Shown here: in pieces, positions 1-64,000 of the stretch
Numbering within the stretch: position 1 is the stretch's first letter
How the letters are laid out: each line of letters opens with the position of its first letter
Source of the DNA: an uncultured bacterium
Lineage (GTDB): Bacteria > Patescibacteriota > Minisyncoccia > Phycocordibacterales > PALSA-1337
DNA: 64,000 nt
Assembly (NCBI GenBank): GCA_963701025.1
Contig: OY969557.1
Coordinates: 234,405-298,404 of the forward strand
Direction of reading: 5' to 3'
The notes under the pieces: model-generated
What the model was told of the DNA's origin: nothing
Database searches by the model: none
The model's input: only the letters and a program-made list of their open reading frames with translations
Position numbers and translations under genes: made by a program

Positions 1-331
1 TGTAGGCTTCGATCTCGGTCGGCGTCGGGTCGCGGTTCTCCGGCGGGCGATCCTTGACGATGTTGGTGATATAGACTTGTTCGCGCTTGAGGCCGATGCC
101 TTCGATGAGCTCGGTCAGGAATTTTCCAGCCGCCCCGCAGAACGGCCGGCCCGTCTTGGCCTCATTCAGCCCCGGCGCTTCGCCCACGAACATGATCACG
201 GCGTCATGGCTGCCTTCCCCCACGACCGGATAATAACGATTGTTCGTCCGGTACTCGTAGAGCGGCGAAGCCGTGAAGGCGACCAGCTCGTCGCGGATGG
301 CTTTGAGGCGCTCGTGTTTGGACTGGTTCAT
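1..331 (-). CDS. Uracil-DNA glycosylase, family 4 (N-terminal part; gene runs off the left edge of the window)
   Basis: Reverse-strand translation starting at ATG (complement of 329-331) gives MNQSKHERLKAIRDELVAFTASPLYEYRTNNRYYPVVGEGSHDAVIMFVGEAPGLNEAKTGRPFCGAAGKFLTELIEGIGLKREQVYITNIVKDRPPENRDPT. The GEGxxxAxIMFVGEAPG ... PFxGxAG pattern is characteristic of family-4 UDGs. The partial gene was not listed in the ORF track because there is no stop inside the window. Confidence 0.8.
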   Translation of the reverse strand, partial: MNQSKHERLKAIRDELVAFTASPLYEYRTNNRYYPVVGEGSHDAVIMFVGEAPGLNEAKTGRPFCGAAGKFLTELIEGIGLKREQVYITNIVKDRPPENRDPTPTEIEAY

Positions 332-335
332 GCCT

Positions 336-824
336 TTATTTTATAAGCGCCAGATTCCCATTCAGGATGATCGGCTGCATGGCCAAAATCTCCTCTTTGT
401 AGCCTACACTCTCGTCGATCGGATGAAGTATGTAAATCGGCTTTCCGAGATGAAGGCCTATGCCCATTTCCATGAGCACCGCTCCGCCGATATATCCCGG
501 TTTGCCGTTCTTCTCATAATTCAGGACGAGGACGGCGTCGCCTTTTGCCACCTTATCGAAATGATGCTTCGTCAGGAAAGTTTTCCGCCCATAGGTATTG
601 GCATCTCCGAACCATGTTTTATAGGTCTCCACGCGGAAATCTCCCGTCCTCTCCATCTTTCCGGCAGTGAGCGGTGTTGATACTTTGAATCCCATCTTTT
701 TCAATGCGTTCCTGATCTCGAGAACCTGCTTGTAGAACGAGGCGCTCGAACAGATGACGATCGTCTTGACTTCCGCTCTACTCGATCTTTTTTTGCGGTC
801 TGATTTTTTCCGCGCGGTTCTCAT
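336..824 (-). CDS. Nucleoside 2-deoxyribosyltransferase-like (PF05014-like) protein, paralogue 1
   Basis: 162-aa ORF. Carries a flavodoxin-like N-terminus (IVICSSASF) and the C-terminal motif YIGGAVLMEMGIGLHLGKPIYIL. This matches the NDT catalytic-Glu region (D/GxGTxFExGxAxxxxKP). It sits 4 nt from the UDG gene. Confidence 0.55.
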   Translation of the reverse strand: MRTARKKSDRKKRSSRAEVKTIVICSSASFYKQVLEIRNALKKMGFKVSTPLTAGKMERTGDFRVETYKTWFGDANTYGRKTFLTKHHFDKVAKGDAVLVLNYEKNGKPGYIGGAVLMEMGIGLHLGKPIYILHPIDESVGYKEEILAMQPIILNGNLALIK

Positions 825-1258
825 ATGTATTTCTTTATATTTTTCAGATCACCATGAAGACAAATCGGGTCCATGGATTCAATCTCATCAATGTATGAGG
901 AATCTTTCGGAAGGTCATATAGGAGGAACATTTTTTTATTGTTCACATATGATTGGCCCATTTCTATCAAAACATTACCGCCGACATAATTCTTTTTGCC
1001 ATTCTTCTCGGCATTTACGAAAAGGATAACGTCGCTTTCGAGTATGTGTTGATAATGGACCTTGAGATAATTATTCTCGCGCTTGACGGCAGCATGCTCT
1101 CCATTAAACGCCCGCTTGACTATATCCAATTTCTCTCCTCGAACGAAAGCTTCATAATCTGGATGTATCCAGCCACCATATCCGAGCTGACGGAGCTTTT
1201 CAGAACAAGCTACCATCTCTTTCATAAAGTGGCTACTGCCAAGAACGTATATTTTCAT
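821..1258 (-). CDS. Nucleoside 2-deoxyribosyltransferase-like protein, paralogue 2 (tandem duplicate)
   Basis: 145-aa ORF starting MKIYVLGSS. The motif YVGGNVLIEMGQSYVNNKKMFLLYDL matches the same NDT-like pattern as the neighbour. It overlaps the upstream paralogue by 4 nt. Confidence 0.55.
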   Translation of the reverse strand: MKIYVLGSSHFMKEMVACSEKLRQLGYGGWIHPDYEAFVRGEKLDIVKRAFNGEHAAVKRENNYLKVHYQHILESDVILFVNAEKNGKKNYVGGNVLIEMGQSYVNNKKMFLLYDLPKDSSYIDEIESMDPICLHGDLKNIKKYI

Positions 1259-1298
1259 GGCTATTTCTTGATTAAAGTCTTCATATGTCTAAACAATT

Positions 1299-1535
1299 CT
1301 AGAAATTCCGGTGAATATACCATGGAAATGAATCTCTCTTTGTCGTCAAATCATGCCGAGCTTTCTTTTCGGCTACCGTCACATATTTCTGTTGCACATA
1401 GTTAAGATCAGAAGTCTTTCCTTCAGCAAGATCATGGAGCATGCACATCTTTATGACTTTTAGGACATCCACTCCTTTTTCCATGGAAGCCAGTGTATAG
1501 CCGATGATCGTCACACGATTGATGTGTTCTGCCAC
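1299..1535 (-). pseudogene. HD-domain phosphohydrolase (YfbR/5'-deoxynucleotidase-like) N-terminal fragment; truncated after 78 aa
   Basis: The sequence AEH...VLKVIKMCMLHDLAEGKTSDL matches the H...HD...E...D metal-binding motifs of YfbR-type HD hydrolases. The ORF stops after 78 aa, with only about 40 nt before the next gene. Full-length homologues are about 190 aa. Confidence 0.45.
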
Positions 1536-1675
1536 CGTTTGATTACCTGTACCAAGAAAATGAAAACCACTACAGGGGTTTTAGCCAAAACACCGCCTTC
1601 GTAGAGAAAATTCGCGATATTTTTTAGATCCCCATCTTTTTTTTTGACTTTAGCCATATTATATAGATTATATCA

Positions 1676-2521
1676 TCACTTCGCCTGCTCGATGATCATC
1701 TGCGCTTCGGTAAGAGCCCGCTCCTTGGCTTCGCCTTTGACGCCGATCTGGTCGAGGATGGTCGGATTGCCGATGATGTCGAGACAGACCATTGTTTCTC
1801 GGCCGATGAGATCTTTCTTCTGGTCGCGCGTGAGTGAAGCCATGGTCGTTATGGGGTGCAAGCCGTTCTGCTCGATGACATCGTGAAGATTGCCCTTGGT
1901 CGGATAGTTCCAACCGACCAGTTTGAGACCTTTGCATTCGCCATATTTGATCGCCTGATCGCTGAACTTGGTATTGGTCACCAGCCAGAACTCGTCGATC
2001 TTCCGCTTGACGCCGTTGTAGTCATACATGATGCCGCCCACGTCTTCCCTGCGAGCCTGGATATAAAGAGTCACTTTGCTGTCTGATTTCAAACCGAACT
2101 CATTGTGATATTTCGCCTCGACGAAGACGAGCTTGTCTTTCTTCCACGCCACCACGTCTATCTCATGCGGTATGCACGAACCCATGACTGTCTGGTCGGT
2201 CTTGGCCTCGAATCCCCAGAAGCGGAATATACGCGCCACGAAACGCTCGAATGGAAAACCGTCCGGCCCAAGTTCCATGATGGCCCGACGGATGGAATAT
2301 TTAACGGCTGTCGGGTGATGATGCCTTTTCAGAAGATCGAACGCGCGATGGTATATATCCGTCGTGGTCATGCCATCTTTCATGTCGCGTTCGACTTCAG
2401 TTGTGATCTCGCTTATGACCGTAGTCGGAGCGCCGACTTTTCGCAATGAAGCCTTGAGCTTATCTTCTTGGAACGGCTCACGCGTGCCGTCTGATTTGGT
2501 GATGATGAGCGAGCTGTTCAT
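1676..2521 (-). CDS. ATP-cone domain protein fused to an Mrr-like (PD-(D/E)xK) restriction-endonuclease domain
   Basis: The N-terminus IITKSDGTREPFQEDKLKASLRKVGAP resembles an NrdR-type ATP-cone. The C-terminal half has a G..FE...IDVVAWKKDKLVFVEAKYH core resembling Mrr_cat (D...D/E-x-K). Confidence 0.55.
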   Translation of the reverse strand: MNSSLIITKSDGTREPFQEDKLKASLRKVGAPTTVISEITTEVERDMKDGMTTTDIYHRAFDLLKRHHHPTAVKYSIRRAIMELGPDGFPFERFVARIFRFWGFEAKTDQTVMGSCIPHEIDVVAWKKDKLVFVEAKYHNEFGLKSDSKVTLYIQARREDVGGIMYDYNGVKRKIDEFWLVTNTKFSDQAIKYGECKGLKLVGWNYPTKGNLHDVIEQNGLHPITTMASLTRDQKKDLIGRETMVCLDIIGNPTILDQIGVKGEAKERALTEAQMIIEQAK

Positions 2522-2555
2522 GGGATAAATTGTAGCACAAAAAGAACCAAACTTT

Positions 2556-3677
2556 TTACTCGATCACACCGCCACCTAAGCATTCTTCCCCATTGTATAT
2601 AACCAATGATTGGCCCGGAGTTAGTGTGTCTTGTGACTGATCGAATTCAATCGTCACTTGAATACTTTCTTCTCGATTGCCTCCGGTAGACACTCCTTTA
2701 ATAGACACCACTTTAGTTGACTGAAGTGCCTGCCGATAACGGCTCCTCGCCTGGAGCGGCCGACCGATTTCCGGTACACCGGATATCCAATTAACTCTCG
2801 AAATGCGCACTGTCTTCACAGCACCAGCAAGAATACCGCGAGAATCTTTATTCGACACTGTTACCGTATTTGCTCCCATATTTTTGGCGACGACATAATA
2901 CGCTTTATCTCCCGGCGTCTTATGAGCCTGGTCGATCTCAAAGCCGTGCCGTTCGCCTATGGTAAAGAAAAGCGTGCCGGGATGCGTACCGACGATGGCA
3001 CCTGCGTCATCCAAAACCTTACCTAGCTTGGCTGCCGGATTCCCTTCCGTATAGTGCGCCAGGAATTCCTTCACATCGACTTTGCCGATGAAGCAGAGGC
3101 CTTGACTGTCTTTCTTATCAGCATTCGGCAGTTTGAACTTCTGCGCCAACGCGCGTACCTCCGGCTTTGTCAGATCGCCGACGGGAAACATGACATGAGC
3201 AAGATCGTCCTGGGTCAAAGTCCAAAGAAAATATGACTGGTCTTTATTGTCATCCACGCCCTTGAAAAGCCTCCATACTCCTTTCTCCCTGCTTCTTGTT
3301 TCTTTGACCCGCGCATAATGCCCCGTGGCTATGCAGTCCGCGCCGCTCTCCTTCGCCCATTCCCCAAAAGCCCCGAACTTCACTTCCCTGTTGCACATGA
3401 CGTCGGGATTGGGCGTCCGGCCGGCGGCGTATTCGGCTATCATGTAGTCGATGACGCCTTCTTTATATTCCTTCTCGAGGTCGAGTGTGACGAACGGGAT
3501 ATCGAGATGGGCGGCCGCGCGCATGGCCTCGATCCGCTCTTCGCGCCAATTGCATTCTATCCAATCTGGCTGCCAGACCTTGATGAAAACACCGGTCACG
3601 TCATGGCCGGCGTGCTTCAAAACAGCCGCAGAGACCGATGAGTCCACACCTCCTGACATGCCGACGAAGATTTTCAT
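2556..3677 (-). CDS. mnmA: tRNA-specific 2-thiouridylase MnmA
   Basis: Starts MKIFVGMSGGVDSSVSAAVL with the SGGxDS PP-loop. Full-length conservation, 373 aa. Confidence 0.9.
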   Translation of the reverse strand: MKIFVGMSGGVDSSVSAAVLKHAGHDVTGVFIKVWQPDWIECNWREERIEAMRAAAHLDIPFVTLDLEKEYKEGVIDYMIAEYAAGRTPNPDVMCNREVKFGAFGEWAKESGADCIATGHYARVKETRSREKGVWRLFKGVDDNKDQSYFLWTLTQDDLAHVMFPVGDLTKPEVRALAQKFKLPNADKKDSQGLCFIGKVDVKEFLAHYTEGNPAAKLGKVLDDAGAIVGTHPGTLFFTIGERHGFEIDQAHKTPGDKAYYVVAKNMGANTVTVSNKDSRGILAGAVKTVRISRVNWISGVPEIGRPLQARSRYRQALQSTKVVSIKGVSTGGNREESIQVTIEFDQSQDTLTPGQSLVIYNGEECLGGGVIE

Positions 3678-3713
3678 TGCCTTTTAATCCAGATGTCTTA
3701 ATTTCCGGATATT

Positions 3714-4703
3714 CTAATTCAAATATTTAGCGATATTGGCGTTATGTCCGTCCAATGTCGCGGCATAATGCATGACGCCGTCCTTGTCGGATATATAAAA
3801 CCAATAGGGCGTCGCCGTCGGCGTGACAGTGTCGATGATTGCATCGAGACCGGGATCGTCTATCGGTGTTGGCGGCAGACCGACGCGCCTATAGGTATCT
3901 GGTGCCGGATCGACCTCGAGCGGTATGCCGGCGGCGAGGCGCTTCCAGAGAATACCGGCGATGACCCGCCGATCGGCGGTCGAAGTGGCTTCTTTTTCAA
4001 CGATGGAAGCCATAGTGATGATATCAGCGCGCGATATGATATCAGTGCGAGAAATGGTGCTGGTTCGCTGGCCTCCAATACTCGACGAGGTCATACTCGA
4101 CGAAGCAATGAAAGCGTCGATAGGCGCGGCGATGCCGGCGATACGCTCGTCGAAATCTGCGCGCATCTCGTCTATAGCCTGTTGCGGAGTCGTATCCATG
4201 TAGAAGAAATAAGTGTCGGGAAATAGATACCCTTCATCCGCTTTGGCCAGCGAAAGGAAAGTCGTCGAAGCGAAGCCGGAGATGTTAGCGCTCATGATCC
4301 TGGTTATGTCTCTCGAATCGGAGCCTTCCGGTACGGTGACTTTGATCTTCGACAAACCCTCGATGCCGTAAGCAGTGCGGTAGGCCACGCGGAGAGCCGA
4401 TTGAGGCGCGTCGAAGAGATACTCGCCGGCTTGGATGCGGTGGTCTGACCGCGCAAGAACGACATAGGCTTTATACATGAATGCCGACTTGATGATGCCT
4501 TGCGCGGCCAGTTCGTCGGCGATACCTGATAGGCTCGAGTTTTTCGGTATGGAAATGATCGCGCCAGCGGGAAAACCTGCCGGCGGGAGCGAACCAGCGA
4601 GGACGATGCTTGCGCAACCGACGACAAGTATCATCAACGGGATTATGAAGCGTCGAATTCTCACACTTTTCCTATTCGTGTTATCCGTATCATTTGCATC
4701 CAT
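3714..4703 (-). CDS. mltG: Endolytic murein transglycosylase MltG (YceG-like)
   Basis: N-terminal TM helix. The C-terminal sequence YWFYISDKDGVMHYAATLDGHNANIAKYL is typical of the YceG family. Confidence 0.75.
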   Translation of the reverse strand: MDANDTDNTNRKSVRIRRFIIPLMILVVGCASIVLAGSLPPAGFPAGAIISIPKNSSLSGIADELAAQGIIKSAFMYKAYVVLARSDHRIQAGEYLFDAPQSALRVAYRTAYGIEGLSKIKVTVPEGSDSRDITRIMSANISGFASTTFLSLAKADEGYLFPDTYFFYMDTTPQQAIDEMRADFDERIAGIAAPIDAFIASSSMTSSSIGGQRTSTISRTDIISRADIITMASIVEKEATSTADRRVIAGILWKRLAAGIPLEVDPAPDTYRRVGLPPTPIDDPGLDAIIDTVTPTATPYWFYISDKDGVMHYAATLDGHNANIAKYLN

Positions 4704-4731
4704 TCGTATATTCGTATTATATCTGTTCGTA

Positions 4732-5955
4732 TTACGTCGGCAGATTGGACGGCGCCTCGGCCTTCTTCGACGGCACGCGCGTCAGAGTCGGCGTGGCGGC
4801 CACGTTTCCTGGGAAATGAAAGATCGTAGCCAACTCTTCGGTGTTCAGAACGAACGGCTTATGGGAAAAGGGCGCGTAGAAATACGACCGGCGTTTGTAG
4901 GCCATGAGAGCCCTAACGGAATTATAATTCTTCCGCGCGTTGCTATAATCCTGCCACGGATAATCGAACTTCTCGTGCCATATCAGGCCGTTCGGCTTGA
5001 GTCCGTTTAAATGCTCGGTCGAGAACTGCTTCCAACAGCTGATCATGCCGCCCTTGCCGGTAGGATTGAAAAAGCCTTTTTCCGCCATGTATATACAGCG
5101 GATGCCGACGTCAAAGGCCTGTTTGGTTATGCTCCTCGCCAGGGCCGCCAAGAGATCCTTGTCCGCGTCGGAGAGCATGGGCATCTTCGAATAGCCGGTC
5201 TCTGGGTTCACTTCCGCCAGCTTGGTCTTGGCGTCGCGCATCATGATCTTGTTGATCAGGTCTTCCGCCTCGTCTTTCCAGGCGTCGGTCTTCTTCCACA
5301 GATGGCCATGTTTGCGCTGCTCTTTTTTGTGGGCGCGGATCATGATCTGTATCCAGGCCTGCTGATTCGGCCCGAGACTGCCCAGATATTCGAGCAGGGG
5401 CACGAGCGGATCGACTTTGAACTCCTCCTTCGGATCCTTGTCTAGGCCATAATCCATGTAGGTCTTTATAGGATAGGCGTCCTCCTTGGTCAGCTGGAGC
5501 TCAAAAGCTTCCAGTTCGAGCTTTGCCGGATCGAAGTGGACGCTCAAGGAATAATCTTCGCTCTCGTGTATCTCTATGCCGGGGAATTGAGCGTATAGGC
5601 TCGACTCGGTGAATATCCGGCTGCCCGCGCGCATCCAGATGTAGAATTTCACTTGGCCCTCGACTGATATCATCTCCAAAGAGAACCATACCCTCGTCTT
5701 GCCCAGCCAATATCTCGCGTACCACGTGCCTTCGCCGCTCGTCTGGTGGAGAGAGGTCAGGAATAGCTCCATGGCCAATGGCGACTTGAACATCTCCTTG
5801 GGCAGGCGTATCTCGAGTAGGACATACTTTTGAGCCATGAAAAATTTGGCCCGGATATAGCGCACCCACAGGTGCCAAAAGATATAGCCGAGGATGCAGA
5901 CCAGGACGACGGGCGACAGCAGGGCGAAATATTGTATTGCTCCCGACGGATACAT
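4732..5955 (-). CDS. Hypothetical membrane-anchored protein (N-terminal TM helix, about 360-aa cytoplasmic/extracytoplasmic domain)
   Basis: 407-aa ORF in a conserved operon context. The N-terminal hydrophobic segment is FALLSPVVLVCILGYIFWHLW. No family was recognised from memory. Confidence 0.5.
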   Translation of the reverse strand: MYPSGAIQYFALLSPVVLVCILGYIFWHLWVRYIRAKFFMAQKYVLLEIRLPKEMFKSPLAMELFLTSLHQTSGEGTWYARYWLGKTRVWFSLEMISVEGQVKFYIWMRAGSRIFTESSLYAQFPGIEIHESEDYSLSVHFDPAKLELEAFELQLTKEDAYPIKTYMDYGLDKDPKEEFKVDPLVPLLEYLGSLGPNQQAWIQIMIRAHKKEQRKHGHLWKKTDAWKDEAEDLINKIMMRDAKTKLAEVNPETGYSKMPMLSDADKDLLAALARSITKQAFDVGIRCIYMAEKGFFNPTGKGGMISCWKQFSTEHLNGLKPNGLIWHEKFDYPWQDYSNARKNYNSVRALMAYKRRSYFYAPFSHKPFVLNTEELATIFHFPGNVAATPTLTRVPSKKAEAPSNLPT

Positions 5956-5962
5956 GCGGAAA

Positions 5963-7000
5963 TTATACCACAGGGGTATATTTGCCGTCTTTGTCGTGCT
6001 TGAAATACTTTGGGTTCTGGAGATTGACGACGATGGTGTTCTCTTTGACGTAGCGCTCTTTGAGCACCTTGTCGACGATCTCTTCCTTGGTCAAAGGGCC
6101 GCTCTTCTCGAGGACGGCGCGGATGACGTCGCGGACGACGCCGGGGACATATCCCCATTCGGCCAGAGCGTAAAGGCCACGGCCTACCAGGACGAAGCGC
6201 TTGTCTTTGATGAGCTCGTTGTGGGTTGTGGCCACGTGGGCCTTCTTGTTGAACATGAGTGTGATCTGTTTGGCCACGTCGCGGAAATGAATGGGCGAGC
6301 CATGCTTGCGGATGACCAGAAAGGCGTAGTCGCGCACGCCTTTGGTCTTGATGTTGGACGAATGCGCCACGCCCCAGTCGCCGAGGGCGTTCTTGCCGAT
6401 CAGTTTCGAGAGGTTGAGCCAGCGCCTGACCACTTCCTGATTTTTATATTTCTCGGAGACGTCTTCGAGGTGCTGGAGGAACTTGTTGACCATCTCGGAT
6501 TCCGGCAGAAGGTCCTGGTTGTTCAAATTGGTGTAGAGCTTGCGCAGGGCGTCTTCCACCTTCTTGGCCAGCTCTTCGTTGACGTGGAGACGGCGTCGGA
6601 AGTCATCGTCTTCTTTGACTTTCTTGAACGGCTCGCCGATAACCAGAAGGAAATACATGTGGTTCTGCAGGCTCGCGTCTTTGGATATATGACCTAGGAA
6701 ATCGTCCTCCACCACGATGCCGCCCAGTGAATGCAGGAGCGTCTCCATTTCGGCGAAGACGGCTTTCTCCTGCTTGTATTCGTCCGACTTGCGGATGTTG
6801 CCGATGCCGTAGTTCTCGATCTGGCGCACGCGTTCACGGGTGATGCCGTATTTCTTGCCGATGGCGTCCAGAGTCATGCGCTTCACGTCCTTGCCCAATC
6901 CGTAGCGGAATATGAGCACTTCACGAGCGCGGTCCGGTAGCGACGACAGGAGCTTCTTGACGACGGTCTTGGGCTTGAAAGTGATGTGTGACGTGGCCAT
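5963..7000 (-). CDS. Sigma-70 region-4 (HTH) domain protein with extended C-terminal domain
   Basis: N-terminal LPDRAREVLIFRYGLGKDVKRMTLDAIGKKYGITRERVRQIE is a classic sigma70_r4 helix-turn-helix. The remaining roughly 270 aa were not recognised. Confidence 0.6.
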   Translation of the reverse strand: MATSHITFKPKTVVKKLLSSLPDRAREVLIFRYGLGKDVKRMTLDAIGKKYGITRERVRQIENYGIGNIRKSDEYKQEKAVFAEMETLLHSLGGIVVEDDFLGHISKDASLQNHMYFLLVIGEPFKKVKEDDDFRRRLHVNEELAKKVEDALRKLYTNLNNQDLLPESEMVNKFLQHLEDVSEKYKNQEVVRRWLNLSKLIGKNALGDWGVAHSSNIKTKGVRDYAFLVIRKHGSPIHFRDVAKQITLMFNKKAHVATTHNELIKDKRFVLVGRGLYALAEWGYVPGVVRDVIRAVLEKSGPLTKEEIVDKVLKERYVKENTIVVNLQNPKYFKHDKDGKYTPVV

Positions 7001-7081
7001 GAGAGTTGATTGATAATACCTTTATTTGGATATAGTGTCTACTGTTTTATCACCTATGGGAAAATAAGTCAAGGATGTGGT

Positions 7082-8145
7082 GGTAAATTCTAACCTGAAA
7101 CGCAACACCCCCGTGGTACTGTAGCGGTATACCATTACCAGCTAAATTACACACGAGGATGTCGCACAAACAATTTAACAGAGATACTAGAGTAGAGCTA
7201 GCGATACTTTTAAGTGCAAGAAAGAGCCAGACTGAATGCGCCAGGATACTTGGCATGCAGAGAAGCAATGTCTGTCTTGAAATCAGTCGAAACAAAGATC
7301 CTGATGGTATATATCGAGGTGGTCATGCGCACAAAAGATATCTGGCAAGAAGAAGACGTGTAAAAATACTAGAGAGAAAGATCGAAAACGACAGGAAACT
7401 ACGGCGTCACATCGTCCGCAAATTGAAGCGATTATGGTCACCCGAACAAATTGCAGGAAGACTGAAAATGATGACCGGAAGAACGATTGTATGTCACGAA
7501 ACGATCTACACTTTTGTGTACGAGAAAAGACCGGACCTTGTAAAGTATCTGCGGCATCAGAAGTGCAAGTACCGGAAGAAAAGAGGTTCAAAAGCCCGTA
7601 TGGAGCTTGCTAGAGCCATGAAAGTGAGAAGGATCGAGGAAAGACCAAAGGAAGTGGACGAACGCTCACGCCTCGGAGATTGGGAAGATGATACTGTCAT
7701 CGGCAAGGAAAGAGTTCAAAGGATCTGGAGCTGTGTTGAAAGAAAGAGCGGATACGCCATGGCCGAGAAACTTGAGGTGGTGAGCGCAGAGATCATCAAC
7801 AAAAAAGCAGTGTCTCGATTCGTAGCGTTGCCAAAATATTTACGAAGGACTCTAACCAGAGACAACGGAACTGAGGTCAGCGGATATGACAGTTTACTTG
7901 AAGAGAAAACCGGACTCGATGTATATCATGCGACCGCGTACCATTCGTGGGAGCGAGGGACAAATGAAAACTGGAATGGATTGCTCAGGCAATTCTTTCC
8001 TAAAGGCACTTACTTTGCTACCATTACCCCATACCAAGTTCAACGTGCAGTACGAATGTTGAATGACCGGCCGAGAAAGCGGCTGGGCTACAGAACACCA
8101 AGGGAGGTATTCAGAGGGTGTATTGATTCAGATTAGAACTTGAGG
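7082..8145 (+). mobile_element. IS30-family insertion sequence, copy A (1064 bp) with imperfect terminal inverted repeats of about 28 bp
   Basis: Identical over 1064 bp to 44928-45991 on the opposite strand; identity stops exactly at these coordinates. The left end GGTAAATTCTAACCTGAAACGCAACACC and the reverse complement of the right end CCTCAAGTTCTAATCTGAATCAATACACC form an imperfect IR. Confidence 0.85.
7159..8136 (+). CDS. IS30-family DDE transposase
   Basis: 325-aa ORF with an N-terminal HTH (ELAILLSARKSQTECARILGMQRSNV) and a C-terminal integrase-core DDE domain typical of IS30 transposases. Confidence 0.85.
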   Translation: MSHKQFNRDTRVELAILLSARKSQTECARILGMQRSNVCLEISRNKDPDGIYRGGHAHKRYLARRRRVKILERKIENDRKLRRHIVRKLKRLWSPEQIAGRLKMMTGRTIVCHETIYTFVYEKRPDLVKYLRHQKCKYRKKRGSKARMELARAMKVRRIEERPKEVDERSRLGDWEDDTVIGKERVQRIWSCVERKSGYAMAEKLEVVSAEIINKKAVSRFVALPKYLRRTLTRDNGTEVSGYDSLLEEKTGLDVYHATAYHSWERGTNENWNGLLRQFFPKGTYFATITPYQVQRAVRMLNDRPRKRLGYRTPREVFRGCIDSD

Positions 8146-8147
8146 GT

Positions 8148-11100
8148 CTAATTCGTCACGATTGACAGGAGTTTTCCTTTTACGACGATAATCTTCCTAA
8201 TCTCCTTCCCCTCCAGCCATTTCTTGGCTTCCGGCAGGGCTAAGGCGGCGGATTTGATGGCTTCTTCCGGCGTATCCGTCGCGGCCGTGAAGGTTCCGCG
8301 CATTTTTCCATTGATCTGAACGGCTATGGTCGCTTGGCTATCGACTATGAGCTTAGGATCATATTCCGGCCATTCGGATGTGTGAATCGACTTCTTGTTA
8401 CCAAAAGATATCCACAGCTCTTCAGTCACGTGCGGAGCGAACGGGGCTAGGAGTTTCAGATACGATTCAAACTGCGAGCGGCTTATGGCGGGCGACTGAT
8501 CCGGGCCGGACGCGGTTTTTTCAAGTTCATTGAGAGCGATCATGAGCGAGCTTATGGCGGTGTTGAAGCGCATGGCGCCGATATCTTCGGTGACTTTCTT
8601 GATGGTCTTTTGAAGTACGCGATCTATTCTAGTGCCCGCGGGGAGAATATTCTCTTTCGGCTCCTTCTCCAAAGTGTCAACTTTTTTGACGCTTTCGTCT
8701 GGCGACATATGAGACATACTATCCTCCACACGCTCCGCAAGTTTCCACACTCTTTCAATGAATCTCCGCGGCCCGACCATGCTCTCCGTGCTCCAGGCTA
8801 TAGACTGGTCGAACGGTCCCATGAACATCTCATAGATGCGCAGTGTGTCCGCGCCGAATTGTGCCACGATATCGTCGGGATTTACCACATTGCCGAAGCG
8901 CTTGGACATCTTGCGACCGTCTTCGCCCATGATCAATCCGACTGACTGTAATTTCGTGAAAGGTTCGCTGGTTGAGACGACCCCGATATCATTCAAAAAC
9001 TTATGCCAAAAACGGGCGTATATGAGATGCCTCGTGGCGTGCTCCGCGCCGCCGACATACAGGTCTACAGGCGACCAGTATTTCTCTTTCTTCGGGTCTA
9101 CCAATGCTTTTCTATTATTCGGGTCCTCGTAACGGAGATAATACCAGCATGAGCCGGCCCATTGCGGCATGGTGTTCGTCTCGCGCCTTGCCGGACCCTT
9201 GCACTTTGGGCATTTGACGTTGACCCAGCTTTTTATGGCGGCCAAGGGCGACTCGCCCGTGCCTGTCGGCTCATACGACTTGACCTTTGGAAGCTCGACC
9301 GGCAGGTCTTTTTCCGGTACGGGCACGACGCCGCACTTCCCGCAGTGGATGAGCGGTATCGGCTCACCCCAATAGCGCTGGCGGGAGAAGACCCAGTCGC
9401 GAAGCTTGTATTTCATCACCCATCTGCCGCCGACAAAGGCGGTAATGTCTTTTTTGACGGAGTCGGAAGATTTATCAGAAAATGACCCGGAATTTATAGT
9501 AGTGCCTTCGCCGGTGAACGGCCGAGCGCTTCCATCATATATCTTATTAGTCCTATCATACTCAAGCTCCACCGCTCTCGTTACGCCGTTCTTGAGAAAT
9601 ATGATCCAATGATCATAGTCATGCATGTGGTTGTTCTCTTCCCACCATTTAATGATTTTATCAGGTTCCGACCAAACAAGAGTGTAATCTTCGTGTTTCT
9701 CTTGTTTAAGGGATTTAAGAGCATCATCTTGAAGTATAAGCAAGAGACATGTGGCTCGAGCTACGCGGTCGATCTTTTTCTTCGAATTATGATAATGGAC
9801 GAATGCGTCGTCGATCGTTTCCTTATACGAGAAATGGTGCAGGCCGCTCTCTTCCTCGACTTCGCGTAAAATACCCTCAACGAGATTCTCCTGAACACCA
9901 ACGCCGCCGCCGAAAAGATCATACTTCCCCTCGGGTAATCTTCCGAAAGCATATTTTTGCGTATTCGGATCGAATATAACCGCGCAGCCTCCATCTCTTC
10001 GTTCCTCATTGGGACGCTTTGTGCCTGTTTCCCAGGCGATGACCTGTCTTATCGGCAATTTGAATTTTTTGGCAAAAGCGAAATCTCTGTCGTCATGGGC
10101 GGGCACGGCCATGACGGCGCCCGTACCGTAGTCGGCCAGGACATAGTCGGCGATCCAGACGGGCACTTCTTCGTTATTGGCCGGATTGATCGCTTTGACG
10201 CCTTTCAATTCAACGCCGGTCTTTTCTTTATTCGCGTCGGTGCGTTCGATCTCGGTCTCGCTCTTTGCGCGGGCGACATAAGCTTCGATCTCAGCCTTAT
10301 TTTGGGTCTGCGGCAAAAGTACTTGAACCCACGGATGCTCCGGTGCCAACACCAGATAAGTCACGCCAAAGAGCGTGTCGGGACGAGTGGTGTAGACGGT
10401 CACCGACGGCGTAACGGCCTTGAGAATCTCCTTCTTATCCTCCGAAATAGCCAACCGGAAGTCGATCTCCGCCCCTTCGCTCCTGCCGATCCAGTTTCTT
10501 TGGGCCTCTTTGATGGACTCCGGCCAATCAAGGAGCGGCTTGGGCCAGCCCGCGGCCGGATCGCGCATGCGTTCGAGCCATATGGGGAGCTCAGAATTGA
10601 CCATCTTGCCGGGCACGAAATCCTCGGCCACGACCCACAGGATCTCGTTATGAGAAACCTCGCCTTTGGTCATCGATTCAGCGACGATGGGAACTCTGCC
10701 ATCGCTTTTGAGTTCGAAGTATGCAGCCTGGGCTATGGCCACGCGGTTCTCGCCCTTATGTTTGGTGTGATAGTGCGCTTCAGTCGGACCGCCCAATATC
10801 CTCTTGAATTCAAGATCCGTATAGCCTGTCTCCTCGCGGACCTCACGACGCGCGGTCTCTTCGGGTCTCTCGTCCCCCTCAATGCCTCCTATGACCACGG
10901 TATCCCAGCCGAACTTCTTATTGCGGATTATCAAATATTTCTGGGCCTTTGGATCGTAGACAATGGCGTGCGCTACATGACGCTTGACCAAAGGCGCGCC
11001 AGGCTGATGCGGATTGACTTTATCTATGAGCTTCGGCATGACATAGTCGTCCGCGTCGAGATCGCGCAACAAGCGATCCGCGTAATCGGTGATCTTGAGC

Positions 11101-11732
11101 ACCCATTGGCGCAGAGGCTTCTTTTCCACGGGCGTGCCGCAGCGCTCGCACCGGCCATTCTCGACGTCTTCGTTGGCCAGGACTGTCTTATCCGTCGGAC
11201 ACCAATTGACTGGCTCATACGATTCATATGCCAATCCTTTTTTGAAAAGCTGTAGGAATATCCATTGGGTCCACCGATAATAAGCCGGATCAGTCGTATT
11301 GACCTCGCGCGACCAGTCGTAGTCGAAGCCGAGGATCTCCAACTGCTCTTTGAACCGTTGGACATTCTTGGCCACGGCGACCATCGGATTGGTCTTCATC
11401 TTGATGGCGTAATTCTCCGCCGGCAGGCCGAATGCGTCGAAGCCCATGGGGTGCAGGACGTTCATACCCTGCATGCGCTTCATGCGGGAAATGACGTCGG
11501 TGGCGATGTAACCCTTGGGATGGCCGACATGTAGGCCGTCGCCGGACGGATACGGGAACATGTCGAGAATATAAAATTTGTCTTTACTTCCTCCCTTCTC
11601 CTTGCTTCCTGCTTCTTCTGTTCTATATATTTTATCGGCCGCCCACTTCTTCTGCCATTTCTTCTCGATCTTGGCTGGATTATACGGGGCCAGTCTTTGT
11701 GAGGTAGTCTTTTTCGCCATGGATGAAATCAT
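8148..11732 (-). CDS. leuS: Leucyl-tRNA synthetase carrying two in-frame NUDIX-box insertions (1194 aa)
   Basis: Carries HIGH (HVGHPKGY), KMSKS (KMSKRFGN), the CP1 editing motif TTRPDTLFG and VMAVPAHDDRDF. It is about 330 aa longer than typical bacterial LeuS. Extra segments lie at about aa 232-398 and 566-772. Each contains a canonical NUDIX box: GGIEGDERPEETARREVREETGY (10818-10886) and GGGVGVQENLVEGILREVEEESGL (9840-9908). Confidence 0.9.
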   Translation of the reverse strand: MISSMAKKTTSQRLAPYNPAKIEKKWQKKWAADKIYRTEEAGSKEKGGSKDKFYILDMFPYPSGDGLHVGHPKGYIATDVISRMKRMQGMNVLHPMGFDAFGLPAENYAIKMKTNPMVAVAKNVQRFKEQLEILGFDYDWSREVNTTDPAYYRWTQWIFLQLFKKGLAYESYEPVNWCPTDKTVLANEDVENGRCERCGTPVEKKPLRQWVLKITDYADRLLRDLDADDYVMPKLIDKVNPHQPGAPLVKRHVAHAIVYDPKAQKYLIIRNKKFGWDTVVIGGIEGDERPEETARREVREETGYTDLEFKRILGGPTEAHYHTKHKGENRVAIAQAAYFELKSDGRVPIVAESMTKGEVSHNEILWVVAEDFVPGKMVNSELPIWLERMRDPAAGWPKPLLDWPESIKEAQRNWIGRSEGAEIDFRLAISEDKKEILKAVTPSVTVYTTRPDTLFGVTYLVLAPEHPWVQVLLPQTQNKAEIEAYVARAKSETEIERTDANKEKTGVELKGVKAINPANNEEVPVWIADYVLADYGTGAVMAVPAHDDRDFAFAKKFKLPIRQVIAWETGTKRPNEERRDGGCAVIFDPNTQKYAFGRLPEGKYDLFGGGVGVQENLVEGILREVEEESGLHHFSYKETIDDAFVHYHNSKKKIDRVARATCLLLILQDDALKSLKQEKHEDYTLVWSEPDKIIKWWEENNHMHDYDHWIIFLKNGVTRAVELEYDRTNKIYDGSARPFTGEGTTINSGSFSDKSSDSVKKDITAFVGGRWVMKYKLRDWVFSRQRYWGEPIPLIHCGKCGVVPVPEKDLPVELPKVKSYEPTGTGESPLAAIKSWVNVKCPKCKGPARRETNTMPQWAGSCWYYLRYEDPNNRKALVDPKKEKYWSPVDLYVGGAEHATRHLIYARFWHKFLNDIGVVSTSEPFTKLQSVGLIMGEDGRKMSKRFGNVVNPDDIVAQFGADTLRIYEMFMGPFDQSIAWSTESMVGPRRFIERVWKLAERVEDSMSHMSPDESVKKVDTLEKEPKENILPAGTRIDRVLQKTIKKVTEDIGAMRFNTAISSLMIALNELEKTASGPDQSPAISRSQFESYLKLLAPFAPHVTEELWISFGNKKSIHTSEWPEYDPKLIVDSQATIAVQINGKMRGTFTAATDTPEEAIKSAALALPEAKKWLEGKEIRKIIVVKGKLLSIVTN

Positions 11733-12056
11733 AGCTCAAAACCGGCAAACAAAAAAGGCCGTCGCGACTAGTGCGACGAGCCTGGGTGTTTTTCGCTGGA
11801 AGCATGTTCTTCCCCGATGAAATCACCGAGCTTGCTTTCTGAATCGTGTGGAGTCGGCCCTCGAAGCCATTTCAAGAAGTTTGCTACCGAGAGCGCGACG
11901 GCAATCACCGGCTTGACTGCGGTCTCTGGCACGCCAGTCGTCGGTGAGCCAACCGAATGGGTCATCGTTTTTCGGAATTCAAACGGCATAAAGTTCTTTC
12001 TTTTTTTCTACCGGCGACGATCATAGCATATCGATCCTAAAAAATCAAGCGAGTAT

Positions 12057-13172
12057 TCATATCTTAAATTCTATGACATCCCCGTCTTTGACGACGTATC
12101 CTTTGCCTTCGATGCGGATGATGCCCTTCTCGCGGGCGGCGGCGTACGAGCTGGCACCGAGCAATGCGTTCCACTCGATGACTTCGGCCCGGATGAACTT
12201 GTCTTTGAAATCGCCGTGGATAGCCGTGCCGGCCAATGGCGCTGTCCAGCCGCGCTTGATCGTCCAGGCGCGCGTCTCGTCTTCGCCGGTGGTGAAATAG
12301 GTGATGAGATCCAGAAGCTCATAGCCCTTCTTGATCAGATCGTTGATGCCGTCATCTTTGGTGCCGAGGCCTTCACGCATCTCTTGCTTCTCCTCCGCTT
12401 CCATATCCTTGAGATCCTGCTCGATGCCGGCGTCAACAATGACCCATTTAGCCTTGTTATCGGTGAAAAACTTCATCAACGATTGGAATCGCGCATCTGG
12501 TGTGCCGCTCGAATCTTTCATCTCATCCAGATTATTGCCGCCGGACTTTTTATTCAATACATACATGAAAGGCTTGTTCGTCAGAAGATGCAATTGCCTC
12601 AAAAAAGGCCCTTCGAATTCATTCGCTACGACAGTCGAAGCGAGCTTACCCTCTTCAAGGGCTTTTTTAAGTCTCTCGACAATGCCTTGCTCGATGAGAG
12701 CTTCTTTCTTGCCGGCTTTGACTTCTTTTCCCAGATTGGCCAGCCGCTTCGTCACCGTATCCATATCAGCCAGAATAAGTTCTAGGTTAATGACTTCTAT
12801 ATCTTTCAATGGATTTATCTTTCCGTCGACATGGATGATATTGTCGTCCTCGAATATGCGCACGACTTCGGCGATAGCGTCGGTCTCGCGGATATTGGAG
12901 AGGAACTGGTTGCCGAGGCCTTCGCCGGTCGACGCGCCCTTGACCAAGCCGGCTATGTCCACGAACTCCACCGCCGCCGGAACAGTCTTGGCCGATTTCG
13001 AAAAAGCCGAGAGCTTGCCCAGTCTTTCGTCCGGCACCGCTACCACTCCAACCGACGGATCGATGGTGGCGAAGGGATAGTTGGCTACCAAAACGCTTTT
13101 ACGCGTGAGCGCGTTAAAGAGCGTGGATTTCCCCACATTAGGCAGGCCGACGATGGCGATGGAGAGCGACAT
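12057..13172 (-). CDS. ychF: Ribosome-binding ATPase YchF (Obg-like GTPase family)
   Basis: Starts MSLSIAIVGLPNVGKSTLFNALT with a C-terminal TGS domain; 371 aa. Confidence 0.9.
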   Translation of the reverse strand: MSLSIAIVGLPNVGKSTLFNALTRKSVLVANYPFATIDPSVGVVAVPDERLGKLSAFSKSAKTVPAAVEFVDIAGLVKGASTGEGLGNQFLSNIRETDAIAEVVRIFEDDNIIHVDGKINPLKDIEVINLELILADMDTVTKRLANLGKEVKAGKKEALIEQGIVERLKKALEEGKLASTVVANEFEGPFLRQLHLLTNKPFMYVLNKKSGGNNLDEMKDSSGTPDARFQSLMKFFTDNKAKWVIVDAGIEQDLKDMEAEEKQEMREGLGTKDDGINDLIKKGYELLDLITYFTTGEDETRAWTIKRGWTAPLAGTAIHGDFKDKFIRAEVIEWNALLGASSYAAAREKGIIRIEGKGYVVKDGDVIEFKI

Positions 13173-13176
13173 ATGC

Positions 13177-14577
13177 TTATTCTACCTCCTTCACACCTTT
13201 AGCATACTTCTTCAACGGCAATCTGTCCCAATTCTCCAATATCGACGTCACAAATCTCCACGACGCCATGATCTCGTCCGTCGAGGCGAACAGGGTCTGG
13301 TCGCCGACGAAGACGTCGTGGATGAGACGCTCGTAATCGTTCGGTATATCCGAGGAGAACGGCGTGTCCGCGTAGTTGAATCGAAGGGTTTTGGCCACGG
13401 AAGCGGATGAATATCCCGGCTGTTTGACGAAAAAACATATCTTAATACCTTCGTCCGGCTGTATGCGGAAGGTAAGGATATTCTGTCGGAGCGAATCATT
13501 GGCCGCTTTACCGCTGGCGATACCGCCGCTATTTTTGAAATAGACTTTGATCTCGGTCTTTGCCCCGGCCATAGCCTTGCCTGATTCGAGATAGAACGGC
13601 ACGCTTTTCCATCGCGCCGTATTGACCCGAGCCTCTATGCGGAAGTACGTCTCCGTCTTCGAATCGGCCTTGACTCCCGGTTCAGAGAGATACCCTTCGT
13701 ATTGGCCGCGAACGACCTGCGTGACAAGCGAGCGGCGCGACAGAGGAGAAAGCTTGGAAAGTATCTTTGCCCGGCCGCGACGGATATCCTCGGCGGAGAA
13801 CGACGCTGGAGCCTCCATAGCGACGAGGGCGAGCATGGCCAGCATGTGGTTCTGACCGACGTCTTTCAAAGCGCCGACGGGATCATAGAAAGCGCCCCGC
13901 CCTTCCATGGCGACCTTCTCGAAAAGCCTGATATGTATCTTGTCTACGTATTGCCGCCGCCACAACGGCTCGAATATGGCGTTGGCGAAACGGAAGACGA
14001 GGATATTCTGCAGAGATTCCTTTGCCAGATAATGGTCGATGCGGAATATCTGCTTTTCGTCGAAGAGCTTGCCCAGAAGTTTGTCGAGCGAGCGCGCCGT
14101 GGCGATATCGTTGCCGAACGGCTTCTCGATGAGTATGCGCGTCCATCCGATGCCGTTATCGCACGGGATATTGAGCTCTGAAGCGGCGATATTGGTGAGG
14201 ATGCCGTGATATAAAGTCGGCGGCACGGAGAGATGGAAGAGCTTGTTCGAACATTGGCCCCAGCGGTCGTCGACGGACTTCATCGCCGCAGACAGGCGAG
14301 CGTACATGAGAGGATCGTCGAAGTTTCCCTGTTCATACGAGATATGATCGAGGAAATGCTTGATATCCTCTTCCCGGAATTCGCCCTGCCTGACGTTCAT
14401 GCGAGAACGGATATATTCGCGGAATTCTTCGCGCGAGAACGAGCGGCGGGTGATGCCGATGACGGCGAAGCGCTTGGGAAGACGGCCTTTGGAGTAGAGT
14501 CCGAGCAAAGCCGGCAAGAGCTTGCGGGCGGAGAGATCTCCCGTTATGCCGAAAACGACGAATATGGTCGGTTGCAT
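13177..14577 (-). CDS. zwf: Glucose-6-phosphate 1-dehydrogenase
   Basis: VFGITGDLSARKLLPAL NADP-binding motif and the RIDHYLAKE active-site motif; 466 aa. Confidence 0.9.
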   Translation of the reverse strand: MQPTIFVVFGITGDLSARKLLPALLGLYSKGRLPKRFAVIGITRRSFSREEFREYIRSRMNVRQGEFREEDIKHFLDHISYEQGNFDDPLMYARLSAAMKSVDDRWGQCSNKLFHLSVPPTLYHGILTNIAASELNIPCDNGIGWTRILIEKPFGNDIATARSLDKLLGKLFDEKQIFRIDHYLAKESLQNILVFRFANAIFEPLWRRQYVDKIHIRLFEKVAMEGRGAFYDPVGALKDVGQNHMLAMLALVAMEAPASFSAEDIRRGRAKILSKLSPLSRRSLVTQVVRGQYEGYLSEPGVKADSKTETYFRIEARVNTARWKSVPFYLESGKAMAGAKTEIKVYFKNSGGIASGKAANDSLRQNILTFRIQPDEGIKICFFVKQPGYSSASVAKTLRFNYADTPFSSDIPNDYERLIHDVFVGDQTLFASTDEIMASWRFVTSILENWDRLPLKKYAKGVKEVE

Positions 14578-14658
14578 GAGCGTATTCTACCCTAGAATTC
14601 TTCCCCCCACTTCACCCAAGCCGGATATATCGTTCCCGCCACGAAGACGCATGGCAGG

Positions 14659-16311
14659 ATGATAATGGCGGATATGCCCCATAGGACGACGAAGAAGAAT
14701 TTGAATATATGCTCCATGGCCAGCATGGTATACTATTTCGCGATGAATATCCACCTCATAATCCACAACATCGGCTTCATCATATCTGCCGGCGCGGCCC
14801 TAGGCATATTCTTCTTTTTCGTCCTTAACAAGGAGCGAACGACGGCGAGCATCACCTTCGGCCTTCTCACGCTATGCGTCGCCATTTGGATCATAGCCCA
14901 TGTCATAGGAGTTAGCGTCTCCGACCCGGTGCTTTCGCGCAATATCCTGATGCTCAATCTGGTCATGATCGGGTTCGCCGCCCCGTTGAATGTCCACTCC
15001 GTCCTGGCGTTTTTGGGAAAAGCCCGCGAGCGATGGTATATGCTCGCCATCATATACGCGGCTGGCATATTCATGACCGTCTGGTTCGCCTGGCACCCGG
15101 ATCTGTTCCTTCTGCCATCGGTGCCAAAGATGTACTTTCCGAACTATTACAATCCGGGAATTCTGAACTGGACTCGTATGGCTTTCTTTTTTGGAGTATG
15201 CATGGTCTACATGTTAGTAGAGCTTTTCATCGGCTATATCCACGAGGCCGAGGCCAAGAAGAAACAGCAGATGAAATATTTAATCATCGCTATTATCATA
15301 GGATATGCTGTCGGCAATATGCCCAATTTTCTCGTCTACAATATTCCGATCGATCCTTTTTGGGGTACTCTCTTCGTGGCTCTGTTCGCCGTACCGTTCA
15401 TATACGGCATCATCAAATACGAGCTGTTCGACATCCGTGTCATCGCTAAAAAAGCTTTTGTGTACAGCATAAGTATCGCCGCCGTGGGAGGACTGATCAT
15501 ACTATTCGACTATTCCAATCGCCTGATAGAAAGTGTTTACCCGAATTTTCCTGTCTGGATCACCCCGCTCATATCAGCCATCCTGGTTGTTCTGGTGGCC
15601 GGTTTCGTCTGGCGCACGCTCCGCGAGGGCGATCTCCTGAAATACGAGTTCATCACCACCGTCACCCACAAGTTCCGCACTCCGCTCACACACATCAAGT
15701 GGGCTTCCGAGAACCTGTCAAAGGGCTCCCTTTCGGCTGACGGCAAGACCCAGGTTGAATACATAAAGACCGCTGATGAGAAGCTGGTCGAGCTGACCGG
15801 ATTGCTCATGAATGTCTCGGAGACCGAGAACAGTAACTATGAATATCACCTCGCTCGCGGCGACATATCTAGGTTCTTGAACGAGATCGCGGAGGGTTAC
15901 CGTGAGCATTATGCCATCAAGAAAATAACGGAAACTAGTGACATCCAGCCCGGTCTTTACGCCGAGTTCGACGAGTCGCGGATCAAATTCGTTCTCCAGA
16001 CTTTATTGGAGAACGCCATTAACTACACTTCCGAAGGCGGTACCGTGAGCATTTCCATGAAGATGAGCGGTTCCGACATCGTCTGTTCGGTCAAGGATTC
16101 CGGCATAGGCATCCCCAAGGATGAATTGCCCCGCCTATTCTCGAAGTTTTACCGCGGGTCCGGCGCCAAGCTCGCCGACACCGAAGGCATGGGCATAGGA
16201 CTTTACATATCCAGGCAGATAATGGCGCGTCACAGGGGAAAGATCTGGGCTGAATCGGAAGGCCCCGGCAAAGGCAGCACCTTCAGTTTCTCGTTGCCGA
16301 TGGCCGGATAG
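14659..16311 (+). CDS. Sensor histidine kinase with N-terminal polytopic (about 7TM) membrane domain
   Basis: About 300 aa with multiple hydrophobic helices, followed by the H-box HKFRTPLTHIKWASENL and a HATPase_c domain (GMGIGLYISRQI). No response regulator is adjacent. Confidence 0.8.
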   Translation: MIMADMPHRTTKKNLNICSMASMVYYFAMNIHLIIHNIGFIISAGAALGIFFFFVLNKERTTASITFGLLTLCVAIWIIAHVIGVSVSDPVLSRNILMLNLVMIGFAAPLNVHSVLAFLGKARERWYMLAIIYAAGIFMTVWFAWHPDLFLLPSVPKMYFPNYYNPGILNWTRMAFFFGVCMVYMLVELFIGYIHEAEAKKKQQMKYLIIAIIIGYAVGNMPNFLVYNIPIDPFWGTLFVALFAVPFIYGIIKYELFDIRVIAKKAFVYSISIAAVGGLIILFDYSNRLIESVYPNFPVWITPLISAILVVLVAGFVWRTLREGDLLKYEFITTVTHKFRTPLTHIKWASENLSKGSLSADGKTQVEYIKTADEKLVELTGLLMNVSETENSNYEYHLARGDISRFLNEIAEGYREHYAIKKITETSDIQPGLYAEFDESRIKFVLQTLLENAINYTSEGGTVSISMKMSGSDIVCSVKDSGIGIPKDELPRLFSKFYRGSGAKLADTEGMGIGLYISRQIMARHRGKIWAESEGPGKGSTFSFSLPMAG

Positions 16312-16339
16312 GTGGTCCGTCCGAGAATACGTTTCGCGG

Positions 16340-16413
16340 TGCACCCTAGAGGGCTCGAACCTCTGGCCTCGCCCGTGTGAAGGGCGCGCTCTAGCCAACT
16401 GAGCTAAGGGTGC
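16340..16413 (-). tRNA. tRNA-Val (anticodon CAC)
   Basis: Folded manually. Acceptor GCACCCT/AGGGTGC, anticodon stem CGCCC/GGGCG, loop TTCACAC, T-loop TTCGAGC. No encoded CCA. Confidence 0.75.
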
Positions 16414-16459
16414 GAGGAAAATTCCTAATTTCTAATTGATCTACTTTCTAATCTCACTG

Positions 16460-16530
16460 TCGGGCTGCCGGGAATCGAACCCGGACCGCATCCACCCCAT
16501 GGATGTATACTACCACTATACTACAGCCCG
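16460..16530 (-). tRNA. tRNA-Pro (anticodon GGG)
   Basis: Acceptor CGGGCTG/CAGCCCG, anticodon stem CATCC/GGATG, loop ATGGGGT, T-loop TTCGATT. No encoded CCA. Confidence 0.75.
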
Positions 16531-16630
16531 AGCCGACAGTTTACGGCATTTTTGAGAATTACTCAATCCATGTTACAGTTTCGGGCGTTACGGGCCCGTA
16601 GCTGTTTTGGTAGGTATCGCCCGGAACATT

Positions 16631-16703
16631 GGGCCCGTAGCTCATCTGGTAGAGCGCCGCTTTTGCAAAGCGGAGGCAAGCGGTTCGAGTCCGCTCGGGT
16701 CCA
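16631..16703 (+). tRNA. tRNA-Ala (anticodon TGC)
   Basis: GGGCCCGTAGCTCATCTGGTAGAGCGCCGCTTTTGCAAAGCGGAGGCAAGCGGTTCGAGTCCGCTCGGGTCCA. G3:U70 Ala identity pair; anticodon loop TTTGCAA. Confidence 0.85.
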
Positions 16704-16782
16704 CTTGATTTTTCTAGAAGTGCTATAATGGGCGCTTGGTCGAATGCCTTATCAGCATTATAAGCATTAAACATAAACGACC

Positions 16783-16860
16783 ATGGCAACTTGCCCTTCT
16801 TGTCCTCATGAGGCTCACACGGGCGCATGTCCCGTAACGGGATGCACCTGCGGCAAATAG
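16783..16860 (+). CDS. Candidate micro-ORF encoding a 25-aa cysteine-rich peptide (MATCPSCPHEAHTGACPVTGCTCGK)
   Basis: ATG...TAG open frame with 6 Cys in 25 residues, immediately followed by a perfect hairpin terminator. No obvious Shine-Dalgarno, so coding status is uncertain. Confidence 0.2.
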   Translation: MATCPSCPHEAHTGACPVTGCTCGK

Positions 16861-16880
16861 ATCGTGAGACCGCCTCAAAC

Positions 16881-16910
16881 AAAATCATCCGCCAGCTGGC
16901 GGATGATTTT
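16881..16910. terminator. Bidirectional rho-independent terminator (AAAATCATCCGCC-AGCT-GGCGGATGATTTT)
   Basis: Perfect 13-bp inverted repeat flanked by an A-run and a T-run. It lies between the micro-ORF/tRNA-Ala (plus) and cspA (minus). Confidence 0.8.
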
Positions 16911-16935
16911 GCGTTACCATTAGGAACTCTAGAGA

Positions 16936-17136
16936 CTATGCGCGCTGTACGTTGACGGCGTTCGGTCCCTTCGGAGAATCTTCGGTCTCAAAGGTGACGG
17001 CATCGCCTTCGTGGAGTTCAGCGAACTGAACGCCGACGAGGGAGTTGCTGTGGAAGAACAAGTCCTTGCCTCCAGCCTCCGTGGCGATGAAACCGAAACC
17101 TTTGTCCGTGAGCTTCTTGATTGTGCCCTTATTCAT
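16936..17136 (-). CDS. cspA: Cold-shock protein (CspA family)
   Basis: MNKGTIKKLTDKGFGFIATEAGGKDLFFHSNSL with the RNP1/RNP2 motifs KGFGFI and LFFH. Confidence 0.9.
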   Translation of the reverse strand: MNKGTIKKLTDKGFGFIATEAGGKDLFFHSNSLVGVQFAELHEGDAVTFETEDSPKGPNAVNVQRA

Positions 17137-17271
17137 TGGTGTATAGGTTGATTGCTAAAGTACAAATATATTAGGTTTAAGAAATTCGACTTTTTCGCAA
17201 CTTAACTCTTTGTGCTTATAAGGCTAGCATAGCTGTCTAGGACTTGTCAAGGGGTCGAAAATGTTGCCTTA

Positions 17272-17665
17272 TCACAGCGATAAGGCTTCTCTTTGAACAA
17301 TCGTGCGATGATTAGGAAAAAGGTCGGGGAGCCGCGCGGCCTCATCAAGGCCGAACACCTTTGTCTCTTCCATCTCATCGCCTTCTTTCTTCAATCCTTT
17401 CAATGACAGAAGCTCTATGCGGAAAAAGGTGAGTGTATGTCCCCCCCCTGTCTTGTTGCTCGATGACCCGGAGACCATCCTGATCTATTTCTATACCAAG
17501 CTCTTCATATATTTCTCGAGCCGCACATTCTTCAGGTGTCTCATTTCCTTCACTCCTGCCGCCGGGTAATTTCCAATATCTAGGAGCCGGCTTCTTCGGG
17601 TCACGCACGAATGGAACGCCTTCCGGAGCAACGATGAGAACTGCGACTGCATGCAATGAATTCAT
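17272..17665 (-). pseudogene. NUDIX hydrolase interrupted by a frameshift at a C8/G8 homopolymer
   Basis: The 96-aa ORF (17375-17665) carries the NUDIX box GGRSEGNETPEECAAREIYEELGI. The C-terminal continuation (...EMEETKVFGLDEAARLPDLFPNHRTIV) is in another frame (17272-17478). The frames switch at the C8 run at 17441-17448. Confidence 0.7.
17441..17448. repeat. Homopolymeric C8 (G8 on the coding strand) tract inside the NUDIX gene
   Basis: Direct reading of the sequence cccccccc at 17441-17448, at the point where the reading frame changes. Confidence 0.9.
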
Positions 17666-17696
17666 GTTTTATTTATAGCATAAATTATTATTCCTG

Positions 17697-17767
17697 TGGA
17701 CCTGGGGGGAATCGGACCCCCGCCTCGGCAATGCGAATGCCGCGTAATGCCACTTTACTACAGGCCC
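17697..17767 (-). tRNA. tRNA-Ala (anticodon CGC)
   Basis: GGGCCTGTAGTAAAGTGGCATTACGCGGCATTCGCATTGCCGAGGCGGGGGTCCGATTCCCCCCAGGTCCA. G3:U70; loop TTCGCAT. Confidence 0.7.
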
Positions 17768-17890
17768 TAGCGAGAAGCGACATGAATATATCATATTCAT
17801 GGCCTTCGAGCGACGGGCCTCGATGAGCGAAGCGAGTACTGGCCCATGCGCTCCGCCGGCTGGCGGAGGGAGTTGCGCGATCTTTCCTTG

Positions 17891-17961
17891 TCGGGGTGCC
17901 GGGAATCGAACCCGGACCTCACACTCCCGAAGCGTGTATACTACCACTATACTACACCCCG
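17891..17961 (-). tRNA. tRNA-Pro (anticodon CGG)
   Basis: CGGGGTG acceptor; anticodon stem CACGC/GTGTG; loop TTCGGGA; T-loop TTCGATT. Confidence 0.75.
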
Positions 17962-17963
17962 TG

Positions 17964-18034
17964 TGGACCTATGGGGAATCGAACCCCAGCCTCGCCCATG
18001 CCATGGGCGCATTCGACCACTGAACTATAGGCCC
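17964..18034 (-). tRNA. tRNA-Ala (anticodon GGC)
   Basis: GGGCCTATAGTTCAGTGGTCGAATGCGCCCATGGCATGGGCG...TTCGATTCCCCATAGGTCCA. G3:U70; loop ATGGCAT. It lies 2 nt from tRNA-Pro(CGG). Confidence 0.7.
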
Positions 18035-18058
18035 CTGATGTCTCTCACTAAACTGACG

Positions 18059-19061
18059 CTAGCTAGGATACACGATTTGTATCAAATGTTCAACGAGTTC
18101 ATGCGTGTCACTGCCGACGGAGCGCAGAGATTTGGGCATGAGCGACTCCTGCGTCAGGCCCGGCAACGTATTGGTCTCCAGAATATAGATCCCACGGCTA
18201 GGATTGATGATGAAATCGGAACGGGAATAATGCCGCAAGCCGAGAGCTCGATGGGCTTTCCGGGCAAGGACGGCCAATTCCTCTTTCACTTTCGCGGAAA
18301 ACGTGGCCGGCACGATCTCTTCCGACTTCCCTTCATATTTGGCCTTGATGATCAAAGAATCCCGTATGAGGTCGTATCTCGATGACGGGCAAAACATACA
18401 ATTCCTGCCCGCGGAATCCTTCGATGACGCCGACGGTCGCTTCAGTGCCGGGAATATATTCTTCGATGAGAACGGAATCGCCGTGCGTGGCGGCAGTCAT
18501 AAGGGCCGGAGCGATATCTTTCATCGTCCACACAATGGATATACCGACGGATGAACCCGCTGATGTCGGCTTTATCACGGCCGGCATGGGGAATGTAGTA
18601 AAGAGCTCGCGCGCAAGCATTTCCGCTCCGGACATTTTTCCGCCCGCACTCTCGAGAATGGCGGATGAAGGTATCTCCCGGCTGTGCGGCGTCTTCAATC
18701 CGTGATTCCTGTAAGCATTTTTTGCTAAGAGCTTATTCATCCCCACCGCGGAAGCCAGCGACCCGGAACCAGTGAATGGGATGCCGTGGGCTTCCAATAT
18801 CTGCTGGACCTTGCCGTCCTCACCGTACGATCCATGTAGGGCATTAAAAATGACGTCGAAGCGATGGGCGATATCGTTCGGATCAGCGGGCATGCCGTCT
18901 ATATGCCACTGGCCTTGTTTATCTATGAGAACATCGTGCGCCTGATATCTTCCGGCCAAAGGACCACGCAAAGCCGACAGGACATTGCCGCCGGTCTGGA
19001 GAGAGACCTCATATTCGCTGCTCGGTCCGCCGCGCATGACGCCGACTCGGATGGTAGACAT
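18059..19061 (-). pseudogene. ddl: D-alanine--D-alanine ligase split by a single-base frameshift
   Basis: The N-terminal and central domains (MSTIRVGVMRGGPSSEYEVS ... ATP-grasp) are in ORF 18333-19121. The conserved C-terminus (KAKYEGKSEEIVPA ... ILETNTLPGLTQESLMPKS) is in ORF 18059-18397 in another frame. The overlap is about 18340-18397 and the span is not a multiple of 3. The most likely lesion is an extra G in the stretch ...CAAGGCC near 18340-18346. Confidence 0.7.
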
Positions 19062-19147
19062 GGGAAGATTGTACCACGATAACAAACACCCGGCCCAACT
19101 GATGTTAGGCCGGGAAAACATTCTTCTGGCTATAATGATATGCTATT

Positions 19148-20446
19148 TTATCGTTTCCGCAATCCCCTTCGATGACGATGGAAGGCGATGACGAATCGGT
19201 GGGCTTCGGCATTCGCGGCGATTATATTTTTCCGATATCTATTGATAAAATCACCCGCGATACGGCTACCGCCGATAAGAGACGACGCTCTGTGCCGCTT
19301 ATCCTTTTTCACCGCCACGACAGGAATGGATATCCTGCGGGCCTTGAGCACTGATTCGGCGGCCCGCAATTGATTCTCATTTCCGTCGACGACGATGATG
19401 TCTGGAAATGGCCATTCAGAATGGTTGAGACGGCGTGACAATATCTCGACCAGACCAGCCATGTCATTGTTGACTTGGCGCGACAATTTAAATTTGCGGT
19501 ATTCCGAAGGCATCCTTTCCCCATTCAATGATACAGCCATTGCACCGACGACATTCGTTCCCGACAAATGGGCGATATCGTATGACTCGATACGAAAATC
19601 CCGCTTCGAAGAAGCACTGCCTGCCTTCCCTTCATTCCCCATTCCCTCATTCTTCATTCCTTCTTCTTTTATAAGCGCGATATCATTCACATGATCTATA
19701 GCATAGAGCAACCTCTTAACGCGGCTGGCTTCCTCGAATTCCAGACCCTTGATCGCGATCTTCATGTCCTTTTCGAGTTTAGTCCGCAAGACGTTCTTCT
19801 TACCTTCAAAAAAGAGAATGAGGTTGTCAATAGTCCTCCGATAGCGCCTGCGCGCTAATGACCTGTCATGCCTGTCTCCAAGCTCCGCGCCGGCAGGTGA
19901 CGTGCCAAGCGCCCGATAAAAAGCTTCATGTCTGGGATCGTAGGCCTTCTTATCTCTGAATGGGAACATCTTGCGCATGATCTTCAGCGCTTCCTTGATA
20001 AGGCCGGAATGCACGTATGGACCGAAGAGCCTGTCAACGGCGTACGGCAACTTCCCTTCTCTGCTCATGGAGTCAAAATCGCGCGCCCGGGTCAGGAAGA
20101 CCCTCGGCCACGCTTCATCGGTGACAACGACGTACTGATCGCTCTTATCGTCTCGTTCATCCACGTTATAGTGCGGCTGGTAGCGCTTTATGAGAGCGCT
20201 TTCCAATATGATGGCCTCAAGGACGGAATCAGTCTTTTGCCACGACAATGATCTCGCTTTAGTGATCATATCGACGACCCGCGGCCCGCGTGTCTCTATC
20301 AGATCGTCCGAGAAGTAACTTCTCACTCGATCTTGGAGTGACGTGGCACGGCCTATGTAGAGCGGCCGCTTGCGGACATCCCTGAAGATGTATACACCTG
20401 GCGTGTCCGGCAGTTCGAGCTTCGCGAATCCTTGACTTGTCATGGA
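19148..20446 (-). CDS. uvrC: UvrC-like excinuclease subunit lacking the C-terminal (HhH)2 domain (Cho-like architecture)
   Basis: GIY-YIG motif PGVYIFRDVRKRPLYIGRATSLQDRVRSYF, then the UvrC endonuclease domain (RIESYDIAHLSG ... PDIIVVDGNENQ). The ORF ends 27 nt before ddl, with no room for a (HhH)2 domain. The likely start is M18 (MTSQGF) of the 449-aa track ORF. Confidence 0.75.
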   Translation of the reverse strand, partial: SMTSQGFAKLELPDTPGVYIFRDVRKRPLYIGRATSLQDRVRSYFSDDLIETRGPRVVDMITKARSLSWQKTDSVLEAIILESALIKRYQPHYNVDERDDKSDQYVVVTDEAWPRVFLTRARDFDSMSREGKLPYAVDRLFGPYVHSGLIKEALKIMRKMFPFRDKKAYDPRHEAFYRALGTSPAGAELGDRHDRSLARRRYRRTIDNLILFFEGKKNVLRTKLEKDMKIAIKGLEFEEASRVKRLLYAIDHVNDIALIKEEGMKNEGMGNEGKAGSASSKRDFRIESYDIAHLSGTNVVGAMAVSLNGERMPSEYRKFKLSRQVNNDMAGLVEILSRRLNHSEWPFPDIIVVDGNENQLRAAESVLKARRISIPVVAVKKDKRHRASSLIGGSRIAGDFINRYRKNIIAANAEAHRFVIAFHRHRRGLRKR

Positions 20447-20499
20447 AGTAAGAGTATGGTATGCGACGGCATAACGCAAGATATAAATTGGAGGCACTT

Positions 20500-20823
20500 A
20501 TGAAAAATAGTCCTTACGGAATGATCCCCGAGGAAGAATTGTCCCGCCTGCAGATGCAGGAAAAGCGTGATAATCCCAAGATGATCGTCGCTTTGGGCAA
20601 ATCCATCCTGTTCCTGTCTGTCGCCATAACCATCGTATTGCTCGTGGCTCATTACGATCTCTTCGGCAAGATACCGGTTCGGCTCTTGGTAACGACGTTG
20701 GGAGTGATCGCCTGTTTTGTGGGGTTTGTCGCCCTGATCAGGTACATCATCGGGCATGATGACAAAAGCATCGAAAGCGAAGACGGGATAATTTGGAAAA
20801 ACGAGGAAGAGGATGAGCCATGA
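20500..20823 (+). CDS. Small two-TM membrane protein (hypothetical)
   Basis: GGAGG at 20489-20493 precedes ATG 20500 (MKNSPYGMIPEEEL...). Two hydrophobic helices follow. It is divergent from uvrC. Confidence 0.5.
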   Translation: MKNSPYGMIPEEELSRLQMQEKRDNPKMIVALGKSILFLSVAITIVLLVAHYDLFGKIPVRLLVTTLGVIACFVGFVALIRYIIGHDDKSIESEDGIIWKNEEEDEP

Positions 20824-20850
20824 CCGGACGACCCCATATCGTCCGGCTTT

Positions 20851-23492
20851 TTATCTTTTGAGGACTTTTTCAAGATACCTCCCGGTATAGCTTTTCTCGC
20901 TTGCGGCGATGTCTTCCGGCGTGCCGCGGGCGACGATCTTGCCGCCGCGCTCGCCGCCTTCGGGACCGATGTCTATGACATAATCGGCGTTCTTGATGAT
21001 GTCCATGTTGTGTTCGATGACCACCACCGTGTTCCCTTTTTCCACCAATTTTTGCAGAATATCTATCAGCTTTTTAACGTCCTCATAATGCAGACCAACG
21101 GTCGGTTCATCCAACAAGTAGATCGTCTTTTGAAGGTGCGCGCGATAGAGTTCTGATGATATCTTGACGCGTTGCGCCTCGCCGCCGGAGAGAGTCGTAG
21201 CCGATTGCCCCAGCTTCACATAGCCCAAGCCGACATCCATGAGCGTCTGCAAACGATCCTCGACGGCCGGTATATCTTTGAAGAATTGGAGCGCCTCCTC
21301 TATGGTCAATTCCAATACTTCATGGACGTTCTTCTTGCGGAATTTTATCTCCAACGTCTCCTTGGTGAAGCGCGTGCCGTTACAGATATCGCAAGTGACG
21401 TACACAGTCGGCAGGAAGTGCATCTCCACCGCGATCTCGCCGTTGCCTTCGCAGGCTTCACAGCGTCCGCCTGGCCGGTTAAATGAGAACCGTCCCGCTC
21501 CCCAGCCCCGGGCTCTGGCTTCCGGCTCCGCGGCGAACAGATCGCGTATATGCGTCCAGGCGCCAGTATATGTCACCGGGTTGGAGCGCGGCGTCCGGCC
21601 GATGGGGCTCTGATCTATGAGGATGACGCGGCCGATATATTCCGAGCCTTTGAATTCGGAGCAGTTGAAGGTCTCGGCGCTCCGGCTCTTCATCTCGAAG
21701 CGAGCGGCGAGATTCTTATGCAGGATCTCGTACATGAAAGACGATTTGCCAGAGCCTGACACTCCTGTGACGACATTCAGGACGCCGAGCGGCACGTCCA
21801 CGTTCATGTCTTTTATGTTGAATATGTTACCGTTGCGCACAATGATCTTGCCTTTCGGTTCTCGGCGGCGTTTCGGCATGTCTATCTTCGATTCGCCGCG
21901 AAGATATGAAAGGGTCAATGATTCTTTGCCGCCGCCTTTGGGGAGAGTCTTGGCGTTGAGCAGATCCTCCAGATAGCCCGAAACGACTACCTTGCCGCCA
22001 TGGACGCCGGCGCCGGGACCTATGTCGACTATGAAATCAGAGGCGAACATGGTGTCTTCGTCATGCTCGACGACGATGATGGTGTTGCCGATATCGCGCA
22101 GGTGCAAGAGGGTGCCGATGAGCTTGTCGTTGTCGCGCTGGTGCAGACCGATGGTCGGCTCATCGAGGACGTAGAGCGCGCCGACCAGGCCAGAGCCGAG
22201 TTGCGAAGCCAGTCTGATGCGTTGCGCCTCGCCGCCGGAGAGCGTATGAGCACGACGGTCGAGCGTCAGATATTCGATGCCGACGTTCACCATGAACGAC
22301 AGCCGAGCTTCTATTTCCTTCAAGACGACTTTAGCGATCTCTTTTTCGACGTCCGTCAATTTGATCTCATTGAAATACTTCGCCGCTTTCTCTATGGAGA
22401 GCCGCACCACGTCCACGATATTCATACCGCCTATCTTTACGTGAAGGGCTTCCGGGCGAAGGCGCTTGCCTTCGCATATCTTGCACGGGTCATCGCTGAA
22501 TATAGTCTCGGTGCCGAGGCCATTGCAGGCCGGGCAGGCGCCATAAGGTGAATTGAAGGAGAAAAGTCTGCGGCTCGACTTCCGGGTATGAAAAACCGTC
22601 GTACGGACACATGAATTTGACGGACATGAGCTTCTCTTCGCCGGGGTACGAGATCTTAATCAGTCCATCCGCCTCGATGATCGCCTTTTCTAGTGCCTCC
22701 GATAATCGTTCCTTCGCGTTATCAGACTGTTTCGCGTCTTTGAACTCGCTCCACGAATATCTCGTCCACCAGGACGTCTATGTCATGCTTCTTATTCTTC
22801 TCTATGATGATCTGGTCCCGCAGGCGATGCGTCTTTCCGTCGATCCTGACCTTGTCATAGCCTTTGCCGAGAAGGTCGTAGAGCATCTGATAATATTCAC
22901 CCTTCCTGCCGACGACTACCGGCGCGTAAACGGTTATCTTCGCTTGGTCGATGTCCACGCCAAAGATCTTCTTGGCACGGACGGACTTTTCCGTGACGGT
23001 CTTCATGACCGTCTGCAGTATCTCTTCTTTGGATATGCGATGTATCAGCCGTCCACAGACGAGGCAATACGGCTTGCCCACGCGAGCATAGAGGATGCGC
23101 AGGTAGTCGTATATCTCGGTGATCGTCGCCACCGTCGAGCGCGGGTTGTTCGAGCGAGATTTCTGGTCTATGGAAATAGCCGGCGACAATCCGATGATCT
23201 CGTCCACGTCCGGTTTGACCAGCTTGTGCAGGAATTGTCTGGCATAAGCCGAAAGCGATTCCACATAGCGTCGCTGGCCCTCGGCGAATATAGTATCGAA
23301 GGCCAAAGACGATTTGCCCGAGCCAGATAAGCCGGTGATGGCTATCATCTTGTTGCGCGGCATCTCCACCGTGATATTTTTCAAGTTGTGCGTCCGCGCG
23401 CCCTTGACGATGATCTTTTCCTCGCCGCGGATCGGCTCGTGGGTATGCGCTGCGGCAGATTTTTTCGGCGCGCTTTTGTGAGCGTCAGGCAT
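20851..23492 (-). pseudogene. uvrA: Excinuclease ABC subunit A interrupted by two frameshifts
   Basis: Three colinear pieces: aa 1-256 (start probably MPDAHK..., ending ...DEIFVERVQRRETV); then a +1-frame segment DNAKERLSEALEKAIIEADGLIKISYPGEEKLMSVKFMCPYDGFSYPEVEPQTF (22567-22721); then RLFSFNSPYGACPACNGLGTE... through both ABC domains (20851-22566). The frame changes are near 22720 and near 22565-22575 (the run ggagaaaagtctg). Confidence 0.8.
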
Positions 23493-23590
23493 AGTGCGGC
23501 GGATGATAGCATGAAAATGAGCGGAAAGCAATCGGGGTGGTTGACAATCAGTCAACAAAAGCATAGAAATACGTGTAAAGGAATGAACAT

Positions 23591-24067
23591 ATGAAAAAAC
23601 GAATGACCACAACGGCGGTCTACCTCATTTTGGAACGACCAAATAGACAAATCCTCCTCATGCGGCGACGCAACACGGGCTATCAGGACGGTATGTGGCA
23701 GGTGCCAGCCGGCCATGTTGAAATAGGCGAATTGCCCAGTCAGGCTATGGTTCGAGAAGCGATGGAAGAACTAGACATCATCGTATCGTCATCCGATCTC
23801 GAATTTGCCGGCATGTCAGCCCGACCAATGCATGACAAGACCGGTAATCGGATCGACATATTCTTTCTAGCGAAAAAATGGACAGGGGCTCCATTCATCG
23901 CCGAGCCGAAGAAATGCGATGCTTTGCGATGGGTTTCATTGGGAGACCTGCCGCGGAATACGACTCCGCATGTGCGGGAAGGCATTCTCGGCGCCTATGC
24001 CGGCACGACATTCTCGGAATATGATTTGGCCTGGATCAAGAAGCACAAGGTCTACGGGATCAAGTGA
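23591..24067 (+). CDS. NUDIX hydrolase
   Basis: NUDIX box AGHVEIGELPSQAMVREAMEELDI (the final G of the consensus is replaced by D). AAAGGA SD-like sequence upstream; 158 aa. Confidence 0.75.
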   Translation: MKKRMTTTAVYLILERPNRQILLMRRRNTGYQDGMWQVPAGHVEIGELPSQAMVREAMEELDIIVSSSDLEFAGMSARPMHDKTGNRIDIFFLAKKWTGAPFIAEPKKCDALRWVSLGDLPRNTTPHVREGILGAYAGTTFSEYDLAWIKKHKVYGIK

Positions 24068-24085
24068 TTCAATTTGAATCTCATG

Positions 24086-24115
24086 GAGCGATCGCGCGAT
24101 CGCTCTTTTTATTTG
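24086..24115 (+). terminator. Rho-independent terminator after the NUDIX gene (GAGCGATCGC|GCGATCGCTC + TTTTTATTT)
   Basis: Perfect 20-bp palindrome followed by a T-run, 19 nt after the stop codon. Confidence 0.75.
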
Positions 24116-24301
24116 CTCGACTTCACAGTTGGCCGCCGATATTCTTTTATGTGAAAATCACTTGACTTATAAAAATACATGGTGATAGAATTGTGTATAA
24201 GAAGCTCGCGGAGATTCATCTCCTCATCGGCATCATTGCTGGGGGCGAGCTCTCGAAAGACTCACGGATAATATCTGTGAGTCTTTCACTTTATGCGATG
24301 A

Positions 24302-24655
24302 TCACATGATGCTAAGAAAATGCTTCTTACCATTACCCTCTTGACAAATTACGACTTTAATATTTATGTCACCGATATTATGAGAAATGGTCCAAAACCT
24401 GATTTTTTTAGTAGCCACACGACTATTAACTAGACGTGCATGCTTCATAACAATCCTTATATGCTTTAAAAGTCTGAACCTTCTGACTTGGTCACTGATC
24501 GGTCGTATCTTGCGTCCCTTTCTTATCAGGTGTTCGAAGCCCTTTCGCGAAAAATACACCGCTTCATTATCAAGCGCAGGGCATGTCAAGACCCTTATGG
24601 CTTTGTAGGATGTCTTCGCCTCGAAGAATATATTCCTGTATTGATTTTCAAACAT
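24302..24655 (-). CDS. Hypothetical 117-aa protein in an AT-rich intergenic island
   Basis: Only an open reading frame in a low-GC patch. No recognisable motifs. Confidence 0.25.
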   Translation of the reverse strand: MFENQYRNIFFEAKTSYKAIRVLTCPALDNEAVYFSRKGFEHLIRKGRKIRPISDQVRRFRLLKHIRIVMKHARLVNSRVATKKIRFWTISHNIGDINIKVVICQEGNGKKHFLSIM

Positions 24656-24814
24656 CTCTCCACCATATCAAACCGAGATAAAGAACCGATGAACTTTTGA
24701 TAAAGAAACGATGAAGATCTCCCGACCTCGCTATCCCCAACCTTTCCCCTTTTTGGTATGCAGAAAATTTTCCCACTGCCTACATTCGCATGTTAAAATA
24801 CTCCTATCAAAAAC

Positions 24815-26206
24815 GTGTCTACTCCTTCCCCCTACGTTAAAGCTCGCGACTTGAAGATACCGCCGCACTCGATTGAGGCAGAAAAAGCCCTGCTCGGCTC
24901 GGTCATGATCCGTCCGGAGGTCATGCACGAGATCATAGACCTGGTGAATGAGCGCTCATTCTATTCGAACCAGAACCGCGCAATTTGGTCGGTCCTTTTC
25001 GAATTCCACGGCAAGAATACGCCCATAGACCTGCTCTCGGTCTCATCCCGCCTCAAGGAAAAAGGCGTCCTCGAGGATACCGGCGGCATGGCATATCTCT
25101 CCGAGATCATCAATGCCGTTCCATCCTCCACCAATGCCGCTCACTACGCCGACCTCGTCGAGAACAAGCATATCATGCGCGAACTCTTGAAGGCCGCCGA
25201 GGAGATCCAAGGCCTCGGCTATGACGAAGAAGCGGACATCCACGATATCCTAGAGAAGGCCGAAAAAGCTCTATACACCGTGACAAATAAAACCGGCTCG
25301 AGCAAGTATGTCGCTCTGAAAGACACTCTCGACGAGGCCTGGGAGCGTCTCGACCATCTGCACAAGACCCGTCATGAGCTCCGCGGCGTGCCGACCGGCT
25401 TCGTCGAGCTAGACAACAAGCTCGCCGGCTTTCAGAAGTCCGATCTCATCATCCTGGCCGCCCGCCCGAGCATGGGCAAGACTTCATTGGCCCTCGACAT
25501 AGCCAGAAAGACGGCCATCCAGAACAAGATCCCCGTGGCCATCTTTTCCTTGGAGATGAGCTCTCAACAGCTCGTGGACCGCATGCTCTCGGCCGAATCC
25601 CAAGTGGACGCCTGGAAGATACGCACTGGGCACAACCTTTCCATAGAGAATGACTTCAAATCCATCGGCGACGCCATCGCCCGCTTGTCGGAAGCGCCTA
25701 TATACATAGACGATTCACCCGGCAACAATATCTTGAAGATCCGAGCCGTGGCCAGACGTCTGAAAAGCGAGAAGAAGCTCGGCCTCATCATCGTGGACTA
25801 TCTACAACTCATGGTGCCCACTTCGGCCAACAGATATAACGACAACCTGGTCCAGCAGGTCACCGAGATATCGCGCTCGCTCAAGCACTTGGCTCGCGAG
25901 CTCGAAGTGCCGGTACTAGCATTGTCGCAATTGTCCCGCGCCGTCGAACAGCGCGGTGGCAAGCCTCGCTTGTCGGATCTGCGCGATTCCGGATCCATCG
26001 AGCAGGACGCCGACGTCGTCATGTTCATCCACCGCGAGGCCGACTCCGACCAGGGCGGCCGCAAGGAAGAGACCGAGATATTGATCGAGAAGCACAGGAA
26101 CGGTCCGACCGGCATGACCAAGCTTTATTTCGACAGCAAGAAGACCACTTTCATCTCCATGGACAAGGGCGAGTTCGGGGATTTCGATAAGGAGCAGCAG
26201 GGGTAG
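24815..26206 (+). CDS. dnaB: Replicative DNA helicase DnaB
   Basis: N-terminal SIEAEKALLGSVM, Walker A ARPSMGKTSLAL, and RecA-like C-terminal domain; 463 aa. No intein. Confidence 0.9.
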   Translation: MSTPSPYVKARDLKIPPHSIEAEKALLGSVMIRPEVMHEIIDLVNERSFYSNQNRAIWSVLFEFHGKNTPIDLLSVSSRLKEKGVLEDTGGMAYLSEIINAVPSSTNAAHYADLVENKHIMRELLKAAEEIQGLGYDEEADIHDILEKAEKALYTVTNKTGSSKYVALKDTLDEAWERLDHLHKTRHELRGVPTGFVELDNKLAGFQKSDLIILAARPSMGKTSLALDIARKTAIQNKIPVAIFSLEMSSQQLVDRMLSAESQVDAWKIRTGHNLSIENDFKSIGDAIARLSEAPIYIDDSPGNNILKIRAVARRLKSEKKLGLIIVDYLQLMVPTSANRYNDNLVQQVTEISRSLKHLARELEVPVLALSQLSRAVEQRGGKPRLSDLRDSGSIEQDADVVMFIHREADSDQGGRKEETEILIEKHRNGPTGMTKLYFDSKKTTFISMDKGEFGDFDKEQQG

Positions 26207-26292
26207 TAAAGGGGACAGGGATAGCGGCACGCGGTTAGGTAACAAGTACAAAATTTCCCCCTAGCTATAGTTAGGGGGAAATAATGGGGTGT

Positions 26293-26943
26293 TCAGATGA
26301 GTGTCTCCAACGCCTCTTTGACTTTCTCAAAAATAACCTTGTGTCCTTGCGTATTTGGATGTAGGCCATCTTTACTTAGAAGATTCTCAAACTGATACTT
26401 CTTTAGTATTGAATTAAGATCTATCAACACCGCACCGCATTCTGCAGAAACAGCCTTCAGAATAAGATTATATTTATCGACGTATTCATTTAGCCTAGAT
26501 CTGTACTCCATATTCTTGGTGAGTGAATCAACTACTGGAGTAATATTTAGGAAAACTATCTTTGAAGAGAACTTCTTGGCTTGAGTAGCCGCCTCTTCAA
26601 GATTTGATTGGAATTTTTCTAGGGTCACATTAAATCTATCTTCCTTGGGTAGATAAGCTGAATCGTTTGCACCATAGGCAAATAAAATAATGTTCTTTTC
26701 AGTTGAATCTATGCGAGCGCATACTTCAGAGACAAACCTTTCCAATAATTCGTCCGTGACCTCTCCTGATATACCAAGGTTATAACAATAATATTTAGCA
26801 CCCGTGCCTTCCCCGGTTTTCTTGTCGAAATAAATCCGAAGCTGCGTAGCCCAACCGCCGTACTCTGTGTCTCGAGCACCATAAGTAATACTGTCACCAA
26901 AGAGGAAAATGTTCGTTATCTTCATAATAGAAAATTGTAGCAT
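26293..26943 (-). CDS. SGNH/GDSL-family hydrolase
   Basis: IFLFGDSITYG (GDS block I), GANDS (block III) and DGLHPN (block V). The gene lies in a low-GC patch. Confidence 0.75.
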   Translation of the reverse strand: MLQFSIMKITNIFLFGDSITYGARDTEYGGWATQLRIYFDKKTGEGTGAKYYCYNLGISGEVTDELLERFVSEVCARIDSTEKNIILFAYGANDSAYLPKEDRFNVTLEKFQSNLEEAATQAKKFSSKIVFLNITPVVDSLTKNMEYRSRLNEYVDKYNLILKAVSAECGAVLIDLNSILKKYQFENLLSKDGLHPNTQGHKVIFEKVKEALETLI

Positions 26944-26968
26944 AATACTCTATACTTAGCTTACCCCC

Positions 26969-27637
26969 ATGGACAGCCTCCGCCGACTTGAAGAGATCTT
27001 CGCTCATTTCCCAGGCATCGGGCCGCGGCAGGCCCGTAGGTTCGCCTATTATCTCCTCGGCAAGCCTCCGGCTTTCATCAAAGAATTCACGAGTCTCATC
27101 GAAGAAGTGAAAAAAACGAGCTCCGAATGCCCGCAATGCCATCGTCTATTCATTCATGGTAATGAAAAATCCGCCAAAGGCGGTAGCGCCGGTAAAAGCG
27201 CGCCGGCCGGAGCATGTTCGATTTGCTCTGACAAATCCCGCGACGCTTCGACTCTCATGGTCGTCGCACGAGATTCCGACTTCGAATCGATCGAGAAGAG
27301 CGGTGCGTATAAAGGCCTGTACTTCATTCTCGGCGGCACCGTACCTATCCTCGATAAAGAGCCCGATAAGAGGATCCGGTTGAAGCAACTGCTCGAAAGA
27401 ACGCAAAAATCCATGCCGAAAGAAGTGATCCTTTCTTTGAATACCACGCCTGACGGCGAACATACCGCGGATATTGTGAGAGACGCGCTCGCCACATTAG
27501 CTGGCGGTGGAACATTGAAAAACCCTCCACTTCAGTCAACTAAAGTGACGATACTTGGAAGAGGCCTCTCCACCGGCGCCGAGCTCGAATACGCGGACGG
27601 CGAGACAATCAAGAATGCCTTGAAAAATAGGAACTAA
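26969..27637 (+). CDS. recR: Recombination protein RecR (with an insertion in the zinc-finger region)
   Basis: N-terminal HhH (LRRLEEIFAHFPGIGPRQARRFAYYLL), C4 cysteines (CPQC...CSIC), and Toprim region (LMVVARDSDFESIEKSGAYKGLYFILGG). Confidence 0.85.
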   Translation: MDSLRRLEEIFAHFPGIGPRQARRFAYYLLGKPPAFIKEFTSLIEEVKKTSSECPQCHRLFIHGNEKSAKGGSAGKSAPAGACSICSDKSRDASTLMVVARDSDFESIEKSGAYKGLYFILGGTVPILDKEPDKRIRLKQLLERTQKSMPKEVILSLNTTPDGEHTADIVRDALATLAGGGTLKNPPLQSTKVTILGRGLSTGAELEYADGETIKNALKNRN

Positions 27638-27966
27638 GAAAGCGAATCTATCTTCACCTTGAAGAAAGGCTGGCGATGCCCGTTCCTCTTCCAGCCTGAA
27701 CGGCTTTTCTGCTTGTATTTGACAACGAGAACTTTCGCGGAGCGTCCAATGGCGGTGATGGTGCCCTTGACCGCGGCTTTAGAGATGAAAGGAGTGCCGA
27801 TCGTCGTGTCTTTGCCGTCGTCCGTAAGCAAGACCTTGTCGAAGACGACGGGATCGCCTTCTTTATATTCTTTGCCTTTGGCAGCCGAAAGCTTCTCAAT
27901 AGAAATAACGTCTCCCTTTGAAACAGTGTACTGCTTGCCGCCGGTTTGGATGACTGCGAATTCCAT
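27634..27966 (-). CDS. rplU: 50S ribosomal protein L21
   Basis: MEFAVIQTGGKQYTVSKGDVISIEKL closely matches the L21 N-terminus. 110 aa. Confidence 0.85.
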   Translation of the reverse strand: MEFAVIQTGGKQYTVSKGDVISIEKLSAAKGKEYKEGDPVVFDKVLLTDDGKDTTIGTPFISKAAVKGTITAIGRSAKVLVVKYKQKSRSGWKRNGHRQPFFKVKIDSLS

Positions 27967-28048
27967 AGTCGAAATACTATACAGGAATGACCTGGGAAAC
28001 GCAAACAGACCTTAGGTCAATTAGGTAATTAGATTAATTAGAAATTCA

Positions 28049-29170
28049 CTATTCCTCCTCCGGCCCTTCAATAGCCGCGACTTTCACACCTGGAGACTCG
28101 TCGGCGATGCGCAGGATGTCCTTGTCTATCTTCATGAATTCCTTGCCGGCGTTATTATAGTGATTGACGACGGTGCCGAGCGAGGCACCGAGCTTGTGGT
28201 GGTACTCCTCGTATTTCTTTATGTGACTGCCGAGCTGACTGACGTGTTTGACGATATCCTTGGCGGTCTCTTCGATCTGCATGGCTTTCAGACCCTGCAA
28301 GACGGTCTGGAGATAGGCCAGGAACGACGTCGGCGAGACGATGATGACCTTGTATTTGCTGGCCGCGCGCTGGATGAGGTTGTCCGTCTCGTCCGCCGAC
28401 GCGCCAATCTTATTCACTAGCAAGTCATAATAGATGGCCTCATGGGGAATGAACATAAATGCGAAGTCCATGGTCTTTTCCGCCGGACGGACGTATTTGG
28501 CCGTCTCCTGGATGCGGAGCTTGAGGTCGCCGACGAATGCCCTCTCGAGCTTTTCCTTCTCGGCCGGATTCTTCTCCTCGACGAGCTTATTGTAGTTTTC
28601 CAATGAGAATTTGGAATCGACCGGTATGATCTTATCCTTGACGAATATGGCCGCGTCCACTATCTCGCCGTTCTTGAAGGCGTATTGCATCTGGTATTGG
28701 CCGGGCGCGAGCACGTTCTTGAGGAGCGTCTCCAGATAATATTCGCCGAGGATGCCTCGGTGCTTCGGGTTCTTGAGTATGTCCTGCAGGTTCTGCAATT
28801 GATCGGCGAATGAGACGACTTGCCGATTGGTCTCGTCGAGCTTGGTCAGACCTTGCGTCACTTCCTTGATAAGCTTGGATGACTCCGCCATCTGTCTAGA
28901 AGAATCGGCGAATTGCAGACGGAGCGAATCCTGCATCGAACGGCTGTTCTCGTTCATCTTTGTATCCACAGTTTTGGTCAGATCTCCAACTTTTCGGTCT
29001 AGCGTGCTAGACAATTGATTGACGTTCGTATTCATCTGCTCCAAGACGAGCTTGAGGCCGTCATCGAGGCTGGCCGCCGGCTTGTCATTCTTGCGTCGCA
29101 GAAAGGCGATGCCGAGACCGATATTGGCACCGACGGCGATGATGACTAGGATGATGAGGATGGTTTCCAT
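28049..29170 (-). CDS. rmuC: DNA recombination protein RmuC
   Basis: N-terminal TM helix, long coiled-coil, and the conserved C-terminal RmuC domain (FAFMFIPHEAIYYDLL...VIIVSPTSFLAYLQTV). Confidence 0.8.
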   Translation of the reverse strand: METILIILVIIAVGANIGLGIAFLRRKNDKPAASLDDGLKLVLEQMNTNVNQLSSTLDRKVGDLTKTVDTKMNENSRSMQDSLRLQFADSSRQMAESSKLIKEVTQGLTKLDETNRQVVSFADQLQNLQDILKNPKHRGILGEYYLETLLKNVLAPGQYQMQYAFKNGEIVDAAIFVKDKIIPVDSKFSLENYNKLVEEKNPAEKEKLERAFVGDLKLRIQETAKYVRPAEKTMDFAFMFIPHEAIYYDLLVNKIGASADETDNLIQRAASKYKVIIVSPTSFLAYLQTVLQGLKAMQIEETAKDIVKHVSQLGSHIKKYEEYHHKLGASLGTVVNHYNNAGKEFMKIDKDILRIADESPGVKVAAIEGPEEE

Positions 29171-29685
29171 TGGAGACAGTATGCCTAATTATTAACAGAT
29201 TTGGCAGTTGCTAAACAAAAAATTTCATTTATACTTATTGCAGGTAGGCTAACGCAAAGAAATGGTCCATGGGATACCGGATGGCTAGTCCTAACCGTTT
29301 TCCTCGTGAGAAGTGATTCTCTCATCTGGCGACAATACATAGACTGGCTGTAGTAACTGGAGAGCCCAATGGATGTTAATCCAAAATGGCGCATGAAAAG
29401 CCTTACGCCCAACACAAGCTCCCTAAGGATGGGAGTTTTTGTTTTCCTCTCATCATAACGCTTCGTCTCAAGCGAAACTTCTCGTACACTTATATGAATG
29501 AGTTTAGCCGTATATAGCTCCATGCTCAATCAAGTGTCATGTGCAATAAAGCCTAATCTATCAAGAGATTCATAGTCGATTATATCGCCAACGTATCTAT
29601 TTTCGTCTGAATCGAATACCATGATTAGTGATCATAAACTTCGATGAATTTTATAGCCAATGATTCAATATGCTAAACTTACCCC

Positions 29686-30168
29686 ATGTCCCTCCACCAG
29701 ACCATCAAAGAACAGATCAAGGATGCCCTTCGCGCCAAGGATACGATCCGCTTGGACGCCTTGCGCGGGCTCAATGCTCTTGCCTTGAATGAGCTTCTCG
29801 CTTCAAAGAATCCAGCCGGCGGCATTAACGAGGCATTCCTCTCCGACGGCAAGATCCTAGCTCTCATCAAACGGAGCGTTAAACAGCGCAGGGATTCCAT
29901 CGAACAATTCACCGCGGGCGGCCGAGAAGATTTGGTGATCAAAGAAAAGGCCGAGCTCAAGATATTGGAAGCTTTCATGCCAGCTATGATGTCCAAAGAA
30001 GAGATCAAGATCGTAGTCCGCAGCCGCATCGATGCCATGAAATCACAAGGCGCGCTCGATCCAAAATCGGCCGGAAAACTGGTCGGCATGCTCATGAAAG
30101 AGCTCGCCGGCAAAGCTGATGGCGCTGATGTCAAGGCCGCGGTGGACGAGCTTTTCAAGCCTCAATAG
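29686..30168 (+). CDS. GatB/YqeY domain protein
   Basis: MSLHQTIKEQIKDALRAKDTIRLDALRGL... is typical of the YqeY family. 160 aa. Confidence 0.75.
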   Translation: MSLHQTIKEQIKDALRAKDTIRLDALRGLNALALNELLASKNPAGGINEAFLSDGKILALIKRSVKQRRDSIEQFTAGGREDLVIKEKAELKILEAFMPAMMSKEEIKIVVRSRIDAMKSQGALDPKSAGKLVGMLMKELAGKADGADVKAAVDELFKPQ

Positions 30169-30185
30169 AGCCACATGAATGGGCT

Positions 30186-30215
30186 TGACAAAACTATCTA
30201 AGAGGTGATACAATA
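30186..30215 (+). promoter_or_regulatory. Near-consensus sigma-70 promoter (TTGACA - 18 nt - TACAAT) upstream of a 78-aa ORF
   Basis: cTTGACAaaactatctaagaggtgaTACAATact read directly from the sequence. The ATG at 30263 is preceded by AAAGGA. Confidence 0.6.
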
Positions 30216-30262
30216 CTCCCGTAAAGCACAAAGCAGTCAACCAATTAAGCGAAAGGACTATC

Positions 30263-30499
30263 ATGACAACAATGTCATCGCCGTCGGTTGGTTCGGGAAA
30301 AAGATTTCGCGATTTTAGTGAACGGTTCCAGGATATAAGAGACGTGCTTGATGGGAAAAAACAAGCACCGACTTTCATCTCCTACCGCTTCGCCGAGATG
30401 CGCTTCATTCCCGAAATCAAAGGACTCGCCGCGCTTCAGACCCATTTATCACTGGGAAAAAGCAACAGGGTCTGTCACCGGGGAGTCTATCTGGACTGA
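30263..30499 (+). CDS. Hypothetical 78-aa protein
   Basis: ORF with consensus promoter and SD. No recognisable family. Confidence 0.4.
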   Translation: MTTMSSPSVGSGKRFRDFSERFQDIRDVLDGKKQAPTFISYRFAEMRFIPEIKGLAALQTHLSLGKSNRVCHRGVYLD

Positions 30500-30614
30500 T
30501 GAAAAAACCATCATCCAGAAACAAGAAGCGCCGGGTTTACCCTCGGCGCTTTCCCATTTATATACATATTCTATATACATATTCGTAGCATTCGGATATA
30601 TTAGTTGATTCGTA

Positions 30615-32258
30615 TTACACCTTTCCGAACGGTTCCAACTCTACTATAAACGTCGAACCCTTCCCTTCTCCGGCCGATTCGGCACGGATGACGCCATGAT
30701 GAGCCTCTATCATCTCCTTAGCAACATACAAGCCGAGACCGGTGCCTTTTATATTGGTCTTATTGGCGTTGCCGGCGCGGCTCCACTTCTGGAAGAGATG
30801 CGGCAATATCTCCGGAGCGATGCCGATACCGGTGTCTTTGAGCGTGAGGACGAATTTGTGCCTCGGCCTATCGAACGAGAGCGACACGGCTACCGAGCCG
30901 GACGGCGTGTATTTCATGCTGTTGTCGATGAGATTGCCGATGACTTGCTTTAGCTTGTCCCGATCGGCCGTGATGCGCCAATCGATGCCGCCGTCGCTGG
31001 CGGTGAAGGAGAATGCCAATCCCGACTTTTCTATGTTCGGCTTGAGCTCGGCCAGCGTGTCTTCCACCAGAGCTTTCAGATCTACCGTGTCGAAGACATA
31101 TTTCATCGAGCCAAGCTCGATCCTGGTGATGTTCAGATAGTCGTCCACGATGGAAGTGAGCGTGCTGGCGGACTCGTATATGCGCGATACCCCGTCGTTG
31201 GCCTCCTTGGGCAGTGTGCCCATGTCGCCCTCCAATATCATCGAAGCATAGCCTTTCATGGCCGTAAGCGGTGCCCGCAATTGATGAGTGGCGAATGAGA
31301 CGAACTCCGACTTCTGCCGGTCGAGCTCGGTCAGGCGGACATTGGCCTTCTCCAAGTCGGTGGCAAGCTTCTCGATCTTTTCGCGCTGGGAAACTTCTTT
31401 TATGACGCTGCGGATGAGAAGGATGCCGAAGATAATTAACAGAAGAAGCATAATGGCGTTGATCAATTGATCCTGTAAATTATCCGCCACAAGCGTTCGC
31501 AGTAGCACGAATATCCAAAGAGCAAATACGACCAACTCCGTAGCAATAATCTTCGCATTGAACAAGCGGTGTTTAAGCACTGCAATAGCAGTAAAACCAA
31601 TAAAGAAAACTACGGTTGGTGGGCCAAAGATATTTAAGGAACTTAACCCCCCAAGCGGCAGGATAAGATTGATTAAGACAGAAAGGAATATAGTTAAGAA
31701 GGCCCCTATCATCATGAAGAGTGCTTGAGATTTTTTCGGATTTTTGTATTTCCTATACACATCAAAAAGATAGAAGAAGGAAAATCCGAAAGCTATGATG
31801 AGATACAAAAACATTAGGTAATACAAATTACCTGGAACATAATCTACGCCCCAAGGTTGAATCGATATAGAAATGATATTCAGCTGAGTCTGGCTTAGAA
31901 AAATAATTATAACTGCGACAATAATTGAAAGCTTCGATAATACTCTATAGCGACGGATAAATACTTTATCATTGGTATAATAAAGCTCAGCTATGAGACT
32001 ATTGAAAAAGATCGGTAAGAAGGCTGGCCAGATAATTGCTAATCTGCTAAAAAAGAGAGCTTGACCGGCATAAACAGATAGATCGGCCAGCATATTGCTT
32101 GCGACCCAGAAAGACATTGTCGCTCCCAAAAGGAAAAAGTATCTATTTATGGAGTTACGATAATCCTGGAATAACACAAAAATACTCAATAGGATAGTTA
32201 GAAAGAATGTCAATATTTCCAATATGATGTTCAATCCCATGTTAGCGTAATGAAGCAA
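30615..32258 (-). CDS. Sensor histidine kinase with N-terminal polytopic membrane domain (paralogue of 14659-16311)
   Basis: About 280 aa of TM helices, then the H-box SFATHQLRAPLTAMKGYASMILEG and a HATPase_c domain (GTGLGLYVAKEMIEAHHG). No adjacent response regulator. Confidence 0.8.
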   Translation of the reverse strand: MLHYANMGLNIILEILTFFLTILLSIFVLFQDYRNSINRYFFLLGATMSFWVASNMLADLSVYAGQALFFSRLAIIWPAFLPIFFNSLIAELYYTNDKVFIRRYRVLSKLSIIVAVIIIFLSQTQLNIISISIQPWGVDYVPGNLYYLMFLYLIIAFGFSFFYLFDVYRKYKNPKKSQALFMMIGAFLTIFLSVLINLILPLGGLSSLNIFGPPTVVFFIGFTAIAVLKHRLFNAKIIATELVVFALWIFVLLRTLVADNLQDQLINAIMLLLLIIFGILLIRSVIKEVSQREKIEKLATDLEKANVRLTELDRQKSEFVSFATHQLRAPLTAMKGYASMILEGDMGTLPKEANDGVSRIYESASTLTSIVDDYLNITRIELGSMKYVFDTVDLKALVEDTLAELKPNIEKSGLAFSFTASDGGIDWRITADRDKLKQVIGNLIDNSMKYTPSGSVAVSLSFDRPRHKFVLTLKDTGIGIAPEILPHLFQKWSRAGNANKTNIKGTGLGLYVAKEMIEAHHGVIRAESAGEGKGSTFIVELEPFGKV

Positions 32259-32922
32259 TAATGGATGATCCTGCTATTACTTTTTGTCCGATTTTGACAG
32301 ATATGCCAGTAACGGCTTCCGCAGGAAAAAACATGTCGACTTGCGACCCCATCTTTATCATACCTATACGTTCTCCTTTCTTAACCTTTTGTCCTTCAAC
32401 CACCCAACACTCGATCTTATTTACATATATATCCGCAATCTGAGTAATGAAGACGGGGATATCGCCATGAAATAGAATCGTATTGCGCTCATTTTGAATT
32501 ACATGACTACTCCGATATTCATACGGCTTGAGGCCAAATAGAACACGCCACCACATGAGAGTCATCGGTAGATTCTTTGCCTTCGTATAAACAATTTTTT
32601 CCACTGTTCCCTCAATTGGTGCACGATTGACATGAACACTTGTAGGATGCATGAATATACCAATCAGATACGCTGGACGTGTTGATTCAGGGCGATATTT
32701 GAATATCTCTTCTAACTGTATTGGTCTTTTCTTTTTGATAGATATCAGGGCATCATCCCCCTCTATCATCTTTACATAGACGATCGTCCCTTCAGCCGGT
32801 GAAACAATATTCTTGCCTTCGGGAATATCTCGATCAGGATTTCTGTAGAAAAAGAAGAAACGCCAATAACAATACAAAGCGATGCATATAATCAGTACGG
32901 TCAGGAGGACGATGAAGAGCAT
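32242..32922 (-). CDS. psd: Phosphatidylserine decarboxylase proenzyme (short archaeal-type form)
   Basis: LIGIFMHPTSVHVNRAPIEG and a C-terminal GSS self-cleavage-site region (VIAGSSIIASL). 226 aa. Confidence 0.75.
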   Translation of the reverse strand: MLFIVLLTVLIICIALYCYWRFFFFYRNPDRDIPEGKNIVSPAEGTIVYVKMIEGDDALISIKKKRPIQLEEIFKYRPESTRPAYLIGIFMHPTSVHVNRAPIEGTVEKIVYTKAKNLPMTLMWWRVLFGLKPYEYRSSHVIQNERNTILFHGDIPVFITQIADIYVNKIECWVVEGQKVKKGERIGMIKMGSQVDMFFPAEAVTGISVKIGQKVIAGSSIIASLR

Positions 32923-32923
32923 G

Positions 32924-33733
32924 TTAAAGATGTAATAAGTATCGCATAACAGAGAAAAAATTCAGATGGGCTCGAACTACAAATTCTCGATCTTCCCCTT
33001 TGTGATAACGAAGATAGCGTCTAGCAAAGACATTCATCTTTTCATCATAATGCCAGGGGGCGCTGTCGTTATTATATATCAACCAGGGAGTCTGCGCATA
33101 GGAGTCACGGAGAACAAGACCTTCTCTCTCAAGTCGTCTGCCGGGATTATCACTATTCTTGACTAGCTCCTGGGCAATACCCCATGTATCGTTATCTGCT
33201 GGAGATATGGCACCTGAAATATCTGATTCATAGGGGTTAGGATAAATGAAGCTTGCGAACTTAGCTAATCGGCTTATGACTCTAATATTGGGTGTAATAA
33301 ATACTATCTCCATTGGATTACCTAGAAGCATACGGATAAGATTCCTCAATATTTCTCTACGCACAAAAAGGAAGAACATATACGACCCCAATCCATTTTT
33401 TTGACATGATGGATCTATGATGAGAAATTCAACATAGTTGATCCGGAACCCTAAGACAACCTTCATGCTAGTAACACAGAAACCAATACATTTGCCATCT
33501 GTTCGAGCTATCATAATAGAACCGGCACCAAAGATATGGTGTTCAATGAATGTTGTAGGAAAAGACCCCCAACAACGGGCAAGGAGTGAATCGACCTCTT
33601 CGTGCAGGATAGCCCTTGTATGTCCGTCTAGTTTTTCCCGGTTTGAATGTCTTTCAAAAGTGACCGTGAGTCTTTGATCTCCGAAACGAAATATGGATTT
33701 TGAAATTCTAGACATAAGAATTATAGACCACAT
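32924..33733 (-). CDS. GNAT-like acyl/acetyltransferase-fold protein (uncertain)
   Basis: The central CIGFCVTSMKV...VEFLIIDPSCQKNGLGSYM resembles GNAT motif A (Q/R-x-x-G-x-G/A). Lies in a low-GC patch next to the lipid-metabolism genes psd and plsC. Confidence 0.35.
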   Translation of the reverse strand: MWSIILMSRISKSIFRFGDQRLTVTFERHSNREKLDGHTRAILHEEVDSLLARCWGSFPTTFIEHHIFGAGSIMIARTDGKCIGFCVTSMKVVLGFRINYVEFLIIDPSCQKNGLGSYMFFLFVRREILRNLIRMLLGNPMEIVFITPNIRVISRLAKFASFIYPNPYESDISGAISPADNDTWGIAQELVKNSDNPGRRLEREGLVLRDSYAQTPWLIYNNDSAPWHYDEKMNVFARRYLRYHKGEDREFVVRAHLNFFSVMRYLLHL

Positions 33734-33773
33734 TATATCAAATTTGAAGCAAAAAACATTGAGCTCTTTTTTA

Positions 33774-35591
33774 TCACCCCCGTAGCCCTATCTGCAATTC
33801 ATATAGTCTCCGATATTCCCCGCCCTCTTTGGCTACCAATTCGCCATGAGTTCCCGACTCTATGATCCTGCCTTCTTTGAAGACCAGTATCTTGTCAGCT
33901 TTGCGCACGGTGGAGAGACGATGGGCAATGATGAAGGTGGTCTTACCGCGCATCAATTCTTCGAGCGATCTGGTGATGATCTGTTCGGTGGAAGCATCAA
34001 GGGCGGAGGTGGGCTCGTCTAGAATGAGGATAGCCGGATCGCGTAGGATAGCCCTGGCTATGGAGACGCGCTGTTTCTGGCCGACGGAGAGCTTTATACC
34101 GCGTTCGCCGACGAGCTGTGCCCATTTGTCGGGAAATTTCTCGATGAAATCGACGGCGTGAGCCTTGCGAGCGGCTTCTCTGACTTCGGCCTCTGATGCG
34201 CTGGAAATTGCCGTATTTGATGTTAGTCTCTATGGTGTCGTTGAACAAGACTACTTCCTGCGGCACCACCGCGATGCGTGAGCGCAGGCGATGCAAATCT
34301 ATCGTGCGGATATCGTGTCCGTCTATCTCCACCGTTCCTTTCTCGGGGAAATGATAGCCGGAGATGAGGTCGACGAGAGTGCTTTTGCCCACGCCGGATT
34401 CGCCGACCAGGGCCACGATATCGCCCGGTTTTGCCTCAAATGATATGCCGTCCAGGACTGGCGTGCCTTTGTCATAGTGGAACGATACGTCCTCTGAATG
34501 ACACGCCTCCCCGTATATCGAAATCGACAGCGCTTCTGGGATGATACTCTTCCGGCGGCGATTGCAGTATCTTTTCCGTCTCCTCTATGTTGACGATGCC
34601 GTTCTGTATGGTCTGCCACTGGCGGGCTATGACTACGAACGGCCCGAAAATCATGGCCGCGTAGGCATTGAAGGCGATAAGCTCACCCAGGCTCATGCTC
34701 CCCGCGTGGATATAGACGACCGAAAGGAGGAAGATGAGCACCTGGGTTATGAGGATGGTCAAACGCTGGTAAAGGCTCAAGTCGCCCCAAACCTGGGTCA
34801 TGCGCATCCAGAGCGGTATGGCTTTCTTCGATTCCCGTGCCATCTTCTCGCGCTCGTACTCTTCGGTCGTGGCTTGCTTGACGGCCAGAGGCATTGCCGA
34901 TGACGTCATAACTGTCGCCCCAGATGGATTTCATCAGAACGTCGTAATATGCCTTCTGGTAGCCTGCGAGCGGCCTTATGTGACGGACCAAAACGACTAT
35001 ATAGGCGAGCAGTCCGACTACCAGGATGAGACCTAGTACCCATTTCATATAAAAGGCGATGCAGAGAGCGATGACGATGGAGAGTATCTGCGGGGCCAGA
35101 TCTATGACGATACTGCCGGCGATGGTTTCCAGAGATCCGGCAGCTGCGTTGATCTTGCTGCCTATCTCGCCGATCTTGTTCTGTTTATGGAAAGACATCG
35201 GCAGAAGAAGAAGATAGCTGAAGCTGTTGGTCAGATAGTCCAACCATATGGTGTTGGAGAAGTACTGGCTCATTATATTGATGCGCCAGTCGAGGAGCGA
35301 TGTCACCAGCTGGATCAATGCCCAGACAACGAGTATGGAAATGTAGAGCGGCACGGAGTATGACAAGATGTGCCAGACGGAGGCGCTCGATATGGCATCA
35401 AAGAATTTTCCGGCGATATACGGGATGATGCCGTTACCTATAGCAGACAATATGCCGAGCACGCTCAAAATAATGATCTGTCGACGATACTGGCCTATGT
35501 AGGAGAAAAGCACGCGAAGGCCGGTAAGTATGCCTTCTTTGGTCACTTTCTTTGCCTCTTTTTCCTTTTCGGGCTTTTCTTCTTCAAGCAT
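33774..35591 (-). pseudogene. MsbA-like ABC exporter (fused TMD-NBD) broken by several frameshifts
   Basis: The TMD is in ORF 34683-35591. The TMD end and NBD start are in ORF 34472-34909. Walker A (LVGESGVGKSTL) is in 33997-34416. The NBD C-terminus with ABC signature, Walker B and H-loop region (TTFIIAHRLSTVRKADKILVFKEGRIIE) is in 33774-33956. The pieces are colinear but in different frames. Confidence 0.75.
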
Positions 35592-35616
35592 GGTGCGGCT
35601 ATTCTAGCATAAGCTT

Positions 35617-36282
35617 TCACAGCTTCCCCACCTCCTTCATCACGTAATTCGCATATGTCTTATAATCATCCATCGACAAAGCTGTATTTCGTTCGGGCAT
35701 CGGTTCGAGAGGCTTGCCGAAAGCTATGGATATCTTCCGACGACGGAGAAAAAAGTCCGTTGCGGTAAGCCGGAACGTGCCGCGGATCATGACTGGCACG
35801 ATGGAGGCACCGGTAGCGTGAGCCAGGTATGCTATGCCTCCTTTGGCAGGCTGAATGGTGCCGTCGGGGGTCGCTCCGCCTTCTGGATAGACGCAGAGAC
35901 AGCCCTTGTCTTTCATTATCTCCCGCTGATGGATGAGCGACTTCTCATAGTCTCGAAGGCCCGTATAGACCGGATAAGCGCCCCAAGCCCGGAAGAATGT
36001 TCCGCCGTATAGATTTTGCCGCCAGCCGGAAGTGTCATAGAAAGCTTTTTCTCTCGAGGCGTAGAAGATCGGCGAAAAGCGGGACCAGAAAGGCAATCCC
36101 GCCGGAAGAGGCAACGGGTCCAATTCACTCGAATGATTGCAGGCGAATATGACCGGCTTGGAAACGCCTATGAGATTCTCCAGGCCGATGATCTCGAAAT
36201 GGCAGAAAAATCGGAGCGAAAGGCAGGTGGGGATCCAGAAAATCTTTTGCAGGATGAGCGGGGAAAGGAAATAGAGTTTCAT
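35617..36282 (-). CDS. plsC: 1-acyl-sn-glycerol-3-phosphate acyltransferase (LPLAT family)
   Basis: HxxxxD motif (NHSSELD) and the VYPEGG block. Confidence 0.8.
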   Translation of the reverse strand: MKLYFLSPLILQKIFWIPTCLSLRFFCHFEIIGLENLIGVSKPVIFACNHSSELDPLPLPAGLPFWSRFSPIFYASREKAFYDTSGWRQNLYGGTFFRAWGAYPVYTGLRDYEKSLIHQREIMKDKGCLCVYPEGGATPDGTIQPAKGGIAYLAHATGASIVPVMIRGTFRLTATDFFLRRRKISIAFGKPLEPMPERNTALSMDDYKTYANYVMKEVGKL

Positions 36283-36415
36283 CGGAGTGCGCGGCTATTA
36301 TAGCATTTAAGGCCCGAAAATATGCGTCGCTTGACTTGTAGCGACTCTCTGATATAATCCACAGCGAACAAATTTGAACCGCGCCAATAACTGGCGCCTT
36401 TGAAAACTGAATCCT

Positions 36416-37138
36416 ATGAAAATGAAAACAATCAGTCGGTTGTCGGCGCTCGTCGTTGGTGTGATAGTCGCGGCCATGGTGGTCGCGCCGAAGCAGAGCT
36501 TCGGGCAGGGGTATATCAATGTCAGTACCTATAATGGACTCGGCCCATTTCATGCAAATCAACAGTTTGTGAACGACACAACCTATGCCCTTCTGAACGG
36601 ACTAAGTCAATACGGCAGTTGGGCTACAATACCCAATGGTAGCTCCGTGAACACCTCGAATGTCTTTGTTTCGAGCCAAATCGGAAATGCCATGTACTCC
36701 GTTCTCGTTGTTACAAGTTCTATCCCGTTCCAACTGTCCCAGGTTCAGGTCAGCTCGACAAGCCCACTGTTCTCTTTCTCGGGAACTTTGGGACAGCTTG
36801 GATTCAATACGTATAGCCTGTTTGGCATCGGGATCGGCACAAACGGAGCAACGATCACAACGGGGAGCGATAATGCATGGGTATACGCCGCTTATGCGAT
36901 TGGGATTAATTATTCGATCAACATTACCGGCGAAACCCCGGCACAAGCAATGGCTGATTGGATGTCAGTCGGAGCTTTCACCGTGACGGATACGTATTCA
37001 TACTGTTCGTCATCTGCTTCCGTGTCCACAAGATACGACCCAGCGTATATTGCCCAGACACCGGAACCTTCAACTATCACCTTGGGTATCATTGGTATTT
37101 CGATACTCGCCACTTATACCCGTCGTCGGAAACATTAA
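36416..37138 (+). CDS. Secreted protein with C-terminal PEP-CTERM sorting signal
   Basis: N-terminal signal peptide (MKMKTISRLSALVVGVIVAAMVVAP). The C-terminus TPEPSTITLGIIGISILATYTRRRKH is the PEP motif, a TM helix and an Arg-rich tail. Confidence 0.7.
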   Translation: MKMKTISRLSALVVGVIVAAMVVAPKQSFGQGYINVSTYNGLGPFHANQQFVNDTTYALLNGLSQYGSWATIPNGSSVNTSNVFVSSQIGNAMYSVLVVTSSIPFQLSQVQVSSTSPLFSFSGTLGQLGFNTYSLFGIGIGTNGATITTGSDNAWVYAAYAIGINYSINITGETPAQAMADWMSVGAFTVTDTYSYCSSSASVSTRYDPAYIAQTPEPSTITLGIIGISILATYTRRRKH

Positions 37139-37157
37139 TTTGGGAAATTTACGCAAC

Positions 37158-37190
37158 ACGCCAGACCCGCAAGGACCTGGCGTATTTTTT
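37158..37190 (+). terminator. Rho-independent terminator (ACGCCAG-ACCCGCAAGGAC-CTGGCGT + TTTTTT)
   Basis: 7-bp stem followed by a T-run, 20 nt after the PEP-CTERM gene stop. Confidence 0.7.
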
Positions 37191-37206
37191 ACCTATATGT
37201 CACATA

Positions 37207-38475
37207 CTAGATCTCCTGTATCGAAGATTTCACACATGAACCATTCTTGAGAACATATGTACTACTACAATAGAAATTACAAGAAGGAGTGGCCGCCCCT
37301 GAACATTGAGGAGCACTTGCAGAACCCCAGATTGATGCCGGACCCGTAGCACCAGTAATGCTTGTGCAAATATTTGTATGTGCCGGCCGATTACAGGTTG
37401 GATTGTTAACTATGTTGTTATACGGATTAATCGTAATCGTAAGCATCTTAGACTGCACCCCCACACCCAACAAGAAATATGACAAGATTAGTTTTTTAGT
37501 AATGGGATTAGGACCTGGATTCGTGAATGTAAACTGATCCTGACCTTGAGAACTAAACGGAAGCACATTAGGGCTCGGACTTGAAGTCAAACCGGAATTC
37601 TCACCCCAGTCAGTCGCGATACCCGGAAGAGGAGAAGTCGATGCAGTTTGGATACTCGTGGCACTATTCGGAATCCATTGTACCGGAACAGTGACTGAAC
37701 CACCTAGAGAAGGAATGGTGTAGCTAATACTATTGGCAAACCAGTTTCCGGTGCCAGCCGGGCTACCCGGACCGGTATCTTGTGCTTGGAGTACAAGATC
37801 TGTCGTTCCCCCTCCCTGACACAGCGGATTCACCGCCGGATCGCACAAGCCGCAGCCTGGCCCTGTACAACCTCCTCCTCCCACCGGAGAAAAGGCTCCG
37901 AAGCTCAACCAACCGAGGACATTGCCGCCCCAAGCGAAACCGCTGAATCTTCCGTAGGTATTGGCATTGCCGGAATCGATTCCGACAGTCACGCCTTTCG
38001 TCGAAGTTCCCTGATAGCCGCTGGTATCGGGAGACGGGTGATTCGTGCCGGAAAGCTCTACGCAACCATCCCAACCGTCAGTCGTACTGCCTTGCGCGCC
38101 GAGGACGCGGATCCAACCAGTTACGGCTCCGCTCGTGTTATTGACGTTCGCACCCGTCGTACCGGTGCATCCGGTGAGGTCACTCTGATTGAAGCTTATC
38201 CACCCAATATTCGGAGACCAGGCATAACCGGTCAGATTGCCGGAACCATCGACAGCGACATCATACGCGCTGGCACTGTTGCCGGAACCGCCTGTGCCGG
38301 TATTGTTATCGGCGCTATTGAAAGAGACCCAGCCGATGTTCGAAGACCATGCCCATCCCTTGAGAGGCGTGCCAATGCCTTGAGCGTGAACTGCTTGTTT
38401 GCCGATGCTCATAGTGAATGCTCCGAGCGCGGCAAGCAGGACGATGGCTACGATGTATAGCGAGTATTTTTTCAT
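37207..38475 (-). CDS. Secreted Gly/Thr/Ser-rich repeat protein with three G(W/Y/F)AWSxNIGWxSF repeats and a Cys-rich C-terminus
   Basis: Signal peptide MKKYSLYIVAIVLLAALGAF, with a strong SD (AAAGGAGG) upstream. The repeats are GWAWSSNIGWVSF, GYAWSPNIGWISF and GFAWGGNVLGWLSF. There are many Cys in the last 120 aa. Confidence 0.6.
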   Translation of the reverse strand: MKKYSLYIVAIVLLAALGAFTMSIGKQAVHAQGIGTPLKGWAWSSNIGWVSFNSADNNTGTGGSGNSASAYDVAVDGSGNLTGYAWSPNIGWISFNQSDLTGCTGTTGANVNNTSGAVTGWIRVLGAQGSTTDGWDGCVELSGTNHPSPDTSGYQGTSTKGVTVGIDSGNANTYGRFSGFAWGGNVLGWLSFGAFSPVGGGGCTGPGCGLCDPAVNPLCQGGGTTDLVLQAQDTGPGSPAGTGNWFANSISYTIPSLGGSVTVPVQWIPNSATSIQTASTSPLPGIATDWGENSGLTSSPSPNVLPFSSQGQDQFTFTNPGPNPITKKLILSYFLLGVGVQSKMLTITINPYNNIVNNPTCNRPAHTNICTSITGATGPASIWGSASAPQCSGAATPSCNFYCSSTYVLKNGSCVKSSIQEI

Positions 38476-38564
38476 AAAATGTGGTTAAAGAAGATAATTA
38501 AAGGAGGTATTAGTACGCCTCTATTGTAACCCATTCGCCGCGATAAAGCTGTGGATAAAAGGCC

Positions 38565-40961
38565 TTATTTTACGGGCCACGCTTCCACCATCAGCATGGA
38601 CTTTCTGCCCTCAATTTCCTGCCATATCTCCTCTGTCACATACGGCATGAAGGGGTGGAGCAATTTGAGGATGGTCTCCAGGGCTTGCCGGAGAAAAGCG
38701 GCGCGCGAAACTTGAGCCGCCTCGTCGCCGGTAGCGGGAACACCGAATATGCCGACGATCGGCTTGCTCTCCTCGAGGATCTTGTCGGCGAATTCGTGCC
38801 AGACATAGTGATAGAGCTTCTCGCCGACGAGGTAGAACTTATATTCATCCATCTCTCGGGTGACTTCAGCAGTAAGATCTTCGAGATGTTTCTGGTGCTC
38901 TTGTTCAGTGGCGCCGAATTTCACTTTGTCCATTTCCACTTTCTTCTTGCTCCCTACTCCATTCTCCTTACTCCCCGTTTCTTTCTCCTCTATTGAAAGT
39001 ACGAACCTCGCGATATTCCACAGCTTATTGGAGAAAAGTTTGTACGCCTTTATCTTCTGTTCGTCTATCTTGCTGTCATTGCCGGGACCAACGCCGACGA
39101 TGAGGGACATGCGCACCGCGTCAGCGCCGTACTTGGCGATCATGTCCAGAGGATCGATGTTATTGCCGAGCGACTTGCTTATCTTGCGATTTTTCGTATC
39201 GCGAACCAGCCCATGCAAGTAAACCGTCTTGAATGGGATTTCCCCCAGAAGATACGAGCTCATCAATATCATGCGCGCCACCCAGAAGAAGAGGATGTCC
39301 GATCCGGTCTCAAGGATAGTCGTCGGATGATATTCTCGGTGAGCCTTGAATTCCTTTTCATCCGGCCAACCGAGCGTCGAGAATGTCCACAGGCCGGAAG
39401 AGAACCACGTGTCGAGGGTGTCCTCGTCTTGTTTCCACCCATCGCCCTTCGGCGCTTCAAGGCCGACATATATTTCATCATCCTCTACCCTATACCCTAT
39501 ACCCTTTTTTCTGTACCACACCGGAATGCGATGTCCGTACCAGATCTGCCGTGAGATGCACCAATCGCGGAGATTTTCTATCCAATTGAAGTAGACTTTC
39601 TCAAAACGGTCAGGGATTATTTTGATCGGCTCCGAATCGCCGGAAGGACTGGAACCACCGATACCATTCTCCACGGCTTCCTTCATTAACTCTTTCAAAG
39701 TGACAACTTTCTTGACACTTTTCGATGATGACTTACTTGAGACACCCCCGCCTGTGACATTCGCACCTGGATTGAATTCCTTATTTACCGCCACAAACCA
39801 TTGCAATTTCGGTAAAGGTTCCACAACGCCTCCCGTGCGCTCGGCAAGGCTTATGTTATGCTCTATCTCCTCCTCTTTTTCGAGCAGACCTTCTGCCTTG
39901 AGCCACGCAACGACAGCCTGGCGCGCTTCGGCCACTTTCTTGTCTTTAACGACAAATTCCGGCTTTGGGGCCGAGCTCGCATCATAGCCGACCGTCATGC
40001 GGGCATATTCGTTTATGACTTGTTTGAGCGGCAAATCGTGCTTTTGAGCCATTTCCCAGTCTATCTGGCTGTGCGCCGGAGTGACGCCGAGCGCGCCTGT
40101 GCCGAAATCTTTTTCGACGGCAGGATCAGCTATGACTTTCAAATGAATCGATTCGCCCGCGAAAACAGTATCGAATTCTTTGCCGACAAATTTCTTGTAG
40201 CGCGCGTCATCAGGATGTACCGCTACAGCCGTATCGCCGAGCTTCGTCTCCGGCCGGGTCGTGGAAATACTGATCGGTATCATCTCACCCGTCTTGACAT
40301 CTTTGCCGTATTTGAATGTGTATAGCTTCGTCTTCCTCGTCTCATAGACAATCTCGTCGTCGGAAATAGTAGTCTGACCTTTCGGATCCCAATTGACCAC
40401 GCGATAGCCGCGATATATGAGGCCGTCGTCATACATCTTTTTGAAAGCGGTGCGCACGGCCAGATTTCTCTTTTCATCCAATGTGAAAGCCTCGCGCGAC
40501 CAGTCGATGGAACAACCCATTTTCCGCATTTGCGAAACGATGATGTCGTGAGTCTCTTTGACATGAGATTCTATCCGCTTCAGGAGCTCATCGCGGCCGA
40601 GATCGTGGCGCGACCTACCTTCTTTCTTTTGGATGTCTTTCTCCACCACGGACTGCGTGGCTATGGCCGCATGGTCGGTGCCGGGGATCCACAGGGCCTT
40701 TTTTCCTTTCATGCGGGCATAACGCACCATAATATCCTCAATAGCGAGCATCAGAGCCGAGCCCATGTGTAACACGCCCGTCACGTTCGGTGGCGGCAGG
40801 ACGATGGAGAACGGCTCACCGTTCGCGCCTTGGCCAGGCTTGTCAGACGGCAGTTTGTCTGGATCGAAATAGCCGCTCTTTTCCCACATCTCGTATATGC
40901 GGGCTTCTGTCTCTGCGGGGTTATATGGCTTGAGGAATTTATCCGGAAGATGGTCGCTCAT
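38565..40961 (-). CDS. valS: Valyl-tRNA synthetase (no C-terminal coiled-coil)
   Basis: PPPNVTGVLHMGSA (HIGH region), DWCISRQIWYGHRIP, and KISKSLGN (KMSKS). 798 aa. Confidence 0.85.
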   Translation of the reverse strand: MSDHLPDKFLKPYNPAETEARIYEMWEKSGYFDPDKLPSDKPGQGANGEPFSIVLPPPNVTGVLHMGSALMLAIEDIMVRYARMKGKKALWIPGTDHAAIATQSVVEKDIQKKEGRSRHDLGRDELLKRIESHVKETHDIIVSQMRKMGCSIDWSREAFTLDEKRNLAVRTAFKKMYDDGLIYRGYRVVNWDPKGQTTISDDEIVYETRKTKLYTFKYGKDVKTGEMIPISISTTRPETKLGDTAVAVHPDDARYKKFVGKEFDTVFAGESIHLKVIADPAVEKDFGTGALGVTPAHSQIDWEMAQKHDLPLKQVINEYARMTVGYDASSAPKPEFVVKDKKVAEARQAVVAWLKAEGLLEKEEEIEHNISLAERTGGVVEPLPKLQWFVAVNKEFNPGANVTGGGVSSKSSSKSVKKVVTLKELMKEAVENGIGGSSPSGDSEPIKIIPDRFEKVYFNWIENLRDWCISRQIWYGHRIPVWYRKKGIGYRVEDDEIYVGLEAPKGDGWKQDEDTLDTWFSSGLWTFSTLGWPDEKEFKAHREYHPTTILETGSDILFFWVARMILMSSYLLGEIPFKTVYLHGLVRDTKNRKISKSLGNNIDPLDMIAKYGADAVRMSLIVGVGPGNDSKIDEQKIKAYKLFSNKLWNIARFVLSIEEKETGSKENGVGSKKKVEMDKVKFGATEQEHQKHLEDLTAEVTREMDEYKFYLVGEKLYHYVWHEFADKILEESKPIVGIFGVPATGDEAAQVSRAAFLRQALETILKLLHPFMPYVTEEIWQEIEGRKSMLMVEAWPVK

Positions 40962-40991
40962 GTCTCAATGTTAGCATATCATTAGTATATT

Positions 40992-41774
40992 TCAGTATAT
41001 CTCTATGGCCACCAGCTTTGAAACGCCGAGCCCTTCCATTTTCGGCATATCGATGCCGATCTCCTTACGCCAGAACACATCGTCTTTGAGAAGCTCGATG
41101 ATCCACGGGAAATGCGCATCCTGCGAAAAGATGACGCCGCCTTTTTGCATCAGGGGATATCCGTACTTCAGACAATCTTTCGTCGACTGGAGGAGATCGA
41201 CGTTCATGCACATGACGGCGATCGGTTGCTTGAAAGCCGACAGAGTATCTTTGACCCAGCCTTTATGAAAATCGCACCGGCTGATATCGCCGTATCGCCT
41301 AACTGCCTCCTTCACCTCGCCGAGACGCACGGCATGACTGCCTTTGGGGAAATGATGTTCCCTGCCATATATGCTCTTGCCATGGGCCTCGCTATTCTCC
41401 GGCATGCCTTCGAACGAGTCGAAGACTTCGAGCCGGCGGCTACAGAGCCGTGCCACCAAAGAGAGCTTGGCGGTACTGCCGCCGTGATAAGCTCCCGCTT
41501 CGACGATCGCTCCCGGCACCGATGGATCCACGTTCAATATCCGCCGGGCTATGGCCAAGAGTTCGTGTTCTGTATGCGGACAATCGACCGTGTACGAGAT
41601 GAGATAGAATTTACGGATGAGACTCAAGCGGGCGAAAAATGTAGTCGGCGATGCGGTCGAATGGAAAAGAAAGCCGAGCGCGGCCGGAACATCCTTGGGA
41701 AAATAATATATCTTGCGATAGATATACAGGAATATCCAGGGGGTATGTCGTTTGATGCTGGTTCGGAGAGTCAT
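40992..41774 (-). CDS. TylF/MycF-family (macrocin-O-methyltransferase-like) class I SAM methyltransferase
   Basis: GAIVEAGAYHGGSTAKL...LEVFDSFEGMP is typical of PF05711. Confidence 0.6.
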   Translation of the reverse strand: MTLRTSIKRHTPWIFLYIYRKIYYFPKDVPAALGFLFHSTASPTTFFARLSLIRKFYLISYTVDCPHTEHELLAIARRILNVDPSVPGAIVEAGAYHGGSTAKLSLVARLCSRRLEVFDSFEGMPENSEAHGKSIYGREHHFPKGSHAVRLGEVKEAVRRYGDISRCDFHKGWVKDTLSAFKQPIAVMCMNVDLLQSTKDCLKYGYPLMQKGGVIFSQDAHFPWIIELLKDDVFWRKEIGIDMPKMEGLGVSKLVAIEIY

Positions 41775-41806
41775 GCTCGTGTAAGCGTCTTGTAAGTGGA
41801 ATTCAA

Positions 41807-42673
41807 TTAAGCAGCCCGGCGGACGAGGACGAATGGCGTCATCTTATTGCCCTGGCCGAGCGGATTGTCGAGGAGAATGAGCCGCGCGGTCTTCTTGTCG
41901 AGGCCGACGCCCTTGCTCACGCCCAGTATCTTGACATTGATAAAGTTGGCGTCGGCGGTCACCGTAGGAATGCCGAATTTCTTCTCAATATCGTCGCAGA
42001 CGCCCTGCGGATCTGGCGGTGGCAGGACAGCCCATTCCGTATACGGATACATATCCTCGGGAATGAAGCCATCGATCTCCGATACACGGTTGCCGGCTAT
42101 GATCCAGAACAAACCGCGTATGCCGACCACCTTGCCAAGGCCGCCCAATATCATGGCCGGAATGATACGCCAGACGCCGGCTTCTTCTATGGCTACCTGG
42201 ACTTTCTCCGGTTTTGACCAGGCGGTCATATTCTTGTGCTTCTTTACGCCCTTGGTGACGAGACGCGCCAACCATGTCACTTTGACCGTAGAGATGTGTC
42301 GGACACGATTCTCCGATATGGATATGATCTTCTCGGAAAGGGCCAGCCAATCGCCCTTACGATAGTGAGGCAGGACGAATTCCGCGAGGGTCTTCTCCAG
42401 CGGTTCGCCAAATTCTATCAGGCGTGGCACTTTGATGGCACGGCGCTCATAGACGATGCCGTCCACGGTGATGTTCTTGACCGGTTGGATGATGCTCTGT
42501 TCCATGCCGGTTGATGATACCACGCGGAGACGCGCGAAAAAAGACGGATGCGTAAAAAGATTAAAAAACCGGCCGGCGAGCATGTGCTCGCGAGGCCGGT
42601 CGGAACGATCAAGCATCAAACATTCCATTCCGGGATGCTCCATGGCATAGGAGCCGTCTTTGAGTCGAGCCAT
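41807..42673 (-). CDS. CofE-like (F420-0:gamma-glutamyl ligase family) protein; true start probably internal (about 42619-42643)
   Basis: The C-terminal blocks AVLPPPDPQGVCDDIEKKFG and LILLDNPLGQGNKMTPFVLVRR resemble the conserved CofE-family motifs (LLPxDPDxSA / LVMGEaxEGxPVVLVRG). The annotated start overlaps the upstream PLP-enzyme gene by 58 nt. Confidence 0.45.
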   Translation of the reverse strand: MARLKDGSYAMEHPGMECLMLDRSDRPREHMLAGRFFNLFTHPSFFARLRVVSSTGMEQSIIQPVKNITVDGIVYERRAIKVPRLIEFGEPLEKTLAEFVLPHYRKGDWLALSEKIISISENRVRHISTVKVTWLARLVTKGVKKHKNMTAWSKPEKVQVAIEEAGVWRIIPAMILGGLGKVVGIRGLFWIIAGNRVSEIDGFIPEDMYPYTEWAVLPPPDPQGVCDDIEKKFGIPTVTADANFINVKILGVSKGVGLDKKTARLILLDNPLGQGNKMTPFVLVRRAA

Positions 42674-43692
42674 CCTTCGGGAACAGGCAGGAGCTCGTCG
42701 GCATAGGGCCGCAGTCCGTCGTGGAAAACGATCAGGGCGTTGACAAATCCGTCCCGGCTACGCAACGAGTCAAGCATGCCGGCACGGCGATACCACTCGA
42801 CAGTCTTCAGGGCGGCGATGTACGACGCGCCGGAAGATGGACCTGGCATTATACCGCTCTGATATTGAATCTGTAGTACGGCTAACCAAGCTTCCCTTGC
42901 CATCACTTCGACGGTATCGTCTATGGCCCTCTGCCACGGGTGACGGATCTCCGTCATCTGGGACAAACTGCGCATGCCGGGTATGTTTTCACCCTCGGCG
43001 CACATGGCCCCGATGACGTAAAGACCTTCCCTGGCATTCTTAAGACCATGCGAAAGGCCAGTGATTGTGGCCCCGGTGCCTATAGGACAGACGAGAAGCC
43101 TGAAGCCTCCCAGCATGTTTGCCGATATCTTGGGAGCCGCCACGTCCCGATAGAACGCCACCATCATCGGATTGGCGTATTGATCCAAGTTGAGCATGCC
43201 ATCGGACGACACTTTCCACTCGCCGTTCGGCCGCCAGCCTCCACCGCCCAAGTGGCGCGCGGTCTCGATGGCGCTCATGCCATCGTTCGGCTTGATGATC
43301 TTCCCTCCCGCATCGCGTATGGGGAATCTTTTTCCGCGGGGAACGCTGTCTTTCATGACCAGGAGCGCCTCCTTGCCGTAATGCCTGGCGAAGTGGACGA
43401 GACACAAACCTGTCGCTCCAGAGGTGGACTCGACGAGCGTGTCGACCTTATCCAACAGGCCATTATTCGACGCTTCTTCGAGCATCATGGCTACCGGCCC
43501 CATTTTGAATGTCACATAGGGATTGGTGAGCGACGACACCGCCATCAAGCGGACTTTGTCCTTCAGGAACGGATTCAATACGGGACTCAACTCATCCAAC
43601 GGGATGATCGGCAGAGACCAGTTCTCTACCCCTTTCTGCAGGTAAAAGTTCTTCATAATTTGCCTTTTCAATATTTCAGACGTTTGTTCCAA
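42616..43692 (-). CDS. PLP-dependent enzyme of the cysteine-synthase/tryptophan-synthase-beta fold
   Basis: The glycine-rich PLP-phosphate loop CPIGTGATITG and the downstream GPSSGASY block are typical of fold-type II PLP enzymes. Confidence 0.6.
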   Translation of the reverse strand: MEQTSEILKRQIMKNFYLQKGVENWSLPIIPLDELSPVLNPFLKDKVRLMAVSSLTNPYVTFKMGPVAMMLEEASNNGLLDKVDTLVESTSGATGLCLVHFARHYGKEALLVMKDSVPRGKRFPIRDAGGKIIKPNDGMSAIETARHLGGGGWRPNGEWKVSSDGMLNLDQYANPMMVAFYRDVAAPKISANMLGGFRLLVCPIGTGATITGLSHGLKNAREGLYVIGAMCAEGENIPGMRSLSQMTEIRHPWQRAIDDTVEVMAREAWLAVLQIQYQSGIMPGPSSGASYIAALKTVEWYRRAGMLDSLRSRDGFVNALIVFHDGLRPYADELLPVPEGWLDSKTAPMPWSIPEWNV

Positions 43693-43728
43693 AACTACCT
43701 TGAATGATGAAAACTGTCAATAACCAAT

Positions 43729-44733
43729 ATGTTGACTTTTCCTTTGATGTATCGTAGTATCGAAAACACGACCATGGCGATAGAAAACAGGCCAACAATA
43801 TCCCATAAGCTTATGCTTCTAGCCGGAGCCTGCGGTATGCTGGCCGTGGCTATTTTCAGCATCGCTCCGGCGGCTTATGCTTCATATAATTCTTCATATA
43901 ACTACGGCAATTCTAATTACGGCAATTCCCACAACGATTCTTATAATCACAACAATAACAACTGGAACAGCGGCTCTTACCGGATGAACGACAATAACCA
44001 TGACAGGGACGATCATTATCCTGTACAGACGTATCACTACCAACCACAGACGCCGATATATAACTACTATTACCCTCAAACTCCGGTATACAACTATTCG
44101 TACCCCACTTATTATCAATATCCCCAGAGCTATCCGGTGAGCTACCCGACGACGTACTATGAGCCGGCACCGCAGACATATTACCAACCGACGTATTACC
44201 AGTCCGCGCCGACATACTACCAATCAGCGCCGACGTATGCCTACCAGACGCCTTCGTACACTTCGTATCCGTACGTGAATCAGAGCAATGCGAGCGGTCT
44301 CACTATCAGCTGTTCCGCGGAACCTTCCACAGCCATCATAAATCAGCCGGTCACCTGGACCGCCGAGGTCAGCGGTGGTTCCGCGCCGTATACGTATTCG
44401 TGGTCTGGATCGGGAGGACTATCCGGATCACAAAGCTCCGTCACGGAATATTACGATACCGTAGGGCAAGAAAGCGCCGTAGTCATAGTGACCTCCGCCA
44501 ACGGCCTCTCCGGCACGCACGCATGCGACAATACGCTCACCGTGGAAGGCTCCGGCGCGAACTATATCCCACAAAGCGCTCCCGCCTCCCCGCAGGCGCC
44601 CGTAGAGAATAATCCAAACGCCGCAGCAGCCGGTCTTAGCGCCGTTTCTTTCGGAGTGATCGCCGTTCTCATCATCCTCATCCTCATTGGAGCCATCATA
44701 TATCTCATGTCCCAGCGTAGAAAGGTGGTGTAG
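43729..44733 (+). CDS. Surface-anchored Tyr/Gln/Pro/Asn-rich low-complexity protein with PKD/Ig-like domain and C-terminal TM anchor
   Basis: The start is probably M16 (MAIENRPT...), followed by a signal/TM region. Repeats of the types PTYYQSA and YPQTP are present. A PKD-like block TISCSAEPSTAIINQPVTWTAEVSGGSAPYTYSWSGSGG follows. The C-terminus is AVLIILILIGAIIYLMSQRRKVV. Confidence 0.6.
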   Translation: MLTFPLMYRSIENTTMAIENRPTISHKLMLLAGACGMLAVAIFSIAPAAYASYNSSYNYGNSNYGNSHNDSYNHNNNNWNSGSYRMNDNNHDRDDHYPVQTYHYQPQTPIYNYYYPQTPVYNYSYPTYYQYPQSYPVSYPTTYYEPAPQTYYQPTYYQSAPTYYQSAPTYAYQTPSYTSYPYVNQSNASGLTISCSAEPSTAIINQPVTWTAEVSGGSAPYTYSWSGSGGLSGSQSSVTEYYDTVGQESAVVIVTSANGLSGTHACDNTLTVEGSGANYIPQSAPASPQAPVENNPNAAAAGLSAVSFGVIAVLIILILIGAIIYLMSQRRKVV

Positions 44734-44927
44734 AAGATTGTTTTGTGACCCACATTATACAGGATTGGAAACAGATCGTAGAAAATATCAGATTGTGGCA
44801 TGTACTAAAATAATGGCACAAAAAGAAAAGGGCTCCTTAGGCACTGACACCTTTCGGATCCTTTTTCGTGTGGATACATCATCATTATTGCATATCCGGA
44901 CAGAATGTAGAGAGCTTTATGCACAGG

Positions 44928-45991
44928 CCTCAAGTTCTAATCTGAATCAATACACCCTCTGAATACCTCCCTTGGTGTTCTGTAGCCCAGCCGCTTTCTC
45001 GGCCGGTCATTCAACATTCGTACTGCACGTTGAACTTGGTATGGGGTAATGGTAGCAAAGTAAGTGCCTTTAGGAAAGAATTGCCTGAGCAATCCATTCC
45101 AGTTTTCATTTGTCCCTCGCTCCCACGAATGGTACGCGGTCGCATGATATACATCGAGTCCGGTTTTCTCTTCAAGTAAACTGTCATATCCGCTGACCTC
45201 AGTTCCGTTGTCTCTGGTTAGAGTCCTTCGTAAATATTTTGGCAACGCTACGAATCGAGACACTGCTTTTTTGTTGATGATCTCTGCGCTCACCACCTCA
45301 AGTTTCTCGGCCATGGCGTATCCGCTCTTTCTTTCAACACAGCTCCAGATCCTTTGAACTCTTTCCTTGCCGATGACAGTATCATCTTCCCAATCTCCGA
45401 GGCGTGAGCGTTCGTCCACTTCCTTTGGTCTTTCCTCGATCCTTCTCACTTTCATGGCTCTAGCAAGCTCCATACGGGCTTTTGAACCTCTTTTCTTCCG
45501 GTACTTGCACTTCTGATGCCGCAGATACTTTACAAGGTCCGGTCTTTTCTCGTACACAAAAGTGTAGATCGTTTCGTGACATACAATCGTTCTTCCGGTC
45601 ATCATTTTCAGTCTTCCTGCAATTTGTTCGGGTGACCATAATCGCTTCAATTTGCGGACGATGTGACGCCGTAGTTTCCTGTCGTTTTCGATCTTTCTCT
45701 CTAGTATTTTTACACGTCTTCTTCTTGCCAGATATCTTTTGTGCGCATGACCACCTCGATATATACCATCAGGATCTTTGTTTCGACTGATTTCAAGACA
45801 GACATTGCTTCTCTGCATGCCAAGTATCCTGGCGCATTCAGTCTGGCTCTTTCTTGCACTTAAAAGTATCGCTAGCTCTACTCTAGTATCTCTGTTAAAT
45901 TGTTTGTGCGACATCCTCGTGTGTAATTTAGCTGGTAATGGTATACCGCTACAGTACCACGGGGGTGTTGCGTTTCAGGTTAGAATTTACC
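44928..45991 (-). mobile_element. IS30-family insertion sequence, copy B (identical to copy A, inverted orientation)
   Basis: 1064 bp identical to 7082-8145 on the opposite strand; flanking sequence diverges immediately outside. Confidence 0.85.
44937..45914 (-). CDS. IS30-family DDE transposase (copy B)
   Basis: 325-aa protein identical to the product of 7159-8136. Confidence 0.85.
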   Translation of the reverse strand: MSHKQFNRDTRVELAILLSARKSQTECARILGMQRSNVCLEISRNKDPDGIYRGGHAHKRYLARRRRVKILERKIENDRKLRRHIVRKLKRLWSPEQIAGRLKMMTGRTIVCHETIYTFVYEKRPDLVKYLRHQKCKYRKKRGSKARMELARAMKVRRIEERPKEVDERSRLGDWEDDTVIGKERVQRIWSCVERKSGYAMAEKLEVVSAEIINKKAVSRFVALPKYLRRTLTRDNGTEVSGYDSLLEEKTGLDVYHATAYHSWERGTNENWNGLLRQFFPKGTYFATITPYQVQRAVRMLNDRPRKRLGYRTPREVFRGCIDSD

Positions 45992-46186
45992 GGCTCGACA
46001 TTGACACACTGGCCATGACCATGCATATAATAAGATATCGATATAGTGCAAGCGTGCTTATCGATTCGCATTAGCGAGTGTAGAGATGAAATATTCTCTC
46101 GCAAACAGGTAACGGTCGATCTCCGTATCAGTAATCTGGAGTTGTACCTGCAACGCTTACTTATTAGTTAAGCGTTTTTAATTTAT

Positions 46187-47326
46187 ATGACATTCAAATT
46201 TAAAGTTAGTTCGTTCAGAAATCAGTATGAGTCTCTCGATGGTAGACGTCTATGTGTCTTTACTGCTCTTGTTGGAAATATCCCTGCCGAGTGGGAAGAT
46301 TGGCGAGATGTTAACGTGCGAGATACCAATAAACGAGGTGATGTATTCAATGCGATTATCGATACTCTTAGAAATGAACCTGAGGAAATGATCTTCCGTA
46401 ATCTAGGAATTACAATCCTGGCACCGGAAGTGGAGTTCGATAATAAAACAAATGAAGTTACTGTCGTTTTCTCCGATAAGACAAAACACGGTATTGCGAA
46501 CGGTGGACACACTTTCTCCGCTATTCGCGAAGTACTTCGCACAGACAGCGATGTTAACGCAGAGATAAAAGTAGAGTGCATCGTGGGTAACCTTGATACT
46601 GATAATCGTGTCTCAATCGTTGATGGACGTAATAGATCACGCGCAGCTCAAACACATTCTCTTGAAAATCTCCGTGAGTCTTACAAGCCCATCGAGAAAG
46701 TTCTCACGAGTCCCTATTACAAAGATAGAATCGCTTATTCGGAGTTCGAAATTAGCGAGAACGGTAAACGTAAAGACATATCGATTCGAGAAATACTCTC
46801 TTACATCTACTGTTTAGACGCATTCGAAAAAAATGTGCACCCGATCCAAGCATATTCATCAAAAGGAGCTGTTGTCGACTTCTATGCGAGTAAAGATGAA
46901 AAAGGAAGAGAACGAAATGAGATACTTGCTCGTGCAAGTAAGATCTTGCCAGATATTCTTCAACTTCGTGATGTAATCTACCGCGATCTTCCCCAAGCTT
47001 ATAATGATGCAGGTGGTAAATTCGGAGGACTCGAGACAATGGGTGTTTCCAAGTACGCTGACCCACATCCCCTTCGATTCTTGGATGATGTAACGGAATT
47101 CAATTATCCAGATGGGTTTATCTATCCGATTCTGGCAGCATTCCGAAAGCACATTGATCACAGAGGTGAGTGGTCTTGGAAAGAGAACCAGAACCCTTTT
47201 GAGCTTTGGGAAAAGAGAAAACTTGATGTTGCGGCGGCTATGAAAGATGCTACTAAAGATGCTGCAAATGCAAACAAAATGGGTAAGGCAGGAATTACAT
47301 GGCGTGTGTGTTACGACGCTCTCTAA
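46187..47326 (+). CDS. Defence-island protein, possibly AIPR/DGQHR(DndB)-like (uncertain family)
   Basis: 379 aa. The HGIANGGHTFSAI block resembles the xNGxQT / DGQHR-type motif of the AIPR/DndB-like families. The gene sits between an IS and a restriction-modification module in a low-GC island. The family assignment comes from recollection of motifs only. Confidence 0.3.
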   Translation: MTFKFKVSSFRNQYESLDGRRLCVFTALVGNIPAEWEDWRDVNVRDTNKRGDVFNAIIDTLRNEPEEMIFRNLGITILAPEVEFDNKTNEVTVVFSDKTKHGIANGGHTFSAIREVLRTDSDVNAEIKVECIVGNLDTDNRVSIVDGRNRSRAAQTHSLENLRESYKPIEKVLTSPYYKDRIAYSEFEISENGKRKDISIREILSYIYCLDAFEKNVHPIQAYSSKGAVVDFYASKDEKGRERNEILARASKILPDILQLRDVIYRDLPQAYNDAGGKFGGLETMGVSKYADPHPLRFLDDVTEFNYPDGFIYPILAAFRKHIDHRGEWSWKENQNPFELWEKRKLDVAAAMKDATKDAANANKMGKAGITWRVCYDAL

Positions 47327-47337
47327 ACACTATCCAT

Positions 47338-47371
47338 CAAGAAGCCCCTTCGGGGGCTTCTTGATTTGTAT
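47338..47371. terminator. Bidirectional rho-independent terminator (CAAGAAGCCCC-TTCG-GGGGCTTCTTG + ATTTGTAT)
   Basis: Perfect 11-bp stem with a tetraloop, between two convergent genes. Confidence 0.75.
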
Positions 47372-47373
47372 AA

Positions 47374-47823
47374 TCATCTTCCTTTCTGCATCTTCTCCAA
47401 GTCTTTCGGCATATATCTGATCACATTTCCTTTGCTGTCTACTGAAAATATATGCAGTAGTAACTTCTTCGCAATCTGATACGGAATTCGTCGAATCGCC
47501 TTGTCAGCTGCTCCTTTGGGTAATCCAAGACCATAATAATATCTGGTTGAACCGGACGTATTCATCCTCGTGATAATTTGCCCGAGTGAATATACGAAAG
47601 CAACTTCCTCACTTGAACTATCCTTAGCACCTTTAGCTTCAATCAAATAATAACGACTGTATTTATTGTGACATGCTTTGATATCAACACCGCGACCGCT
47701 TAATGTTGCAATCTTTATGATCTTCCAGTCATGTTTAGACAACCATGTGATTATGGAATTCTGAACAAAATCTTCGGCAATGGCACGGTCGTTAGTAGCC
47801 ATAAAATTATGAAGCCGTCTCAA
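47374..47823 (-). CDS. Small PD-(D/E)xK-like protein, last gene of the R-M operon (function unknown)
   Basis: 149 aa. The sequence GRGVDIKA...YYLIEAKG fits the D...(D/E)xK nuclease core. It overlaps the upstream MutH-like gene by 17 nt. Confidence 0.35.
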   Translation of the reverse strand: MRRLHNFMATNDRAIAEDFVQNSIITWLSKHDWKIIKIATLSGRGVDIKACHNKYSRYYLIEAKGAKDSSSEEVAFVYSLGQIITRMNTSGSTRYYYGLGLPKGAADKAIRRIPYQIAKKLLLHIFSVDSKGNVIRYMPKDLEKMQKGR

Positions 47824-48427
47824 AAATCTTTTTTACCAACCCTGTCCTGGCATAAAAAGCTCTGCTCGTAGATCCGTGGCCAGCTCCTTTTGTTCTAGCC
47901 TGTATCCATTTACCATCTGCACCAGTCAACGCCTCAAATCCTTCTTTGATAAGTTTATTGCGAATAAAATCATAATCTGCCTTGATCTCCAATATCAATT
48001 CATCATCTTCCGTGGAATCAAAACTGACTACTTTCAACAGCTTGCCGTCTTCCGAATTCTGACCATTCCATAAAACTGCGCAAAATACGATTGTCTTTAG
48101 TTTGCTCCAACAATGGCTTTCAAAAAATGAATGCTGTTTAAGCTCCTCCGGATTGATCATTGTAATCGCCATTGTTTCCTTCGGCACAAGCTCCTCTTTT
48201 ACATAGTGAAAAGCAACAGATTTCAATTCGTAAGTTAGACCATTTGGAGCCTTTGAAACATTAGTCTGTAAGCCGGCTAACCGTTCAAGGACCAAACCCT
48301 TCCAACCCTTATTCTGCTTGCCAGTTTCATAGGTCGTAATACCGTGCTTTAACGCAAGTTCTCGCAAATCCTTACCAACATATTTCTTTAGGTTTTTTAT
48401 CGCTGTGGCGCGAGTTATGATTTTCAT
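47807..48427 (-). CDS. MutH/Sau3AI-family (GATC-type) restriction endonuclease
   Basis: 206 aa. The N-terminal GKDLRELALKHGITTYETGKQNKGWKGLVLERLAGL and the ELKS...E.K core resemble MutH/DpnII/MboI-type enzymes. Translationally coupled to the methyltransferase (4-nt overlap). Confidence 0.5.
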   Translation of the reverse strand: MKIITRATAIKNLKKYVGKDLRELALKHGITTYETGKQNKGWKGLVLERLAGLQTNVSKAPNGLTYELKSVAFHYVKEELVPKETMAITMINPEELKQHSFFESHCWSKLKTIVFCAVLWNGQNSEDGKLLKVVSFDSTEDDELILEIKADYDFIRNKLIKEGFEALTGADGKWIQARTKGAGHGSTSRAFYARTGLVKKIFETAS

Positions 48428-49257
48428 ATTAGTGCTTTATTCATATCGAGAAAACGCTTCTTTGATAATTCAAGATAATTTTTTTCTAAATCGACACCTA
48501 CAAATTTTCTCCCATTCGATACCGCCGCTATGCCAGTTGTAGAGCTACCGGCAAATGGATCTAGAACAATATCACCCTTGTTTGTACTTGCAAGGACAAT
48601 TCTTTTCAATAATTCAAGCGGTTTCTGCGTAGGGTGTTTTCCAAACTTTTTCTCATCCGGCTTCGGTGTCCCCACGGCCCATACAGATCGCATCTGCATA
48701 TTTGGCTTCTTTATAAAATCACCATTCCATTCGCCACCCTTCATTAAATCATAATTGAAAGTATGTTTCGCTTTTTTATCTTTCCTAGCCCAAATAAGAG
48801 TCTCATGACTTGCGGTAAAGAAACGACATGAAAGATTCGGGGAAGCATTTGGCTTAAACCAAGTGACATCATTCAAAATATGATATCCGAGAGACTGAAT
48901 GGCATGACCACATTGGTAAATTGAATGATACGTGCCGGATACCCAAAGAGTTCCGCCAGGCTTCAACACTCGTCTGCATGCCTCTAACCATTTATGATGG
49001 AAATCATAATCGGCATCAAAACCGTTACTTTTATCCCAGTTACCCTTATTGACGCTTACCATTTTGCCAGCATGAACAGTAAATCCGCCGTTTGATAGAT
49101 TGTAAGGCGGATCAGCAAAAATCATGTCGATCGAATCTTCTCGCAATTGATTCATTAGCTGTATAGAATCACCGAGATACAGCACAAAATTATCCTTCTT
49201 GAAGTAAGGCTGCATTTCGATTGTTGCAAGGATTTTAGGTGTAGCTATTAGTGGCAT
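48424..49257 (-). CDS. Beta-class DNA methyltransferase (N6-adenine or N4-cytosine; DPPY motif)
   Basis: Motif IV (IFADPPYNLSNGG) precedes motif I (DPFAGSSTTGIAAV), the beta-class order. 277 aa. Confidence 0.8.
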   Translation of the reverse strand: MPLIATPKILATIEMQPYFKKDNFVLYLGDSIQLMNQLREDSIDMIFADPPYNLSNGGFTVHAGKMVSVNKGNWDKSNGFDADYDFHHKWLEACRRVLKPGGTLWVSGTYHSIYQCGHAIQSLGYHILNDVTWFKPNASPNLSCRFFTASHETLIWARKDKKAKHTFNYDLMKGGEWNGDFIKKPNMQMRSVWAVGTPKPDEKKFGKHPTQKPLELLKRIVLASTNKGDIVLDPFAGSSTTGIAAVSNGRKFVGVDLEKNYLELSKKRFLDMNKALI

Positions 49258-49571
49258 GAGGGTACTTTACCATTTTTTTATCAATTTTTGAACTACCGGT
49301 CTCGGTCGCGACAAGCGGTTCATGGTCGCGGCAGAGGAAGCGCGTGGATGTCCGCTTCTCATCACGGACTCAATTCGCGCCTAGCTCATGTTGGCATGGC
49401 GAGAGCGGCCAACGGTCTGTGCGTTACAGACTGTTGGGTAAGCGGAGCCATGCGAACAGGAGCGTAAGGCGCGCCACAATACCCTATTTGGAAGCGGACA
49501 TGCTCGCGCTTCCATCACTCCGTCGTAGCCACAAAACATTATCCGCGACCGTGTACGGCTTGGCGCGCCAC

Positions 49572-49763
49572 TTACTTCTTTGTTTCCTTATCGTCTTTCT
49601 TTTTCCATTCTTCAATCCTAGCAAATGCCAGATAAAGATCCGCAAAACTATGGAGATATTCATTGGCGGTATCTTCCGATATATCTACACTGTGCTCTTC
49701 CTTAAAGCACCGAACTGTTCTTTCTATCAGTTCCTGACTGAAACGAAATGGTTTATAGTCCAT
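49572..49763 (-). CDS. Hypothetical 63-aa protein
   Basis: Small ORF in the island, preceded on its strand by TGTGGATAA, a DnaA-box-like sequence. Coding status uncertain. Confidence 0.2.
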   Translation of the reverse strand: MDYKPFRFSQELIERTVRCFKEEHSVDISEDTANEYLHSFADLYLAFARIEEWKKKDDKETKK

Positions 49764-50310
49764 AAATGTTAAAAACGGTTATCCACACTTTTTGATAATA
49801 TGGCTTGACCTTATGAGCCATGGGTATAAAATTACACCATAAAAGCCCATTGGGCAGTCCATACATAGTATGGATCAGGCGCTGGACGCCACTCTCCAAG
49901 TAGAGAGAAAAGAAACTTAAGAGGCATAATAAGTGACCTCACCTCTGCGTATTTCGATATACGCTCTCTGTTCTCATAAGTGACACAATCATGCCGGCCG
50001 TCTCAGCGGATGCTTTAGCGCCGCGGGACGGCGGGAGGGTTGACTTGATTATAGGCACACTTAAAGAGAACTCATTATAAGCCTAATTCTCTACTTGGTT
50101 GGTAACAAAGCTTACCCACTCCAAGCTCATCATCTCCGGCTCCACCATCGAGTCATACGAGTATAAAGAAAAATCACTCGCATACGGGTTCTCAAACTCC
50201 AAAGGCAAGAAGTCGAAAGAAAATAGTCGTCGTCAATGAAGAAACTCGTCTAAAGAAGATCGAATCCAGGAAGCGTTCCATGCAACGCTCCAATTCCAGA
50301 CTACGCAGGC

Positions 50311-50925
50311 TTGGTAAATGCCAATGCCTGGAAATGGATCAAAGAAACCGGTGAACCGTATCCACCAGTATTTGCCACCTTTACCTTCAAAGAAAGCGTC
50401 AAGGATATCAAGGTAGCCAATCGGATCTTCTCTCACTTCGTCAAACGTCTTAATTATGAGCTAGGCCATACAAAGAAATCGTTCCTGAAATACATCACGG
50501 TCATTGAATTTCAGGACTTTAGCCGTGACGGTGTCGTTCACTATCACAGCATCTTCTTTAACCTTGAGTATATACGCAAGGATATTCTGGCTGACATCTG
50601 GGGCCAGGGTTTCGTTCATATCAGAGCTATTGACCAGGTAAGCAACGCCGGGGCCTATATCTCCAAGTATCTGGTCAAACACTTCGAGGATGACCGCCTT
50701 GATGGACAGAAGCGGTACTTCTCGAGTCGTGGCCTACTGAAGCCCATTGAAATACTGGATCAATTCAAAGCTGACAGCATATCGTCTCTGATTCCTGCTC
50801 CATATCTGGCCAAGCAGAAGGAATTCACGAGCAAATATCAGGGCAAGGTCGAATACAAGCAATATCTCCTCGAGAGGACGCAGTCGATTAACGATGTCGT
50901 TCCAGATCTCGACCTACTCCTATGA
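50311..50925 (+). CDS. HUH-superfamily rolling-circle replication initiator (two-tyrosine YxxKY type, phiX174 gpA-like); TTG start, possibly frameshifted N-terminal extension
   Basis: Motif 1 FATFTF, motif 2 HUH (VVHYHSIFF), and motif 3 AYISKYLVK (YxxKY). An upstream ORF fragment in another frame (50096-50238, ...KLTHSKLIISGSTIESYEYKEK...) could be a displaced N-terminus. Confidence 0.65.
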   Translation: MVNANAWKWIKETGEPYPPVFATFTFKESVKDIKVANRIFSHFVKRLNYELGHTKKSFLKYITVIEFQDFSRDGVVHYHSIFFNLEYIRKDILADIWGQGFVHIRAIDQVSNAGAYISKYLVKHFEDDRLDGQKRYFSSRGLLKPIEILDQFKADSISSLIPAPYLAKQKEFTSKYQGKVEYKQYLLERTQSINDVVPDLDLLL

Positions 50926-51104
50926 TTGATATTGCCGCATTGAAAAAGATCGACCCGGAATTGGCCAAAGTTTCCGACACGGAAGCGCTTGAAATCCGTG
51001 ACTTACTTTACCGCATGGCTGATTTAGCTCTCAAGAATTATTATGAGGACGAAAATGTTTCCAAATATCCCATTGGGGATAGCGCCACTTGCAAACAGTT
51101 GTAG
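50922..51104 (+). CDS. Hypothetical 60-aa protein overlapping the rep stop (ATGA)
   Basis: Translationally coupled small ORF within the element. Confidence 0.35.
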   Translation: MIDIAALKKIDPELAKVSDTEALEIRDLLYRMADLALKNYYEDENVSKYPIGDSATCKQL

Positions 51105-51116
51105 TAAAATACATAC

Positions 51117-52640
51117 ATGAACGAAAATCTTTTCAAAAATGGAATAATCTACTGTCGCGTTTCTTCAACCGAACAAGTTGACGGTACCTCTCTTGAATCA
51201 CAGGAAAAGGTCTGCCGTGAGTTCTGCGTGCGCGAACACATCCAAGTCTTGAAAGTATTCGTGGAAAAAGGAGAATCCGCCAAGACGGCTGAACGCACTG
51301 AATTTATCAATGCCATTAGCTTCTGCTCTGACAAAAAGAATGCCGTCGATTATTTCGTCGTCTACAAGCTAGATCGCTTCGCCCGAAATCAGGCCGATCA
51401 CATTACCGTCAGACAAACTTTGAAGAAATACCATACTGAATTGAAATCAGTCACTGAACCAATTAGCGACAGTCCGGTTGGAAAAATGATGGAGGGCATA
51501 CTTTCAGCTTTTGCCGAATTCGACAATAACGTACGCACCGAAAGAAGCGTCAACGGTATGAAAGAGCGCATCAAGCAAGGAATATGGGTCTGGCAGGCTC
51601 CTATGGGCTATTGCAGAACAGAAAAAGGGGCTAACCTCACTCCACATCCAACCTACGCCCCATTTATTAAAATGATATTTGAAGAATACGCCAAAGGTAT
51701 TCATACGTTCGACTCACTCGCCAAACACGCTACAAATCGCGGCTTTACTATGAAAAATGGCAAACCGGCTATTCCGCAACTTATCGAAAAGATTATTCGC
51801 AATCCTCTCTACTGCGGAAGAATCAAAGTATGGGATATAGAAATCAAAGGCAAATTTGAACCTATAATAACCGAACGCCTATTCGATCAATGTCAAGAAA
51901 GTGGTAAGCGCAAACCAAAGACTCCACGACTGGCAAAAAACAGTGACTTTCCGTTAAGAAAGCTGGCGACATGTGAATTCTGCAATAAGCCCCTAACTGG
52001 AAGCAAGGCCACTGGCAGACAAGGACAGAAATATCCGTATTACCATCATCACAAGCAAAACTGTGAACATGCCGCCTTTGTACCAAAAGCTCACTTCGAG
52101 CAAATGTTTGTAGAGTACCTCCAAGAGATAACGCCAAGCTTCAAATTCGAGGAATCCTTCAAAGCTATAGTCCTCGATATCTGGAAAAATAACTTCAAGA
52201 AATTCGACGAGGAAAATGAGCAGATTAAAAAAGCAGTCACTGTGCTAGAACAAAAAAGACAACGCGTATTCGATCTCCACCAAGATAAAACTTACACGGA
52301 TCAGGAATTCAAAGATCAGAAAAACATCATTGACGACAAGATCAAGAAACACATGAGCTTAATGCACGAGAAATACGACAAAGAATTCAAGATGGATGCC
52401 GCCTTGGAATACTGCTTTGACTTCGTGAGAAATACCGCCAGCACATGGGTAAAGCTCGCAAAGAAGCCGGAAGATCGTCTCTGTTTCCAAAAATTAGTGA
52501 TATCCGAAAATGTCCAATTTTCAGGAAACAAATTTGGAAACGCGAAACTAACCCCAATCTACAACCTATATCAGCAATTCTTACTCGATAAATCCCAATT
52601 GGTGACCCTACGGGGAGTCGAACCCCGATTCCAGCCTTGA
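51117..52640 (+). CDS. Large serine recombinase (integrase)
   Basis: Resolvase-type catalytic domain with the Ser motif IIYCRVSSTEQ, then a recombinase domain and a Cys-containing zinc-ribbon region (CEFCNKPLTGSKATGRQGQKYPYYHHHKQNCEH). 507 aa. The 3' end overlaps tRNA-Glu on the opposite strand. Confidence 0.85.
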   Translation: MNENLFKNGIIYCRVSSTEQVDGTSLESQEKVCREFCVREHIQVLKVFVEKGESAKTAERTEFINAISFCSDKKNAVDYFVVYKLDRFARNQADHITVRQTLKKYHTELKSVTEPISDSPVGKMMEGILSAFAEFDNNVRTERSVNGMKERIKQGIWVWQAPMGYCRTEKGANLTPHPTYAPFIKMIFEEYAKGIHTFDSLAKHATNRGFTMKNGKPAIPQLIEKIIRNPLYCGRIKVWDIEIKGKFEPIITERLFDQCQESGKRKPKTPRLAKNSDFPLRKLATCEFCNKPLTGSKATGRQGQKYPYYHHHKQNCEHAAFVPKAHFEQMFVEYLQEITPSFKFEESFKAIVLDIWKNNFKKFDEENEQIKKAVTVLEQKRQRVFDLHQDKTYTDQEFKDQKNIIDDKIKKHMSLMHEKYDKEFKMDAALEYCFDFVRNTASTWVKLAKKPEDRLCFQKLVISENVQFSGNKFGNAKLTPIYNLYQQFLLDKSQLVTLRGVEPRFQP

Positions 52641-52674
52641 GAAGGCCGTGTCCTGACCATTAGACGATAGGGCC
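52600..52674 (-). tRNA. tRNA-Glu (anticodon CTC), 3' CCA encoded
   Basis: GGCCCTATCGTCTAATGGTCAGGACACGGCCTTCTCAAGGCTGGAATCGGGGTTCGACTCCCCGTAGGGTCACCA. D-arm GTCTAATGGTCAGGAC is Glu-like; loop TTCTCAA. Confidence 0.7.
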
Positions 52675-52685
52675 GCTATATTTAT

Positions 52686-54050
52686 TTACTGTTTATCGAG
52701 CCATTCCTTTTCCTGTCGCACGAGCAGTCTATCGGCTTTTCCTGGTTCTCGCAACAATGCCTTGCTCACCCGCTCGAGCCGTGGTGATTGGGATCCTTTG
52801 ACGAGAATAATGTCTCCGGGGCGAACAAGGGACGGGACGAATGCGGCAGCTTCAGCAGATGACTCGAATGAATGTACGACACCGGCGGGCATGCCGGCCT
52901 TGACGGCTTCTTCGGCCGTGGCGCGTGAACGCAAGCCGATGGTGACGAGGATGCCGGATGATCCGAGGACGGCGGCGGCTTCCCTGCCGATGGCGCGGTG
53001 CTCATCTGCTGAATACGCCCCGAGCTCCATCATATCCCCGAGAACGGCGATCTTCCGGCCGGCGGCCGAGCCGTCAGATGAAACGATATTTATTTCTTTG
53101 AGCGCCTGCAAGGCGGCGCGGGCGGCGTCGGGAGAGGAATTGTAGGTGTCGTCGATGATCGTCGAGCCGTTCACGCCGGGAATGACATTCATCCTGCCTT
53201 TCGGCGCTTCATATGCGTTCAAGGCGGCTACAATGGCCGCTACCGGCATGCCACGCGCTTTGCCCACGGCGGCGGCGGCGAGAAGCGGATACATATACGT
53301 CTTGCCGATTATATTCTTCAAGGTTATCGGCACGCTATTGCCGTCCATGCCGAGCTTGAAAGATATGCCGGCTGGCGCGCCATTTTCATATGTGACGGCA
53401 TCATCGGATCCGCGCACGTTGGCGGTCGAAACTGTACCGAAAGTGATGACCGTGGCTTCCTTGTCATTCATCGTGCCATTCACACGGCCGGCCAATGCGG
53501 CGACCTTGGCGTCATCAGCGAAAAGGATGAGAGTCCCCTTTTTCTTGAGGCCGTCGGCCAATGAGGCTTTCTCCTCGAAGACCTGCGCCGGGGATTTGAA
53601 AAATTCGACATGGACAGGCATGTCGCTCACTCTGGTGATGACGACGATGTCGGGATGGAGCCACTTCGCCACTTTCCTGATATCGCCCGGATGATCAGCT
53701 CCGATCTCGAGAATGAGGCATCGAGGATAATCGACATGATCCAGGATGATCCGCAATCCGGTGCCGATATTCCTCATCCAACCCGAAAGGCTCCGCCAGG
53801 CATTCGGCGCGCCGATGACCGTGAGCGGCAGGCCGATCTCGCTGTTCATGCTCTTCTCGCTCTTACGTACATGCCCGTCGGTCCTGTCGCCAGGAGGAAC
53901 GAAATCCTTGAGCACGGAAAAGATGGCGTCCTTGGTCGTCGTCTTGCCCACCGAACCCGTCACCGCCACGATGAACGGCTTGTATTTGGCCAGGATGAGG
54001 CGCGATTCCAGAGTGAGTATGAAAACGATGAATTTCTTGACAGACGACAT
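52686..54050 (-). CDS. murF: UDP-N-acetylmuramoyl-tripeptide--D-alanyl-D-alanine ligase
   Basis: VAVTGSVGKTTTKDAI P-loop. Mur-ligase central and C-terminal domains. dcw context. Confidence 0.8.
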   Translation of the reverse strand: MSSVKKFIVFILTLESRLILAKYKPFIVAVTGSVGKTTTKDAIFSVLKDFVPPGDRTDGHVRKSEKSMNSEIGLPLTVIGAPNAWRSLSGWMRNIGTGLRIILDHVDYPRCLILEIGADHPGDIRKVAKWLHPDIVVITRVSDMPVHVEFFKSPAQVFEEKASLADGLKKKGTLILFADDAKVAALAGRVNGTMNDKEATVITFGTVSTANVRGSDDAVTYENGAPAGISFKLGMDGNSVPITLKNIIGKTYMYPLLAAAAVGKARGMPVAAIVAALNAYEAPKGRMNVIPGVNGSTIIDDTYNSSPDAARAALQALKEINIVSSDGSAAGRKIAVLGDMMELGAYSADEHRAIGREAAAVLGSSGILVTIGLRSRATAEEAVKAGMPAGVVHSFESSAEAAAFVPSLVRPGDIILVKGSQSPRLERVSKALLREPGKADRLLVRQEKEWLDKQ

Positions 54051-54091
54051 TCTTACATCTTAAATCATAAATCTTAAATCTCCTATTCCTG

Positions 54092-55801
54092 CTATCTATC
54101 AGGCGGGATATCGTAATAATTTATAAGAAATTTCGAAAGTTCTGAGAACGGGTTGGTCAGAGTGGCCGAAGCATAGAGAGCGCCTTTGGGATATATCTGA
54201 TAGAGGAAGATGATGAATTTTGGGTCATATGCCGGGAAAAACCCGAAGAATGAGTGTAGATAACGGCCAGGGTAATAGCCGCCGTTGACCGGGTCGGGGA
54301 TCTCGGCCGTGCCGGTCTTGGCTCCGATGGAATAGTGCTGCATGGCGATGGTGCCGGTGGCGAACGCCTTGTCCACGACGGCAACGAGCATGTCATCGAC
54401 TTCCTGGACGGTCTGCGGCTTGAGGAGCGGGCCTTGCTTCACCGGCTGAATGACTTTCTTGGTTCCATCAACATAGTCGATCTCGTCCACGACCCGCGGC
54501 GTCACGAGGTAGCCGCCATTGGCGAGAACAGCCAAGCCGCGTATCATCTCGATGGGTGAAACGGCGATGCCCTGGCCGAAAGCGGCCGTGGCCACGGCGA
54601 TATTCGATCCTCTCTTCAGATTATCGAGAAGGCCGGTGGCCTCATTGGGCAGATCGATATTGGTCGTAGAACCCAAGCCGAAACTGGAAAAATATTGGTA
54701 CATGGAGGCTTTTCCGGCTTTGAGGGCGATAGTGGCGGCACCGACGTTGAGGGATTGGCTTAATATCTGTTGCATAGGTATGACGCCGCGGGCTTTGCCG
54801 TCGTAGTTGCAGAACTTGCTGCCGTCTTCGACCATGCAACCGGTGTCGTCATAAGTGCTCGCCGGAGTCTCGGCGCCGCTATCGAGAGCAGTGGCCATGG
54901 TCAAGGGCTTCATGATCGAGCCCATCTCGTAGACGTGCTCCACCAGAGGATCGGCCAGGACCGAGACGCTCGGAAGATCGGCTAGATCGTTCGGGTCAAA
55001 AGTGGGCAATGAGGCCATAGCCGCGATCTCGCCGGTCTGGGGGTTCATGATGATGCCGCCGATCTCGCTCGGGTGCCACTCGGCCGAAGCGTCTGTTAGG
55101 ACTTTTTCCAGATAATTTTGAACGGATGGCTCGATGGTCGTGACGATGTCGCCGGCCGTATCGGCATTACTGCCAAAGACCGAGCCAAGACCGGAAAAGA
55201 GACCCGCGAATGCGTCTATACCCGATCCCTGTTCCGGCCGCGACAGGACGGAGTCATATGAACGCTCGAGGCCATAGCGACCGGAGACCGTGCTAGATGC
55301 CGTCTCTCCGATGATGCCGAGAACGTGGGCGGCCAAAGTGCCTCCCGGATACGAGCGCCATGCTTCGGGGGCGACGCCGACGCCGGGCAAATTTAAATTC
55401 CCTATGTTAGCCGCCGCAACTGGATCGACTTTGTGCGTGAATTCCGTGTACGAGCCCGGTGACCGCGCCGCTTGCATGAACGAGCTCTTATCGACGGCGA
55501 TATACTGTGACAATGCGGCATAATCCTGCGCGGCATTCCCGATCTGCTTTTGGTTGAGGTATATGAAATAGCCGCGGGACAATGCGGCGGCGGCGACACG
55601 GGTCCCGTCCCGGGCCTGGAAGAATATGGATCCGCGATCGAAGACCGACACGGTTGGCTTGGCATATTGTGCCTGGGCTCGTGCGGCGTAGGTGCCGCCT
55701 TTGACGATCTCTGTTCGATATAGGCTTGCGACGATGACGCATGCGGCGAGAATGATGCCGCCGAAGACGATCCTCATTCGGGTCCGCGCCTTAGAGTTCA
55801 T
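54092..55801 (-). CDS. ftsI: Peptidoglycan D,D-transpeptidase FtsI (class B PBP)
   Basis: N-terminal TM helix. SxxK (GSIMKP), SxN and KTG (KTGTAE) motifs. dcw context. Confidence 0.85.
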   Translation of the reverse strand: MNSKARTRMRIVFGGIILAACVIVASLYRTEIVKGGTYAARAQAQYAKPTVSVFDRGSIFFQARDGTRVAAAALSRGYFIYLNQKQIGNAAQDYAALSQYIAVDKSSFMQAARSPGSYTEFTHKVDPVAAANIGNLNLPGVGVAPEAWRSYPGGTLAAHVLGIIGETASSTVSGRYGLERSYDSVLSRPEQGSGIDAFAGLFSGLGSVFGSNADTAGDIVTTIEPSVQNYLEKVLTDASAEWHPSEIGGIIMNPQTGEIAAMASLPTFDPNDLADLPSVSVLADPLVEHVYEMGSIMKPLTMATALDSGAETPASTYDDTGCMVEDGSKFCNYDGKARGVIPMQQILSQSLNVGAATIALKAGKASMYQYFSSFGLGSTTNIDLPNEATGLLDNLKRGSNIAVATAAFGQGIAVSPIEMIRGLAVLANGGYLVTPRVVDEIDYVDGTKKVIQPVKQGPLLKPQTVQEVDDMLVAVVDKAFATGTIAMQHYSIGAKTGTAEIPDPVNGGYYPGRYLHSFFGFFPAYDPKFIIFLYQIYPKGALYASATLTNPFSELSKFLINYYDIPPDR

Positions 55802-56126
55802 GTCCCGATAAAGCGACGCTGCCCAATGAAGCCCTGCGAGGAATATACGCGGAGACGGCGCCCGGGCTCATGCCATAGGCCGACAGAGCCGACGGTGAGG
55901 CCGAATCGGTCAGACTTATGTACGCCGCGTCGAGCTTATTTATGGAGTTACCCAGAGCGTCAGCCTGCGCGGAAACGCGTTCGGCTGCTATCGTCTGTGA
56001 GATCGCGCCGTATATGTTGAGACCGTACCATGCCGCTGCAAGAAGACAGCCAGCGAAAAGAGCCCGCACGATGAAGACGCGGTTGTTGTGGACTGTCGTA
56101 TAGGTTTGTACTATGGCTTTGGTCAT
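55791..56126 (-). CDS. ftsL: Cell-division protein FtsL-like (small bitopic membrane protein)
   Basis: 111 aa with a TM helix, located between rsmH and ftsI. Confidence 0.5.
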   Translation of the reverse strand: MTKAIVQTYTTVHNNRVFIVRALFAGCLLAAAWYGLNIYGAISQTIAAERVSAQADALGNSINKLDAAYISLTDSASPSALSAYGMSPGAVSAYIPRRASLGSVALSGHEL

Positions 56127-56130
56127 TTAT

Positions 56131-57164
56131 TTATTGCTTTTGTATGATGCGGAGCTTGGCACTGCGAGAACGAGGATTTTCAGCTATTTCCTGGGGTCCA
56201 GCGATGATGGGCTTCTTGGTGAGGATGATCGCGCCGCAGCTCTTGAAAAATTCCTTAACGATGCGGTCTTCCAGGCTGTGAAATGAGATGACTGCCATCT
56301 TCCCTCCTGGGGCGAGTCTGGCGTATCCTTTCGCCAGCCCTTCCTTGAGAGCGGCGAGCTCGTCGTTGACCGCTATGCGCAAGGCCTGGAACGTCTTGGT
56401 CGCCGGATGGATCTTGGCGGGCTTTCCGCCGAAGCTCCTGCCGAAGCGCGGCACCGACTGCTTGACGATCTCCGCCAATTCGCCCGAAGTCTCGATAGTC
56501 TTCTTGGCGCGGTAGGCGACGATGGCTCGAGCGATCCTCTTTGCGTAGCGTTCTTCGCCATAGGCGAAGATGACATTGCCGATGTCTTCCTCTTTCCAGT
56601 TATTGACGATCGTCGACGCCGTGAAAGGATATGTCGCCGGATCGCCCATGGTCATAAGGAGCGGCTCGTCTTTCAAGAAAGAGAATCCCCTGCCGGAATG
56701 TTCCAGTTCGTCGGACGAAATGCCCAGATCGAAGAGGATGGCATCGAACGACGGCTGACCGCTGCTTTCTTTCGGAATGCTTACTCCAGAAAAATGACTT
56801 TCGATGACTTTATCCAGATTGCGGAAGCTTTCGCATTCGAGGATGATTTTGCCTCTTCCTTTCTCCATACTCCTTTCTCCATACTCCTTGAATATCTTCC
56901 TCGCCAGCTCGATCGCCCGCGGATCGCGGTCAAGGCCGATCATATTGAACTTCTCACCGGCAGTCTTCTCATAGGCTTCGGCTATGAGCGAGAGCATGTC
57001 CCGCCCCGCCGAGCGTTCCATCGAGATACCAAAAAGGCAAGGAGAACCAACAGGAAGTACGGAGGCATGAACGCTTCGATTATTTCATGTAAAAGAACAG
57101 GTACGTGAACACTCTCTCTATCCGCAACATTTCTCTCCCTATCCGTAATATCCGATGAACTCAT
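56131..57164 (-). pseudogene. rsmH: 16S rRNA m4C1402 methyltransferase RsmH interrupted by two frameshifts within about 60 nt
   Basis: The N-terminus MSSSDITDRERNVADRESVHVPVLLHEIIEAF is in one frame. YLDGTLGGAGHALA (the SAM-binding GGGHS block) is in a second frame. LIAEAYEKTAGEKFNMIGLDRDPRAIELARK onwards is in a third frame (ORF 56131-57021). The switches lie between about 57000 and 57060. Confidence 0.8.
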
Positions 57165-57166
57165 CG

Positions 57167-57640
57167 CTAGATCACTCCGGCCGACGCGAGCTTCTCGGCG
57201 ATGACGTCGGTCTTCTTGGCGAACTCGGCGCGATACGCTTCCCATACGTCGGCATCCCATATCTCCACCCGATTCATGACGCCGATGATGGCGGCGCGTT
57301 CGGTCAGACCGGCATGCTCCCGGATGTGCTCCGGCACGAGGATGCGGCCGATCGAGTCAACCGCCGCTTCAACCGCCCGTCCGATAATCAGGCGATTGAA
57401 GTTACGGTTATCAGTCCGCAACACCGAAGAACTGTCATGCCGCGACAAGCGGTCCGCGAACTCCTTCCACTCTTTCATCGTGAATACGAACAGGCAGTTG
57501 TCGATGCCCGGCGCGATCACGACGGTCGACCCCATTTCCTTGCGGAACTTGGCAGGAAGGGAGATGCGGCCCTTGTCGTCGAACGTATGCTGATGTTCTC
57601 CGATGAGCATATGTGTTATTGCGCGGGAATCGAGTCGCAA
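57167..57640 (-). CDS. mraZ: Transcriptional regulator MraZ
   Basis: MLIGEHQHTFDDKGRISLPAKFR ... two SpoVT/AbrB-like repeats; 157 aa. Its stop lies 2 nt before the rsmH start. Confidence 0.9.
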   Translation of the reverse strand: MRLDSRAITHMLIGEHQHTFDDKGRISLPAKFRKEMGSTVVIAPGIDNCLFVFTMKEWKEFADRLSRHDSSSVLRTDNRNFNRLIIGRAVEAAVDSIGRILVPEHIREHAGLTERAAIIGVMNRVEIWDADVWEAYRAEFAKKTDVIAEKLASAGVI

Positions 57641-57822
57641 AAGTTAGATCTCTATAGATCGAACCTTATTTGCCACTTCTTCCCACTTGCATACCATTCT
57701 ACCCCACTTTGCTCTATTTTGTTTACCACCTTGAAAATAGCCATTTGGGGATAACTTGGGGATAGGAAAAAGGCCTAGAAAACTAGGCTTTGAATAAGAT
57801 TATCGAAATACTTTACACGTTT

Positions 57823-58585
57823 CTATCCAAACCACTCCACAATCTTCAGTCGATATTTCTCCATACAGCTCACTCCCAAACCGAATAGCAAGGAGAGTAG
57901 TATTAAAAAGAATCCGCCGGCAAAAACTACGGGAATGTTATACAACGACCCTGCGGTAATCATGAAGTGACCAAGCCCGACATCCGAGGAGATGAATTCT
58001 CCGATAAATGCACCGAGAATGGCGAAACCAATGTTTAGTTTCATTGAAGACAGTACCCAATCAAGCGAAGCTGGGAATATGACCTTCTGAAGTATTTGGA
58101 AACGCGAAGCGCCGTATATCTTCAATAATTTATACTGCTCTCCGTCAATGCTTTTCGCACCCTCATATGCCTGGGTGAGAGCTATGAGAAATACACCGAA
58201 GGCCGCTAGGGCTATTTTCATCGATATTCCTATACCGAACCAGATGATGATGAGAGGGGCGAAAGCAAAGACCGGGATAGCACCGAGAATGACGATGTAG
58301 GGCTTGAAGATCTGCGCTATCCGTGCCGAATACCAAAGCAGGAATCCGATGAGTGTTCCGAGAATGATGCCGATGACAAAACCGATCAAAGTTTCAATGC
58401 CAGTAATCCACATGCTGTAGGGTAACACTCCATTTACCGTATTCGCCACAATGGCTTGCCAAACAGTCGACGGAGAAGCAAAGAGGAATGTGATGTGCGG
58501 AGAGACGGCAATAAGCTGCCAAACAATGAGTAATCCGATGAAGATACAGAGGGATATGATCCAATTTATATATTTTGTCTTCATG
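57823..58585 (-). CDS. ABC transporter permease (NitT/TauT family)
   Basis: Six TM helices and an EAA-like loop. The start is probably MKTKYINW at 58585, 4 nt after the ATPase stop. Confidence 0.8.
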
Positions 58586-58588
58586 ATA

Positions 58589-59328
58589 TTAGGATTCCTT
58601 GCCCAGAAGCTTCCATATCGTGTCGAAGTGGCTTTGAAACCTGTCCGTTTTCCGGATATTGACTGGATCACGATATTCTTCTTCAATCTTGATATCTGCC
58701 TGATACGATATCGTGGCCGGTTTTCCGCTCATGAGCATCACCTTGTCACCCATGGCGATGGCTTCTTCGATATTATGTGTGAAAATATGCCGATCTTACC
58801 GCTATTCTTAATCTTAAATCGATCTGTTTCCAACCGTAGGCGGCTGTCGAAATCAATGGCTGAAAACGGCTCATCGAAAAGGATGATGTCAGGGTCCTGT
58901 ATCATGGCCCGGACCAAAGAGACTTTTTGTTTCATACCGCCGGAAATCTCGTGAGGAAAGGCTTTTTCGAAACCATCAAGTCCAATCTCCTTTACGAGCT
59001 TACCTGCTTTAGAGATATCTTCGTTTCCTACTTTTTTCTTAATCTCTATCGGAAGCAAGATATTTCGCATCAATGTCCTCCATGGCAAAAGCAGATCCTT
59101 CTGCGGGACATAGCCGATCTTGCCGGAAACCGATACCGAGCCGGAGTCGGGCTTTTCTAGACCAGCGATGATATTGAGAAGGGTCGTCTTACCGCTGCCG
59201 CTCTTTCCTACGATAGAGACTATTTCTCCTCCATTGATGTCGAAAGATATATAAGACAAGACCGGAAGAGTCTTACCGTCTAGATTAAAGCTTTTTGAGA
59301 TACCTCTGACCTGAATGCGCGTAGACAC
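58589..59328 (-). pseudogene. ABC transporter ATP-binding protein (NitT/TauT family) with a single frameshift
   Basis: Walker A GKSGSGKTTLL, signature ISGGMKQKVSLVRAM, Walker B ILFDEPFSAID. After about aa 180 the conserved continuation (IFTHNIEEAIAMGDKVMLMSGKPATISYQADI...) is in another frame. The switch is near 58781-58796. Confidence 0.75.
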
Positions 59329-59333
59329 AACAT

Positions 59334-60332
59334 TTATTGGATAGATGCCGCCTTTTGAGCAAAGGAATTATCTATGTATGTAGCATAATCTGGCAATACC
59401 TTCAAATCTCCTAAATCTACACGGAGCTGGGTCGCTGCCTGCCATGCAGCCTGACTCGTCTCCGTATTCACTGGAAAGATATTCAGATTGATCATGTTCT
59501 GCACGGCCGCTTCGGCGACACCTCGGTCTACATTGAATTGCGTAGCGAGCGTATCCGCGGCATCTTTCGGATTGCTTCTCAAGTAAGTATCAGCTTCTTG
59601 GAGGGCGTTGACGACTTTTTGAACTACTTCGGGGTTATTTTTTACATAATCAGGCAGCGCCGTAAGACCCGTCACGGCAAAATCGGGATATTGAGTATCC
59701 AACGAGTAGACAACGTGATAGCCCTGCTTTACGGCCTGGGAGACATTCGGCTCGAATTCAAGGGCAATATCCACTTGCTTGGCATCTAGAGCAGCGAGGA
59801 AACCGCCGAACTGGATTTCCTTTATATTGGGAGTCAGTCCGACTGACTGGAACATTTTCTTTTGTAGAACATAGTCGGTGGATGGAGCCGGTAGCGTGCC
59901 AACCGTATATCCTTTGAGCATCGAAGCGTTCGTTATCTGCGGAATGCTCGCGCTCTTTGCCAATCCCCAGAATGGAACGCCGTTCAAGACTGCTGCGACA
60001 TCGACACCCGGTTCGCCCTTCTCTCCCGATATGGCGATAAAGGTCGGATCGCCAATCGCAAACTGAGCATCGCCACTCAGGACGGAAGCGAATGCCTTTT
60101 CATCGCCGCCAGCAGTCGTGATAGTCACATCAAGACCTTGTTGCTTGAAAAATCCCTTATCTTGGGCAATCCACAGAGGAGAATGCAGAAAGACTGCGAA
60201 TGCTTCCGAGATAGTCACCTTCTGAAGCGATTGGGAAGCGGATTGAGAGCTGTTGTTGTGCGTGGAGAAAGCATAAATGACGATGATAATTATCACTAAA
60301 AGGACAACGGCCCAAATGGTTTTTTTATTCAT
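59334..60332 (-). CDS. ABC transporter substrate-binding protein (NMT1/SsuA/TauA-like)
   Basis: Signal/TM N-terminus, periplasmic binding fold, operon with the ATPase and permease. Confidence 0.75.
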   Translation of the reverse strand: MNKKTIWAVVLLVIIIIVIYAFSTHNNSSQSASQSLQKVTISEAFAVFLHSPLWIAQDKGFFKQQGLDVTITTAGGDEKAFASVLSGDAQFAIGDPTFIAISGEKGEPGVDVAAVLNGVPFWGLAKSASIPQITNASMLKGYTVGTLPAPSTDYVLQKKMFQSVGLTPNIKEIQFGGFLAALDAKQVDIALEFEPNVSQAVKQGYHVVYSLDTQYPDFAVTGLTALPDYVKNNPEVVQKVVNALQEADTYLRSNPKDAADTLATQFNVDRGVAEAAVQNMINLNIFPVNTETSQAAWQAATQLRVDLGDLKVLPDYATYIDNSFAQKAASIQ

Positions 60333-60425
60333 TGAGTTGGTTTACTCTGATAACTGTCTTTGACACTATATAACACATCGACTACGATTTCAATTACCTT
60401 CAATTATCTGAAGAGATTATAACTG

Positions 60426-61913
60426 CTACCCCCTCGGCCTCATGAGCGGGAACATCTGGGTCTCGCGGAGCGGCTTACCTGCGAGGACTGCGAAGAGGCG
60501 CTCACCGAAGCCGAAGCCGCAGGCTGGCGGCATGGCGTGCTCGAGCATCTCGACGAATTCGTCGTCGGGCATCATGGCTTCGGTATCGCCGCTTTCGAAA
60601 AGCTTGTTCTGCTCGTCGAAACGCTTCTTCTGGTCGATCGGATCATTGAGCTCGGAATAGCCGCGGCCGATCTCACTGCCTGCGATGAGCGGCTGGAACA
60701 TCTGAACGATCGGACGGATAGCGCCTTTTTTATCGACGACGGATTTCGCCAAGGGGGCGACGAGAGTTGGATGATTGATGAGGAAGGCGGGCCCGGCGAT
60801 ATTCTTCCGGCAATATTTCCAGATCGTGTCCACGAGCCGTTCGCGACTGGCGCCTTCATACGACACCTTGAGGCGGTCTAGTGCTTTCTTAATCTCGGCG
60901 TCGGATGCCGTGGCGATGTCGACGCCGGTCTGCTTCTTGATCTCTTCCGTATAGTCGATCCTCGCCCATTCTCCGGCAAGGTCGAAATCATGACCGCGCG
61001 AAGAGAACTTCGTCGTGCCGAAGACTTTCTGCGCCAGCATGCGATAGAGCTTCGTCACCAGCTTCATGCCGTCCTCGTAGTCGGCGTATGACCAGTAGAA
61101 TTCGAGGTTAGTGAATTCCTGGACGTGGTCGGGGCCCGATCCCTCGTTGCGGTATATACGTCCGATCTCGAATGTCTTGGGAAATCCGGCGGCCATGAGG
61201 CGCTTCTGCCAGAGCTCGCCGACGGAGATGCGGAGATACACGTCCAAATTGTAGTCGTTGTGATGCGTCTTGAACGGCGCGGCTTCCGCTCCGCCGGTCG
61301 TCGTCTCCAAGGTCGGCGTTTCCACTTCGAGGAATCCTTCGTCTTTCATGAAATCCCTGGTCACTTCCCAGAACTTCGCTTTCTTATGGAAAAGATCTCG
61401 AGATTCCGGATCCATGATGAAGTCGAGATAGCGCTTGCGCAATCGCTCATCTGGATCGGTCAGACCGTGCCATTTTTCCGGCAGAGGCAGAAGCGATTTG
61501 GCCGCCATCGTCCATGAGACGACGAGAATGCTCTGCTCTCCCCTATTGGTGGTGAAGCAATTTCCGGTCGCGCTCACGATGTCGCCGATATCTACGGCTT
61601 GCACGAGCACGTCGAATAGCTTCGACTCGAGAGTATCTTTCTTGACCACTGCTTGAAGGGTGCTTGTGCCGTCATCGAGGACGAGAAAAATGATAGCTCC
61701 TTGTCCGCGGATAGCCATGACACGGCCGGCGACGGAGACCGGTTTTCCGGCATGGGTGCCTCCTTTTCCTTCTTCATAGTCGGCAAAATTCTTGCGGACA
61801 TCGGCCAGGCACAGATCACGCGGCACTTTCGCCGGGTATGCCTGCATACCCGCCTTTGTGAGCAGTTCTAGCTTGGTGAGACGAGCCTGTTTCAATTCTT
61901 CGAGAGAAGCCAT
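60426..61913 (-). CDS. lysS: Lysyl-tRNA synthetase, class II
   Basis: N-terminal OB-fold anticodon-binding domain and class II motifs 1-3 (e.g. FLEVETPTLE..., GFGFGERL). 495 aa. Confidence 0.85.
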   Translation of the reverse strand: MASLEELKQARLTKLELLTKAGMQAYPAKVPRDLCLADVRKNFADYEEGKGGTHAGKPVSVAGRVMAIRGQGAIIFLVLDDGTSTLQAVVKKDTLESKLFDVLVQAVDIGDIVSATGNCFTTNRGEQSILVVSWTMAAKSLLPLPEKWHGLTDPDERLRKRYLDFIMDPESRDLFHKKAKFWEVTRDFMKDEGFLEVETPTLETTTGGAEAAPFKTHHNDYNLDVYLRISVGELWQKRLMAAGFPKTFEIGRIYRNEGSGPDHVQEFTNLEFYWSYADYEDGMKLVTKLYRMLAQKVFGTTKFSSRGHDFDLAGEWARIDYTEEIKKQTGVDIATASDAEIKKALDRLKVSYEGASRERLVDTIWKYCRKNIAGPAFLINHPTLVAPLAKSVVDKKGAIRPIVQMFQPLIAGSEIGRGYSELNDPIDQKKRFDEQNKLFESGDTEAMMPDDEFVEMLEHAMPPACGFGFGERLFAVLAGKPLRETQMFPLMRPRG

Positions 61914-61928
61914 AGGTGTCGCTATGCC

Positions 61929-62402
61929 TTATTTGAGCGCGGCGATCGTGTAGCTCATAGCCCCCTTGGGCGTCTGGACTTTTATCTTATCACCTTGTTT
62001 GTGTCCCAGGAGGGCGGAGCCGAGTGGAGAGATGTTGGATATTTTGCCCTGGGACGTATCTGCCTCTTCGGAGCCGACGATGGTATAGAGGAACGACTTT
62101 TTCACCGTATCTCCATCCCGTTCCAGTCTGACGGTAGATCCGACGGCAATGACGCTTCCGCCGGAGGCCGCGGCGATGACCGCGTCCTTGAGAAGGCTCT
62201 CGACATAACGGATGCGATCTTCGACTTCCGCTTGTTCTTCGCGGGCTTGATGATATTCGGCGTTCTCCGACAGATCTCCGAGCTTCTTGGCGTATTCCAA
62301 GTGTTCCGCCACTTCTTTACGCCGTTCGGCTTTCAGATATCCGAGCTCTTTCTTCAATTCGGCGAACTTTTCAGCGGTGAGATATTGCGTATCGTGAGAC
62401 AT
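61929..62402 (-). CDS. greA: Transcription elongation factor GreA
   Basis: N-terminal coiled-coil, LSENAEYHQAREEQAEVEDRIRYVE, and a C-terminal FKBP-like domain. 157 aa. Confidence 0.9.
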   Translation of the reverse strand: MSHDTQYLTAEKFAELKKELGYLKAERRKEVAEHLEYAKKLGDLSENAEYHQAREEQAEVEDRIRYVESLLKDAVIAAASGGSVIAVGSTVRLERDGDTVKKSFLYTIVGSEEADTSQGKISNISPLGSALLGHKQGDKIKVQTPKGAMSYTIAALK

Positions 62403-62427
62403 GGCATTATTATATCATATTCTTCAT

Positions 62428-64000
62428 CTATTTGAGGTATTCAGGAGTGTTCGCTTCCATCCAATCAAGCGTAGCTTTCATGGCCGCGGCGGCACCTGAC
62501 GTTTCGGTCACCGACCCGTGCTCCAGGGTCACGGCAAAAGCATACCGCGGATTTTCGTATGGCCAGAAGCCGGTGATCCAGGAGTTAACGTTGGCCCGGG
62601 AAACTCCCAGCTCGGCCGTACCGGATTTGGCCGCGACATCCACATATGGGACGTCGAGGACATGGGCCACGCCCACCTGCACGCCGAGGCGCATACCCTG
62701 GTGAACGATGTCGAAATCGGCCTTGGGTAGACCAATGATGCTTTCGACATTGGGCCCGTCTCCCTTGAGGATGGTGGGGACGAGCAGGGTGCCTTCATTG
62801 GCTATGGCGCCGACCGCCGCGACTACCTGGACCGGCGTCACTTGCCAGCTGTATTGACCGATGGCGCTGTGGTAGGTATCACCGAGATACCAACCCTCAT
62901 TGAAGGCCTGTTCTTTCCATGCGGGCGACGGCACTAAGCCGGCGGGACCGGAGAAGAATGAGGGCGGCGTGGACGAGCCGAAGCCGAACATGCCCATGTA
63001 GCGGTCGATGCGCGATATGCCGAGGCCTGGCTGATCCTTGTATCCCCCGCCTACCGTGTAGAAATAGACGTCTGACGACATGGCGATGGCGTGGCGCATG
63101 TCTAGATCGCCGAGGGCCTTCCAATCGCGAAAGTAGGCCACTTGGGTCGGATCATACGGATTGGTAACGGTGATATAGCCTATGTCGCGTACGATCGTTG
63201 ACGGGTCGATGATGTGTTCGTTCAAGACGCCCATGGCTTCGTACGGTTTGACGATAGACCCCGGCGTGTATAGACCGTTGACGGCCCGATCAAGGAACGG
63301 GCGGTTCGGGTCGTTCAGGGCGGCATTGATCGCCGCCGTGTCGGTCTTGTCGGACATGACCTGCGGGCTGTATCCAGGATAGCTGGTCATGGCCAGGACT
63401 TCCCCAGTATGGACGTCCATGATGATGCCTGCCCCGCCGTTATAGCCGACGGTTGTGGCGATCTTCTTTATATTCTCGTAAAGGGCCGACTGCACTCGGG
63501 CGTCGATGGAAAGGTCGATATTTTGGCCCGCTTGCGGCGGTTGGACCACATTCTCCGAGACAATATGATTTTGGGCGTCCGCTTCCACCAGGCGGGAACC
63601 GTTCACTCCCTGCAATATGCTGTTGTAGTATTTTTCGACCCCGGCGAGACCGGTGAAATCTTCCTGATAATAGAATCCGTTCGCGTCCTTTGAGGGATAT
63701 TGGACATAGCCGAGGACATGGGCCAAACCGGTAGTCGTGGCGTAGTCGCGCTCGGCTACGAAGTCTTCGGCGTCGGTATCCGTGGCCGAGCCAGCATACG
63801 AACCGGGAGCATTCCAGGCTAGCATAGCGCCGGTGCGGTCATATATGACGCCGCGGGCGGCAAATATGGGCACCGGTCGGAGGAGATTGGCCTGGCTCCG
63901 GAGAGCGTATTCAGCGCCGTGAATGACCTCAAGATTACCCGCTTGAGCCAGGTATACGATAGCGACGATGAGGAACAGGCCGAGGGTAGAATACAGGACC
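62428..64000 (-). CDS. mrdA: Peptidoglycan D,D-transpeptidase PBP2 (MrdA-like), 5' end beyond the window
   Basis: SxxK (GSIVKPY) and KSG (KSGTAE) motifs. The reading frame stays open upstream to the window end (...VLYSTLGLFLIVAIVYLAQAGNLE... TM helix). Confidence 0.8.
   Translation of the reverse strand, partial: VLYSTLGLFLIVAIVYLAQAGNLEVIHGAEYALRSQANLLRPVPIFAARGVIYDRTGAMLAWNAPGSYAGSATDTDAEDFVAERDYATTTGLAHVLGYVQYPSKDANGFYYQEDFTGLAGVEKYYNSILQGVNGSRLVEADAQNHIVSENVVQPPQAGQNIDLSIDARVQSALYENIKKIATTVGYNGGAGIIMDVHTGEVLAMTSYPGYSPQVMSDKTDTAAINAALNDPNRPFLDRAVNGLYTPGSIVKPYEAMGVLNEHIIDPSTIVRDIGYITVTNPYDPTQVAYFRDWKALGDLDMRHAIAMSSDVYFYTVGGGYKDQPGLGISRIDRYMGMFGFGSSTPPSFFSGPAGLVPSPAWKEQAFNEGWYLGDTYHSAIGQYSWQVTPVQVVAAVGAIANEGTLLVPTILKGDGPNVESIIGLPKADFDIVHQGMRLGVQVGVAHVLDVPYVDVAAKSGTAELGVSRANVNSWITGFWPYENPRYAFAVTLEHGSVTETSGAAAAMKATLDWMEANTPEYLK

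What the first reader, a model, noticed from the sequence alone, without database searches (positions are those of the whole stretch)
1..2521. Compact operon of nucleotide-centric genes: UDG, two tandem NDT-like paralogues, truncated HD hydrolase, ATP-cone fused to Mrr-like nuclease
Five minus-strand genes are packed with gaps or overlaps of 40 nt or less. They are uracil-DNA glycosylase family 4, two paralogous nucleoside 2-deoxyribosyltransferase-like proteins, a YfbR-like HD 5'-deoxynucleotidase fragment and an ATP-cone protein fused to a PD-(D/E)xK Mrr-type nuclease domain. NDT and HD deoxynucleotidase together suggest a deoxynucleoside salvage and remodelling module, as expected in organisms lacking de novo nucleotide synthesis. 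NDT-like and ATP-cone/nuclease domains also recur in nucleotide-sensing conflict systems, so this could be an allosterically regulated nuclease defence or DNA-quality module.
Basis: partly seen in the sequence, partly recalled or inferred. Interest (0 to 1): 0.6.

Follow-up and report, generated by a model that had tools for sequence, protein, structure and literature searches.

The report
Nucleotide house-cleaning cassette beside ATP-cone nuclease
This stretch of a tiny symbiotic bacterium's genome (Patescibacteria) is not one dedicated operon: a swappable set of nucleotide clean-up genes, including an undescribed enzyme pair and one dead gene, is wedged between a conserved ATP-sensing nuclease and a uracil-repair gene.

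Summary
UDG family 4 is cut by the window edge. ATP-cone + Mrr_cat + AF1548-like C-domain nuclease ("ACM") is confirmed. The two paralogues (F1 336-824, F2 821-1258) have an NDT/DNPH1-type fold but fail Pfam's threshold.

The "HD" gene is dead. It holds codons 1-~102 of a 206-codon HD_3 gene, has a frameshift in a C-run, and is fused to the tail of a NUDIX gene. A contig with 100% identical flanks carries that NUDIX gene intact.

The five genes are not co-conserved. ACM is a fixed core gene in a long string (LeuRS…MnmA-ACM-[cassette]-UDG-PepF-AlaRS). The cassette is empty in 20 of 46 loci; elsewhere it holds NUDIX, MazG-like, HD, HAD or F2-F1. F1 occurs across Patescibacteria and DPANN, mostly without ACM nearby. 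It is enriched next to NUDIX genes and is repeatedly fused to NUDIX, MazG, Maf and NTPase_I-T.

Best reading: F2-F1 is a heteromeric nucleotide N-glycosidase acting after NTP pyrophosphatases. The defence reading is unsupported. Interest is moderate: an unannotated family with a testable function.

The parts
1..331 (-). 5' part (110 codons) of a family-4 uracil-DNA glycosylase; the gene runs off the window start
   Evidence: Pfam UDG 3.7e-19 and TIGR00758 2.1e-34. GEAPG motif seen in the translation. A full-length orthologue in L003 passes TIGR00758.
336..824 (-). F1: 162-aa NDT/DNPH1-fold protein from a broad, unannotated Patescibacteria/DPANN family
   Evidence: AF2 pLDDT 92. Foldseek PDB top hits are YtoQ, T. 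brucei NDT and DNPH1. BFVD N-deoxyribosyltransferase hit at 5.6e-7. Residues C25 S27 F30 H88 N102 K105 Y111 G113 E119 E145 are near-invariant across the F1 copies (C25 is Leu in F2). 630 homologues, none with an NDT-related Pfam domain on record.
821..1258 (-). F2: 145-aa paralogue of F1; its stop overlaps the F1 start (ATGA); likely a heteromer partner
   Evidence: hhalign 99.7%. AF2 pLDDT 96. Foldseek top hits are BcmB, C. thermalis NDT and DNPH1. It always abuts F1 with a gap of -17 to +17 nt on the same strand. Fused F2-F1 polypeptide P0363.
1261..1348 (-). Relic 3' tail (28 codons plus stop) of a NUDIX gene
   Evidence: 100% identical to the end of the intact 180-aa NUDIX gene of contig L010.
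1349..1657 (-). Relic 5' half of an HD_3 (YfbR-like) gene, with a frameshift at the C-run 1575-1578
   Evidence: Pfam HD_3 5.5e-11 on the 78-aa piece. tblastn with full-length 206-aa orthologues: residues 2-22 in one frame and 23-102 in another, with nothing beyond. Restoring C5 gives the reading TPCSG against the orthologues' TPRSG.
1676..2521 (-). ACM: ATP-cone + PD-(D/E)xK (Mrr_cat) + AF1548-like C-terminal domain, 281 aa; a core gene of this lineage
   Evidence: Pfam. PDB 1Y88 3.5e-27. Invariant K9 G12 F17 K21 and E120 D122 E135 K137. 1414 homologues, nearly all about 281 aa.
2556..3677 (-). MnmA (tRNA 2-thiouridylase), the conserved upstream neighbour of ACM; context, not part of the module
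   Evidence: Pfam 7.5e-75. MnmA lies just upstream of ACM (-1 to -3 genes; -1 in 44) in 66 of 80 loci.

Best explanation
The five genes are not one dedicated system. They are the end of a long, co-directional housekeeping string that is conserved in this Paceibacteria-type lineage: LeuRS, sigma-r4/HARE-HTH, DUF8128, MltG, MnmA, ACM, [variable cassette], UDG4, PepF, AlaRS.

The slot between ACM and UDG4 is a gain/loss and recombination hot spot for nucleotide 'house-cleaning' genes. In this window the slot holds the F2-F1 pair plus a dead mosaic, namely the front half of an HD_3 gene joined to the tail of a NUDIX gene.

Proposed mechanism (inferred):
- An NTP pyrophosphatase converts a non-canonical or surplus (d)NTP to the (d)NMP. 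In sister genomes this is a neighbouring NUDIX or MazG-like gene; elsewhere NUDIX, MazG, Maf or NTPase_I-T domains are fused to the F domain.
- The F2-F1 heteromer then cleaves the base from the sugar phosphate. It has an NDT/DNPH1-type fold, an invariant Glu as nucleophile and an invariant His in the acid position. The bad nucleotide cannot be re-phosphorylated, and the base and pentose phosphate are recycled.
- UDG4 removes the uracil that still reaches DNA.

ACM is a separate core gene. It is probably a nuclease whose activity is set by ATP or dATP binding to its ATP-cone, feeding nucleic-acid turnover and nucleotide supply.

Shown: the gene anatomy, the folds, the paralogy, the relic, the variable cassette, the fusions and the neighbour enrichment. 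Inferred: substrate, heteromer formation, and ATP control of the nuclease.
For: Synteny and variable cassette. Of 46 ACM loci with at least 2.5 kb downstream, 20 go straight to UDG, 15 have a cassette and 9 lack UDG. Cassette content: NUDIX 6, F1 5, unk178 5, F2 4, HAD 4, MazG-like 3.

Relic: L010 is 100% identical to window 294-1348 and to 1675-1704, but carries an intact NUDIX gene where the window has the HD piece. The HD piece covers residues 2-102 of 206 in two frames.

Fold: Foldseek top hits for both models are NDT-superfamily enzymes, including the NMP N-glycosidases DNPH1, BcmB and MilB. BFVD gives 5.6e-7. Family member P0376 passes PF05014 at 43.3 > 28.8 bits.

Link to NTP pyrophosphatases: 16 of the 20 long family members scanned carry a pyrophosphatase domain: 7 NTPase_I-T, 5 NUDIX, 2 Maf, 2 MazG. 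A NUDIX gene lies within two genes of F1 in 30 of 80 loci. That is 32 of 285 genes (11%) at those positions, against 11 of 607 (1.8%) at positions 3-7.

Heteromer: F2 always abuts F1 on the same strand, with overlapping or near-touching stop and start codons. Single-chain F2-F1 fusions exist in the same order (P0363). DNPH1 and NDTs build their active sites across a dimer (PMC10603095).

Catalytic Glu: it is invariant in both families. The only local hhalign match to DNPH1 places it on nucleophile E104.

ACM as a metabolic nuclease: orthologues with the same three domains in Pontibacter and Criblamydia head an operon with a beta-CASP RNase, an archaeal-type thymidine/AMP phosphorylase and a PRPP-synthase homologue.
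Against: - No enzymology exists for F1, F2 or ACM.
- The Foldseek matches are modest: E about 1e-3 to 5e-4 against PDB, TM 0.45-0.57.
- Sequence profiles do not reach any solved NDT or DNPH1 structure.
- The Glu pairing with DNPH1 is not statistically significant (E 0.02-0.14).
- By spacing, the DNPH1/NDT general-acid Asp is replaced by His. The triad Tyr is present only in F2.
- HD and HAD phosphatases also occur in the cassette. They would yield nucleosides, the substrate of true NDTs.
- In this window the pyrophosphatase slot is dead, so the proposed two-step path would need an enzyme encoded elsewhere.
- The two plasmid operons that support ACM's role may represent a single transferred unit.
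- ACM-UDG adjacency could be inherited gene order only.
Confidence: 0.55

Rival explanations
1. F1 and F2 are genuine nucleoside 2'-deoxyribosyltransferases. They swap bases between deoxynucleosides, and together with 5'-nucleotidases (HD, HAD) they form a deoxynucleoside salvage module.
For: NDT-type fold with true NDTs among the best hits. An invariant Glu. HD_3 and HAD phosphatases recur in the same cassette. By established knowledge of the group, not tested here, Patescibacteria generally lack de novo nucleotide synthesis.
Against: The fusions are to NTP pyrophosphatases, which yield NMPs. None of the 20 scanned is fused to a phosphatase or a kinase. NMP N-glycosidases (DNPH1, BcmB, MilB) match as well as NDTs do. 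By spacing the NDT acid Asp position is His, and F1 lacks the triad Tyr. The HD gene here is dead. PF05014 is not reached by the window proteins.
Confidence: 0.2
2. The locus is a nucleotide-sensing defence or conflict system: an ATP-cone-gated nuclease effector working with NDT-like nucleotide-processing enzymes.
For: NDT-like, SLOG, TIR and PD-(D/E)xK domains do recur in defence systems (general knowledge). Weak PADLOC similarity of the nuclease core to CARF-PDDEXK/Can1 (E 0.004-0.03).
Against: ACM is a core gene of nearly constant length (about 281 aa), 52-86% identical across relatives, in a fixed housekeeping position after MnmA. PADLOC gives no significant hit for any of the proteins. 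There is no phage homologue. F1/F2 and ACM are not co-conserved. The neighbours are tRNA synthetases, MnmA and MltG, not mobile elements.
Confidence: 0.03
3. ACM works with UDG4 in uracil or abasic-site repair. The PD-(D/E)xK + HhH-like protein would nick DNA after uracil removal, gated by the dNTP/ATP pool.
For: UDG lies downstream of ACM in 35 of 46 ACM-centred loci and is the immediate neighbour in 20. The AF1548-like C-terminal domain is conserved.
Against: The whole ~15-kb string is syntenic in this clade, so adjacency may only be inherited order. Nine of 46 loci have ACM without a neighbouring UDG. Distant orthologues sit with an RNase, a phosphorylase and a PRPP-synthase homologue, not with repair genes.
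Confidence: 0.1
4. Null reading: the clustering is only compact-genome synteny. F1 and F2 bind some non-nucleotide ligand, and the apparent theme is coincidence.
For: These genomes pack unrelated genes tightly and co-directionally. F1 neighbourhoods outside the clade are heterogeneous.
Against: The NUDIX enrichment is restricted to the two genes on either side of F1. Independent fusions to four different NTP-pyrophosphatase folds are hard to explain by chance.
Confidence: 0.1

Closest known systems
DNPH1/Rcl (2'-deoxynucleoside 5'-phosphate N-hydrolase; nucleotide-pool sanitiser)
   Same: Same Rossmann-like NDT-superfamily fold. Similar size (~145-160 aa). Glu on the helix after beta-4 in a G-x-x-x-E-x-G context, paired with E104 in the only local alignment. 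A dimer-built active site fits the F2-F1 pairing (PMC10603095). A sanitising role fits the fusions to house-cleaning NTPases.
   Different: No significant sequence similarity. By spacing, His sits at the D80 position. Tyr24 is kept only in F2. There is a longer N-x-E-K-N-G loop with an invariant Lys and no GSIRGG phosphate loop. Two paralogous subunits replace a homodimer. The substrate is unknown.
Nucleoside 2'-deoxyribosyltransferases (PF05014) and CMP/hmCMP N-glycosidases BcmB and MilB
   Same: They are among the best fold matches, with BcmB ranked first for F2. Weak PF05014 hits occur in 13 of 58 F1 members, and one relative passes the threshold.
   Different: The window proteins are below Pfam's threshold. 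Profile searches do not reach the solved structures. The active-site acid differs.
House-cleaning NTP pyrophosphatases (NUDIX, MazG, Maf, YjjX/NTPase_I-T)
   Same: They are the recurrent fusion partners and neighbours of the F domain. They fill the same cassette between ACM and UDG.
   Different: In this window the pyrophosphatase position is occupied only by a dead HD/NUDIX mosaic.
AF1548 (PDB 1Y88), predicted restriction-endonuclease-fold protein of Archaeoglobus fulgidus
   Same: Residues 93-277 of ACM align at 3.5e-27, including the predicted catalytic D…E-x-K and the C-terminal domain (PMC1821046).
   Different: The solved 199-residue chain has no room for an ATP-cone: the alignment starts at its residue 22. 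AF1548 is itself uncharacterised.
ATP-cone regulators (class I/III ribonucleotide reductases, NrdR)
   Same: Same Pfam ATP-cone domain at the N-terminus, above threshold, with conserved K9, G12, F17 and K21.
   Different: Here the domain is attached to a nuclease rather than to a reductase or a zinc-ribbon repressor. The Arg after the conserved Lys in the K-R-D-G motif, as recalled from RNR/NrdR sequences and not tested here, is Ser in this family. Ligand and effect are untested.

Membership tests
Nucleoside 2-deoxyribosyltransferase family (Pfam PF05014) | Score at or above Pfam's gathering threshold (28.8 bits) | tested here: not met
   F1 scores 14.9 bits (E 0.029) and F2 has no hit. In per-member scans 13 of 58 F1 members (best E 8e-5) and 4 of 53 F2 members (best E 0.09) give weak hits. 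One distant relative, P0376, passes at 43.3 bits.
NDT/DNPH1 superfamily (fold level) | Rossmann-like NDT fold | tested here: met
   AF2 models have pLDDT 92 and 96. The top Foldseek PDB hits are almost all NDT-superfamily members: YtoQ, NDTs, DNPH1, BcmB, MilB, at E 4.5e-4 to 1e-2 and TM 0.45-0.57. BFVD N-deoxyribosyltransferase hit at 5.6e-7.
NDT/DNPH1 superfamily (catalysis) | Catalytic Glu nucleophile on the helix after beta-4 | tested here: inconclusive
   E119 (F1) and E99 (F2) are invariant in 107 sequences. The best local hhalign match puts them on DNPH1 E104, but at E 0.02-0.14. No structural superposition output was available.
NDT/DNPH1 superfamily (catalysis) | General-acid Asp (DNPH1 D80) and triad Tyr (Y24) | tested here: not met
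   By spacing (8 residues before the Asp that starts beta-4) the position is an invariant His, H88. Tyr is present in F2 (17 of 18 adjacent copies, 19 of 21 in all), while F1 has Val, Thr or Ala. DNPH1 residues are from PMC10603095. The equivalence is inferred, not superposed.
NDT/DNPH1 superfamily (catalysis) | Transferase or N-glycosidase activity | not testable with these tools
   Needs enzyme assays.
Uracil-DNA glycosylase family 4 (TIGR00758) | Profile score above the cutoff (125.3 bits), plus the GEAPG motif | tested here: met
   The window fragment (110 of ~205 aa) scores 118.7 bits and carries GEAPG. The full-length orthologue in L003 scores 186.9 bits.
Uracil-DNA glycosylase family 4 | Four-Cys 4Fe-4S cluster, typical of characterised family-4 enzymes (from established knowledge) | tested here: not met
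   The full-length orthologue (L014) has a single Cys, and the window fragment has one Cys.
HD_3 / YfbR-like 5'-deoxynucleotidase | Intact full-length ORF with the complete H…HD…D metal site | tested here: not met
   There is an HD_3 hit (5.5e-11) on a 78-aa piece. Only residues 2-102 of 206 are present, in two frames, followed by a NUDIX tail. The C-terminal half, which carries the last Asp ligand, is absent.
ATP-cone (PF03477) | Score above the gathering threshold | tested here: met
   37.1 bits > 25.8, residues 6-77. The motif residues are conserved across the family.
Mrr_cat / AF1548-like PD-(D/E)xK nuclease | Profile hit plus the D…E-x-K catalytic residues | tested here: met
   Mrr_cat 25.7 bits > 21. 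1Y88 at 3.5e-27. E120, D122, E135 and K137 are invariant. AF1548-like_C passes in homologue P0023. Nuclease activity itself was not tested.
Known anti-phage defence systems (PADLOC-DB) | Significant match of any component to a defence-system model | tested here: not met
   No hits for F1, F2 or the HD piece. ACM gives only E 0.004-0.03 partial matches to the nuclease cores of CARF-PDDEXK and Can1.

The most novel reading that the evidence does not exclude
F1, with its accessory paralogue F2, is a Patescibacteria/DPANN-specific nucleotide N-glycosidase. It forms the second step of a 'destroy and recycle' route for non-canonical or scavenged nucleotides, coupled to whichever NTP pyrophosphatase is at hand.

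The neighbouring core gene ACM is an energy-charge- or dATP-gated nuclease that supplies nucleotides from nucleic acids. Together they would make directly testable how ultra-small symbionts that lack de novo synthesis police and feed their nucleotide pools.
Probability: 0.3. Interest if true: 0.65.

Novelty: new member of a known kind. Interest (0 to 1): 0.45.

Why it matters
Patescibacteria and DPANN archaea depend on imported nucleotides, so they need ways to keep damaged or foreign nucleotides out of their DNA and to recycle sugar phosphate and bases.

F1 is a widespread family that no database annotates. A profile search found about 1,600 cluster representatives, and its active-site-like residues are invariant. 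Fusions tie it to four different NTP-pyrophosphatase folds (NUDIX, MazG, Maf, NTPase_I-T). That makes a concrete, cheap biochemical hypothesis.

ACM is a near-universal core gene of this lineage that joins a nucleotide sensor to a nuclease, and it has never been studied.

The locus also shows cassette replacement caught in the act: one lineage carries a dead HD/NUDIX mosaic where a contig with 100% identical flanks carries an intact NUDIX gene.

Tried and rejected
- Sequence searches of F1 and F2, as single sequences and as profiles, against all PDB chains found no NDT-family hit. Only chance matches appeared, such as synaptotagmin.
- NCBIfam gives nothing for F1 or F2.
- Global hhalign against human DNPH1 failed. 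The local mode gave only the short Glu-helix match.
- Literature searches for YtoQ, for AF1548/ATP-cone nucleases, for ATP-cone + Mrr and for AMP phosphorylase + ATP-cone found no functional study.
- Look-up of the window's own ACM protein returned no contig. The source contig's flanks, and a second copy of the HD-relic allele, therefore could not be examined.
- The cassette families unk178 and unk169 were tested for kinship with F1/F2. None was found, and they have no Pfam hit.
- The defence-system reading was rejected for the reasons given under rival explanations.
- Plus-strand ORFs in 1-2521 were treated as antisense shadows of conserved minus-strand genes. No Rfam family lies in 1-2521.


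Full report
**What is in the sequence**

Window 1-2521 carries five co-directional minus-strand features.
- A uracil-DNA glycosylase starts at 331 and runs off the window edge. Its translation carries GEAPG. Pfam UDG scores 3.7e-19 and TIGR00758 scores 118.7 bits on this 110-codon fragment. A full-length orthologue passes the cutoff at 186.9 > 125.3.
- F1 lies at 336-824 (162 aa).
- F2 lies at 821-1258 (145 aa). Its stop overlaps the F1 start in ATGA.
- Two short HD-like ORFs lie at 1299-1535 and 1511-1657.
- A 281-aa protein (ACM) lies at 1676-2521.

Spacings are 4, -4, 2, 18 and 34 nt, so the compactness claim is correct. The string continues in the same direction through MnmA, MltG/YceG, a DUF8128 protein and a sigma-70 region 4/HARE-HTH protein. 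The only promoter-like site before that last gene is at 7041-7013. No terminator-like site lies between the five genes; the scan's single such site (2993-2976) falls inside the MnmA gene. The five genes are therefore the end of a much longer unit, not a self-contained operon.

**Domain calls**

ACM is confirmed.
- ATP-cone scores 37.1 bits and Mrr_cat 25.7 bits, both above threshold.
- Residues 93-277 align to the structural-genomics protein AF1548 (1Y88) at 3.5e-27.
- Homologues also hit the Pfam AF1548-like_C domain.
- The nuclease residues E120, D122, E135 and K137, and the ATP-cone residues K9, G12, F17 and K21, are invariant across the family. They match the triad predicted for AF1548 (PMC1821046).

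F1 and F2 are true paralogues: BLASTP E 4e-19 and hhalign 99.7%.
- They fail Pfam's NDT threshold. F1 scores 14.9 against 28.8 bits and F2 has no hit.
- They have no NCBIfam hit and no PDB sequence hit.
- The NDT call is rescued at fold level. The AlphaFold models are confident, with pLDDT 92 and 96.
- Their best Foldseek matches are almost exclusively NDT-superfamily enzymes: YtoQ, trypanosomatid and cyanobacterial NDTs, human DNPH1, and the CMP N-glycosidases BcmB and MilB.
- A viral N-deoxyribosyltransferase model matches at 5.6e-7.
- One distant family member passes PF05014 outright (P0376, 43.3 bits).

**The HD 'gene' is a relic**

Full-length 206-aa orthologues sit at the same position in other loci (L003, L131). 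They align to the window only over residues 2-22 in one frame and 23-102 in another.
- The frame break is at the C-run 1575-1578. A fifth C would restore the reading TPCSG, against TPRSG in the orthologues.
- Downstream of about 1349 the sequence is not HD at all. Window 1261-1348 is 100% identical to the last 28 codons of an intact 180-aa NUDIX gene on contig L010.
- The flanks of L010 are also 100% identical to the window, covering the ACM end and the whole F2-F1 pair.

The window therefore carries a mosaic: the front half of an HD gene joined to the tail of a NUDIX gene. It lacks the C-terminal half of the HD domain. The frameshift could be a homopolymer sequencing error. The truncation and the junction cannot be. 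Whether both alleles coexist in one population needs read mapping.

**Co-conservation**

ACM has about 1,400 homologues, nearly all about 281 aa and 58-83% identical among the best 120, all labelled Patescibacteria.

The backbone in ACM-centred loci is LeuRS, sigma/HARE-HTH, DUF8128, YceG, MnmA, ACM, [slot], UDG, PepF, AlaRS. Among 46 loci with at least 2.5 kb downstream of ACM:
- 20 run straight into UDG;
- 9 have no UDG;
- 15 carry a cassette.

Cassette content is NUDIX (6), F1 (5), an unknown family unk178 (5), F2 (4), HAD (4), MazG-like (3) and unk169 (2). HD follows ACM in L003, L131 and L168.

The reverse test used a scan of GTDB species genomes with the F1 profile. It found F1 across Paceibacteria, Saccharimonadia, Uhr-, Magasanik-, Gottesman-, Wildermuth- and Nealsonbacteria and Kazan, and in DPANN archaea. 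ACM lies within 8 kb in only 7 of 73 of these loci.

**What F1 and F2 are linked to**

F1 is usually solo (64 loci). F2 is never found without an adjacent F1 away from a contig edge, apart from one ambiguous archaeal sequence. The pair is always on one strand, with gaps of -17 to +17 nt. Single polypeptides that join an F2-like and an F1-like domain in the same order exist (P0363; also P0376 and P0364). This argues for a heteromer, in line with the dimer-built active sites of DNPH1 (PMC10603095).

A profile search of 1.8 billion cluster representatives found 1,632 members. Of the 20 longest scanned, 16 are fused to NTP pyrophosphatases: 7 NTPase_I-T (YjjX-like), 5 NUDIX, 2 Maf and 2 MazG.

In genomes, NUDIX genes make up 11% of the genes within two positions of F1 and 1.8% at positions 3-7. 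Thirty of 80 loci have one within two genes. MazG-like and NTPase_I-T genes also occur as neighbours.

**Mechanism proposed**

These partners all turn (d)NTPs into (d)NMPs. Several members of the NDT superfamily (DNPH1, MilB, BcmB) are NMP N-glycosidases. The best-supported reading is a two-step sanitation route: pyrophosphatase first, then cleavage of the base from the pentose phosphate by F1 or by the F2-F1 heteromer.

Ten residues (C25, S27, F30, H88, N102, K105, Y111, G113, E119, E145) are near-invariant across the F1 copies, and nine of them, all but C25, are also kept in F2.
- The only local profile match to DNPH1 puts E119 (F1) and E99 (F2) on nucleophile E104. This is not significant on its own.
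- By spacing, H88 occupies the position of acid D80.
- The triad Tyr is kept in F2 only.

These last equivalences are inferences. True deoxyribosyl transfer remains a live rival, because HD and HAD phosphatases share the cassette.

**ACM**

ACM is a core gene, not a defence gene. It has a fixed position and a nearly constant length, no significant PADLOC hit and no phage homologue.

Two distant orthologues with the same three domains, 39-41% identical, were found in Pontibacter (Bacteroidota) and Criblamydia (Chlamydiota). Each heads an operon with a beta-CASP RNase carrying the RNA-specificity domain, an archaeal-type thymidine/AMP phosphorylase and a PRPP-synthase homologue. This points to nucleic-acid breakdown feeding nucleotide and pentose-phosphate metabolism, with the ATP-cone as the likely sensor. 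A role beside UDG4 in repair is not excluded. No published study of this protein was found.

**Verdict**

The novelty lies in F1/F2, an unannotated NDT-superfamily branch of ultra-small symbionts with a clear and testable link to house-cleaning pyrophosphatases. To a lesser degree it lies in the unstudied ATP-cone nuclease. Both are new members of known kinds, and interest is moderate.

Noticed in passing
window 8148-11732 (-): The leucyl-tRNA synthetase (1194 aa) carries an inserted NUDIX domain (residues ~253-376; two stretches). The same insertion is on record for the LeuRS of relatives L001, L004 and L005.
   Followed up: partly
L004:6883-7419, L001:7965-8474 and 13 further ORFs in related loci (not in the window): Two mutually homologous ~170-180-aa proteins (unk178, unk169; motif SGPxSTGGxG) recur in the same ACM-UDG cassette. 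They have no Pfam hit and no detectable kinship with F1/F2.
   Followed up: partly
L171:1972-6597 (Pontibacter plasmid) and L172:5995-10602 (Criblamydia plasmid): A conserved four-gene operon occurs in two distant phyla: ATP-cone nuclease, beta-CASP RNase, archaeal-type thymidine/AMP phosphorylase, PRPP-synthase homologue. In Criblamydia it sits beside phosphoketolase, glycogen phosphorylase and acetate kinase.
   Followed up: partly
window 1-331 and the orthologues L014:1547-2182 and L003:8219-8833: The family-4 UDG of this lineage has a single cysteine. It cannot hold the four-Cys iron-sulfur cluster typical of characterised family-4 enzymes.
   Followed up: no
L010 (Logan ERR11718638 contig, 1587 bp) versus window 294-1704: Two alleles have 100% identical flanks. 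One carries an intact NUDIX gene and the other the HD/NUDIX mosaic. The junction shows short shared bases (GAT…GACGAC).
   Followed up: partly
window 4732-5955 (-) and 5963-7000 (-): A DUF8128 protein (no Pfam hit on the window copy itself) and a sigma-70 region 4 + HARE-HTH protein form a conserved pair upstream of MltG-MnmA-ACM in all relatives examined.
   Followed up: no
window 16340-18034 and 52603-52674: Seven tRNA genes, six of them in a cluster at 16.3-18.0 kb on both strands.
   Followed up: no
window 32001-34000 and 46001-52000: Segments of clearly lower G+C (0.41-0.45, against about 0.52 elsewhere). These could be acquired islands.
   Followed up: no
L005:5111-5953 and 11 metagenome loci (position -1 of ACM): An extra ~250-280-aa gene, weakly similar to leucine carboxyl methyltransferase, is inserted between MnmA and ACM in some relatives.
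   Followed up: no

What the first reader, a model, noticed from the sequence alone, without database searches (positions are those of the whole stretch)
46000..52680. Low-GC mobile/defence island between IS30 and tRNA-Glu
About 6.7 kb of markedly lower GC contains, in order:
- An AIPR/DGQHR-like defence-associated protein.
- A convergent three-gene R-M operon: beta-class DPPY methyltransferase, MutH/Sau3AI-like GATC-type endonuclease, and a small PD-(D/E)xK-like protein.
- A GC-rich structured non-coding segment.
- A HUH rolling-circle Rep (YxxKY) with a coupled small ORF.
- A large serine recombinase.
The recombinase 3' end overlaps the 3' half of tRNA-Glu(CTC) on the opposite strand. Of seven tRNAs in the window, only tRNA-Glu encodes CCA, consistent with an element-derived 3' end. 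Integrative mobile elements usually use tyrosine integrases at tRNA genes. A serine recombinase combined with a phiX-type Rep is an unusual combination.
Basis: partly seen in the sequence, partly recalled or inferred. Interest (0 to 1): 0.7.

Follow-up and report, generated by a model that had tools for sequence, protein, structure and literature searches.

The report
Serine-recombinase island in tRNA-Glu gene
This is a 7.9-kb mobile element, carrying a restriction-modification system and an abortive-infection-type gene, that a large serine recombinase inserted into the last bases of a tRNA-Glu gene; it belongs to a large, apparently undescribed family in Patescibacteria (candidate phyla radiation) bacteria, and serine recombinases have rarely been reported to target tRNA genes.

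Summary
Every listed gene is present, GC is 0.39-0.47 against 0.55-0.60 in the flanks, the recombinase ORF overlaps tRNA-Glu(CTC) by 41 nt, and only this tRNA of seven encodes CCA.

The interpretation needs three corrections.
- **Boundary:** the element runs from 44745 to 52608 (7,857 bp). The IS30 copy lies inside it, not beside it.
- **Att sites:** attL and attR share only a 7-bp core, GTGACCC (tRNA positions 68-74). The tRNA body is therefore host DNA, and the element supplies only C75-A76 and the trailer.
- **Rep:** this copy carries two +1 frameshifts.

An independent 7,836-bp metagenome contig spans window 44752-52604, within a few bases of the two att cores.

The recombinase belongs to a family found almost entirely in Patescibacteria genome bins.
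- In 55 of 80 related loci it ends inside an antisense tRNA, mostly Glu.
- A GGAAC-like box lies 15 nt from the core in 27 of 27 element arms. The tRNA T-loop box lies 10 nt from the core in 47 of 56 tRNA arms. This is the 5-bp attP/attB offset described for large serine integrases.

Cargo differs between relatives. [quoted passage not shown]

The parts
44720..44790 (+). attL. The B arm is the native tRNA trailer (44720-44744), the 7-bp core GTGACCC is at 44745-44751, and the P' arm starts at 44752, with GGAAAC at 44767-44772, 15 nt after the core.
   Evidence: The P' arm matches the sequence that follows the recombinase gene in L003, and attL of L004. Contig L089 starts at 44752. The box sits at +15 in 27/27 P' arms.
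44928..45991 (-). IS30-family insertion sequence (1,064 bp; transposase ORF 44937-45914), inserted inside the element 177 bp from attL.
   Evidence: NF033563, E=3e-70. It is 100% identical to a second copy at 7082-8145.
46187..47326 (+). AIPR-family (abortive-infection-type) cargo gene.
   Evidence: PF10592 3.4e-30. PADLOC AbiU 9e-8. PHROG Abi-alpha-like 3.9e-7.
47374..47823 (-). 149-aa protein, last gene of the R-M operon, function unknown. It has a D...ExK-like motif by eye only.
   Evidence: No match in Pfam, NCBIfam, PADLOC or PHROGs, and nothing meaningful in PDB sequences. One homologue, in L033.
47807..48427 (-). MutH/Sau3AI-like type II restriction endonuclease.
   Evidence: PF02976 8.5e-10. 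NF040973 7.6e-16, below its cut-off. PADLOC REase_II 5.7e-13.
48424..49257 (-). Beta-class N6/N4 DNA methyltransferase (CcrM-like).
   Evidence: PF01555 4e-59. PADLOC MTase_II 2.9e-98. A 79%-identical homologue sits in the L009 element.
49304..49569 (+). GC-rich long imperfect hairpin, about 260 nt. Candidate single-strand origin of the rolling-circle replicon (inferred, not shown).
   Evidence: z = -9.4 (RNA) and -10.0 (DNA). Conserved in L006 and L089, with 5 compensatory pairs and a variable tip. No Rfam match.
49572..49763 (-). 63-aa ORF transcribed divergently from Rep, function unknown.
   Evidence: Homologues at the same position in 8 related loci. No family match.
49779..49832 (+). DnaA-box-like TTATCCACA (49779-49787) and a promoter-like site, TTGACC-16-TAAAAT (49805-49832).
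   Evidence: Promoter scan 10/12. Both are conserved in position in L002, L003, L006, L008 and L012.
49833..50098 (+). Conserved structured leader and candidate double-strand origin. An invariant block at 50037-50075 contains CTTGAT (50044-50049).
   Evidence: Conserved hairpins and an invariant block across 6 relatives. The resemblance to the phiX174/pC194 nick site is from memory and untested.
50099..50925 (+). Rolling-circle Rep (HUH, YxxKY), a pseudogene here. It is spread over three frames by two +1 insertions, near 50206 and 50311.
   Evidence: PF23343 2.5e-18. tblastn with the intact 274-aa Rep of L003 gives three frames. The insertions are absent from L002, L003, L006, L080 and L089.
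50922..51104 (+). 60-aa ORF whose start overlaps the Rep stop and which lies just upstream of the recombinase gene. Candidate accessory or directionality factor (inferred).
   Evidence: Found directly upstream of the recombinase in at least 46/80 loci. No family match.
51117..52640 (+). Large serine recombinase, 507 aa, intact. The last 13 codons are antisense to tRNA-Glu, and the stop codon TGA is the complement of tRNA nt 35-37.
   Evidence: PF00239, PF07508 and a weak PF13408 hit. PHROG integrase 2e-83. Aligns to the A118 integrase C-terminal domain structure. The family alignment shows a conserved tRNA-encoded tail. Stop-codon position.
52575..52640 (+). attR. The P arm (52575-52601) lies within the recombinase coding sequence, the core GTGACCC is at 52602-52608, and the B' arm is the tRNA acceptor and T arm, with CGAAC at 52619-52623, 10 nt after the core.
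   Evidence: Contig L089 ends at 52604.
52600..52674 (-). tRNA-Glu(CTC), intact. Its C75-A76 and its trailer are element-derived.
   Evidence: ARAGORN and Rfam, 59.1 bits. CCA check. An empty site in L091 reads GGGTCA-CAAAAC.

Best explanation
Window 44745-52608 is one 7,857-bp integrative element. Its large serine recombinase (LSR) recombined an element site (attP), which overlaps the 3' end of its own gene, with a host site (attB) made of the last bases of tRNA-Glu(CTC) and its trailer.

**Crossover.** The exchange falls within the 7-bp core GTGACCC, which is tRNA positions 68-74, most likely in ACCC. The tRNA stays intact and now carries an encoded CCA. In the integrated state the recombinase ORF reads on through the antisense of the tRNA to a stop codon in the anticodon loop.

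**Site recognition (inferred).** The recombinase's zinc-ribbon domain reads the T-loop box (TCGAAC) 10 nt from the core in attB, and a GGAAC-like box 15 nt from the core in attP. This is the 5-bp offset that distinguishes attB from attP in characterised large serine integrases.

**Backbone and cargo.** The backbone is a long hairpin, a 63-aa ORF, a promoter and origin leader, a phiX/pC194-type Rep, a 60-aa ORF and the LSR. After excision, the backbone in intact relatives would replicate as a rolling circle. The cargo is an AIPR gene plus a three-gene type II R-M operon, and relatives carry different cargo at the same position.

**State of this copy.** It is decaying. Rep has two frameshifts and a host IS30 has landed inside. 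The LSR and both att sites look intact, so excision may still be possible but autonomous replication probably is not.

**Shown:** gene identities, the att sequences, the boundaries and the family-wide patterns. **Inferred:** the exact crossover dinucleotide, zinc-ribbon recognition of the T-loop box, the origin functions, the role of the 60-aa protein, and present-day mobility.
For: **Boundaries**
- attL at 44745-44790 has the same core as attR. Its P' arm (ACATTATACAGGATTGGAAAC) matches the sequence after the 97%-identical recombinase gene in L003 and attL in L004.
- The independent ENA contig L089 (7,836 bp) aligns to window 44752-52604, ending at the two cores.
- GC drops at the same points.
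- An unoccupied tRNA-Glu(CTC) in L091 reads ...TTGTTTTGTGACCCTACGGGG..., the predicted attB, with no CCA encoded.

**Family**
- 55/80 loci from the genome collection have a minus-strand tRNA overlapping the recombinase 3' end: mostly Glu, plus Lys, Ala and Arg.
- 49/55 of those tRNAs encode CCA, against 16/50 other tRNAs in the same loci.
- The stop codon is the complement of tRNA nt 35-37 in 48/56 sites counted (the 55 loci plus the window), and the median overlap is 41 nt.
- 22 of 32 upstream copies of the 7-bp core are followed by [CG]GAA[ACT] at exactly +15. About 0.2 would be expected by chance (my estimate from the motif's degeneracy).
- With the window, L004 and three attP-type junctions this makes 27/27 P' arms at +15. 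The T-loop box is at +10 in 47/56 B' arms.
- A 5-bp shift of the zinc-ribbon motif between attP and attB is the published model (PMC3783163).

**Modules**
- Rep is upstream of the LSR in at least 31/80 loci and the 60-aa ORF in at least 46/80.
- L006 has the same backbone with a Dcm-type methylase, a putative endonuclease and Vsr as cargo. L004 carries a ClpP-like protease and a GmrSD_C protein.
- L010 has two tandem elements at one tRNA-Glu.
Against: - No excised circle or attP junction for this exact element was seen. The attP pattern gave only chance hits in the viral collection, and no read data were available.
- The L089 ends are compatible with an assembly-graph break rather than a circle. 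They omit ACCC, and the contig has no terminal overlap.
- L089 is a mosaic: 100% identical over 44752-48150 but only 80-90% over Rep and the LSR. It could be partly chimeric.
- The empty site L091 comes from a different organism, and its flanks do not match the window.
- The two P-type arms are not a clean inverted repeat, so the crossover dinucleotide is not fixed.
- The zinc-ribbon Pfam hit is below its curated cut-off (21.1 vs 25.3 bits).
- The Rep frameshifts rest on one assembly. It is 100% identical to Illumina-based contigs elsewhere, but that region itself was not checked.
Confidence: 0.8

Rival explanations
1. The element brings its own copy of the tRNA 3' half, as tyrosine-integrase islands do. 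The crossover would then lie near the anticodon or variable loop, and a displaced host 3' half should sit at the other end.
For: The recombinase ORF covers the whole 3' half of the tRNA. The tRNA-derived tail LVTLRGxEP is conserved across the family. Only this tRNA has CCA.
Against: - No second copy of the 3' half exists, even with 3 mismatches allowed.
- attL shares only GTGACCC with attR.
- In L003, L009 and L010 the recombinase gene diverges from the tRNA sequence immediately after GTGACCC.
- L089 ends at the core.
- Conservation of the tail is explained by conservation of tRNA-Glu itself.
Confidence: 0.04
2. The low-GC stretch is a hotspot where several unrelated insertions piled up: an IS30, a defence cassette, and a small Rep-recombinase element of about 2.9 kb (49827-52608). 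It would not be a single mobile unit.
For: - DNA homology with L002, L008, L012 and L080 starts at 49827.
- Cargo differs between relatives.
- Tandem elements occur at this tRNA in L010.
- L089 is mosaic.
- The IS30 is certainly a later, independent insertion.
Against: - No att-like core with a +15 box occurs between 44790 and 52600.
- The only P' arm is at 44752.
- L089 carries the whole 7.8 kb between the same ends.
- L006 has the hairpin, 63-aa ORF, Rep, 60-aa ORF and LSR contiguous with another R-M cassette at the same position. Cargo therefore looks like a swappable module inside one element.
Confidence: 0.1
3. It is the remnant of a temperate single-stranded-DNA phage (a microvirus- or inovirus-like prophage) that has lost its structural genes.
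For: Rep matches PF23343, the ORF2/G2P family of ssDNA phages, and phage replication-initiator PHROGs. Inoviruses have been reported in the candidate phyla radiation, and phiRSM inoviruses use a serine recombinase at a tRNA-Ser gene (PMC6813254, PMC4471427).
Against: - No capsid, morphogenesis or zot-like gene was found here, nor among the genes examined in L003, L004 and L006. Elements with a mapped attL measure 3.4-11 kb.
- No close relative of the recombinase occurs in 2.9 million viral contigs.
- Rep also shows faint similarity to plasmid RepSA.
Confidence: 0.06

Closest known systems
Actinomycete integrative and conjugative elements (AICEs) of the serine-recombinase subgroup, such as the Mycobacterium elements predicted in tRNA-Leu (Ghinet et al. 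2011, PMC3218068)
   Same: A small integrative element with a large serine recombinase, its own replication initiator (pSAM2-type RepSA is a rolling-circle protein) and a tRNA gene as target. Rep here shows a faint RepSA match (PF20199, E=4.5e-4 for the L003 Rep).
   Different: - There is no FtsK/Tra transfer gene, and the host phylum is different.
- Rep belongs to the phiX/G2P-type family (PF23343).
- The recombinase ORF overlaps attP and runs into the antisense tRNA.
- The cargo is defence genes.
- The Mycobacterium cases were predictions without att dissection.
phiRSM1/phiRSM3 filamentous phages of Ralstonia (Askora et al. 2011, as cited in PMC4471427)
   Same: A rolling-circle replicon that integrates through a serine recombinase into the 3' end of a tRNA gene (Ser), with a short core of 13 bp.
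   Different: phiRSM uses a small resolvase/invertase-type enzyme without the recombinase and zinc-ribbon domains. It is a complete virus with structural genes. Its attP lies between genes rather than inside the recombinase ORF.
Characterised large serine integrases (A118/LI, Bxb1, phiC31, SPbeta SprA)
   Same: The domain layout matches, and the sequence aligns to the A118 C-terminal domain structure. Shared site features are short core identity, attP next to the int gene, and a motif displaced by 5 bp between attP and attB (PMC3783163).
   Different: Those enzymes target protein-coding genes or intergenic sites, often disrupting them. This family targets tRNA genes without disrupting them and adds an encoded CCA. 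Mageeney et al. [quoted passage not shown]
Integration-dependent gene remodelling: SSV-type integrases split by integration, and mycobacteriophage integration-dependent immunity (from memory, not checked here)
   Same: attP lies inside a coding sequence, so integration changes the C-terminus of the encoded protein.
   Different: Here the affected protein is the serine recombinase itself and only its last 8-17 residues change. No functional consequence has been shown.

Membership tests
Large serine recombinase (serine integrase) | N-terminal resolvase catalytic domain with the serine nucleophile | tested here: met
   PF00239, E=1.2e-31. The motif YCRVSSTEQ is invariant in the family alignment.
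Large serine recombinase (serine integrase) | Recombinase domain followed by a zinc-ribbon domain with a coiled-coil insert | tested here: met
   PF07508, E=2.9e-12. The PF13408 hit is weak (21.1 bits against a cut-off of 25.3). Residues 226-416 align to the A118 integrase C-terminal domain structure 4kis (E=2.3e-11). Cys286, Cys289 and Cys316 are invariant.
Large serine recombinase (serine integrase) | Att sites with a very short identical core, and a distal motif 5 bp further from the centre in attP than in attB | tested here: met
   The core is 7 bp. The box is at +15 in 27/27 P' arms and at +10 in 47/56 B' arms (model from PMC3783163).
Large serine recombinase (serine integrase) | Catalyses attP x attB recombination, with excision dependent on a directionality factor | not testable with these tools
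   No biochemistry and no reads. The 60-aa ORF is only a candidate factor.
HUH rolling-circle Rep (phiX174 / pC194 superfamily) | HUH metal-binding motif and a catalytic Tyr motif (YxxxY/YxxK) | tested here: met
   PF23343, E=2.5e-18. VHYHSIFF and AYISKYLVK are visible in the translation. PHROG rolling-circle initiator, 1.1e-16.
HUH rolling-circle Rep (phiX174 / pC194 superfamily) | Intact reading frame | tested here: not met
   There are two +1 insertions relative to L002, L003, L006, L080 and L089. The 274-aa homologue maps to three frames.
HUH rolling-circle Rep (phiX174 / pC194 superfamily) | Cognate double-strand origin with a nick site | tested here: inconclusive
   An invariant 39-nt block containing CTTGAT lies just upstream of Rep and is flanked by conserved hairpins. 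Nicking was not tested.
Type II restriction-modification system | DNA methyltransferase with SAM-binding and DPPY catalytic motifs | tested here: met
   PF01555 4e-59. PADLOC MTase_II 2.9e-98. The FADPPYN motif is present.
Type II restriction-modification system | Adjacent cognate endonuclease with matching specificity | tested here: inconclusive
   A MutH/Sau3AI-like domain is present (PF02976 8.5e-10), but at 206 aa it is far below the Sau3AI and MutH equivalog cut-offs. Specificity is unknown. The methylase is CcrM-like, so GANTC versus GATC is unresolved.
AIPR abortive-infection proteins | AIPR domain above the Pfam gathering score | tested here: met
   PF10592, 106 bits against a cut-off of 25. 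Defence activity was not tested, and the DGQHR domain was not tested.
Actinomycete ICE (AICE) | Integrase, replication initiator and an FtsK-like Tra protein for double-stranded DNA transfer | tested here: not met
   No Tra/FtsK-like gene is found among the element's ORFs.
Tyrosine-integrase tRNA island | Phage_integrase-family gene and a direct repeat of the tRNA 3' segment | tested here: not met
   There is no tyrosine recombinase among the ORFs and no repeat of the tRNA 3' segment.
IS30 family insertion sequence | IS30 DDE transposase in a discrete multicopy unit of about 1 kb | tested here: met
   NF033563, 237 bits against a cut-off of 80. Two 100%-identical 1,064-bp copies are present. 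Terminal inverted repeats were not resolved.

The most novel reading that the evidence does not exclude
A clade of large serine recombinases spread across the Patescibacteria has specialised on tRNA genes by using the near-universal T-loop box as its distal recognition motif. Its attP would be in effect a mimic of a tRNA 3' end with a 5-bp insertion.

Because attP lies inside the recombinase ORF, integration rewrites the enzyme's C-terminal tail. The tail is encoded by the tRNA antisense strand when integrated (LVTLRGVEPRFQP) and by the P' arm when free (for example LVTHYTGFPNW in L003). The novel reading is that this tail swap, possibly together with the co-transcribed 60-aa protein, helps set the direction of recombination.
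Probability: 0.15. Interest if true: 0.8.

Novelty: new variant of a known kind. Interest (0 to 1): 0.6.

Why it matters
- **Target choice.** tRNA genes are the classic targets of tyrosine integrases. For large serine recombinases this use is called rare or unproven (PMC3218068, PMC7192596). This family gives dozens of independent, sequence-resolved attL/attR pairs and a clear recognition logic: core at tRNA positions 68-74, T-loop box at +10, mimic box at +15. That makes the question directly testable.
- **Poorly known mobilome.** It describes a common type of small mobile element in Patescibacteria, whose mobile elements are little studied. These elements move restriction-modification and abortive-infection genes between lineages.
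- **Effect on the tRNA gene.** The element changes the gene it occupies by adding an encoded CCA and a new trailer.
- **Possible application.** Enzymes of this kind could interest genome engineers, because part of their target is a conserved tRNA feature.

Tried and rejected
- **Direct repeat of the tRNA 3' half:** searched with up to 3 mismatches and by repeat finding. None was found.
- **First guesses at the attL motif** (GACC...CCGAAC, TTTCCGAAC): only chance-level hits in the window. The window's P' arm has GGAAAC instead.
- **Rfam on the GC-rich hairpin and on the whole window:** only the tRNAs matched.
- **Exact look-ups:** the recombinase, the left-flank protein and the 60-aa ORF are not on record.
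- **Logan contig L001,** which ends inside the tRNA, was considered as evidence of population variation. I rejected this because the break is 24 nt from the core and is better explained by k-mers shared with another tRNA-Glu.
- **attP junction pattern in viral contigs:** two unrelated chance hits.
- **Recombinase family in viral contigs:** only distant resolvase-domain hits at 28-35% identity.
- **Circularity test on small contigs:** no terminal overlaps.
- **Sliding-window folding of all loci** timed out. A GC-spike scan replaced it but did not give a clear family-wide hairpin.
- **IS30 terminal inverted repeats:** not resolved.
- **PDB sequence search for the 149-aa protein:** nothing meaningful.
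- **Literature searches** for a described Patescibacteria or tRNA-Glu serine-integrase family found none.

Full report
**1. What is in the sequence**

GC falls from 0.55-0.60 to 0.39-0.47 between about 44750 and 52700.
- an AIPR-family protein (46187-47326, PF10592, E=3.4e-30);
- a convergent minus-strand operon: a beta-class N6/N4 methyltransferase (48424-49257), a 206-aa MutH/Sau3AI-like endonuclease (47807-48427), and a 149-aa protein with no family match (47374-47823);
- a GC-rich non-coding stretch;
- a Rep of family PF23343 with HUH and YxxKY motifs (50311-50925);
- an overlapping 60-aa ORF (50922-51104);
- a 507-aa large serine recombinase, or LSR (51117-52640).

tRNA-Glu(CTC) lies at 52600-52674 on the minus strand and overlaps the last 41 nt of the recombinase ORF. 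It is the only one of the window's seven tRNAs that encodes CCA.

**2. The overlap is a property of the whole recombinase family**

A protein search returned many recombinases of about 505 aa. All of the best 120 hits are at least 53% identical to the query. Their C-termini share LV(T)-xxG(I/V)EP, which is simply the antisense translation of a tRNA 3' end: TGG is the complement of CCA, and GGNATYGAACC is the complement of the T arm.

Across 80 loci fetched from species-representative genomes, nearly all of them Patescibacteria bins and the closest being Candidatus Taylorbacteria at 96-97%:
- 55 have a minus-strand tRNA overlapping the recombinase 3' end. Most are Glu(TTC/CTC), with some Lys(CTT), Ala(TGC) and Arg.
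- 49 of those 55 tRNAs encode CCA, against 16 of 50 other tRNAs in the same loci.
- Counting the window as a 56th site, the recombinase stop codon is the complement of tRNA nucleotides 35-37 in 48 of 56. The median overlap is 41 nt.

**3. Where the element ends**

There is no repeat of the tRNA 3' half. In L003, L009 and L010 the recombinase gene is not followed by a tRNA. The sequence matches the window up to TTGGTGACCC and then diverges into a different arm.

L010 explains why. A second recombinase gene (563 aa), 9.4 kb downstream, ends in tRNA-Glu, so these junctions are P-core-P' joints between tandem elements.

The arm after the core in L003 (ATTATACTGGATT...) recurs in the window at 44752, directly after a second GTGACCC at 44745-44751. 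That site is 12 nt past the stop codon of the upstream host gene. The same arm also occurs at attL of L004.

The element is therefore 44745/44752 to 52601/52608, or 7,857 bp. attL and attR share only the 7-bp core, which corresponds to tRNA positions 68-74. It follows that:
- the tRNA body is host DNA;
- the native 3' end is GGGTCA-CAAAAC;
- the element contributes C75-A76 and the new trailer.

Three independent observations agree with this.
- An ENA metagenome contig of 7,836 bp (L089) aligns to window 44752-52604, so it stops at both cores.
- A JGI contig (L091) carries an unoccupied tRNA-Glu(CTC) that reads TTGTTTTGTGACCCTACGGGG. This is the predicted attB, with no encoded CCA. It comes from another organism, so it supports the architecture rather than this exact site.
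- The GC transition falls at the same place.

**4. Att-site architecture across the family**

For loci with an att tRNA I listed every upstream copy of the locus's own 7-bp core. Of 32 such copies, 22 are followed by [CG]GAA[ACT] at exactly +15. About 0.2 would be expected by chance (my estimate from the motif's degeneracy).

With the window, L004 and the three attP-type joints, 27 of 27 P' arms have the box at +15. In the tRNA-side arms the T-loop box [CT]GAA[CT] is at +10 in 47 of 56.

The first 8-9 bases after the core are also alike in many arms: AAGTGGGA in P' against TACGGGGA in B'. The P' arm therefore looks like a tRNA 3' end with five extra bases.

This is the relation Rutherford et al. 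described for serine integrases. In their model the zinc-ribbon motif in attB is shifted 5 bp towards the centre relative to attP (PMC3783163).

Half-site spacing places the centre of symmetry in ACCC. The exact dinucleotide remains undetermined.

Elements with a mapped attL measure about 3.4-11 kb.

**5. Backbone, cargo and state of this copy**

*Backbone.* Rep lies directly upstream of the recombinase in at least 31 of 80 loci, and the 60-aa ORF in at least 46 of 80. DNA homology with L002, L008, L012 and L080 begins at 49827. With L006 it begins at 49306.

*Region upstream of Rep.* This region contains:
- a conserved promoter-like site, TTGACC-16-TAAAAT, at 49805-49832;
- a DnaA-box-like TTATCCACA;
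- several conserved hairpins;
- an invariant block, GGTTGACTTGATTATAGGCACACTTAAAGAGAAC, at 50037-50075.

The CTTGAT in that block recalls the phiX174/pC194 nick site. That comparison is from my memory and was not tested.

*GC-rich segment.* It is a hairpin of about 260 nt (z = -9.4 as RNA, -10.0 as DNA). Its stems are conserved, five of its base pairs show compensatory changes, and its tip is variable in L006. I propose it is the single-strand origin of the rolling-circle replicon, with low confidence.

*Cargo.* The cargo is modular. L006 has the same backbone but carries a Dcm-type methylase, a 350-aa putative endonuclease and Vsr. L004 carries a ClpP-like protease and a GmrSD_C protein and has no Rep. 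L009 has a 79%-identical copy of the window's methylase.

*Decay in this copy.*
- Rep is spread over three frames by two +1 insertions that are absent from five relatives.
- A 1,064-bp IS30 sits at 44928-45991 and is 100% identical to a copy at 7082-8145.
- The recombinase and both att sites appear intact.

*L089.* It is identical to the window over 44752-48150 but 10-20% divergent over Rep and the LSR. This means either module exchange between elements or a partly chimeric assembly.

**6. Comparison with what is known**

Reviews state that serine-recombinase elements integrate within protein genes and disrupt them, while tRNA 3' ends are the territory of tyrosine integrases (PMC5704250).

Mageeney et al. 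2020 found 14 of 297 predicted serine-integrase islands in t(m)RNA genes. [quoted passage not shown]

Ghinet et al. 2011 had predicted eight Mycobacterium AICEs with serine recombinases in tRNA-Leu. They cited phiRSM1, which has a small serine recombinase and targets tRNA-Ser, as the only known case (PMC3218068, PMC4471427).

None of my searches found a description of a Patescibacteria or tRNA-Glu family. No close relative is present in the viral contig collection.

The element works like a serine-recombinase AICE or an integrative rolling-circle plasmid, but it lacks a transfer gene and so is not an AICE. Three features are new as far as the searches found:
- a recombinase ORF running through attP into the antisense tRNA;
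- donation of an encoded CCA to the tRNA gene;
- a T-loop-mimicking attP.

**7. Verdict**

It is a new variant of a known kind, of moderate to high interest because the family is large, coherent and directly testable.

Noticed in passing
window 7082-8145: A second, 100%-identical copy of the 1,064-bp IS30-family element, in the opposite orientation to the copy inside the island. The IS has therefore been active recently in this genome.
   Followed up: partly
window 57800-60350: Another lower-GC stretch (0.43-0.47). It encodes an ABC transporter operon: a permease, an ATPase that looks short at 196 aa, and a substrate-binding protein. It may have been acquired horizontally.
   Followed up: no
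window 49779-49787, and the same position in L002, L003, L006, L008 and L012: A perfect DnaA-box consensus, TTATCCACA, lies just upstream of the -35 of the conserved Rep promoter. It is duplicated in L012 and L003. It could bind host DnaA or a regulator encoded by the element.
   Followed up: partly
L016 1917, 2406, 3162: Three attL-like sites (GTGACCC followed by AAGTGGGGGAGARTTGGAACC) spaced 500-750 bp apart upstream of one element. Each follows a T-rich stretch. They look like scars of successive integrations, or an array of very small elements.
   Followed up: no
L010 9995-21011 and L003 3247-13253: Tandem elements at one tRNA-Glu. In L010 a 512-aa recombinase is followed by a 9.4-kb element that has its own 563-aa recombinase. 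In L003 the recombinase is followed by at least 10 kb that includes a Prim-Pol protein. How a second serine-recombinase element enters an already occupied site is not explained.
   Followed up: partly
L089 against window 44752-52604: The left 3.4 kb (P' arm, IS30, AIPR gene, start of the R-M operon) is 100% identical to the window. The Rep, 60-aa ORF and recombinase part is 10-20% divergent. This is either recombination between related elements or a chimeric assembly.
   Followed up: partly
window 43729-44733: The host gene abutting attL encodes a 334-aa protein that is N-, Y-, Q- and P-rich, with a C-terminal membrane anchor and no family match. Its stop codon is only 12 nt from the native end of the tRNA.
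   Followed up: no
L002, L004, L005, L013, L022, L030, L044, L080: tRNA-Glu sits next to the Mur ligase gene in many Patescibacteria lineages. These loci, all retrieved through the recombinase, carry elements with differing content beside it, so this locus is a recurrent integration hotspot.
   Followed up: partly
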